A DNA stretch of 39,564 nucleotides, from contig CAYPKE010000003.1 of NCBI GenBank assembly GCA_964411235.1, positions 1 to 39,564 of the forward strand, given 5' to 3'. Numbering within the stretch: position 1 is the first letter of the stretch; every line of letters begins with the position of its first letter. Under the pieces are notes generated by a model that was given only the letters and a program-made list of their open reading frames with translations, had not been told where the DNA came from and ran no database searches. Below are positions 1 to 39,564 of the stretch, one piece after another. A program made the translations under genes and the position numbers. The DNA comes from an uncultured Syntrophales bacterium (GTDB lineage: Bacteria > Desulfobacterota > Syntrophia > Syntrophales > JAAYKM01).

Positions 1-1393
1 CAAGGATATGAACCGCGAGCTGGAAAGAATAACCGCTCTCAATGAGAGGGGAAAAAAGAATCTCGCTCTCGTGGGGGAAACCCTCAAGGAAGGAGAGATC
101 AAGCAGGAGTATGACCGCCTGATCGGCCTGTTCGTGCGTCAGAATCCGAATCTGGAGAAGCTGATTCAGCTTATCGCCGATGACCAAAAGGAGGAGGCCA
201 TGGCTTTTATGGAGGGAGAGGTGACCGTGGTGGAAAACCAGATCACCGCCTCGTTCCACAAGATTATCGATCTCGAGGTTCAGCAGGCCGAGGCCACCAT
301 GCAGGCGAGTGCCTCACGTGCCAATTCGGCGAGCTGGTTCGCCACGTTTTCCACGATCATGGCCTTTTTCATTGCTTTGGGTATCGGGATATTCATGAGC
401 CTCATCATTACACGCCCCATCGCCCGCGTGATCGAAGGGTTGAGTGACGGTGCAGAACAGGTGACCGCAGCCGCGTCTCAGGTGGCTACGTCGAGTCAGC
501 ATCTGGCGGACGGCAGTTCGAACCAGGCATCAGCCATTGAGGAAACCTCGTCCTCCCTGGAAGAAATGTCTTCCATGACCCGGCAGAACGCGGATAATGC
601 GCAACTGGCGAATGATATGATGATGAAGGAGGCGGCACCGAATTTCCAAATGATCGGGGAACGCATGACGACGATGGAAAAGGCCATGCAGGCTTCCGTG
701 GGCGCCAGCGAAGAAACAGCCAAAGTCATCAAGACCATCGATGAAATTGCCTTCCAGACCAACCTGCTGGCATTGAACGCTGCTGTGGAAGCGGCAAGAG
801 CCGGGGAGGCCGGCGCGGGATTCGCCGTTGTCGCCGACGAGGTCCGGAACCTGGCCATGAGGGCGACCGAGGCTGCCAAGAATACTCAGGATCTGATCAC
901 CAATTCGACGGGCCGGATTAAGGAAGCGACTTCCCTGTACGGGCAGGTATCCGAAGCGATGGGGAAAAACGGTGAAATCGCAAAGAAAGTGACGGAGCTG
1001 ATCGGGGAAATCGCGGCGGCGTCACGGGAACAGGCCCAGGGAATCGGTCAGGTCAACTCGGCGGTGGTGGAGATGGACAAGGTGGCGCAGCAGACGGCTG
1101 CATCCGCCGAAGAGTCGGCCAGTGCGGCTGAGGAACTGAACGCCCAGGCGGCGCAGATGAAGAGTTACGTCGGTGACCTCGTGTCCCTGATCAACGGCGC
1201 TGCCGATGGATACGGCGGGAAAGCGCTCCCTGCCGGACGCGTTACGAGTCAACGGGGTGCAGTGCTGAGCAAGAAACCGCCGATAGCGGCTCTGGTCAAG
1301 TATGATCGTAAGCAAGGCGCTTCCGTAAAGGAAAAAGTTGTCCGTCCGGATCAGATCATCCCCCTGGAAGAAGGTGATTTCAAGGACTTCTAA
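1..1393 (+). CDS. Methyl-accepting chemotaxis protein, 5'-truncated by the window (periplasmic helical domain, TM2, signalling domain, C-terminal pentapeptide)
   Basis: Hairpin-tip motif IAFQTNLLALNAAVEAARAGEAGAGFAVVADEVR; TM2 FSTIMAFFIALGIGIFMSLII; ends DFKDF. No TM1 is present, so the gene probably starts upstream. Confidence 0.95.
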   Translation, partial: KDMNRELERITALNERGKKNLALVGETLKEGEIKQEYDRLIGLFVRQNPNLEKLIQLIADDQKEEAMAFMEGEVTVVENQITASFHKIIDLEVQQAEATMQASASRANSASWFATFSTIMAFFIALGIGIFMSLIITRPIARVIEGLSDGAEQVTAAASQVATSSQHLADGSSNQASAIEETSSSLEEMSSMTRQNADNAQLANDMMMKEAAPNFQMIGERMTTMEKAMQASVGASEETAKVIKTIDEIAFQTNLLALNAAVEAARAGEAGAGFAVVADEVRNLAMRATEAAKNTQDLITNSTGRIKEATSLYGQVSEAMGKNGEIAKKVTELIGEIAAASREQAQGIGQVNSAVVEMDKVAQQTAASAEESASAAEELNAQAAQMKSYVGDLVSLINGAADGYGGKALPAGRVTSQRGAVLSKKPPIAALVKYDRKQGASVKEKVVRPDQIIPLEEGDFKDF

Positions 1394-1479
1394 GGTCTAT
1401 ACGACGACAAGTCGACACATCGTTTGCCAACGGCGGTGATTCCCTGTAAAATCGCCGCTCCAAGGAACGAGGGGATGCA

Positions 1480-2340
1480 ATGCTGTCACCAGAAGAACTG
1501 ATTAAGACCATAAACGGCTCGGAGATTGCTTCCATCCGGCGCATCCTGAACAAGATCATCGAGGTCGCCCTGGATCCCCATGCCAATGCCGTCGATCTGA
1601 AAGCCCTGATCGAGGCCGATCCACCCCTGACGGCTAAAATTATTCGCCGGGCCAACTCCGCTTTTTACGGCATGCCGCGCAAGGTGTCCGATATCCTGGA
1701 CGCCATCATGTTTATCGGATTCGAGTCCGTCAAGGAACTGGCGATCAGCCAGGCCGTTGTCGACCTGTTCCACAACGGGGGCAGCAACCGGGGGCGCTAT
1801 TCCCGAAACGCCTTGTGGATTCATTCCGTGGCCGTGGCAACGTGCGGCAAACTGATTGCAAGGCGCGAATTACGCAGGACCGGTAACGAGGTATACACGG
1901 CGGGCCTTCTCCATGATATCGGGCTGATCGTGATCGACCAATTTCTCCGGGAAGATTTTCTCAAGGTATTGAAAGCAATCGAGCAAGACGACCGAAGCAT
2001 CTGGCAGGCCGAGGAAGAAACGTTTCGATTCGCTCATGACGAAATCGGCGGTCTGCTTCTCAAGGAATGGAATTTTCCTGATAACCTGGCCGCCGGCGTG
2101 CTTTGCGCCGAAAGATTACCGGACAACGAAATAGACCGGCACGAAGAAGCGGCCATTCTTCATATCGCACATTTCTGTTGCCGGGAAAGAAAGCTCGGGT
2201 ATGTTGAACCGATGCCCCATGACGCCGGTTTATACCAACGATGCCTGCAGCAGTTCGGCATCGAGGAGCGGGCCATGTCATTTATCATGGACGATGTGGA
2301 AGATCAAATTCGCCAGATGGTGGCGCATGGCTGGTTTTAA
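1480..2340 (+). CDS. HDOD domain protein
   Basis: DPPLTAKIIRRANSAFYG, LWIHSVAVA, AGLLHDIG, H..IG..LL..WNFP; RBS GAGGGG upstream. Confidence 0.9.
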   Translation: MLSPEELIKTINGSEIASIRRILNKIIEVALDPHANAVDLKALIEADPPLTAKIIRRANSAFYGMPRKVSDILDAIMFIGFESVKELAISQAVVDLFHNGGSNRGRYSRNALWIHSVAVATCGKLIARRELRRTGNEVYTAGLLHDIGLIVIDQFLREDFLKVLKAIEQDDRSIWQAEEETFRFAHDEIGGLLLKEWNFPDNLAAGVLCAERLPDNEIDRHEEAAILHIAHFCCRERKLGYVEPMPHDAGLYQRCLQQFGIEERAMSFIMDDVEDQIRQMVAHGWF

Positions 2341-2365
2341 ACACAAAGATTGTCCGGGGGGGCGG

Positions 2366-3787
2366 ATGAGCGATCATGATTTGACCAACCGAATGCGGGA
2401 ACTCGAGATCCGGTTGCGCCATGTGGAAAATGAATATCAATTGTCGCGCGAGGAATCGAAAAATGCGACGGTCATGTACATCGAACTGATGGAGGAACTG
2501 CGGCGGAAGAATGAATCTCTCGAGGCGCTCAAGGACGAGCTGGAGGAACGGGTCAGGATCAGGACATCATCACTTGAGGCATCCAACAAAGCCCTGACGG
2601 AAGAAATAGAAAAAAACAAGGCTATTCAGCGGGAGCTCCGGGAAAAGGACAAGCGACTCCTTTACGCCCAGAAGATGGAAGCCGTCGGTACCCTGGCCGG
2701 GGGAATTGCCCACGATTTCAACAACCTGCTGATGTGTGTTCAGGGGAATATCTCCCTGATTCTCATGGGATTGGACGCTTCCCATTATCACTACGATAAA
2801 ATAAAAAACATTGAAGACCAAATCAGAAGCGGGGTTTCCCTGACGAAACAGCTTTTGAACTTCTCCGTTCGCAGAGAGCAGGAATTTTCCCTGATCGATA
2901 TGAACGAGGTGCTGTCCGTGACAGCTGCCATGTTCGGACGAACCCGCAAGGAAATCATCATTGAAACAAATCTGGACGCGGAACCGGTCTTGGTCAGAGC
3001 GGACCGGGGGCAGATCGAGCAGGTTCTGCTGAATCTTTATCTGAACGCTTCCCACGCGATGCCGGGGGGAGGCTGCTTGATCCTGAGAACGGAAATCATT
3101 GTGATGGCGCCTGACGAAGCGAAGGTCTTTTTTGTTGGCGATGGCCCTTATGTCCGAATTTCCGTGACCGACAACGGTGTCGGGATGGATGACAAGACGC
3201 GGGAAAGGATTTTCGACCCTTTCTTCACCACCAGGGAAATGGGGCGCGGTTACGGTTTGGGTTTGGCATCCGTCTATGGAATCGTCAAGGGTCATCACGG
3301 TTTCGTCGATGTGCAAAGCCAAAGAGGCAAGGGATCGACCTTTTTTGTTTGTCTGCCAAGGGCTTTCGGAGCGCCGGCATGTGAATCGGCGCCGCAGGAG
3401 AAGACGATTTTTCACGGTCGGGAAACGGTTCTTTTTGTGGATGACGAAAAAACGATCATCGAGGTCATGCAGGATATTCTGGAATCCCTGGGATACCGGG
3501 TTCTGACCGCCAGCAGCGGTGAAGAGGCCGTGGAAATCTTTCAAACCATGCCGGAGGAGATCGATCTCGTCATCCTGGACGTCATCATGCCGGGGATGGG
3601 GGGGATGGAAACGTTCGAGGCCGTCAAGGCGATCAGACCGGAGGTCAAGGTCATCCTCAGCAGCGGTTACAGTGTGAATCACATCGCCAAAGAAATTATG
3701 GAAAAGGGGTGTCGGGCTTTCATTCAGAAGCCCTTCAATATCGAAACGATATCCCGGAAAGTCAGGGAGGTCCTGCAGGAAGCCTGA
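2366..3787 (+). CDS. Hybrid histidine kinase (coiled coil-HisKA-HATPase-REC), CckA-like, with no sensor domain
   Basis: H-box [13 protein letters not shown]-box LLNLYLNA, DNGVG, FFTT, GYGLGL, receiver LVILDVIMP. ATG 2366 chosen to avoid overlap with the HDOD gene. Confidence 0.92.
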   Translation: MSDHDLTNRMRELEIRLRHVENEYQLSREESKNATVMYIELMEELRRKNESLEALKDELEERVRIRTSSLEASNKALTEEIEKNKAIQRELREKDKRLLYAQKMEAVGTLAGGIAHDFNNLLMCVQGNISLILMGLDASHYHYDKIKNIEDQIRSGVSLTKQLLNFSVRREQEFSLIDMNEVLSVTAAMFGRTRKEIIIETNLDAEPVLVRADRGQIEQVLLNLYLNASHAMPGGGCLILRTEIIVMAPDEAKVFFVGDGPYVRISVTDNGVGMDDKTRERIFDPFFTTREMGRGYGLGLASVYGIVKGHHGFVDVQSQRGKGSTFFVCLPRAFGAPACESAPQEKTIFHGRETVLFVDDEKTIIEVMQDILESLGYRVLTASSGEEAVEIFQTMPEEIDLVILDVIMPGMGGMETFEAVKAIRPEVKVILSSGYSVNHIAKEIMEKGCRAFIQKPFNIETISRKVREVLQEA

Positions 3788-3805
3788 ACAAAAGACAGCG
3801 CCTTA

Positions 3806-5185
3806 TTATTCCCCCAGGTGAAAACGCTTTAACTTTTCCACCAATGTGGTGCGGTTCAGTCCGAGCAGCTTGGCCGCCTTGTTTTTTACGCCGCCGCTGA
3901 TTTCGAGGGCTTTCATCAAGAGGTCTTTTTCGAACTGGGTTACTGCTGCATTGTAATCGAAGCCCGCTTCCGGTAATTCAAGCGACGTTGTTCCGCATTC
4001 CCGGGCGGAGGTGACGTGAAATTTCGCGGGCAGATCTTCGACGTAAATTTCGTCGTGTGGTTGCATGACGACGAGCATTTCCATGAGATTCTGAAGCTCC
4101 CTGACATTGCCCGGCCAGGAATATTGCATCAGGCAAGACATGGCTTCCGGTGTGATTCTCGCGGACGCCTTGCCTTTTTTCGCACTGATTTCCTGCAGAA
4201 AATGGTTGGCGAGAATGGCGATGTCCGGACCCCGTTCACGCAATGGCGGCAGCCAGATCGGAATGACGTTGATCCGGTAGTACAGGTCTTCGCGAAACCG
4301 TTTTTCCTCGACCGCTTTTTCCAGGTTCTGGTGAGTGGCCGCGATGATACGGACATCGGCTTCGTAGGTTTTGACCCCTCCGATGCGTTCAAACTGTTTT
4401 TCCTGGATCGCCCGCAAAACCTTGACCTGAAGGGCCGGGCTCATATCGCCGATCTCGTCGAGAAACAGGGTCCCCCCCTGGGCAAGCTCGAAGCGTCCCG
4501 ATCGGCTGCGGATCGCCCCGGTGAAGGCGCCCTTTTCATGGCCGAAGAGTTCGCTCTCCAGGAGATCTTCAGGGATGGCCCCGCAATTGACCGGTACCAG
4601 CGGTTTGTTGCGACGTGAACTGTTGAAATGAATGGCTTTGGCGACCAATTCCTTTCCGGTGCCGCTTTCTCCGTAAATGAGAACGGTGCTGTCTGAATCG
4701 GCGACCTTCTCGATGGTGCCGAAAACCTTTTTCATGCAGTCGCTGTAACCCAAAAGTTTGCCCAGGTCATACTTCTCTTTCAGGTGATCCCGGAGATGAA
4801 CATTCTCTTCCCTGAGCTGGGCATAGGAGACTGCTCTCTGAACGGTTATTCTGACCAGGTCGTCTTTCAGGGGTTTGGAGATGAAGTCGAAAGCGCCCAG
4901 TTTCATGGCTTCCACGGCATTGCTGACCGTTCCGTATCCGGTGATGATGATCACGACATGGTCCGGCGACAGCTCCTTGGCGAAACGCAGCAGCTCCAGG
5001 CCGTCCACGTGGGGCATCTGCAGGTCCGTGATCGTAATGTCGTAGTGATCCTCCAGAAAGGCCTTCATCGCCTCACGACCGTCTTCGACGGCCCTGACGT
5101 CGTAGCCGCTGGAATGCATGAGTTCGAAGAGATTCTGTCTGCTGAGTTCGTTGTCTTCAACGATGAGGATTTTGGCTTTTTTCAT
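3806..5185 (-). CDS. Sigma54-dependent response regulator (REC-AAA+-HTH), FleQ/FlrA-like candidate flagellar master regulator
   Basis: [29 protein letters not shown]; HTH helix RTTLVEK as in FleQ/FlrA; receiver Asp intact (ITDLQMP). Confidence 0.9.
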
Positions 5186-5289
5186 GCGTACTTTCCTGTG
5201 GAAGCGTAGTCATCAATCCAAGGAGGCTCAGATACTTGCCAAACCGGCGCCGCCAGCAGACCTATTACTAAATTATTGCGGAAAAAGAG

Positions 5290-5317
5290 TAAAGTTTTTT
5301 CTTTATCATGCCGATAC
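5290..5317 (+). promoter_or_regulatory. Sigma28 (FliA/SigD) promoter for cheW
   Basis: TAAAGTTT-N12-GCCGATAC, close to the TAAA-N15/16-GCCGATAA consensus, about 135 bp upstream of cheW. Confidence 0.8.
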
Positions 5318-5452
5318 ATACCATGTCGTTGCATTCGATTAGATGGTAACACGCATTTATGGAGTTGGGGAATCACTCCGGCAGAGAGCGGATGGCCGTA
5401 AGGAAACACATTGCGGCGTTACCTTTATCACCACAAGACAGTGAGGTTTGAA

Positions 5453-5971
5453 ATGAAAGAGACGTTGCAAGTTGAAAATCAGGCGAGGAAAACAGGCGTA
5501 GACCGGGAGGGGAAATATCTGACCTTTTCCCTGGACGGCGAGGAGTACGGTATCGGGATCCTCAAGGTCAAGGAAATCATCGGCATGATGCCGATTACTC
5601 ACGTCCCCCAGACTCCGGAATACGTCAAAGGGGTTGTGAACCTCAGGGGCAAGGTCATCCCCGTGGTTGATCTGCGCCTGAAATTCGGAATCGAACAGAT
5701 CGATTACACGGAGCGAACCTGTATTATCGTTGTTGAAATCAGCAGCCTGGGCAAGACCATCGCGATGGGGATTGTCGTGGATTCCGTTTCCGAGGTGCTC
5801 AACATCAGAAACGGCGACATTGAAGATACCCCTTCCTTCGGCACGAAACTGAAGACGGAATTTATATTGGGTATGGCCAAGGTCGGCGCGAACGTCAAGA
5901 TTCTGCTCGATATTGACCTCGTCCTGGCGGCGGAAGAAGTGGCTGAAATTGAAGCGAAGGTCGCCGCGTAA
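5453..5971 (+). CDS. cheW: Chemotaxis coupling protein CheW
   Basis: YLTFSL..EEYGI..LKVKEI, GVVNLRGKVIPVVDLR, GIVVDSVSEV; GAGG RBS before ATG 5453. Confidence 0.96.
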   Translation: MKETLQVENQARKTGVDREGKYLTFSLDGEEYGIGILKVKEIIGMMPITHVPQTPEYVKGVVNLRGKVIPVVDLRLKFGIEQIDYTERTCIIVVEISSLGKTIAMGIVVDSVSEVLNIRNGDIEDTPSFGTKLKTEFILGMAKVGANVKILLDIDLVLAAEEVAEIEAKVAA

Positions 5972-6088
5972 ATGGATGCATGAAGGTTGGGCTGTGGGAC
6001 ACCGTTCGGTTGTCCAACCTGATGGGGGTCTCCGTTGCCTGTCCGGTATCGAAACGGCGATCCGAGGAACACAATCCGGTTACAAGTC

Positions 6089-6358
6089 ATGGAAAAGACA
6101 TTTTATTCAACGTCAGAAGTCGCTGAGCTCTTTGGAATCAGCCGGGTAACCGTATACCGGTGGGCAAAGGACGGGAAGATTCAGGCCTGCGGTCTCGGGA
6201 AGAATTTGAAAATCCCCCTGTACGAGATCAAAAGACTCCTGCAGGATTTCGGTAAGGCCGGGATGTCTTCCGATGAAATCGACCTGTTGCTCCGGGACCA
6301 CGAGATCCGGGAAATCATCCAGCGAATGGCAAAGGATGGCCGTCCGGATCCATCATGA
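6089..6358 (+). CDS. Small excisionase/MerR-like (HTH_17) DNA-binding protein
   Basis: FYSTSEVAELFGISRVTVYRWAKDGKIQA is a typical HTH_17 pattern. Confidence 0.8.
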   Translation: MEKTFYSTSEVAELFGISRVTVYRWAKDGKIQACGLGKNLKIPLYEIKRLLQDFGKAGMSSDEIDLLLRDHEIREIIQRMAKDGRPDPS

Positions 6359-6430
6359 TGACGGCGGCCGTTTCTTGCCTGCTTTTGCAAGGTGCGCCGG
6401 AACGGGAGCACGCCGCCGGATAGGAAGGAT

Positions 6431-6446
6431 TGGTTCGTATCTTGCT
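6431..6446 (+). promoter_or_regulatory. Sigma54 -24/-12 promoter for the cheR operon
   Basis: TGGTTCGTATCTTGCT (GG-N10-GC), about 60 bp upstream of cheR. Confidence 0.72.
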
Positions 6447-6506
6447 AGTTGAAAAGGCGCCCCTCCAGGGATTGAACATCATGATGGGGCGGCGCGGAGC
6501 GGAGAA

Positions 6507-7331
6507 ATGACGGCGGAGCTGAGAGAGAGCGATTTCCAGAAGATCAGTCGACTTGTTTATGAACAATGCGGCATCAATCTCCATGACGGGAAAAAGGAGC
6601 TGGTCAAGGCCCGTCTCGGGAAGCGCCTCCGGGAAGGAAACTTTGGGACCTTCAGAGAGTATTATCGCCATGTGACGACCGATGAAGGGCGCGATGAATT
6701 GATCATGATGATTGATTCCCTGTCGACGAACTTGACCTATTTCTTTCGCGAGGCCGGTCACTTTGATAAGTTGCGGAAGATCTTGCCGGAAATAGCGCAA
6801 GGGAAAAAGGGGAACCGGCACGACGGACGGATTCAGATCTGGAGCGCCGGCTGTTCTTCCGGAGAGGAACCCTATTCCCTGGCCATGACCGCCCTGGAAA
6901 TCATGGCGGGGATTCCCGTGCCCGTGTCGATCCTGGCCACGGATATTTCGACCCGGGTGCTGCAGGCGGCAGCCAGGGGCATTTACCCCCGGGAACGCTT
7001 GAAGAATGTGCCGGATTCGGTGCTGAAAAAATACTTTCAGTACGGGTCAGGAAAATGGAACGGCTTTTATCAAGTCAAAAAGGACATTCGGGACATGGTC
7101 CGTTTCATGCGGTTCAACCTGATGGACACGCCGCCGGGCGACTTTGCCTCCGACATTGTTTTCTGCCGGAACGTCATGATTTACTTTGATAAGCCGACAC
7201 AGGAGATGCTCGTCAACCGTCTTTATCAGGCCTTGCGGAAAGGCGGTTATTTTTTTGTCGGTCACTCCGAAAGTTTGACAGGCTTAACGCATCCTTTTAA
7301 CTATATCGAACCGAGTGTTTATCGAAAATAG
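6507..7331 (+). CDS. cheR: Chemoreceptor methyltransferase CheR
   Basis: TNLTYFFRE, WSAGCSSGEEPYSLAM, ATDIS, FCRNVMIYFD, GHSESL. Confidence 0.97.
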   Translation: MTAELRESDFQKISRLVYEQCGINLHDGKKELVKARLGKRLREGNFGTFREYYRHVTTDEGRDELIMMIDSLSTNLTYFFREAGHFDKLRKILPEIAQGKKGNRHDGRIQIWSAGCSSGEEPYSLAMTALEIMAGIPVPVSILATDISTRVLQAAARGIYPRERLKNVPDSVLKKYFQYGSGKWNGFYQVKKDIRDMVRFMRFNLMDTPPGDFASDIVFCRNVMIYFDKPTQEMLVNRLYQALRKGGYFFVGHSESLTGLTHPFNYIEPSVYRK

Positions 7332-7336
7332 ACTCT

Positions 7337-7819
7337 ATGGCAGATGTGATTGTTGGAATTTCGGATCTGAAGGTGAGCAATAAAGCCAGTGATGTTCTGG
7401 TTACGTATGCTCTCGGATCCTGCATAGGTTTGGCTATTTATGACCCCCTGGTTAAGGTGGGCGGGTTGCTTCACTTCATGCTTCCGGATTCGACTCTGGA
7501 TCCGAAAAAAGCGCAGGAGCAGCCGGGCATGTTCGCCGATACGGGCGTGCCGCTGCTGTTCAAGTCCTGCTACCGTTTGGGGGCGGAGAAGAAGCGGATC
7601 GTGGTCAAGGTAGCCGGGGGTGCCAGTATACTGGACGACACCAATTTTTTTCGTATCGGGCAAAAGAACATCACGGCCCTGAGAAAAATTTTCTGGAAAA
7701 ATAACGTGATGATCGAAGCGGAGGATACGGGGGCTAACTACAATCGAACGGTACGGCTTGATCTGTCGAACGGAAAGTTTCTTATTAAAAGTTCGATGGG
7801 GATGATGAAGGAATTGTAA
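7337..7819 (+). CDS. cheD: Chemoreceptor glutamine deamidase CheD (copy 1)
   Basis: LGSCIG, GGLLHFMLP, IGQKN, EDTG; catalytic Cys and His present. Confidence 0.93.
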   Translation: MADVIVGISDLKVSNKASDVLVTYALGSCIGLAIYDPLVKVGGLLHFMLPDSTLDPKKAQEQPGMFADTGVPLLFKSCYRLGAEKKRIVVKVAGGASILDDTNFFRIGQKNITALRKIFWKNNVMIEAEDTGANYNRTVRLDLSNGKFLIKSSMGMMKEL

Positions 7820-7820
7820 A

Positions 7821-8666
7821 ATGCTGGAGAAAATCATACGCTCGGTGCAGAGTATACCGGCTTTTCCCATGACCGTCCAGAAAGTGGCCGAACTGGTGAG
7901 CCGGGACGATTACGCCGTGGCGGACCTTGTCAACCTGATCAAGTACGATCAGGCGATAACGGCCAACATCCTCAAAATGAGCAATGCCGCCTATTTCGGT
8001 TCCCGGCATAAAATCAAATCCATCCAGGAAGCCGTCCTGTACTTGGGACAGCAGAACCTCCTGCGGGCGGTGCAGACCGCGGGGGTGTCCCGTTTTTATC
8101 GCAAGGTTTCCGGCGGCTACGTGACCCAGGCCAGGGAATTGTGGAAACATTCCATTGCCGTGGCCATGATGTCCCAGGTTCTGTCGCAGAAGGTTTTCCG
8201 TTGCGACGATTCGGTCCTTTACACGGCGGCACTGCTTCACGATATCGGCAAGGTGTTCCTGGGGGAATATGTTCAGGAATCGTTCAATAAGATCGAGAAT
8301 CTGGTGATGAACCGGGGCTATTCATTCCTGGAGGCGGAAAACGAGGTGCTCGGAATTGATCACGCCGTTTTGGGAGGGATGATTGCCGAACACTGGCATT
8401 TCCCGGCGGAAATCCGGGATGCCATTGCCTATCACCATCGTCCGGACCTTCTGGACAAGGAGGGGGACCATGTTCCCTGGTTGGTTTATCTCTCCGATCA
8501 GTTGTGCCTGATGATCGGTGTCGATGGGGGGGTTGACGGTCTGGCCTATAAAGGTCTGGAGGAGAGTTTGACGCGGTTCCACCTGCGCGTGCAGGATTTG
8601 GAACAGGGAATGGTCATGCTTCTTGAGTCGCTCCAGAGCGCCGAGGACGTGATCAATATCGTATAA
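7821..8666 (+). CDS. HDOD domain protein
   Basis: IPAFP, DQAITANILKMSNAAYFG, LWKHS, AALLHDIGK, W.FP..I..AIAYHH. Confidence 0.92.
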   Translation: MLEKIIRSVQSIPAFPMTVQKVAELVSRDDYAVADLVNLIKYDQAITANILKMSNAAYFGSRHKIKSIQEAVLYLGQQNLLRAVQTAGVSRFYRKVSGGYVTQARELWKHSIAVAMMSQVLSQKVFRCDDSVLYTAALLHDIGKVFLGEYVQESFNKIENLVMNRGYSFLEAENEVLGIDHAVLGGMIAEHWHFPAEIRDAIAYHHRPDLLDKEGDHVPWLVYLSDQLCLMIGVDGGVDGLAYKGLEESLTRFHLRVQDLEQGMVMLLESLQSAEDVINIV

Positions 8667-8685
8667 GACAAGTCGAGGGTGCATT

Positions 8686-9108
8686 ATGTCGTTTAATGTT
8701 CTGATTGTGGATGATTCAACCGCCATGCGTTCCGTAATACGAAAAGTGATCCAGTTGTCGGGTTTCCGGATGGACCACTGCTACGAAGCGGATAACGGCA
8801 ACCAGGCACTGGAAGTCTTGTCCGAAGCATGGGTCGATGTCATCCTTTCGGACATTCATATGCCGGAAATGGACGGTTTCGAACTGTTGAAGGAGGTTGG
8901 GCAGAACGAGGTCTTTCGCAATATCCCCGTCATCATGATTTCAACGGAGGGAAGTCAGGAGCGGGTGCAAGAAGCCTATGCCCTGGGGGCCAGGGGCTTT
9001 ATCAAGAAACCCTTCCTGCCGGAAGAATTGAAGCGCATGCTGCATGAAGTGATAGGAGTGGGAGATGAGGGAGAATATCAAGCAGACACTGATGAAGGCG
9101 ACTTTTGA
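8686..9108 (+). CDS. Single-domain response regulator (CheY-like) with acidic tail
   Basis: LIVDDS, ILSDIHMPEMDG, ISTE, KKPF. Confidence 0.9.
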   Translation: MSFNVLIVDDSTAMRSVIRKVIQLSGFRMDHCYEADNGNQALEVLSEAWVDVILSDIHMPEMDGFELLKEVGQNEVFRNIPVIMISTEGSQERVQEAYALGARGFIKKPFLPEELKRMLHEVIGVGDEGEYQADTDEGDF

Positions 9109-9523
9109 AGTCTTCGAGAAGATGTTTTTTCTGTTTCTCGAACCCGTGGAAAAGGTCGATATGCGCGATGCATCGGTTTCCTGCATCACATTCGGCGGTG
9201 CGGCAACGGGAAGGGTGTCTTTGACCATTTCGCCGGCCCTTGCGTCTATGATGGCGGAAAACATGCTCGGGTGTGAGCGATGCGATATCACGGATCGGAT
9301 GATTGAGGATTGTGCCAAGGAGGCGGCGAACATGGTGTGCGGAAATTTTCTGCGCAAAATGGACGAAAAGGAGGTTTTTCAGTTGCACCTGCCGATGTAT
9401 GCCGCGGCGGAGCAGGAAGACAGGGTGTGCGGCAATGTCCCGGCAGGCGCTGATGACGTGACCGTGTGCTTCGAGTCGGAGGGAGCGCACCTTCAGGTTC
9501 GCCTTTCCTGGATGGAAACGTAG
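9065..9523 (+). CDS. CheX/CheC-family phosphatase-like protein
   Basis: TFEVFEKMFF and EAANMVCGN (ExxN motif); GGAG RBS. Overlaps the upstream gene by 44 nt. Confidence 0.8.
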   Translation: MRENIKQTLMKATFEVFEKMFFLFLEPVEKVDMRDASVSCITFGGAATGRVSLTISPALASMMAENMLGCERCDITDRMIEDCAKEAANMVCGNFLRKMDEKEVFQLHLPMYAAAEQEDRVCGNVPAGADDVTVCFESEGAHLQVRLSWMET

Positions 9524-9543
9524 CGAGGGCCTTCGGTGACGCC

Positions 9544-11084
<1,541 letters not shown>

Positions 11085-11087
11085 TAT

Positions 11088-13307
11088 ATGAGTTATCAAC
11101 CACTGACTTCACTGATTGACGGGATGGCCTCGGATTTTCTTTTTCTCGACGGCCGTGATATCGACGTGCCCACAGTGGGCAAGTTTCTCAATGACCTCGA
11201 CCGGATTCTCGCGGAAGCTGAGAATAAGAATATTTTGCAGGTCATCAGGGTTTCTCGCTCATTAAGCCATGTTCTGGGAAAATGGCTTATCGACCAGGTG
11301 CGGGACAAGGAAGCGGGCTTCGGCATGATTGAGAAGGGAATTTCTCTGATGCAGTCGGTCGTTGAATCCTGCAAGAATGCCGGCTCCTGCGGGGAAGATG
11401 TGGGCGAGTTCGTCGCCGGATGCGCCTGCTTGCTCGGAGAGGATATTCCCCTCGAAGATTCGGCGACGGCCGTCGCCGGAATGCCATCACCCGCGGATGC
11501 AGGAAGCGCTGTTCCACCGGAGGAGATATCCTCCGCAGGCGAACAGATTCAGGATGAATCGCTTTTGAAGGATTTTATCATCGAGGCGTGCGAATATATT
11601 GACGAAATCGAGGTTAATATTCTGAATCTGGAGCAGGAGCCGGAGAGCAAGGACTTTATCAATGCCATTTTCAGGCCCTTTCATTCCATCAAGGGCGTGG
11701 CGAGTTTCCTGAATCTGACGATTATCCGCGATCTGGCCCACAAGCTGGAGAATCTTCTGGATAAGGTAAGAAACGGGGAACTGGAGGTCACACCGCCTAT
11801 GATCGATGTTGTCCTCGACGGGGCCGATGCCTTGAAACTGCTGGTAAACCGGTTGAAAAACGATCCGCACGGAAGCCACCATGTTCCCGAGGAGCTCGAC
11901 ATGAAAGAAATGGAAAAACGTATCAGTATGGTCGAGGAGGGGCGGACGGACATCCCGGTGCGCAAGAAGCTGGGGGAGATTCTGGTGGAAGAGGGGGTGA
12001 TCAGCGAGGAAGCCCTCAAGAAGGGTTTGCAGGTGCTGGAAAGGGAGCCGGGAACGAAAATCGGGGAAGCCCTGATCAAGGAAGGGGGGGCGACGCCCAA
12101 ACAGGTTTCCCAGGCTCTGCGCAAACAGGTGGACCAGGTTTCCGACGCCTCCACGATCCGTGTGGATACGCGCAAGCTGGACGACATGATCGACATGGTC
12201 GGTGAATTGGTGATTACGCAGTCCATGGTGCAGCAGGATCTGAACATGAGCCTTCATGCGGATCGCAATCTGATGCGCGATATTGCGCAACTGTTCCGGA
12301 TAACCTCGTCGCTGCAACGGGTGTCCACGAGTTTGCGCATGATTCCCATTAAGCAGACATTCCAGCGCATGTCACGTCTTGTCCGTGACCTGTCGAAAGC
12401 GGCTGGCAAGTCCGTGTCCGTGGAAATGGAAGGAGAAGAGACCGAGATCGACCGGAATATGGTGGACGAAATCTATAACCCCCTCGTTCACATGATCCGC
12501 AATTCCGTTGATCATGGATTGGAATTGCCGGTGGACCGGCTGCAGGCAGGAAAGTCCGAACGAGGCGTTATCCGCCTGTCCGCGTACCACCGGGGTGGAA
12601 ACATCGTCATTGAAATTGCTGATGACGGACGCGGCCTGAGGAAGGATAAAATTCTGGAAAAGGCGATCAAGAACAAGGTCGTGGCGAGTGGAGACGGGCT
12701 GAGCGACAACGAGATATTCCGGCTGATTTTTCTTCCGGGCCTGTCGACGGCGGAAAAGGTGACGGACATTTCCGGCCGCGGTGTCGGGATGGATGTGGTT
12801 AAGCAGGCCATTGAAAAGCTGCGGGGCAAAATCGAAATCGAGAGCAAGCCGGGTGAGGGGACGACCTTTATTACGAGTTTCCCCTTGACGATGGCCATCA
12901 TTGACGGGATGATCGTCAAGGTAGGGCCCGAACGCTACATTTTGCCGACCACGGCTATCCGCCAGGCCCTGCGCCCGCCCCGGGAATCGTACAACAATGT
13001 CGTCGGCAAAGGTGAGACGATCAATGTTATGGGGCACCTGATGCCCTTGGTACGTCTCTATCGGCTTTTTGGCATTGAGCCGGAGTGCCGCGATCCCTGG
13101 GACGCGATCGGCGTGGTTGTCGAAGGTGAGGGCCGGACAAAATGTCTTCTGGTCGACCGGATCGTCGGCAAGGCGGAGGTGGTCATCAAGAGTTTGGGAG
13201 AAGGATTCAAAAACATCCGGGGTATTTCGGGAGGCGCAATTCTCGGAGACGGGCAGGTGGGATTGATCATCGATCCGGAAGGTCTGTTCGATTTCAGCGA
13301 ACGATAG
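11088..13307 (+). CDS. cheA: Chemotaxis histidine kinase CheA with an N-terminal extension and a MshEN-like insert
   Basis: Hpt [11 protein letters not shown]3 [42 protein letters not shown]5 [10 protein letters not shown]. Confidence 0.97.
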
Positions 13308-13313
13308 GAACGA

Positions 13314-13338
13314 TCTACCCCCGTCCGGCGGGGGTAGA
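13314..13338 (+). other. Intergenic hairpin between cheA and cheY
   Basis: TCTACCCCCG-TCCGG-CGGGGGTAGA, a perfect 10-bp stem with no U tract. Confidence 0.6.
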
Positions 13339-13365
13339 GTGAAATATTTCCAAGGAGAGATCAAC

Positions 13366-13746
13366 ATGGATAAGAGCATCAAGATTTTGGTTGTCGACGA
13401 TTTTGCAACCATGCGCAAGGTGATCAGGAATCTGCTGAAACAGAGCGGCTATGAAAACATTGTCGAGGCGGAGGACGGGGTGAACGCCCTGAAAATTCTC
13501 AAGTCCCAGAAAATCGACTTTATTGTGTCCGACTGGAACATGCCGAACATGAGCGGGTTGGAACTGCTGAAGGCGGTCCGGGCCGATGAGGACCTGAAGA
13601 TCCTGCCTTTCCTGATGGTGACTGCCGAAGCCCTGCAGGAAAATGTGGTTGCCGCCGTGAAGGCCGGCGTCAGCAATTATATTGTCAAGCCCTTCACATC
13701 GGAAACCCTGGACGAGAAGATCAAGAAAATCATGGAAAAAATGTAA
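13366..13746 (+). CDS. cheY: Chemotaxis response regulator CheY
   Basis: [35 protein letters not shown], closely E. coli CheY-like; AGGAG RBS. Confidence 0.96.
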
Positions 13747-13772
13747 TCCACCAACTGAAAGAGGAAACCCGT

Positions 13773-14240
13773 ATGAATGTTAAATTTATCAACCCGTTTT
13801 TGGAGGGGACGACCAGCGTGCTTAATACGATGGCCTTCATCTCGCCCCGTCCGGGGAAACCGTATTTGAAGAAGGACAGCATGGCCGTCGGTGATATCTC
13901 CGGCATTATCGGTCTCACCGGCGCCGCCCGCGGATCCCTGGCGCTGAGTTTCAGCAAGGGCTGCATTCTGAAGATCGTATCGAATATGCTGGGAGAGGAA
14001 ATCGACGAAATCAACGGCGACATCAAGGATGCCGTAGGGGAACTGACGAACATGGTTTCCGGTGTGGCCAGAAAGAAGCTCGAGGCGGAGGGCCTCAACA
14101 TCACGGCGGCCATTCCCACCATTGTTTCGGGACCAAGTCACTCCATCGTCCACGTCTTGGGCGGTCCCAGTATCATCATTCCTTTCGAAATCGATGAAGG
14201 TCCTTTTGTGGTGGATATTTGCTTGAGCGACGGAACTTAG
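13773..14240 (+). CDS. cheX: CheY-P phosphatase CheX
   Basis: FINPF, DISGIIGLTG, DAVGELTNMVSG, PTIVSG. Confidence 0.93.
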   Translation: MNVKFINPFLEGTTSVLNTMAFISPRPGKPYLKKDSMAVGDISGIIGLTGAARGSLALSFSKGCILKIVSNMLGEEIDEINGDIKDAVGELTNMVSGVARKKLEAEGLNITAAIPTIVSGPSHSIVHVLGGPSIIIPFEIDEGPFVVDICLSDGT

Positions 14241-15148
14241 GGCGGACCTGGCCCGGGCTGAGGATCGGCGGCCGGCCCCTCCGCTGTCCGGGCTTTTGGC
14301 TGAATGAGAATGATACTGATCCTCCGGTTGCGGGGGTCCCGGGGGTTATCCTCCACAAAGAGTTCCTGGTCCGCGTAACCCACTACCCGGGCGATACGGG
14401 ACGGATCGATGCCGTTGTTTTCCAGTTCCCGGCGCGCCGCGGAAGATCGGGAGGTGGACAGTTCCCAGTTGGTAATTTGGCCGCCCCGGAAGGGTGCGGC
14501 ATCCGTGTGGCCTTCGATGGCCACCCGGTTGGGAATATCCCGGATATTGTCGGACACCAGCGCCAGGATCTGCCGGGCCCTGTCCGTTGGCACGGCGCTT
14601 CCCAGTGAAAACATGGGGCTTCCTTCCGTATCGACGATCTGAATCCGGACGCCTCCCTCTACCACATCGACAAAGATTTGATCCTTGACGAGTCTGAGCT
14701 TTTCCTCGATGGCGGCCTTGAGCTTTTTGACCAGGTCTTCCGATGTGATGCCGCCCTGTTGTTCCGTTACTTTGACGACGGTCACCCCCGTGGAGCCACG
14801 GACCTCTCCCCGGGAATCCTTTGCCGCCCCGGCCCCTTCCCGGCTTAGACCCTTGGCGGACATCTTGGCCCCCATGCCCTGCTTGTCCAGGACAGTGGCT
14901 GATTTGTCCAGGAAGGACTGGCCGGAACTGGTCATTTCTTTGAATACATTGAAATTCTTGAAATATTCGGAAAGCGCCAGGCGTTTTTCCGGCGAGACCA
15001 TGGTAATCAGCCACAGCAGCAGAAAAAAGGCCATCATGGCCGTCACGAAATCGGCATAGGCGACTTTCCAGGAACCGCTGTGGTGCGCCTCGGGAGTCCG
15101 GCGCTTTTTCCTTTTGATGATGATAACGGGTGAGGAACGATCGTCCAT
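14237..15148 (-). CDS. motB: Flagellar stator protein MotB (H+-type)
   Basis: WKVAYADFVTAMMAFFLLLWL with the essential Asp; OmpA-like EGHTD, NWELS..R, NRRISI. Confidence 0.96.
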   Translation of the reverse strand: MDDRSSPVIIIKRKKRRTPEAHHSGSWKVAYADFVTAMMAFFLLLWLITMVSPEKRLALSEYFKNFNVFKEMTSSGQSFLDKSATVLDKQGMGAKMSAKGLSREGAGAAKDSRGEVRGSTGVTVVKVTEQQGGITSEDLVKKLKAAIEEKLRLVKDQIFVDVVEGGVRIQIVDTEGSPMFSLGSAVPTDRARQILALVSDNIRDIPNRVAIEGHTDAAPFRGGQITNWELSTSRSSAARRELENNGIDPSRIARVVGYADQELFVEDNPRDPRNRRISIILIQPKARTAEGPAADPQPGPGPP

Positions 15149-16005
15149 TATTTTTTCGCCTGGCGGAACGCTTCTTCGACTTCAACGAAAGTCGGTCTGG
15201 CTTCGGTGGGGATAACGCGGCGCCCGAATTCCACGGCCACTTTGGGTGCGGCGCCGCCGATAAAGGAAAGGAGGGAGACCTTCAGGACGGTGAGGTACTG
15301 GAGATGCTCCGTTGCCGCATGTTCCATATTCCTTCCCATGGGTCCCACGAATCCGTAACAGAGAAGTACGCCGAGGAAAGTACCCACCAGGGCGGCCCCG
15401 ATATGTGCGCCCAGCACTTCAGGCGGTTCACCGATATGTCCCATGGTGATGACGACGCCCAGCACGGCGGCGACGATTCCGAGCCCCGGGAGGGCGTCGG
15501 CGACAAAGTTGACGCTTTTGGACGGATGGATCAGTTCATCCAGATGCGTATCCAGCTCGCTGTCGAGCAAGGCTTCCAACTCATGCGGGGCGATCGTCGT
15601 GGTCATGACTGTCCGGAGGGTGTCCGTAATCAGATTAATAGCGCGCTCGTTTTTGAGGATGCGGGGAAACTTGCTGAAAACGGGGCTTTCTTCGGGGCGG
15701 TCCACATCCGATTCGATGGAAACCAATCCCTGCTGTCTGATCTTATAGAAGATACCATTCAAGAGCAGAAGCGCCTCCATGTAATCCTCTTTGGAAAGAT
15801 GCTTTCCCGTAAAGACGCCTATTACGGAGGAAGACACTTTTTTGACAACCTTGAGCGGCGATGCGATCAAGAATCCGCCGATCGCGGCACCGACGATAAT
15901 GACTATCTCGGCCGGCTGCACCAGGACGGAGAGATTCCCTTGGGCCATGAGATAGCCGCCGACAACGGCGACGGTGACGACGACAAAACCGATAATGGCC
16001 ATCAT
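15148..16005 (-). CDS. motA: Flagellar stator protein MotA (E. coli/H+-type)
   Basis: QPAEIVII.GAA, LPGLGIVAAVLGVV, ALVGTFLG, AVEFGRR, RPTF.E.E. Confidence 0.96.
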   Translation of the reverse strand: MMAIIGFVVVTVAVVGGYLMAQGNLSVLVQPAEIVIIVGAAIGGFLIASPLKVVKKVSSSVIGVFTGKHLSKEDYMEALLLLNGIFYKIRQQGLVSIESDVDRPEESPVFSKFPRILKNERAINLITDTLRTVMTTTIAPHELEALLDSELDTHLDELIHPSKSVNFVADALPGLGIVAAVLGVVITMGHIGEPPEVLGAHIGAALVGTFLGVLLCYGFVGPMGRNMEHAATEHLQYLTVLKVSLLSFIGGAAPKVAVEFGRRVIPTEARPTFVEVEEAFRQAKK

Positions 16006-16562
16006 GGATAGTCTTTCTCCCCTCTCTTGGCCCGCAGGGCTTCCCGTTCCCTTTCAAAGACAAAGCGAACGATTTCATCGCGGACATGATCGTCCATGTC
16101 GAGAAATTTCAAACCGATCCGGTTCTGCTCCTGCTTCGCCGTACAGGACAGAACCTGCCCGTAGATCTGAACGGCCACCGGGGGGAGCGAAAAGAGAATC
16201 ATCTTGATTTCCAGAAGGCTTCCTTCAGGGATTGACGCTTCGGAGAGATAATCCATGCCGTTTCCGCTCAGCGTGACGGGCTTTGTCGGCAGGGCCTGAA
16301 AACCCTCCTGGTAAATGGCAAGCATGCGCATGATCGCGTCGAGTTTGGCGTTGATCGTCTTCAGCCAAATTGACAGATGGGCGTCGCCGACTTCGGGCAA
16401 GGTCGAAAGCTCGCTGTAAATGGGTTCCCCGTAGAGTTTTGCCCGGTATAATCCTTCTTCTTCCGGTGGGACGACCCGTACGCCGAAAGGGAGCAGTGTG
16501 GAAATTCTCGAATATTCCCTTTTATTTGTCGAGATTTCGGTAAGTCCTTTCAATTTCATCAT
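16002..16562 (-). CDS. PilZ domain protein
   Basis: N-terminal RxxxR (REYSR), TLSGNGM, IGLKF..MD...RDEIVRFVFERER. Stop overlaps the motA start. Confidence 0.85.
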   Translation of the reverse strand: MMKLKGLTEISTNKREYSRISTLLPFGVRVVPPEEEGLYRAKLYGEPIYSELSTLPEVGDAHLSIWLKTINAKLDAIMRMLAIYQEGFQALPTKPVTLSGNGMDYLSEASIPEGSLLEIKMILFSLPPVAVQIYGQVLSCTAKQEQNRIGLKFLDMDDHVRDEIVRFVFEREREALRAKRGEKDYP

Positions 16563-16715
16563 TCTCTTTCCCCCTTTCCGAGGCGCTGTCCTTTTTCCTG
16601 ATGGTGCTTTTTAACAATGAGAAGTACCGATTTGCCACCGCCTTGCCCGCATCCCTGGACCGCCGATGTTTCTGCAGGCCTTGCGGAGGGTCCGGTTCAT
16701 TTTTTTTGGTATACT

Positions 16716-16731
16716 TGCAAGAGTGATACCG
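16716..16731 (-). promoter_or_regulatory. Sigma54 promoter for pilZ-motAB
   Basis: Minus strand CGGTATCACTCTTGCA (GG-N10-GC). Confidence 0.65.
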
Positions 16732-16859
16732 AACCTTGTGCGAAACGAAGGCAAGCCGGGGGAATTTGTATTCCGCTGAAAAAACTATCTATTTTATCAT
16801 GATGATCTGTTCGCTCCGGCGGGGAACGATACCGGGTGTTTCATTACATGGGGGCAATG

Positions 16860-16873
16860 GTCAAATTATTGGC
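16860..16873. promoter_or_regulatory. FleQ-type enhancer box
   Basis: GTCAAATTATTGGC, lying between two divergent sigma54 promoters. Confidence 0.55.
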
Positions 16874-16970
16874 ATTGCGATGACTCGTCGGCAGGACGGA
16901 AGACTGTCGTTAATGTGCTCAGGCTTCGTCATGGAAGGGGATGCGGGGAAAAAGCGGGGGCTTGCCGGTC

Positions 16971-16986
16971 TGGTATATAAATTGCT
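16971..16986 (+). promoter_or_regulatory. Sigma54 promoter for the SPOR-TPR gene (and probably flrBC)
   Basis: TGGTATATAAATTGCT (GG-N10-GC). Confidence 0.72.
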
Positions 16987-17055
16987 GTCGAAGCAGGGAA
17001 GTAAGAACAATCGGACTGCCATGGTATTCACGGTCGGGTTGGATGATCGGGAAGA

Positions 17056-19815
17056 ATGATGAAACGTACCTGTGCCAGCATGCCCTCTTTTTTTGTCAAG
17101 CCGGAATCTTTCCGGAAGGCGCCGTTCCTTTTCCGCCGGCCCGTCTTTGGGGACGGTCGCCGGGTTTTCACGATGACGGTACTCTTGATCCTGTTTATGC
17201 TGCAGGGAATTTTCTGTATTCCCTGTGTCGGTCAAAGCCGCACCGAACAGGGTAAAAAGGAAGGCTATTACATAGGCTTTGCCTCCTACTACGACGCCCG
17301 CATAGCCCGCTCCGAAGTCGGGCGCCTCAAGGAGAGAGGTTACAAGGTATCCGTCGAGAAAACGGGAGAGGGAAGGGATGCGAAATACCATATCCTGGCA
17401 GGCCCCTATCCGAACAGGGCACAGGCAACGGCAGAGGCGAAAAGGCTTCAGGGCAGGGGCCTGCTCGACCGGATCCAGATTGAAGCCCGGGGGAATGCGA
17501 AAAACGATACCGGGTCATCCGTTGTGAAAACGGCGGAACCTCCCCGTGATGCCCGTGTTGCCGTAAAGACACGGACGACTGCACCAAGCGGTCCGGCTTC
17601 CCTGCAAACTAATGACGGTCCCCAAGCTCGTCCGGAGACCTCCGTTGCGCACACGGCGGAGATTGCCGGGGACCGCGAGCCGGATCCGGCCAAAGAAGCT
17701 TACGCCTCCGGTAGTGGCGGTAATCCTGTTGGCCGGAGCAGCCTGACAAGGCAAAACGAAAAGAAAGAGAGCGCGGTTGCGCCGGAGGATACTACAAAAC
17801 AGCCGAATCCGCCGCTTCCGATTCCTGCGCCTGTGTCAGCCGGGGAGGAAGCCATGCCTCCCGAGCAGGCCACGCCACGCTGGCCCTATTTCGACGCAGC
17901 CATGGAGGACTTTCGCAAAGGTCATTACGCAAAAGCGCGTCCGATATTTGAGGATATCGCGGTCCGGCGTGAAATCGGACATTCCTGGCGGGAACTGGCC
18001 GAGCGACGCCTGGTCGACTGCATGTACTTCTTGAAAGAAAGCAACAACAGCGAGGTTCTTTCCGAACTCGTCTATCAATACAAAAACATCCTTTTTAAAT
18101 ATCCGGACTGCCGAAGCGGCAACGACCTGGCTTACTGGCGCCTGGGCCACCTTTACAAGGCCCTGGGCCTTTACGTGGAGGCTGCGGACGCACTAAACAG
18201 CCTGCTGAAGACGTATCCCGCGTCCTCCCTGGCGGAGGAAGGGCTTTATCAGATGGGAGAAGTCTACCGGTTGGACAAAAAATATCCCCAGGCTGTCGAG
18301 GCGCTCCGGATGTTTTACGAAAAATACCCGTCCGTCGCCCTCACGAGATTGGCCGTCTTCGCGCTGGCCGATACCTATTACCGCATGGGGCGCTCACGGG
18401 AGGCCGACACCTGGTACGAAACCGGCCTGCAGCGCTGGCCGGATTTGTACGGCATGCCGGACGGCATCTTTCTCAACACGGGCTTCCATTTCAATAAAAC
18501 GGGGAATTATGCCCGGGCGTTTCATATCTTTTCCTATTATTACGGCCTTTACCCCCAGGGGCGTTATGCGCCGATCGCTGTCCGCGCCATGGCCCGCAGC
18601 CTAGTGGGGATGGGCAGCTTGTCGACGGCCGTGCGTCTTCTGGGTGCCTCGCTGCCCGGACATCAGGATCAGAAGGAAGCCGTTCGCACCCGTCTTCTGC
18701 TGGCCGAGCTGGGGGTCGAGCAGCCGGGGGCCAGAACCTCCGTATGTTTCCCCGGTATCGAGAATTACAGGGAACCCCTCCTCAGTTGCCGCCGCATGCT
18801 GATGGAACTCAAGGGAAAGCCGCCGACGGAAGAGGTTTTGTACCGCAAAGGGAAGGTGCTTCAGGCCAAGGGTTATCTCCGGGAAGCTTTCGATACCTTT
18901 GCCATGCTGCTGAAATGGTACCCGAAAAGCGTGTACCTGGCATCCAGCCGGCAGAGCCTGGAAAAAAACCGCAATGCACTGGTCAGGGAATATTACAGCC
19001 GGGGCGATCATCTTGCCGTGGTCGATCTGTACTTGATTGAAAGCGGATTCCGGCATCATCTGGATACGGAAGTCCTCTTGCAGGTCGCCGACAGCCTCCG
19101 GCGGCTGGGGCTTTACGAACAGGCGGCACGTACCTTTCAGGATCTGAAAAATACGCAGGCCTTCAGCAGTCCCGAGCGGCTGGACCTGGCCATTGCCGAA
19201 GCGGAAATGATGTCCGGCAAAGGTAAAGCCGGCGAGGCCCGGCTGAAGAGCCTGCTGGGACAGAAACGCGGCGGCGAGGCCGTTATCCGCAGGGCCAATC
19301 AGATCCTCGGAGATGCGGCTTGCCTGGCAGGAAACTTTGACGGCGCACTGGCCTACTACGGCCAGGCGACGCCGTTTGACAGGGAGGCGGAAGGTGCCGC
19401 ACTTTCCCTTTACCGGTATGCGGACATCCTGAAGAGAAAAGGACAGCGCCTTCAGGCCCTTCAGTATTACCGTGATGCCCTGGCGCTCGCGGAGGGAAAA
19501 CCCGGAGCCCTGTCCCCCTCGCTGCGGGGACAAGCAAAAATGAGCCTTGCCGAGTGTTATTTTGCCGGAGGGCAATATGGGCAGGGGATCCCCCATCTGA
19601 TCCAGTCCGTTGCACTGCTGCCGAAGGGGGCTGACCGGCGGTGGGCCCTGTTCCGCTTAACCGGCGGTCATCTCAAAACGAACAATCCGGAACTGGCGGA
19701 AAAAATATCCGGACAGGTAAATGAAAACACGGATGATCCCTTCTGGGTGACAATGGCCGAATACGGCTATCAGGATGGCATATGGTTTATCACCTATGCG
19801 GACTACCTCAACTGA
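17056..19815 (+). CDS. Exported or membrane-anchored SPOR domain + TPR repeat protein
   Basis: Hydrophobic segment, SPOR-like YYIGFASY...YHILAGPYPNRAQA, Pro/Ala linker, many TPRs (AYWRLGHLY, YP.S..A..GLYQMGEVY). The start may be 17173. Confidence 0.82.
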   Translation: MMKRTCASMPSFFVKPESFRKAPFLFRRPVFGDGRRVFTMTVLLILFMLQGIFCIPCVGQSRTEQGKKEGYYIGFASYYDARIARSEVGRLKERGYKVSVEKTGEGRDAKYHILAGPYPNRAQATAEAKRLQGRGLLDRIQIEARGNAKNDTGSSVVKTAEPPRDARVAVKTRTTAPSGPASLQTNDGPQARPETSVAHTAEIAGDREPDPAKEAYASGSGGNPVGRSSLTRQNEKKESAVAPEDTTKQPNPPLPIPAPVSAGEEAMPPEQATPRWPYFDAAMEDFRKGHYAKARPIFEDIAVRREIGHSWRELAERRLVDCMYFLKESNNSEVLSELVYQYKNILFKYPDCRSGNDLAYWRLGHLYKALGLYVEAADALNSLLKTYPASSLAEEGLYQMGEVYRLDKKYPQAVEALRMFYEKYPSVALTRLAVFALADTYYRMGRSREADTWYETGLQRWPDLYGMPDGIFLNTGFHFNKTGNYARAFHIFSYYYGLYPQGRYAPIAVRAMARSLVGMGSLSTAVRLLGASLPGHQDQKEAVRTRLLLAELGVEQPGARTSVCFPGIENYREPLLSCRRMLMELKGKPPTEEVLYRKGKVLQAKGYLREAFDTFAMLLKWYPKSVYLASSRQSLEKNRNALVREYYSRGDHLAVVDLYLIESGFRHHLDTEVLLQVADSLRRLGLYEQAARTFQDLKNTQAFSSPERLDLAIAEAEMMSGKGKAGEARLKSLLGQKRGGEAVIRRANQILGDAACLAGNFDGALAYYGQATPFDREAEGAALSLYRYADILKRKGQRLQALQYYRDALALAEGKPGALSPSLRGQAKMSLAECYFAGGQYGQGIPHLIQSVALLPKGADRRWALFRLTGGHLKTNNPELAEKISGQVNENTDDPFWVTMAEYGYQDGIWFITYADYLN

Positions 19816-19881
19816 CGATGCCGGCCGACCAGGTCGGTATGATGCATGGCGTACCGGCTTGTCCCGGCAGGCCGGTCGCCT

Positions 19882-19895
19882 GTCATTAGTTTGAC
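19882..19895. promoter_or_regulatory. FleQ-type box upstream of the flrB-like gene
   Basis: GTCATTAGTTTGAC, 11 bp before the ATG. Confidence 0.5.
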
Positions 19896-19906
19896 GCGGT
19901 GAAGTT

Positions 19907-21100
19907 ATGGATGACATCCGGTATTTGCAACAGTCTTTTGACGCTTTCCAGCAGTCTTCCGCACGCCTGCAGGAGATCTACGAGGCATTGCAGCGGCAGA
20001 TAGCCCATGCCGCCGTAGAGCTGGAGGAAAAGAATGCGGAGCTTCTCCGGCTGAGCGCTGAGCGTGAAGGCATGAAAAACTATCTCGAGAGCATTCTGGA
20101 GAATCTCACGGTGGGCGTCCTCGTCACGGATGCGGCGGGGGTGGTCGGCATTGCCAACCGGGCGGCCCTGAGTCTTCTGCAACAGAACCGGGAGGATATC
20201 TTGGGGGTTCCTGTCGCTCAGTTATTCGGCGAATCCCTTCCCTTTGAGGCAGGACATGGAGACGTTGCTGAAAATGACGCCGCTGGCCGCCGTATAAGCC
20301 GCGACGGACGCATCCTGGAGGTGTTTTCTTCCGCGCTTGCCGCAGCGAGGGGCGATGGGAGCGGCAGTGCCTGGGTCATTTACGATATCACGGAGACACT
20401 GAAGCTGGAAAAGCAGGCGCGGCTCAATGAGAAAAACGCCGCCATGCTCGAAATGGCAGCCCGCATCGCTCACGAGGTCCGCAATCCCCTGGGGAGCATC
20501 GAGCTGTTTTCTTCCCTGCTTCAGCGCCATGTGCAGGGAGGAAAGCCGCGGGAATGGGTCGGGCAGATCATAGGAGCCGTGGAGAACATCGACCGGAAAA
20601 TCGAGTCGCTGCTGCGGTATGTCAAGACCGTGGAACCGCTTATGGAAGTCCTGGATGTTCACGAGATCCTCAGGCAAGTCCTGTTGTATTCCGACTGCAT
20701 TGCGGACCAGGGGCATGTTTTTCTTTCCGTGGAATATGATACGGGAACTGCCGCCATAAGGGGAAACCCGGCGATGCTGCGCCGCATTTTCACGGGCATG
20801 GTGCTGAATGCCCTGAAATCGATCACCGGGGAAGGGCGGATTCATATCCGCACGCAGATCGACCACGACGGCCAGGGGGGATCGACCGTGAGCATCGGTT
20901 TTGCCGATAACAGGCCGGGGAATCCGGGGGACCACATCCGGCGGTTTTTCAACCCCGAGGAAGAAGACGAGCGCTTGGCGGGTTTTAACTTCGCCGTGAT
21001 CCGGAATATCGTGACCATGCATCAGGGGACTCTGTCCGCTGAAAGCGGCGGCGACGGCACCGTGTCGTTCCGTGTCGTTCTCCCCTTGGTAAAGCCGTGA
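19907..21100 (+). CDS. FlrB/FleS-like cytoplasmic PAS histidine kinase with a degenerate ATP-binding domain
   Basis: N-terminal F..F.QSS..L...Y..LQ coiled coil typical of FleS/FlrB; PAS (ILENLTVGVLVTD..G.V..ANRAA); H-box AHEVRNPLGSIEL. Confidence 0.85.
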   Translation: MDDIRYLQQSFDAFQQSSARLQEIYEALQRQIAHAAVELEEKNAELLRLSAEREGMKNYLESILENLTVGVLVTDAAGVVGIANRAALSLLQQNREDILGVPVAQLFGESLPFEAGHGDVAENDAAGRRISRDGRILEVFSSALAAARGDGSGSAWVIYDITETLKLEKQARLNEKNAAMLEMAARIAHEVRNPLGSIELFSSLLQRHVQGGKPREWVGQIIGAVENIDRKIESLLRYVKTVEPLMEVLDVHEILRQVLLYSDCIADQGHVFLSVEYDTGTAAIRGNPAMLRRIFTGMVLNALKSITGEGRIHIRTQIDHDGQGGSTVSIGFADNRPGNPGDHIRRFFNPEEEDERLAGFNFAVIRNIVTMHQGTLSAESGGDGTVSFRVVLPLVKP

Positions 21101-21130
21101 ACGGAACCAACAAAGGCAGGAAACAAAAAA

Positions 21131-22543
21131 ATGACACATGATTGTAGCAGGCGTATTCTGATTGTCGATGACGATCCCTCCATGAGGCTTGCCCTCACGG
21201 AATCTCTGGAGGCGTGCGGCTACGCCGTGGAGGCGGCGGATAACGGGTCCGAGGCCCTGAGGAAATTCGAGCGTGATGCTTTCGGGGTGGTGGTGACGGA
21301 CATGAGAATGCCCCGGTTGGGAGGCATGGAGGTCCTCAAGGGCGTCAAAAAATTATCACCTCGGACGCCGGTGATTCTCATCACCGCTTACGGCACCGTC
21401 AGCACGGCCGTCGAAGCCATGAAGGAAGGGGCCTCGGAATTTATCATGAAACCCTTTTCCCTGGACGACCTGCAGGGGGTGGTGAAAAAGGTTCTCGCCT
21501 CAGGCCCTCCCGTCCAGGAAGCCGTAACGCCCAGTGAAGCCGACGTGGCAACCGAGACCGATATTCTAACCCGGTCCGACAAGATGAAAGCGCTGCTTGC
21601 GCTCATGCGGAACATCGCGAAAAGCCGGTCCTGCGTGCTGATCCAGGGGGAGAGCGGAACGGGCAAGGAACTGTTCGCCCGCTATATCTATCGGCACAGC
21701 GGGCGGGAAAATCACCCCTTCGTCGCCATCAACTGCGCCGCTATCCCGCATCACCTCCTGGAAAGCGAGATGTTCGGTTATGAAAAGGGCGCCTTTACCG
21801 GCGCGATCCAGAGAAAACCGGGCAAATTCGAGCTGGCCGATGGGGGGACCCTGCTGCTTGACGAAATCGGCGATATGGATGTTCAACTCCAGGCGAAACT
21901 GCTGCGCGTGCTCCAGGAATCGGAGGTCGACCGTCTGGGCGGGCGGGAGCCTGTCGCCGTCGATGTCCGGATCATTGCCACCACCAATGCCGACCTGAAA
22001 AAAGGCGTTGAGGAAAAGAAATTCCGGGAGGATCTTTATTTCCGCCTGAACGTGATCCCCATTCAGATCCCGCCCCTGAGGGACCGGAGGGTGGACGTGG
22101 CTCTCCTGAGCGAGCATTTTCTAGAAAAGTACAGCCGGCTGAGTGACAGGGCCAAACCGGCGATATCGCCGGCGGCGATGGCGATCCTGGAATCTTATTC
22201 CTGGCCGGGTAATGTCAGGGAATTGGAGCATGTCATGGAACGGTCGGTTCTTCTCTGCGACGAGGGGGTCATCCTGCCGGAACATCTTTATCTGGATGGC
22301 CCCGTCAGGAGTATGCCGGAACAGAAGGGTCCGGACAACGCCCCGGATCTGGTGCTTAGGGCGGGTCCGCGAGATCCCGTCACCTTGAAGGAGATGGAAA
22401 AGTCCATGATTTTCGAGGTCTTGAACAAAGTGAACGGCAACAGGACCCAGGCTTCCCGGATTCTCGGCATCAGTGTCCGGACCATGCGCAACAAACTTCA
22501 GGAATATGAAGCCGAGGGCGATGTCATCCCCTGCGATTCCTGA
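21131..22543 (+). CDS. FlrC/FleR-like sigma54-dependent response regulator
   Basis: REC (VTDMRMP), [28 protein letters not shown]; directly upstream of flgB. Confidence 0.9.
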   Translation: MTHDCSRRILIVDDDPSMRLALTESLEACGYAVEAADNGSEALRKFERDAFGVVVTDMRMPRLGGMEVLKGVKKLSPRTPVILITAYGTVSTAVEAMKEGASEFIMKPFSLDDLQGVVKKVLASGPPVQEAVTPSEADVATETDILTRSDKMKALLALMRNIAKSRSCVLIQGESGTGKELFARYIYRHSGRENHPFVAINCAAIPHHLLESEMFGYEKGAFTGAIQRKPGKFELADGGTLLLDEIGDMDVQLQAKLLRVLQESEVDRLGGREPVAVDVRIIATTNADLKKGVEEKKFREDLYFRLNVIPIQIPPLRDRRVDVALLSEHFLEKYSRLSDRAKPAISPAAMAILESYSWPGNVRELEHVMERSVLLCDEGVILPEHLYLDGPVRSMPEQKGPDNAPDLVLRAGPRDPVTLKEMEKSMIFEVLNKVNGNRTQASRILGISVRTMRNKLQEYEAEGDVIPCDS

Positions 22544-22571
22544 TAGGCCGTTCGAAAGGTTTGTCAGGCTT

Positions 22572-22587
22572 TGGTATGCAGCTTGCA
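22572..22587 (+). promoter_or_regulatory. Sigma54 promoter for the flgB operon
   Basis: TGGTATGCAGCTTGCA (GG-N10-GC), followed by an AAGGAG RBS. Confidence 0.82.
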
Positions 22588-22623
22588 AAATAAAAAGGCA
22601 TCAAACGACGGAAAGGAGCGGTC

Positions 22624-23004
22624 ATGGATTTTCTATTCGGCAAGACGATACCCCTGCTGTCTTCCGTGCTCCATTATCGTTCGGAGCGCCAGAAGCTGAT
22701 TTCGGCCAATGTAACCAACATTGATACGGAAAATTACCAGTCCCGGGAATTGGTGTTCCGAAACCGTCTTCTCGATGAGATGACGAAGCAGCAAGCGGTG
22801 ACGCCGGTGCGGACCGACCGGCAACATTTGCCCTTTCCTGCGCCATCGGGCAATCAGTACAAGGTGGAAACCTCGGGTGAAACGGTTTCCCTCGATAGGG
22901 AAATGGTCAATCTTGCGGAGAATCAATTAATGTACAACGTCACCGTTGATATCCTGGCGAGGAAATTCAGGGGCATCAGCACTTTTTTAAAGGACATCAG
23001 ATAA
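22624..23004 (+). CDS. flgB: Basal-body rod protein FlgB
   Basis: RQKLISANVTNIDT.NY, VSLDREM..LAENQL.Y. Confidence 0.93.
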   Translation: MDFLFGKTIPLLSSVLHYRSERQKLISANVTNIDTENYQSRELVFRNRLLDEMTKQQAVTPVRTDRQHLPFPAPSGNQYKVETSGETVSLDREMVNLAENQLMYNVTVDILARKFRGISTFLKDIR

Positions 23005-23430
23005 ATGGATTTTAACACGACATTTAAAATTTGCGGCTCGGGTTTGACGGCCCAGCGGGCCAAGATGGACGTCATCACCAGCAACCTGGTCAATGCGCAA
23101 ACGACGAAAACCGAAGAAGGCGGGCCCTACCGGAAAAAAACGGTGGTTCTGAAGGCGGAACAGATGCCGAAATCGTTTGACAGGACGCTCAAGGGCGCTC
23201 TTGCCGAGGTCAAGGTGGATCAGGTCGTCGAGGATCAGAGCCCCCCGCGGAGCGTCTATGATCCGGCCCATCCCGACGCGGATGAGAAGGGCTTCGTCCT
23301 GCTGCCGAACGTCAATGTGATTCGGGAGATGACCGACATGATCAATGTGGGCCGGAGCTACGAGGCGGCGGTGACCGCCTTTGACGCGGTGAAGAACATG
23401 GCCTTGAAGACGCTGGAAATCGGCAAGTAG
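23005..23430 (+). CDS. flgC: Basal-body rod protein FlgC
   Basis: GLTAQR, GGPYRKK, YDPAHPDAD..G.V..PNVN..EM. Confidence 0.97.
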   Translation: MDFNTTFKICGSGLTAQRAKMDVITSNLVNAQTTKTEEGGPYRKKTVVLKAEQMPKSFDRTLKGALAEVKVDQVVEDQSPPRSVYDPAHPDADEKGFVLLPNVNVIREMTDMINVGRSYEAAVTAFDAVKNMALKTLEIGK

Positions 23431-23455
23431 AAACGGATAAGCAAGGAGGAACAAC

Positions 23456-23755
23456 ATGTCCGATATGATCATCGGAACCCGGCCCGTCCAGATGCCCGGC
23501 ACCCCTGTTCAGGCCGGCACTGGCGCGGCGGCAGCGGAAGGCGGATTTCAATCGATTCTCAAAGATGCGATCGCCGATGTGCACACGCTTCAGACTCAGG
23601 CGGACCAGGCCATTGTCAACCTGCAGGCGAACAAGGGAAGCATGCACGAGGCGCTGATTGCCATGGAGAAGGCCAGCCTTTCTTTCCAGACCATGGTGCA
23701 GGTCCGAAACAAGATCGTGGAAGCCTACCAGGAAGTCATGAGAATGCAGGTCTAA
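23456..23755 (+). CDS. fliE: Hook-basal body protein FliE
   Basis: VQVRNKIVEAYQEVMRMQV. Confidence 0.96.
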   Translation: MSDMIIGTRPVQMPGTPVQAGTGAAAAEGGFQSILKDAIADVHTLQTQADQAIVNLQANKGSMHEALIAMEKASLSFQTMVQVRNKIVEAYQEVMRMQV

Positions 23756-23816
23756 AAGAATAGCGCCCCGAAGCGGTTCTTCGCCCGCTTGGAGAGGAAA
23801 TATTTAAGGACAATCT

Positions 23817-25346
23817 ATGGATTCGGCCAGTCAGCTCTTCAGCAATCTCTGGAAAGGATTTTCGGTCTTGCCGCCTGCCCGCAAAATGACGGTTTTGGCT
23901 GTTGCCGTGGCGACCATGGCCTGTATCTGGGGTCTCGTCTACTGGGCGAACCAGGCGGACTACAAGGTTCTTTTTTCCAATCTTTCCACGGAAGATGCGT
24001 CGGGCATTGTCTCGAAGCTTCAGGAAAAGAAAATACCGTATGAACTTTCCGGCGGCGGGAACACCATTTCCGTGCCTTCGGGCAGAGTCACCGAAGTCCG
24101 CCTGGAGATGGCCTCGTTAGGCCTGCCACAGGGAGGCGGTGTCGGTTTCGAGATTTTCGACCAGAAAAATCTCGGCGCCACGGAATTCGAACAGCAGCTC
24201 AATTATCGCCGGGCCCTTCAGGGAGAATTGGCCCGGACCATCAGGGGGCTCGATGAAATTGAACAATGTCGGGTCCACCTGGCCCTGCCCAGGGAATCCC
24301 TGTTTGTGGAGGATCAGAAAAAGCCGACGGCCTCGGTCACCCTGAAGCTTAAAGGCGGCCGGTCTTTGCGTTCCGACCAGATCGAGGGCATCGGTCACCT
24401 CGTGGCCAGCGGGGTCGAAGGATTGAGTCCCGCCGATGTGATGATCGTCGACAGCAAGGGCAACATCCTTTCCCGCAAGCAGGATGACTCACGTCTGGGA
24501 AAGATGACCGCCTCCCAGGTTGAGTACCAGAACAATATCGAAAAGAACCTGTCGAGCCGTGTCCAGTCGATGCTGGAAAAAATCGTCGGACAGGGCAAGG
24601 CTGTGGTCCGTGTCGCGGCGGACCTGGATTTTCGCATCATCGAAAAGACGGAAGAAGTTTTCGACCCCGAAGAACCCGTGGTCCGCAGCACCCAGAGGCA
24701 GACGGAAAAGATCACGCCGCCGGCGGGGGCGCCGGGCGCGAAGTCTGCGGAGGAAAAGCTCGACGAAGTCATCAATTTTGAGATCAACAAGACCGTCAGC
24801 AGGACGGTCATGCCCGTCGGGGACATCCGGAAACTGTCCATCGCCGTTCTGGTGGATGGAAACTACGTCAAGGACGACAAGGGGGTTGAAACCTACCAGT
24901 CACGGGAAAAGAAGGAAATGGACAGCATCGAGGAACTTGTCAAAAAATCGGCAGGGGTGAACCTGACCCGCGGCGACCAGGTGGTGGTGACCAATATGGC
25001 CTTCCGGCCCTCAATGGACGATGAATTCAATGCCCCGATTCCCTGGTCAGACCGCGTGAGTGATTTCACGCCCTACCTCAAATACCTCGTGATCCTCGCG
25101 GCTTTGGGACTGCTGGTCCTTTTCGTCCTCAAGCCGGTGGTGGCCTCCGTCGCCGAACTGGGCAAGAACCAGTTGCCGGCAATCGGCCCGGTGCCGGAGA
25201 AGGTTCCTGAATTGCGTGGTCCGGCAGGGCCCATGCTGATGACCCCCCTGGAGGAACGGACGATGAACGAAGCGGAGTTAACCCGGCAACTGGCCGATGC
25301 CGATGCCAAGAAGTTTGCCGAACTATTGCGAAATTGGATCCGCTAG
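23817..25346 (+). CDS. fliF: MS-ring protein FliF
   Basis: GLPQGGGVGFEIFD, RALQGELARTI, RVHLALP, ASVTL, two TM segments, C-terminal LLRNW. Confidence 0.97.
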   Translation: MDSASQLFSNLWKGFSVLPPARKMTVLAVAVATMACIWGLVYWANQADYKVLFSNLSTEDASGIVSKLQEKKIPYELSGGGNTISVPSGRVTEVRLEMASLGLPQGGGVGFEIFDQKNLGATEFEQQLNYRRALQGELARTIRGLDEIEQCRVHLALPRESLFVEDQKKPTASVTLKLKGGRSLRSDQIEGIGHLVASGVEGLSPADVMIVDSKGNILSRKQDDSRLGKMTASQVEYQNNIEKNLSSRVQSMLEKIVGQGKAVVRVAADLDFRIIEKTEEVFDPEEPVVRSTQRQTEKITPPAGAPGAKSAEEKLDEVINFEINKTVSRTVMPVGDIRKLSIAVLVDGNYVKDDKGVETYQSREKKEMDSIEELVKKSAGVNLTRGDQVVVTNMAFRPSMDDEFNAPIPWSDRVSDFTPYLKYLVILAALGLLVLFVLKPVVASVAELGKNQLPAIGPVPEKVPELRGPAGPMLMTPLEERTMNEAELTRQLADADAKKFAELLRNWIR

Positions 25347-25399
25347 GATGAAAAGGAACCTTTCAAAACGATGAAATCACAAGGCGGGATTTTTCTCAT

Positions 25400-26395
25400 A
25401 TGACTAACGAAGAAAAAGCGGCCATTCTGCTGCTGTCTCTGAAAGAGGATACGGCGGCGCAGGTTATGAAGAATCTACGGCCGGCGGAAATCCGCCGCAT
25501 CGGTAAATATATGAACCGTATTTCCGATATCCCTTCGGAAACCCTCAATGCGGTGGCCAGGGAATTCTGCACGCTGGCCCGGGAAAAGGGAGGGACGATT
25601 TCCGTCGGGCACGAACAGCCGAAAAATATCGTCATCAAGGCACTGGGCGAGAAAGCGGCCCAGGACATCATTGCCGATGTCGAGAACGCCAAAAGAAACG
25701 ACAATCCCATCATCGACAAGCTCCAGGACATTGACCCCAAGGTTCTGGTCGACTTCACCCGAACCGAGCATCCCCAGACCATCGCCCTGATTCTCGCCCA
25801 CCTTAAACCGGACCAGGCGGCCCAGGTGCTGAACGATTTTTCCCCGGCGATGCAGTTTGAGATCACCAAGAGAATGGCGACCCTCAAGAGCGTGCCCTAT
25901 GAATTCATCGAAGAGGTGGCCAAGACACTGGAGAAGGAAATCGTTATCGGCCAGGGAGGGGACCAGCAAATCGGGGGGCCCCAGTTGGCGGCGGAAATTC
26001 TGAACCGGCTCAACCGCGCGAACGAAAATTCGATCATGATTTCCCTGGAGGAAACGGACCCCGACCTGGCTTTCCAGATCCGGAACTTCATGTTCACCTT
26101 CGAAGACGTTCTGAAGCTCGATGACAAGAGTCTTCAGGAACTGCTCCGGGAGGTCAGCGGCGAAGACCTGGCCCGTGCCCTCAAGCTGGTTGATGCGGGC
26201 CTCCGGGAGAAAATTTTCAAGAACATGTCCAAGCGCGGCGCCGAGATGCTCAAGGAAGACATTGAAATGATGCCGCCCATCCGCCTGTCCGAAGTCGAAG
26301 CCAGCCAGAGGACGATTCTTGAAATCACGAAACGGCTGGAAACGGAAGGCAAGATCACGATTTCGCGGGGAGACGAGCAGGATGAGTTCATCTAA
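25400..26395 (+). CDS. fliG: Motor switch protein FliG
   Basis: KAAILL, EHPQTIALIL, GG, MFTFED, NMSKR.A. Confidence 0.97.
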   Translation: MTNEEKAAILLLSLKEDTAAQVMKNLRPAEIRRIGKYMNRISDIPSETLNAVAREFCTLAREKGGTISVGHEQPKNIVIKALGEKAAQDIIADVENAKRNDNPIIDKLQDIDPKVLVDFTRTEHPQTIALILAHLKPDQAAQVLNDFSPAMQFEITKRMATLKSVPYEFIEEVAKTLEKEIVIGQGGDQQIGGPQLAAEILNRLNRANENSIMISLEETDPDLAFQIRNFMFTFEDVLKLDDKSLQELLREVSGEDLARALKLVDAGLREKIFKNMSKRGAEMLKEDIEMMPPIRLSEVEASQRTILEITKRLETEGKITISRGDEQDEFI

Positions 26396-27056
26396 AGGCG
26401 TCATCAAGTCATCCCATGTCAGGGTCGTGAACACGGTTGCACCTGGGACACCCGCTATTCCAGGCGGCGGAGCTTTTCAAGTTAACGCCCTGATTCCGGA
26501 TGCCCGGAAAAGCGGAGGGACTGCCCGGGAACAGACGGCGGAACTGGAAGCGAAACTCCGCCAGACCGAACAGGAAGCGTACGACAGGGGTTTTCGGGAG
26601 GGCATGAATAAGGGTATGGATCTCCAGAAGGAGGAGCTCCGGCAAGCCGCCGGTGCCGTCTCCGTACTGATGAAGGAATTGACGGCGCTGCGTCAGCAGA
26701 TCCTCGCGGAGATGGAGCTCCAGATCGTAAACCTGGCCTTCGGCATTGCCGCCAAGGTGATTCACCAGGAAGTGAAGCAGGAGAGAACAATCGTGATCTC
26801 CGTGCTGCGGGAAGCCGTCAAAAGCGTGATGGACAGGGACGGGATGAAGATCCGCATCAATCCCCATGATTATCGCCATATCGTGGAGGTGAAAGACGAT
26901 TTCCTTAAAGAAATGGACGGGGTGAAAAATGTCGTCTTTGAAGAGGACGCCGCCATCAAACCCGGTGGGGTTGTTGTGGAAACCCGGTTTGGTGAGGTAG
27001 ATGCGCGTCTTGAACAGCAGTTCCAGGAAATAAAATCGGGTTTCGGGCTTTCCTGA
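26382..27056 (+). CDS. fliH: Export protein FliH
   Basis: AYDRGFREGMNKG (GxxxG repeats), IRINP.D, GGVVVET..G.VDA. Confidence 0.92.
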   Translation: MSSSKGVIKSSHVRVVNTVAPGTPAIPGGGAFQVNALIPDARKSGGTAREQTAELEAKLRQTEQEAYDRGFREGMNKGMDLQKEELRQAAGAVSVLMKELTALRQQILAEMELQIVNLAFGIAAKVIHQEVKQERTIVISVLREAVKSVMDRDGMKIRINPHDYRHIVEVKDDFLKEMDGVKNVVFEEDAAIKPGGVVVETRFGEVDARLEQQFQEIKSGFGLS

Positions 27057-27073
27057 CCGGAACATAGGCATCG

Positions 27074-28390
27074 ATGTATACGGATTTCGAAAAATATCAC
27101 CGGGTTCTGGAGCGGATTAATCCGATCCGGGTGAACGGCAAGGTGAGTGAAATCATCGGTCTCGTGGTGGAAGGACACGGCCCGGCGGCATCGATCGGCG
27201 AAGTGTGCGGCATCTACCCGACGGGGAGGGATAAACCCGTGAATGCCGAGGTCGTCGGATTCCGCAAGGGCAAGGTTCTGCTGATGCCTTTGGAAAACAT
27301 TCGGGGACTGGGGCCGGGATGCCGTATCGTCGCCATTCACAAGAAAGCGGGGATTCAGGTCGGTCAGGGTTTGCTGGGTCGTGTCATTGACGGCCTCGGC
27401 CATCCGATCGACGGCCGGGGGCCCATCCATTGCGACGAGGAATATCCGATCTACGCGGAGCCGCTGAACCCTCTGCAGCGCGGGCGCATTCATGAACCCA
27501 TGGATTTGGGTGTCCGGTCCGTCAACAGCCTGCTGACCTGCGGCAAAGGCCAGCGCATGGGTATCTTTGCCGGGTCCGGTGTCGGGAAAAGTGTGCTTCT
27601 GGGCATGTTCGCCCGTCACACCAAGGCGGATGTCAACGTGATCGGCCTGATCGGGGAACGGGGACGGGAAGTGCGGGATTTTCTGGAAAAGAATCTCGGG
27701 GCCGAAGGGCTTGCGCGGTCCGTGGTCGTTGTCGCCGCGTCGGACATGCATCCCTTGGTCCGGATGCGGGCGGCCTATGTGGCGACGACCATTTCCGAAT
27801 ATTTCCGCGATCAGGGCGGCAACGTGCTGCTCATGATCGACTCCCTGACGCGCTTTGCCATGGCCCAGCGGGAAATCGGCTTGTCCGTCGGGGAACCGCC
27901 GACCACCAAGGGGTACACGCCTTCCGTCTTCAGCCTGCTGCCGAAGCTTCTGGAGCGGGCGGGAAGCCTGGAGGGAGGCGGCAGCATCACCGGCCTGTAC
28001 ACGATTCTCGTCGAAGGCGATGACTTCAACGAGCCCATTTCGGACGCCGCCCGGTCGATACTGGACGGACACATCGCCCTGTCCCGGGACCTGGCCAGCA
28101 AGAACCATTATCCCGCCGTGGATGTGCTGAACAGCATCAGCCGCGTGATGATCGACGTGGTGGATCCGGAACATCGCAAACGGGCGGGAGAACTGCTCAA
28201 CATCCTATCAGTCTATAGGAAAGCGGAGGATATGATCAATATCGGCGCCTACGTGAAGGGAAGCAACCGGGAGATCGATCGGGCCATCGACATGATGGAC
28301 CGGATCAATGGATTCCTCCGGCAGGGTATCGAAGAAAAGATCACCTACCAGGAATCCGTCCGGGAACTGGAATCCTTGCTGAGGTTGTAA
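27074..28390 (+). CDS. fliI: Export ATPase FliI
   Basis: Walker A GSGVGKS, IGERGREV, DSLTRFAMAQRE, LDGHI.L.R. Confidence 0.98.
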   Translation: MYTDFEKYHRVLERINPIRVNGKVSEIIGLVVEGHGPAASIGEVCGIYPTGRDKPVNAEVVGFRKGKVLLMPLENIRGLGPGCRIVAIHKKAGIQVGQGLLGRVIDGLGHPIDGRGPIHCDEEYPIYAEPLNPLQRGRIHEPMDLGVRSVNSLLTCGKGQRMGIFAGSGVGKSVLLGMFARHTKADVNVIGLIGERGREVRDFLEKNLGAEGLARSVVVVAASDMHPLVRMRAAYVATTISEYFRDQGGNVLLMIDSLTRFAMAQREIGLSVGEPPTTKGYTPSVFSLLPKLLERAGSLEGGGSITGLYTILVEGDDFNEPISDAARSILDGHIALSRDLASKNHYPAVDVLNSISRVMIDVVDPEHRKRAGELLNILSVYRKAEDMINIGAYVKGSNREIDRAIDMMDRINGFLRQGIEEKITYQESVRELESLLRL

Positions 28391-28393
28391 GGC

Positions 28394-28834
28394 ATGTTCA
28401 CGTATAACCTGCAATCCATCCTCGATTTCCGGCAGAATACGGAAGAGAAGAAACTCACCGCGCTGGCGGCGACAGAACAGCATCTGCGGCAGGAGGAGCA
28501 TCGGCTGCAGGACATTCGTGATCAGCATAAAGCCCTGATTGAAGCATTAAAGGCCCTCAAGGACAAGCAGTGCGACAGCCGGGAGATTGCCCTATCGATG
28601 AACTTTGCCGAAGTGCTGCAGAAACAGGAGAAGCGTCAGACCGAGGTAGTTCGCAAGGCGGCGGCGCTTTGTGATGAAAAACGCAGGGAACTGCTGGAGG
28701 CCGTGAAGCAGAGGAAGATGATGGAGATTCACAAGGAGCACCGCTACCAGGATTACAAAGCCGAGCGGACTCTGTCCGAACGCCGGGAAACGGATGACCT
28801 GTCGATCCAGCGTTACATCAGGAGAGAATCATGA
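28394..28834 (+). CDS. fliJ: Export protein FliJ
   Basis: F.Y.LQ.ILDFR, coiled coil, E.RE.DD; positioned after fliI. Confidence 0.88.
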   Translation: MFTYNLQSILDFRQNTEEKKLTALAATEQHLRQEEHRLQDIRDQHKALIEALKALKDKQCDSREIALSMNFAEVLQKQEKRQTEVVRKAAALCDEKRRELLEAVKQRKMMEIHKEHRYQDYKAERTLSERRETDDLSIQRYIRRES

Positions 28835-29451
28835 AAACCAACAAAACGGCTGTGATCGGGGGGGTCCTCGCAATCCTTTTTCTGAAGCTTCTATTGGCGG
28901 GTGGTTTGTTTCAGGAACTATCCGGTGTCGATACCTCATCTCTCGCAATCAAAGAGGCCATGGCGGATACGGCCAAGGAGAATTCCGTGAACCTTCCGGT
29001 CAGGGATGTTTTGGAAGATCCTCTTGCCCGGGAACGAGCCCTTATGAAGGTTCTGCAACAGAAAAAGCAGGAACTGGACGACCAGGAAGCCCGGCTGCTG
29101 GCGGAAGAGCAAAGAATACAGGACTTGCGGCAGGAGATCGTGGCGAAGATCGATACGCTGCGTGCTTTGGAGGAAAGACTGGGGGTGGCTATCGAAGGGG
29201 AAAAGGACCAGGAAACCAAAAGATACAAGGATCTGGCCAGGGTTTATGACTCGGCGCCACCCGATAAGGTCGGTTCGATGCTCGAAAAGATGGATGTCAA
29301 GACCGCTGCCGGTGTCATGATGAATATGAAACGGGACCGGGCCGGTGCCGTTCTGGGATTTCTGAATCCCCAGCGAGCCGTCGAGATCACCCGCGAGATC
29401 ACCCGTGTCGCCGGTATGACGGCGCAACCGTTACAGCCGCCGCAGCCATAG
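28831..29451 (+). CDS. MotE/YlxF/FlbB-like flagellar protein
   Basis: N-terminal TM, coiled coil, LARVY...P.K....LEKMD...A......M....AG.VL....P..A; conserved position after fliJ. Confidence 0.8.
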   Translation: MKTNKTAVIGGVLAILFLKLLLAGGLFQELSGVDTSSLAIKEAMADTAKENSVNLPVRDVLEDPLARERALMKVLQQKKQELDDQEARLLAEEQRIQDLRQEIVAKIDTLRALEERLGVAIEGEKDQETKRYKDLARVYDSAPPDKVGSMLEKMDVKTAAGVMMNMKRDRAGAVLGFLNPQRAVEITREITRVAGMTAQPLQPPQP

Positions 29452-29582
29452 GGATAGACTGTAAGGCTCGCGCTTTTGGCGCCGCGTACCCGCCGGTGTC
29501 TTGTATGGATGCTGTCCTTCGATCCTGCAGTTCGGAGGAAGAGCGGACCATGCCGCCGCTGTCTTGCCTTCCGTGATCCGCG

Positions 29583-32500
29583 TCAGCGGACTTGGTGCAT
29601 GTCCAGGATGGCCCGCACCTCTTGGGCCAGACGCTCCAGGTGAAAGGGTTTCTGAAGGAACCCGTGACAGCCGCGGTCCATGATTTCACGCGCCTCGCCG
29701 TTGATGCTGTAGCCGCTTGAGAGAAGAACCTTCTGGAGCGGGTTGATTTCACGAAGCAGATCAAAGGTTTCTCCTCCCGAGATGCCGGGCATGATCATGT
29801 CCAGGATGACCAGGTCGATCTCCTCCCTTTTTTCTTGGTAGACCGCCAGCGCCTCCTGCCCGCTGCCGGCACCGTAGACACGATAGCCCAGAAACGCCAG
29901 CATGTCTCTGGCGATTTCCCAGACCGCGGGTTCGTCATCCACCAAAAGGATGGTCTCCGTTCCTCTTGCCATTTCCGCCTTGATTTCCTCTTTCCGGACG
30001 ACAGGCTTTCCCGTTGCGGGCAGGTAGATTTCGAAGATTGTTCCATGGCCGGGTTCGCTCGTGGCGACGATCAATCCCTCGTGTCCCTTGATGATGCCGT
30101 AGACCGTAGCCAGGCCAAGGCCCGTCCCGCGTCCCATGCCTTTCGTCGTGAAGAAGGGGTCGAAAATCCGCTCCAGGGTCTGCTTATCCATTCCCGTCCC
30201 TGTATCCCCGACGGTGACTTTGACATATTTCCCCGGAGCGAGGGCTATCTGAAGAACCTCCGCATCGGTGATGTGGCAGTTGTCCGTCTCCAGAAAAATT
30301 TCACCGCCCCCGGGCATGGCATGCCAGGCATTGACATAGAGGTTCAGAAAAACCTGTTCCATCTGGCTCCGGTCAACCGCCACATTCCAGAGATCCTCAC
30401 GGAATTGCTTGTGCATGACGATTTCTTTCCTGGTTCGGCCGAACATGGCGGCGGTCTTCTCCACGAGGTCGTTCATGTTTGTTGACTTGACCTCATACCG
30501 GCCGCCCCGCGCGAATCCCAGGAGTTGGTCGGTCAGGTCGGAGGCGCTTCGTATCTGCTCTTCGATATGCTTCAGCCGGGTGTGGTGAGGATGGAAGGAA
30601 TCAAGGTCGTAGCGCATCAGGGAAACGTGACCCTGTATTCCCATAAGCAGGTTATTGAAATCATGCGCGATGCCTCCGGCAAGCGTGCCGATGGACTCCA
30701 GCTTCTGTGCCCGGTCAAGCTGTGCCTTGAGCTTTTCCCGCTCCTCTTCCATCCGTTTGCGTTCCGTAACGTCCGTAAAGACGACCACATTCAACTCGCC
30801 TGTGGTCGCGATGCGAAATTCGATCTGGCGCCATGCACCGTCCTTGCAAGTGACCGTATATTCCAGTGGTTTGATTTCGGAGCCGCTCTTCTGCGCATCA
30901 TCCACGGCTGCCTTCCACTCCCGGCGGATACGGTTGCGCACCGTTTCATCGGGGTAGGCCATGGGCCACCATGCCTCTGTGGACGGCATGTCCTCCAGGG
31001 TGTAACCGAACAGGTCGACAAACTTCTGGTTGAGATAGAGGACGTTCTCGCCATGATCGGAGATGACAATGCCGACCGGCGCGAGTTCGGCGAACAGACG
31101 GAAACGTTCTTCGCTCTTTTTCAGCTCCGCCTCCGCCAGTTTCCTTGCCGTTATATCCTCCAAGGTTCCCTCGTAATACAGGACCTTTCCCTTATCGTTC
31201 CTGACGGTACGCGCTGAGAGGGATGCCCAGATCACGGTGCGGTCCTTGCGAAGCAGCCGCGTCTCGAAGTTCTTGATGATGCCTTCCGATTCGATGATGC
31301 GCCTGAAGGTCTTTCTATCCGCGGGATTTTCATAGTGCTCATCGGCGACATTGGTAATCGTCTTCATGAGTTCCTGCGGGGAATCGAAACCGAGAAGCCG
31401 TGCCAGGGAGGGATTGGCCGAAAGGAAGCGTCCGTCCGGCGTGGTCTGAAAGACGCCTTCGACAGCGTTTTCAAATAGGGAGCGGTAGCGGTCCTCGCTT
31501 TCCCGGAGCGATGCGAGGGCCATTTCCTTTTGCAGTTCCGCCTTCTTGCGGTCCGTGATGTCACGAAGGGCGCCTGCCAAGCCTGCCGGGATGTTCTTTT
31601 CGTCGTAAATGATATGGGCCGACAGGGAGGCGATGGCTTTGGAGCCGTCGCGCCGGTTCAGAGTCAGCTCGTAATCCCTGACGTGGCCCTGATCCTTCAG
31701 TTTCGCAAGCAGGGCTGCCCGGTCTTCGGGGTCTTCATATACAATGTCGGCCGGCTGACCGATCAATTCCTCCGGGGTCCATCCCGACAAGCGATATACG
31801 GAAGGTGAAACCAGGGTAATGATCCCGTTGCGGTCCGTCTGATAATAGATATCTTCGAAAGACTCAAAAATAAGGCGGAATTTTCTCTCGCTGTCCCGCA
31901 GGCCGGCAACTTTCTGGTCCAATCGGCGTTTCAGCAGCAGCGCCATGCCGGCCAGGGAAACCAGCAGCAGGAAAGTGAAGAGGGCCGACAGCTTGAGCAT
32001 CCACACGGTTTGCGGGGACATGCCGAGATCCGCTTTCAGGGAGATCCACTGGTTGCGAATGCCGGTGAGTTCATCGTCCGGTATGTTGTTCAGGGCTTTC
32101 TCGACGGCGGTGAACAGTAGGGGATATTGCCTGCTTACCGCGATGCGGAAGGCGAAGGAGTAATCGGTTTTACCGGCCACACGCAGATTGGTGATTCCCT
32201 CCTGTTCGATGTAGTAGGCGGCAACGGCAAGATTTTCCACAAAAGCATCCAGTTGCCCGAAGGATACGTGGTGCAAACCTTCGACAACATTTGCCACGCC
32301 GATCACATGGTAGCCGTTGGCCGCCTGCCGGCCTCTCAGGTATGGTTCGGTGGCGTATCCGGAAACCACCCCCACGCGCTGTCCCCTCAGGTCGGCGAGC
32401 GTCATTTTTCCCGAGAAGGACCGGGAGGTGATGATGACGATGGGAACCGTGGCATAGAGTTTCGTGAAGAAAGCGTACTTTTCCCTTTCCCCGGTATGGA

Positions 32501-32966
32501 CAATCGTCGGGGCGATGGCGCATTCCCCGCTTTTGAGGGCTTCCAGGTGCCGATTCCAGTCTGTGGAGGGCTTCTTGTGAAAGGTGACGCTGAGCCGTTC
32601 CTCGATCATGCCGATGATGTCGGCACCCAAACCGACGAAGGCGCCGGATTCGGAGTTGAACTCGATGGGTGGAAATTCCGTGTTGAAAAAAAGCGTTAAC
32701 TTGTCGGGATTGTCGGTCAGCCAGGCGCGTTCGTCGGCGGTCAGGTTCGCGAGAGGTCGGGCCTCTGCAGTCAGCGGAAGGCATACCGCCACGAACAGGG
32801 TGAGCAGGGAGAGGAGCAGTCGGCAGGTTGCCGGCGGCGCGAAATGCCTGCGCCGGGGAGAACGGGTTGCACGAGGAAGGCACGATTCCGGGTTGCGGTA
32901 CGCCCCGGGAGATGCCATCCGGTGACCGTTGTGGCCTTGCCGTTTCGTCGTGTTTGTGATGCTCAT
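29583..32966 (-). CDS. Hybrid sensor kinase (periplasmic SBP family 3 - TM - 3 PAS - HisKA - HATPase - REC)
   Basis: LT..ERAWL, FPPIEF, G.G.D, three PAS/PAC units, [23 protein letters not shown]; AGGGAGG RBS. Confidence 0.93.
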
Positions 32967-33025
32967 TCAACGCGCCCTCCCTGTTGCGCCTGTCCCCCGC
33001 GGGACGCGTGTTTCTTCTCCTGTGA

Positions 33026-33345
33026 TCAGGATCGTTTGTCCAGTTCTTTTCTGACGGCGGCACCCTGTTTCTCAAGGACATAAGGTTTTTTAGATAGGCG
33101 CCGCCCCCAGAGCCTGGGCGATCCTGACGCGCTCCGTGTCGGCAAAACCGCTGACGATAATGGTCCTCTGATGCGGATGAATTTCCAGGATATGCCGGTA
33201 GGTGTCCAGGCCGTCCATGCCGGGATCCATGATCATGTCCAGAACCACCAGGTCGGCGGCTTGACGCGCCGACTCCTGCCGGCGGATTCCCCCCCCGGAC
33301 CGTTTTTGACATGATGTTGACGGCAAAGAGCGGACAGGGTCTTCA
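33026..33345 (-). pseudogene. Frameshifted remnant of a kinase C-terminal receiver domain
   Basis: DLVVLDMIMDPGMDGLDTY...IIVSGF..AQALG. Restoring one G and one A yields AGAYLKKPYVLEKQGAAVRKELDKRS*. The 5' boundary is approximate. Confidence 0.8.
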
Positions 33346-33729
33346 TACACACGCTCCCTGCTCCGGAAAGAATATGACTGTTGTCCGCCAAGGTTACGGG
33401 CAACGCGTTATTTGAATGTACCATAGCATAATCTTTGTTGAAATACATCATGGAATAGCGAAACAGAGTAAAGGTAAGGGATGCCGGCAGAGAGATCAAG
33501 GATGGTCCGTGTCGGGGAAGCGAAGTCCCCGTGCAATTGATAGGGTGTTTCTCATGTCATCCGTCGATCCCCCGCCCGGAGTTTGATGAAGTAGGTTATT
33601 ATCAAAATCCGGATTCTGCGACATGCGGCAGAACTTTCCTGCACCCGGTACGCTTTTTTCAGCCGGGCGTGTCGTGACAGGAGGAAAATTTTTCCCGGAA
33701 AGGACCTTTCTCTTTCAGGGTGAAAAATA

Positions 33730-33742
33730 TAACAACATGATA
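33730..33742 (-). promoter_or_regulatory. Possible IHF site in an AT-rich patch
   Basis: TATCATGTTGTTA, one mismatch to WATCARNNNNTTR, 30 bp upstream of a sigma54 promoter. Confidence 0.35.
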
Positions 33743-33771
33743 TCATTAATAAATAAACGTCGCAATAGGGG

Positions 33772-33787
33772 TGGCACAGCTCTTGCT
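33772..33787 (+). promoter_or_regulatory. Sigma54 promoter for fliK-flgD-flgE
   Basis: TGGCACAGCTCTTGCT, a perfect TGGCAC-N5-TTGC. Confidence 0.9.
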
Positions 33788-33821
33788 GATTCCTGAACAA
33801 AACGACACGAAAGGGAATCAG

Positions 33822-35639
33822 ATGATCAAAACGGCCCTGCAAAATACCGGCAAAATGAATGCCGTCTCCCTTTTTCCTGCTATGGGAAAAGAGTGGGGCC
33901 TGAAAAGCCCGTCAGGGTCTGGCGACAATGTCTCCGGTCAGGGGTCAACGCCTTTTTCCATCCTTTTTGCCCGTGTAATTCAGCAGGGTCTCGCAAAACA
34001 GGGCCTCCCGGGGCTCGCCGCCGGAATGGTTTCCCCGGCAGAGGGCGTTTCCGGTTTGATAAAAGCCGGGATTGGAGAAGGGGAGGCTCTTTTTCCGCTG
34101 TTGGCGGCGGGGGCTGATGAAGGCGATTCCGGTGTGCCGCTTCTGCCCGGGTCCATCAATGATCTGCTTTCCCTGTTTTCCGTCAATGGTGAAATGAGTG
34201 GAGAGCCGGGGCAGGAAATGGTCGCTCTGGAGGTGAATTTAGGCTTTTTGCTGGAGGCGTTTCAGGCGGAGAAACTTTCCGGAGAAGACCCCGCCCTTGG
34301 CGGGGATCCGGTTCTTTCGGAATTGAAGTCCTTTATCCGGACGATGGCACAGGCATTTGGAACACAGGACGTGCATTCAGGACCGCGGCAGGCGATTGCA
34401 TCGGATACGGGATCACCGGGTGCGATTGCAGCGGCGACGTCCGATGTGGCCGAAACGGCACGTCATCTGATCCGTCAGCTCCTGCTCATGCCGGATGGTC
34501 AGGCTTCTACAGGAACGGATTCGCCTCAGAAGGGATGGCTGGTTTTGCCGAAGGCCATGCTTGCGAATGTGCTTAATGAAGGAAGCCAGCAGATGCTGCC
34601 GGTATCTCATGGAACGGGGAATGATCAGCCTCTTCAGGCGATTGCCTCTCGGGGTGAGCCCCTCGGTGCAGGGCAGACGCTGCCCTTGATTGTCCTCGAC
34701 GAGAGCGGGAAGCAAATCCGTTTCCAGCTGGTTCGCCTCGAGGCCCAGGCGACAACGACGCCGGGAGCCGCCCTTGCCGCGGCGTTGGGGACACAAAAGG
34801 CCGACCGGACCGGGGGAGCGCGCTCCGCAGAGGTCCATGCCGCGGGGACGGAAGGAAAGGACTCCTCTCCTGTCAGTGCCTCCCGGGGGGAACCGTCGGT
34901 CAGGGGTGAGGGGGAAAGACCGGCACGCGAAGGATTGTTCAATCCGCTGCCTGGCGGAACTTTGGTCAAAGGATCGGCTCCGGAGGGGGCGGATTCCCGG
35001 CAGACCCCCTTGACAGGGGATGCGGACGGTGAAGGTGCGGAAAGAGCAGCCGTCAAGATCGCGGAGAACGGAAAAGAGGCGCTTCGCTTTCGCGAGGAGG
35101 CGGGAAAGGTCTTGCAGGCCGTGACAGGCAAAGAGGTGATTCAGGGCGCGTCGCCGGCCGGAGCGGCTGCCTCTCAGCTTGCCTCCGCGGCGGCGGCGAT
35201 GCCGAAAGGCGTTTTCATTCCCATGGACCGGCTGGCGCAGAAGGCCGCCGAAGCCCTGACGAACCGGGCGGGGAAAGTTCAGATGACGCTTCAGCCGCCG
35301 AGCCTGGGCACCATCACGATGGATGTCGTCGTTCAGAAAAACCGGGTGGAACTGGTTTTAACGGCCAATCGGGCCGATGTCCAGCAGATGCTCCAGACCC
35401 ACGCCGATCAGCTTCGCGTGGCCCTTACAAATCAGGGTTTTGAGATCGACCAGATGTCCGTTCTCCTGAAGCGGGAAGGGTTTGCTTTCCATTCCGGAGG
35501 CGGCAATTCCTGGCAGGAAGGCACGGCACAACATGCAGGCAAGGCAAACGGCACCGGAGGGGAGCCGGATGACACGCCGGTGGCCCCGGAGGTTTTTCGG
35601 CGGGATAATGACGGCGTGACCATCAGTATCTTTGCCTGA
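33822..35639 (+). CDS. fliK: Hook-length control protein FliK
   Basis: Low-complexity N-terminus; C-terminal T3S4-like MTLQPPSLGTI...LR.AL..QG; upstream of flgD. Start placed downstream of the promoter. Confidence 0.9.
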   Translation: MIKTALQNTGKMNAVSLFPAMGKEWGLKSPSGSGDNVSGQGSTPFSILFARVIQQGLAKQGLPGLAAGMVSPAEGVSGLIKAGIGEGEALFPLLAAGADEGDSGVPLLPGSINDLLSLFSVNGEMSGEPGQEMVALEVNLGFLLEAFQAEKLSGEDPALGGDPVLSELKSFIRTMAQAFGTQDVHSGPRQAIASDTGSPGAIAAATSDVAETARHLIRQLLLMPDGQASTGTDSPQKGWLVLPKAMLANVLNEGSQQMLPVSHGTGNDQPLQAIASRGEPLGAGQTLPLIVLDESGKQIRFQLVRLEAQATTTPGAALAAALGTQKADRTGGARSAEVHAAGTEGKDSSPVSASRGEPSVRGEGERPAREGLFNPLPGGTLVKGSAPEGADSRQTPLTGDADGEGAERAAVKIAENGKEALRFREEAGKVLQAVTGKEVIQGASPAGAAASQLASAAAAMPKGVFIPMDRLAQKAAEALTNRAGKVQMTLQPPSLGTITMDVVVQKNRVELVLTANRADVQQMLQTHADQLRVALTNQGFEIDQMSVLLKREGFAFHSGGGNSWQEGTAQHAGKANGTGGEPDDTPVAPEVFRRDNDGVTISIFA

Positions 35640-35666
35640 TCAAGGCAAGCAAGGAAGGTGTGAACA

Positions 35667-36317
35667 ATGGCGACCATCGACAACACGATAAACGGTGTGA
35701 CGACACAGCAGACACAGACAGCCAAGGCTACGACCAAGAGCATGGGGAAGGATGATTTCCTCAGAATGCTGGTCGCCCAATTGAAAAATCAGGATCCGCT
35801 GAAGCCGATGGACGGGACGGAATTCGCCGCACAGCTGGCTCAGTTTTCCAGCCTTGAACAGCTGACCAACATGAACTCGCAACTTCAGAATCTGGGGCTC
35901 TACCAGGCAACGATGAACAACGCCCAGGCGGTCAATCTCCTCGGTAAGGAGGTGACCGTAAATACGGGGAACACGGTTCAAATGGCGGGTGAAACGGCAA
36001 GCATCCATTACCGACTGCCGAAAGCCGCCGAACAGGTTACCATCCGCATTCTGGATGCATCGGGAAATGAGGTGGACCGGATCGAGGCGGGCAAACAGGG
36101 AACGGGTCTCCAGAACGTTACCTGGAGCAGGGGCAGCCATAGTCCGGGAATGTATTCGTATGAGGTGAATGCCTTCGATGCCGCCGGCGAGGCCGTTCCG
36201 GTGGAGAGGATGATGACGGGGAAGGTCACGGCGGTACAATACAAGGACAACGCCATTTATCTGACGGTAAACAATCAGGAGATCGGTTTCGGTGAGGTGG
36301 TTTCCGTCAAAAGTTAA
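35667..36317 (+). CDS. flgD: Hook capping protein FlgD
   Basis: [36 protein letters not shown]. Confidence 0.97.
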
Positions 36318-36369
36318 ACCAGAGGAAAGAATCTTTAATCCATAAACATATTCAAACAGGAGGTTCGAG

Positions 36370-37914
36370 ATGTCGAGTGCATTGTGGATCGGAACAACGG
36401 GTTTGGCGGCAAGCTCAAAACAGATGGATGTGATTGGGAACAATCTGGCCAACTCCAATACCCTGGGGTTCAAGGCCGCCAACACCTATTTCGCCAGTAT
36501 GCTCAACCAGAGTCTTTCCGGCGGATCGAGCGGCACCATGCAAGTCGGCCAGGGCGTAACCATTTCGGAGGTGGCGACCCAGTTCAGCCAGGGTTCATTC
36601 GAAACGACAGGCAACGCGACCGATCTGGCCATCGACGGTGAAGGGTTCTTTATCGTCCAAGATGCGGAGGGGGCCCAATATTTCACCCGTGCCGGGGCAT
36701 TCCGGATCAACGCAGAGGGTTACCTGGTCGATGTCAACAATTACCGTGTTCAGGGATTCAATCTTTACGTTCCCGGGCAGGAAGATGAACAGGCCGACAT
36801 CAGCCTCCAGAATGTCCAGTCCGCTCCCCGGGCGACGACGGAGTTCGCTGTCGCCGCCAACCTGGATGACGCCGCCGCGGCGGGTGAAAAATTCAGCATC
36901 ACCCAGACCGTCTTCGATTCCAAAGGGCAGGCCCATAACCTGAGCGTCCAGTTCATGAGGACGGAGGGCAACGGCATGTGGGGATTTGAGGCGACCCTCG
37001 ACTCGACCAACATCAGTACGGGTCAGGCGTACAGCGGCGTGAAGTTTGATGAAAACGGCAATCTCTCGGCCATGTACACGGCCAGCCTGGCCAACGCCAC
37101 GGCAACCACGGCCGGTGACGGGACGATGACGGCCGCGGTCGACAAAGTCGGCCAGCTTTATAAGGCTACGGCGTCGGATATCGTCCTGACGCGAGGTTTG
37201 ACGGATCAGTCATGGACCGTCACCAGTCATGGAGGCTATGAAAATGCGGTGGTTGTTCTGGCCACAGCGGATGCCGTTTCCCTGGACCTGGACGGCATGG
37301 GCGGGGCCGATATAACCTTTAACCTGGTTGACACCTGGGCCGACGGGGATACGATCTCTTTCGGCATTGCCCAAACCGAAGCGCCCCTCACCGATGTTCT
37401 GCTGACCTTCGGTACCTTGAGCAACGGCGCCACCATCGGAGACCAGAGCAGCGGTACGAACCAGATCAACTGGAACCTGGTCGGTGCGGGATCCCAGAGA
37501 ATCACGGGCTATGCCAGTCCTTCCGTGATTAAGACCCTGTCCTCCGACGGGTACAGCTCCGGTGTTCTGAAGGCGCTTTCCGTGAGCAAGGATGGCGTGA
37601 TCAACGGTTTCTTTACCAACGGGCAGAGCGCGGAACTGGGACAGATCATGCTGGCCATGTTCCCCGATATCACCCAGCTGCAGAAATCCGGCAATTACTT
37701 CATCCAGACCGCGAATTCGGGCGAGGCGATCAAGAACCGGCCCGGTTCCGGAGGATTGGGGCAGATCATGTCGAATTCCCTGGAGATTTCAAACACCGAT
37801 GTGGCCAAGGAGTTCATCAACATGATCAGCGCCCAGCGGGCCTACCAGGCCAATGCCCGGGTTATCACGACGGCGGATCAGCTCCTGAGCGAGCTCATGA
37901 ATATCAAGCGATAG
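36370..37914 (+). CDS. flgE: Hook protein FlgE
   Basis: VIGNNLAN.NT.GFK, QGSFETTG..TDLAIDGEGFF, LE.SN.D...E...MI.AQRAYQAN. Confidence 0.96.
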   Translation: MSSALWIGTTGLAASSKQMDVIGNNLANSNTLGFKAANTYFASMLNQSLSGGSSGTMQVGQGVTISEVATQFSQGSFETTGNATDLAIDGEGFFIVQDAEGAQYFTRAGAFRINAEGYLVDVNNYRVQGFNLYVPGQEDEQADISLQNVQSAPRATTEFAVAANLDDAAAAGEKFSITQTVFDSKGQAHNLSVQFMRTEGNGMWGFEATLDSTNISTGQAYSGVKFDENGNLSAMYTASLANATATTAGDGTMTAAVDKVGQLYKATASDIVLTRGLTDQSWTVTSHGGYENAVVVLATADAVSLDLDGMGGADITFNLVDTWADGDTISFGIAQTEAPLTDVLLTFGTLSNGATIGDQSSGTNQINWNLVGAGSQRITGYASPSVIKTLSSDGYSSGVLKALSVSKDGVINGFFTNGQSAELGQIMLAMFPDITQLQKSGNYFIQTANSGEAIKNRPGSGGLGQIMSNSLEISNTDVAKEFINMISAQRAYQANARVITTADQLLSELMNIKR

Positions 37915-37926
37915 ATGCTTCCTGTG

Positions 37927-37966
37927 CAGCATTCCCCCGGCAACTCTTGAGGACGGGGGAATGCTG
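37927..37966 (+). terminator. Strong hairpin after flgE (probable terminator or stabiliser)
   Basis: CAGCATTCCCCCG-N14-CGGGGGAATGCTG, a perfect 13-bp stem without a clean U tract. Confidence 0.6.
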
Positions 37967-37968
37967 AC

Positions 37969-37982
37969 GTCAAATAATTGAC
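37969..37982. promoter_or_regulatory. FleQ-type enhancer box
   Basis: GTCAAATAATTGAC, about 175 bp upstream of a sigma54 promoter. Confidence 0.6.
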
Positions 37983-38154
37983 CCTTTGCCGGTAACAAAG
38001 CCCGTTTTTCCTGCCCGCAAGACCTCTCCCTCTTTGTTGCCGTGCGGACCAGCAAGAATCTCACGAACAGCTTGGCGCTGCAACAATCTGTCCTGCCCGG
38101 CGTTTTTCCAAATCGCGCACCACGCCGTCTTTTCCCTGAATAAGCAGAAATTCA

Positions 38155-38170
38155 TGGTATGTTCCTTGCT
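38155..38170 (+). promoter_or_regulatory. Sigma54 promoter for the second stator operon
   Basis: TGGTATGTTCCTTGCT (GG-N10-GC). Confidence 0.78.
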
Positions 38171-38220
38171 AGAAATTGGCTGTAACGAACTTGGAGGGGT
38201 CTGCGGACCCGGGGGTCATT

Positions 38221-38982
38221 GTGGACATTGCGACGATTATTGGGATTATCGGCGGGTTTACCCTCGTCATCACAGCCATGGGCTGGGGGGGCGGCCTGTC
38301 CTGGTTTTTTGACCTGCCCTCGGCCATGATTGTCCTCGGGGGCACGTTCGGGGCGGTGCTGATCAACTATCCCCTTTCCACCGTTTTTAAGGTCATTCCT
38401 GCGGCGAAAAACATTTTCTTCAAACGGGAGACGGAGGTTCAGGATGTGATCAACCTGTTTGTCGAGATGTCCGGCATCACCCGTAGGGAGGGACTGCTGG
38501 CCCTGGAGCGGATGGAGGAGAAAATCAAGGATCCCTTTCTGTCGAAGGCCGTAGGACTGGTCCTGGACGGGGTCGACCCCACGGATGTGGAAATTATCCT
38601 GGAGACGGAAATCCAGTCGGTGGCCGAACGCCACCGGATCGGGGCGGAGATTTTCACGACCATGGGAAACTTTGCACCGGCCATGGGCCTGATGGGTACC
38701 CTGATCGGTCTGGTGAAAATGCTGATGCAGATGAGCGATCCCTCCATGATAGGGCCCTCCATGTCTCTGGCCCTGATCACCACGTTCTACGGTGTTATCC
38801 TGGCCAACCTCATTTTTCTGCCCATTGCGGGGAAACTGAAAACCCAGAGCAGTCATGAGCTCTTTATCAAATACTTGGTCATGAACGGGACGCTGGCCAT
38901 GCAGTCGGGAGAACACCCCCGGATGGTGAAGCAGAAGTTGCTGTCCTTTGTGGCGCCAAGAGAAAGGGGGGTGGCGTTTTGA
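38221..38982 (+). CDS. motA: Stator A subunit of the PomA/MotP type
   Basis: GTG start gives MDIATIIG; RREGLLALE, APAMGLMGTLIGLV.ML, IGPSM..ALITTFYG. Confidence 0.93.
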   Translation: MDIATIIGIIGGFTLVITAMGWGGGLSWFFDLPSAMIVLGGTFGAVLINYPLSTVFKVIPAAKNIFFKRETEVQDVINLFVEMSGITRREGLLALERMEEKIKDPFLSKAVGLVLDGVDPTDVEIILETEIQSVAERHRIGAEIFTTMGNFAPAMGLMGTLIGLVKMLMQMSDPSMIGPSMSLALITTFYGVILANLIFLPIAGKLKTQSSHELFIKYLVMNGTLAMQSGEHPRMVKQKLLSFVAPRERGVAF

Positions 38983-39564
38983 GACCGAAGATTCCGTGGC
39001 GCAGACAATTTCAGGATGTTCCCGTGGCCAACTGGAAGATCATTTACTGCTCTTTTGCCCTGATCCTCGTGGTCTTTTTTGCCATGATGGTGTCCTACTC
39101 CATTGTTTCCGGTAAAGGCATGACCTCGATCCGCAAGCATTTCAGCCGCGGGTCCTCCCTGCACGCGCCGGGGATTTCCATGCAGCCCCTGACGGGGATC
39201 GAATCGGAGCAGCCGGGGGATGCGCCCGCGATTGTCCTGCAGGACGCCAAAGCCCGGTTCGGCCTTGGCGAAATGGTGAGCGTGATGCTCGAATCCGGAG
39301 GGATCGATATTATCATGAAAGATCATGTCCTTTTCGCGGGAGGAGCGACGGAGATACAAAAGGGCATTCACCCCTACCTGAATGTCATCGGTGATGTGGC
39401 GGCCCGTAACGGTCTGCATGTCCAGGTCAAGGTCCGTTCGGCCGTGCCGCCGGGAACAGACATGGCGGATCGCGCAGCCTGGGAGCGCTCCGCCCGGCGG
39501 GCTGTGAATATGGTGCGGGATTTCCTGGCCGATGGGCGGCTAAGACCCGACCAGGGGAGTGCCG
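38979..39564 (+). CDS. Divergent MotB/PomB-like protein, 3'-truncated and absent from the ORF track
   Basis: TTG overlaps the motA stop and the frame is open to the window end. Manual translation gives NWKIIYCSFALILVVFFAMMVSYS, VLFAGG, AWERSARRAVNMV. Confidence 0.85.
   Translation, partial: MRPKIPWRRQFQDVPVANWKIIYCSFALILVVFFAMMVSYSIVSGKGMTSIRKHFSRGSSLHAPGISMQPLTGIESEQPGDAPAIVLQDAKARFGLGEMVSVMLESGGIDIIMKDHVLFAGGATEIQKGIHPYLNVIGDVAARNGLHVQVKVRSAVPPGTDMADRAAWERSARRAVNMVRDFLADGRLRPDQGSA

Follow-up and report, generated by a model that had tools for sequence, protein, structure and literature searches.

Current models of the rotary motors MotAB, PomAB, ExbBD, TolQR and Zorya assume an axle made of two identical helices that load ions alternately through their Asp residues. 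The Asp is named as the proton site in a review, which also notes that the D22N variant of C. jejuni MotB is used to mimic protonation (PMC11761067, PMC9389320). In Aquifex aeolicus, the transmembrane and N-terminal regions of MotB1 and MotB2 are 97% identical, and each chimera supports rotation (PMC4525482). For the Myxococcus gliding motor, a published AlphaFold model places an AglQ/AglS heterodimer within an AglR pentamer; according to the review text, AglQ and AglS both carry the Asp, and the choice between heterodimer and homodimer is undecided (PMC11761067, PMC9389320). Our literature searches turned up no account of a MotB paralogue without the Asp, nor of the three-gene stator locus reported here. 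The main text of a stator survey published in mBio in 2025 makes no mention of aspartate, D32, a heterodimer or "two MotB" (PMC12505986).

The window that we analysed, 39,564 nt from an uncultured Syntrophales bacterium, is an entire contig (CAYPKE010000003.1) and ends within a MotB-like gene that directly follows motA. Therefore, this gene, which encodes an aspartate-less MotB paralogue and is here called motB', breaks off near residue 195 of a product of about 221 residues; its full-length orthologues measure 221-224 aa. The frame had been described as open and coupled to motA, and both points stand: the ORF (38979..39563, 195 aa) runs without a stop up to the window end, and its TTG start codon overlaps the motA stop by 4 nt. 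A second, Asp-bearing motB had been expected downstream. It was found on another contig of the same genome, C62, where it adjoins the tail of the ORF and is followed by fliL and fliM. The operon order is flgE, a sigma54-like element, motA, motB', motB, fliL and fliM (Table 1).

Table 1. Coordinates of the features at the motA-motB' locus. Positions refer to the window, except in the last three rows, which refer to contig C62 (region L002).
Feature	Position	Strand	Details
Sigma54-type -24/-12-like element, TGG-N9-TTGC	38155..38170	+	51 nt upstream of motA GTG
motA, PomA/MotP-like A subunit	38221..38982	+	253 aa from GTG; Pfam MotA_ExbB 7.4e-30
motB', aspartate-less MotB paralogue	38979..39564	+	residues 1-195 of ~221; gene cut by contig end
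Transmembrane helix, residues 19-41	39033..39101	+	highest conservation within the protein
Ser25 codon TCT at the ion-binding Asp position of MotB/PomB	39051..39053	+	sequence, alignments
KVRSA at the EGHTD peptidoglycan-binding position, residues 151-155	39429..39443	+	MAFFT alignment
W-x-x-S-x-x-R-A helix motif of the OmpA-like domain (W168, R174, A175)	39480..39503	+	
Doubtful contig-end letters	39487..39564	.	mostly G where other sources read T/A
C62: motB' tail	3-212		
C62: canonical motB	226-936		
C62: fliL	950-1450		

The best NCBIfam models for the motA product are PomA (255 bits) and MotP (246 bits), both under their cut-offs. The motA ORF may be longer and begin at TTG 38176; the starts of its orthologues correspond to 38221. 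The dN/dS of motA is 0.03-0.055. The element upstream, originally called a sigma54 promoter, is present with two mismatches to the consensus and is a putative promoter. The pattern is not enriched in the window (20 matches versus 16.5 expected); what supports the element is conservation, since 13 of 19 tandem loci, but 0 of 5 single motAB loci, have TGG-N9-TGC ahead of motA at a distance of 25-108 nt. Two sigma54 activators are encoded in the window, one on the minus strand (3806-5185) and one on the plus strand (21131-22543). A PilZ-motA-motB operon also lies within the window.

As in the original prediction, Ser25 occupies the Asp position, and helix residues 19-34 match the sequence quoted at the time. 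The helix quoted for the other MotB of the window (14237-15148, minus strand) is likewise present as claimed, with the Asp in a YAD version. The register was checked with a profile of 25 family members, which puts the Ser column on the Asp of C. sporogenes MotB (6ysf) and aligns over the full length (positions 1-227 on residues 1-245, E 1.3e-43). Orthologues keep the loss: the column holds 14 Ser and 1 Ala in the 15 MotB' sequences of the order, and Ser (25), Ala (8) or Gly (1) in 34 Asp-less clade members. Downstream partner MotBs carry Asp in 42/42 cases. In a broad alignment of 24 proteins and the best 150 representatives (one shared), this column has the composition D 93, S 60, A 6, G 4, P 1 and N 1; 51 of the stretches aligned from the 150 representative clusters, for which no taxonomy is given, are without Asp. 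The MotB' helix retains the MotB-like I-L..F-F...S pattern.

An unusual-ion stator had also been suggested. It would couple to an uncommon ion or rely on a binding site other than the Asp carboxylate. This would agree with the PomA/MotP-like character of MotA and with a Tyr-Cys-Ser triplet that is conserved within the order. The wider family fits it poorly, however, as Ser, Ala and Gly are all accepted at the Asp position, the neighbouring residue varies (Cys, Thr, Ala, Ser), and the two Thr that follow the partner's Asp are replaced by hydrophobic residues in MotB'. What the residues at this position share is being small and neutral rather than being a ligand. Since a canonical Asp-bearing MotB is, in addition, always co-encoded, we consider this reading very improbable.

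The last bases of the contig have to be read with caution. The window end and the overlapping start of C62 differ by about 10 mismatches (92% identity over 132 b). Between 39487 and 39564, C62 agrees with the same-genus orthologues at six informative sites where the window has G, while at two other sites the window letters are those of the orthologues. The contig end is covered by one contig among four public runs (run X2, 151 nt, depth 2), which has the C62 letters; runs X1 and X3 gave no contig cover of 39442-39564, which speaks for neither version. Because C62, run X2 and, at six sites, the orthologues disagree with the window end, the exact letters of "WERSARRA", a motif reported earlier as kept, are doubtful. 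Its W, S and RA positions are conserved (W168, R174 and A175 are invariant in two family alignments), but the intervening letters fall in the unreliable stretch.

These probable miscalls in the last ~80 bases could be taken as a sign that the ORF is an assembly or sequencing artefact. Alternatively, a decaying duplicate could account for the loss of GHTD in this genus and for its long stem branch (1.42-1.47 in MotB' versus 0.47-0.69 in the partner). We give these explanations next to no credence. The same gene with the same Ser was recovered in independent assemblies, and neither stops nor a neutral dN/dS, named in the original prediction as signs of decay or error behind the Asp loss, were found. 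Over 15 pairs, the dN/dS of motB' was 0.11-0.29 and that of the partner motB 0.12-0.22; with dS at 0.5-1.9 and partly saturated, these ratios are rough. Additionally, a related contig from the RNA library of run X16 keeps the TCT codon unchanged and has five of its six differences at third codon positions; evidence for expression consists of this one contig, from a library possibly containing DNA. The clade spans the phylum. In one tree, all 27 MotB' rows fell into one clade (support 92), and in another, 34 Asp-less rows and one Asp row did so (support 91), with both supports below the star level and taken from quick tree searches. These comparisons indicate that MotB' is an old, conserved MotB paralogue under purifying selection, forming one clade that co-diverges with its partner.

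The pairing with an Asp-bearing motB is highly regular. This gene follows motB' in 15 of 16 order-level loci, with the remaining one cut by the contig end, in all 16 named-genome loci that extend far enough, and in 11/12 and 23/24 loci of the phylum, the others again being cut. The order motA-motB'-motB-fliL was found in at least 39 of the 301 sampled genomes of the phylum, and an overlap of motB' with motB is seen in several loci. Desulfovibrio vulgaris presumably has the same motA-motB'-motB order. The family is common in Thermodesulfobacteriota of anaerobic digesters and sludge. Tandem motB pairs in which both copies carry the Asp occur in at least 11 of the 301 genomes. A 52-residue N-terminal profile did not by score alone split MotB' cleanly from MotB, with known MotB' at 46 bits or more, known MotB at 27-35 bits and many matches in between. 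Therefore, the residue at the Asp position was read directly in 40 genome regions. In three of five genomes tested (94-99% complete), the tandem pair provides the sole MotB_plug matches. Counts of PF01618 were not used for stator number, as this model also matches TolQ and ExbB. One study takes as the B subunit whichever gene follows motA (PMC12505986). This rule picks MotB' in the genomes described here, which bears on annotation and on evolutionary studies.

Domain models describe MotB' only in part. The target scores 17.6 bits (E 0.0028) on Pfam MotB_plug, below the 24-bit cut-off, which MotB' proteins of other lineages pass with 27.7-42.8 bits. A Pfam search with the target alone gave no OmpA match, no NCBIfam model reached its cut-off for MotB' (best 31 bits versus 283), and a protein atlas annotates the family as "OmpA/MotB family" only. 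As the target is truncated, a same-genus orthologue of 223 aa was folded instead (pLDDT 75.9). Its helix 18-40 was modelled with block-mean pLDDT values of 92-95, whereas the plug-like helix 46-58 stayed below 50. The modelled periplasmic domain has an OmpA-like alpha/beta fold with best matches to 3khn, 9ljl, 2zvz and 3wpw, which are MotB-like, MotS, MotB and PomB structures (E 7.6e-11 to 1.9e-8).

The GHTD-type Asp and a conserved Arg serve in peptidoglycan binding. The replacement of EGHTD by KVRSA, also part of the original prediction, is present in the target, and KVRSA shares its alignment register with EGHAD/EGHTD of canonical MotBs. It is not a family-wide trait, however, as EGHTD or a close variant is kept in 7 of the 15 order-level MotB' sequences and in the 13 divergent members examined. 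Besides this genus, two further lineages show the loss; EGHTD persists in the majority of members. The five residues at the position vary among six same-genus orthologues, and R174 is retained in the target despite the loss of GHTD.

Both the wall-binding motif and the plug bear on the possibility that MotB' forms non-conducting A5:B'2 complexes of its own, which would dock at the rotor next to working A5:B2 units and serve there as a brake, clutch, placeholder or static scaffold. Lacking Asp and Thr on the ion path, such complexes could not conduct ions. Most members could anchor them to the cell wall by means of EGHTD, yet the motif is lost in this genus, a poor fit to a static anchor. The plug motif passes the Pfam cut-off in other lineages, and the window's PilZ-motA-motB operon would make motor braking a theme in this organism. 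For a regulator, on the other hand, constitutive co-translation with the working subunits is odd, and MotB' has no regulatory domain. Further, MotB' belongs to the only stator locus detected in three of the five genomes tested, and its tight co-divergence with the partner MotB would be expected of direct partners. We therefore regard separate A5:B'2 complexes as unlikely.

In order to assess a direct partnership, same-genus MotB' and MotB were co-folded. The pair reached an ipSAE of 0.82, compared to 0.00 for the best of three controls, a mark attained by 58 of 80 solved complexes and by 2 of 110 mismatched pairs. Three runs had at least 93% of contacts in common, and the partner pLDDT was at least 78. 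The predicted interface involves both transmembrane helices and the helix and strand of the OmpA-like domain. The best-supported contacts lie in the latter two elements around W168, which is itself among the lowest-error contacts. Thus the B/B' heterodimer originally suggested passes its controls, but the model does not tell it from a homodimer: the two-chain co-fold is similar to the MotB homodimers of solved structures, and its score may reflect the predictor's acquaintance with these.

The concentration of the best contacts around W168 could also point to a location of MotB' outside the MotA channel, as a membrane-anchored periplasmic accessory that places, anchors or stabilizes the stator via the periplasmic domain of MotB or the exterior of MotA. 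Stator accessories such as MotY, MotC, MotE and FliL are known elsewhere, some with OmpA-like domains; MotY is among the profile matches (~1e-7), and fliL comes next in the operon. The helix, however, counts against a plain membrane anchor. It is the most conserved region, with a mean pairwise identity of 0.45 among the 34 Asp-less members (OmpA-like core, 0.29; plug-like part, 0.18), and its MotB-like pattern would be unexpected for a simple anchor. MotB' is also homologous to MotB over its full length, plug region included, and is translationally coupled to motA. We judge a role as an accessory to be unlikely as well.

We instead favour the reading that the MotA pentamer encloses a pair of MotB' and MotB, resulting in a stator with a single Asp, and we see about an even chance that this is correct. 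One MotB' and one MotB would form a two-helix axle within the pentamer (A5:B':B), which would reduce the number of ion-binding Asp residues in the complex from two to one. At the corresponding position in MotB', the small neutral residue would imitate an Asp that is neutral at all times. Since MotB' of this genus is without GHTD, peptidoglycan anchoring would here be left to MotB alone. That a natural 5:1:1 stator (MotA5-MotB'-MotB) with one ion-binding Asp on its axle is widespread seems to us possible, at slightly less than an even chance. There are counterpoints to a single-Asp stator. Substitutions of Asp32 in E. coli MotB are dominant negative, so rotation of a mixed dimer might be blocked, and current 5:2 models use both Asp residues alternately.

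The MotB'/MotB pair provides a natural experiment on the need for both ion sites and on the effects of a half-site arrangement on torque, speed and ion cost. If the proposed single-Asp stator is real, one ion site is enough to drive a rotary motor of the 5:2 type, and each revolution may then cost only half as many ions. Such cheaper rotation would matter to syntrophs living near the energetic limit. In some genomes, the single-Asp stator would then be the only flagellar stator.

In comparison to the B subunits of the known 5:2 stators (MotB, PomB, MotS), MotB' is alike in its single helix, plug-like segment and OmpA-like domain, and its gene likewise is the immediate downstream neighbour of motA, with translational coupling between the two. 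It differs in that its helix has neither the Asp nor the two Thr that follow, in that a second, canonical B gene always follows and, in this genus, in the additional loss of GHTD. MotY of Na+ motors shares with MotB' a stator-linked OmpA-like domain, consistent with the weak profile matches. To our knowledge, however, MotY lacks both a plug and a transmembrane helix of the MotB type, and its gene is not located between motA and motB, whereas MotB' aligns to MotB along its whole length. A neutral residue at the Asp position is also found in the Asp32 mutants of E. coli and in C. jejuni D22N. These are laboratory loss-of-function mutants of a homodimer, whereas MotB' is natural, selected and co-encoded with an intact partner. 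The motA/motB1/motB2 operon of Aquifex aeolicus likewise combines one motA with two motB genes (PMC4525482), but here the first copy is without the Asp, and the two helices are strongly different. Finally, the AglR-AglQ-AglS gliding motor of Myxococcus also has one A-type and two different B-type genes (PMC11761067, PMC9389320). AglQ and AglS are TolR-like and non-flagellar, unlike MotB', yet the modelled AglR pentamer with its AglQ/AglS pair has the architecture that we propose for MotA5-MotB'-MotB.

The chemotaxis and flagellar gene cluster on this complete contig (G000:C3) ends in a gene for a MotB paralogue without the ion-binding Asp (MotB'). The original prediction of such a homologue coupled to a PomA-like motA was confirmed by the letters, the alignment and conservation. 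The window contains the transmembrane letters as quoted, has TCT (Ser) at 39051-39053 and reads KVRSA at 39429-39443; in a MAFFT alignment with 15 canonical MotBs, this Ser shares its column with the Asp, and KVRSA takes the place of EGH(T/A)D. The YAD helix quoted for the other MotB of the window was likewise recovered in the alignment. The top NCBIfam model for the upstream motA was PomA (255 bits, under the model cut-off). motB' starts with TTG, shares 4 nt with the motA TGA, and stays open over 195 codons up to the contig end. The second, Asp-bearing motB expected downstream is present directly behind motB', on contig C62 of the same genome (stretch L002).

Features of the stator loci and neighboring genes (window coordinates unless L002 is given)
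Feature	Location	Strand	Remarks
motB, canonical Asp	14237-15148	minus	YAD helix
motA, E. coli-type	15148-16005	minus	TIGR03818, 378 bits, above cut-off
PilZ-domain protein	16002-16562	minus	E. coli-type stator operon
fliK	33771-35639		flagellar part of window
flgD	35667-36317		flagellar part of window
flgE	36370-37914		flagellar part of window
motA, PomA/MotP-like	38221-38982		Pfam MotA_ExbB 7.4e-30
motB' ORF	38979-39564		last gene of window, runs to contig end
motB' tail	L002 3-212 (G000:C62)		ORF list; whole protein ~221 aa
canonical motB, Asp and EGHAD present	L002 226-936		MotB_plug 1.4e-15, OmpA 4.3e-18
fliL	L002 950-1450		Pfam FliL
further ORF start, putative fliM	L002 from 1497		gene order alone

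The window also carries a second stator operon of the E. coli type (14237-16562, minus strand); since a PilZ-domain gene adjoins its motA and motB, control by c-di-GMP is suggested. The chemotaxis cluster (1480-2340, 7337-10053) contains two CheD, two CheX and two HDOD-domain genes, and an ORF 3' of fliJ (28831-29451) gave only weak FliG_M/MgtE_N-like matches (E ~1e-4).

The last part of the contig has to be read with caution. The first 132 bases of C62 match window 39433-39564 with 92% identity, most differences being G in the window and T in C62. Same-genus orthologues agree with the C62 letter (T or A) at six informative sites where the window has G, and with the window at two. In the four public sequencing runs examined, this end is spanned by a single 151-nt contig (run X2, depth 2), which has the C62 letters. 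Because the orthologues mostly side with C62 and the X2 contig reads its version, the letters of 39487-39564 are unreliable, and low-quality or strain-variant reads probably caused the assembly to break at this point. The Ser codon and KVRSA lie outside this stretch. It does touch the exact letters of the WERSARRA motif, which had been described as kept; its W168, R174 and A175 are invariant in the alignments.

On its own, the motB' product matches MotB weakly (MotB_plug E 0.0028, under cut-off); Pfam gave no OmpA match, and no NCBIfam model came close to its cut-off. A 25-member family profile matched the solved full-length C. sporogenes MotB at 1.3e-43. The structure model of a complete same-genus orthologue (223 aa, pLDDT 75.9) showed a confident helix (18-40), a low-confidence helix (46-58) and an OmpA-like domain, whose closest folds were periplasmic domains of a Desulfovibrio MotB-like protein, MotS, MotB and PomB. 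Same-genus dN/dS (Nei-Gojobori; rough ratios, as dS was 0.5-1.9) was 0.11-0.29 for MotB' (15 pairs), 0.12-0.22 for the partner MotB and 0.03-0.055 for MotA. The proposed check for decay thus returned no neutral signal. A 326-nt metatranscriptome contig from run X16, whose library may contain DNA, spans 38973-39298 with six differences, five at third codon positions, and the same Ser codon. All or part of 38200-39564 was also present in 20 public runs from 14 studies, mostly labelled as sludge, wastewater, biogas-fermenter or anaerobic-digester metagenomes. We conclude that motB' is a real, conserved gene; decay or an artefact is the explanation to which we give the least credence.

Orthologues kept the loss of Asp, the column being Ser in 14 and Ala in one of 15 MotB' from the order. 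Searched against 1.84 billion representatives, a profile gave 80,694 MotB/OmpA-like matches (E up to 0.001); in the alignment of the best 150 of these with 24 close homologues the column held D 93, S 60, A 6, G 4, P 1 and N 1. Since Ser, Ala and Gly are all accepted, what selection favors at this position appears to be small size and neutrality rather than a new ion ligand, and a stator for an unusual ion, one of the proposed roles, is very unlikely.

The loss of EGHTD, real in the window gene, turned out not to be family-wide. It was found in the target genus, where the five residues vary from species to species, and in two other lineages of the order (loci L014 and L015); 7 of 15 order-level MotB' retain the motif, and all thirteen divergent Asp-less representatives examined keep EGH(T/S)D...NWELS. 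The partner MotB of L014 and L015 also lacks EGHTD, and judging from these sequences the whole stator of both lineages would be without the usual wall-binding residues. At these Syntrophales loci (L014 1465-2888, L015 1483-2872) MotB' and its Asp-bearing partner give no or weak Pfam OmpA matches.

motB' is widespread. Of the 7 other genomes of the genus, 6 have an orthologue (61-67% identity); the remaining one matched through its downstream MotB alone, on a truncated contig. A further 9 genomes, from other families of the order, carry relatives (23-46% identity over best local segments), which brings MotB' to 16 of 41 genomes searched, G000 included. By database names and record titles, the homologues belong to Syntrophales/Syntrophaceae in the phylum Thermodesulfobacteriota. 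The phylum was sampled with 301 genomes, and 70 candidate loci were read at sequence level; at least 39 genomes (3 Syntrophales + 12 + 24) had an Asp-less first gene in the order motA-motB'-motB(-fliL), and at least 11 a tandem pair with Asp in both copies; the remaining loci examined had a single motB. An Asp-bearing MotB adjoined MotB' at 15/16 order-level loci, 16/16 named-genome loci, and 11/12 and 23/24 loci in two phylum sets, every locus without a visible partner being cut by a contig or locus end.

In trees built from quick searches, 27/27 MotB' formed one clade (support 92). A larger tree joined 34 Asp-less sequences and one Asp-bearing first gene (support 91), required two changes of the Asp state, and placed nine other first genes of Asp-Asp tandems in a separate clade (support 99). 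Such tandems may have arisen by a duplication of their own or may show what the pair was like ancestrally. They lie behind motA at L082, L086, L087, L090, L095, L098, L099, L104, L109, L110 and L043, and their first gene often reads Tyr-Cys-Asp in place of the Tyr-Cys-Ser of MotB'. The MotB' and partner clades mirror each other in their internal branching, and the stem of the target genus is long for MotB' (1.42-1.47 vs 0.47-0.69 for the partner).

The sigma54 promoter proposed ahead of motA (38155-38170) was supported by recurrence, TGG-N9-TGC preceding motA at 13/19 tandem loci vs 0/5 single motAB loci, and not by pattern counts within the window, which were not significant. Two sigma54 activators are encoded in the window, and plus-strand TGG-N9-TTGC elements at 6431, 16971, 22572, 33772 and 38155 stand just before cheR, a TPR/SPOR gene, flgB, fliK and motA. 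As the perfect-consensus element at 33772 overlaps the listed GTG of fliK, the true start may lie further downstream. Behind the flgE stop, a perfect 12-bp inverted repeat (16-nt loop, 37927-37966, no T run behind) may form a transcript-end or stabilizing hairpin before the motA promoter.

Across 34 Asp-less MotB' and 42 partner MotBs, the transmembrane helix was the best-conserved region of MotB', yet below that of the partner (mean pairwise identity 0.45 vs 0.69), followed by the OmpA-like core (0.29 vs 0.31) and the plug-like segment (0.18 vs 0.21). The helix retains the I-L..F-F...S pattern and lacks Asp and the Thr at +3 and +7, replaced by Leu/Met/Ile and Ala/Val. Five genomes (94-99% complete) were tested for MotB_plug matches, and in three of them the tandem pair gave the only ones; there the trio appears to be the sole flagellar stator found with this model. 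Same-genus MotB' and MotB co-folded with an ipSAE of 0.82, a mark reached by 58/80 solved complexes and 2/110 mismatched pairs; the highest of three controls was 0.00, at least 93% of contacts were common to the runs, partner pLDDT was at least 78, and the interface was formed by both transmembrane helices together with a helix and a strand of the OmpA-like domain. Because MotB dimers have been solved, this pass may reflect likeness to them, and it does not separate a heterodimer from homodimers. Separate non-conducting units of a MotA pentamer with two MotB' (A5:B'2) rank next but are rather improbable, and an accessory MotB' outside the channel is a little less probable again. The best supported reading, although not proven, is the first option of the original prediction, a B/B' heterodimer: one MotB' and one MotB would sit in a MotA pentamer (A5:B':B), leaving a single Asp, and we favor it at roughly an even chance.

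No description of MotB' was found in the literature searched. A 2025 survey of stator evolution counts as B subunit whichever gene directly follows the A gene, and its main text mentions neither the Asp nor two MotBs (PMC12505986). The Aquifex operon motA/motB1/motB2 similarly combines one motA with two motB, but there both copies work and their helices are 97% identical (PMC4525482). Myxococcus AglRQS has two TolR-like B proteins, which a structure model places together, as a heterodimer, inside the AglR pentamer, the stoichiometry not being settled; unlike MotB' and MotB, both are said to retain the Asp (PMC11761067, PMC9389320).
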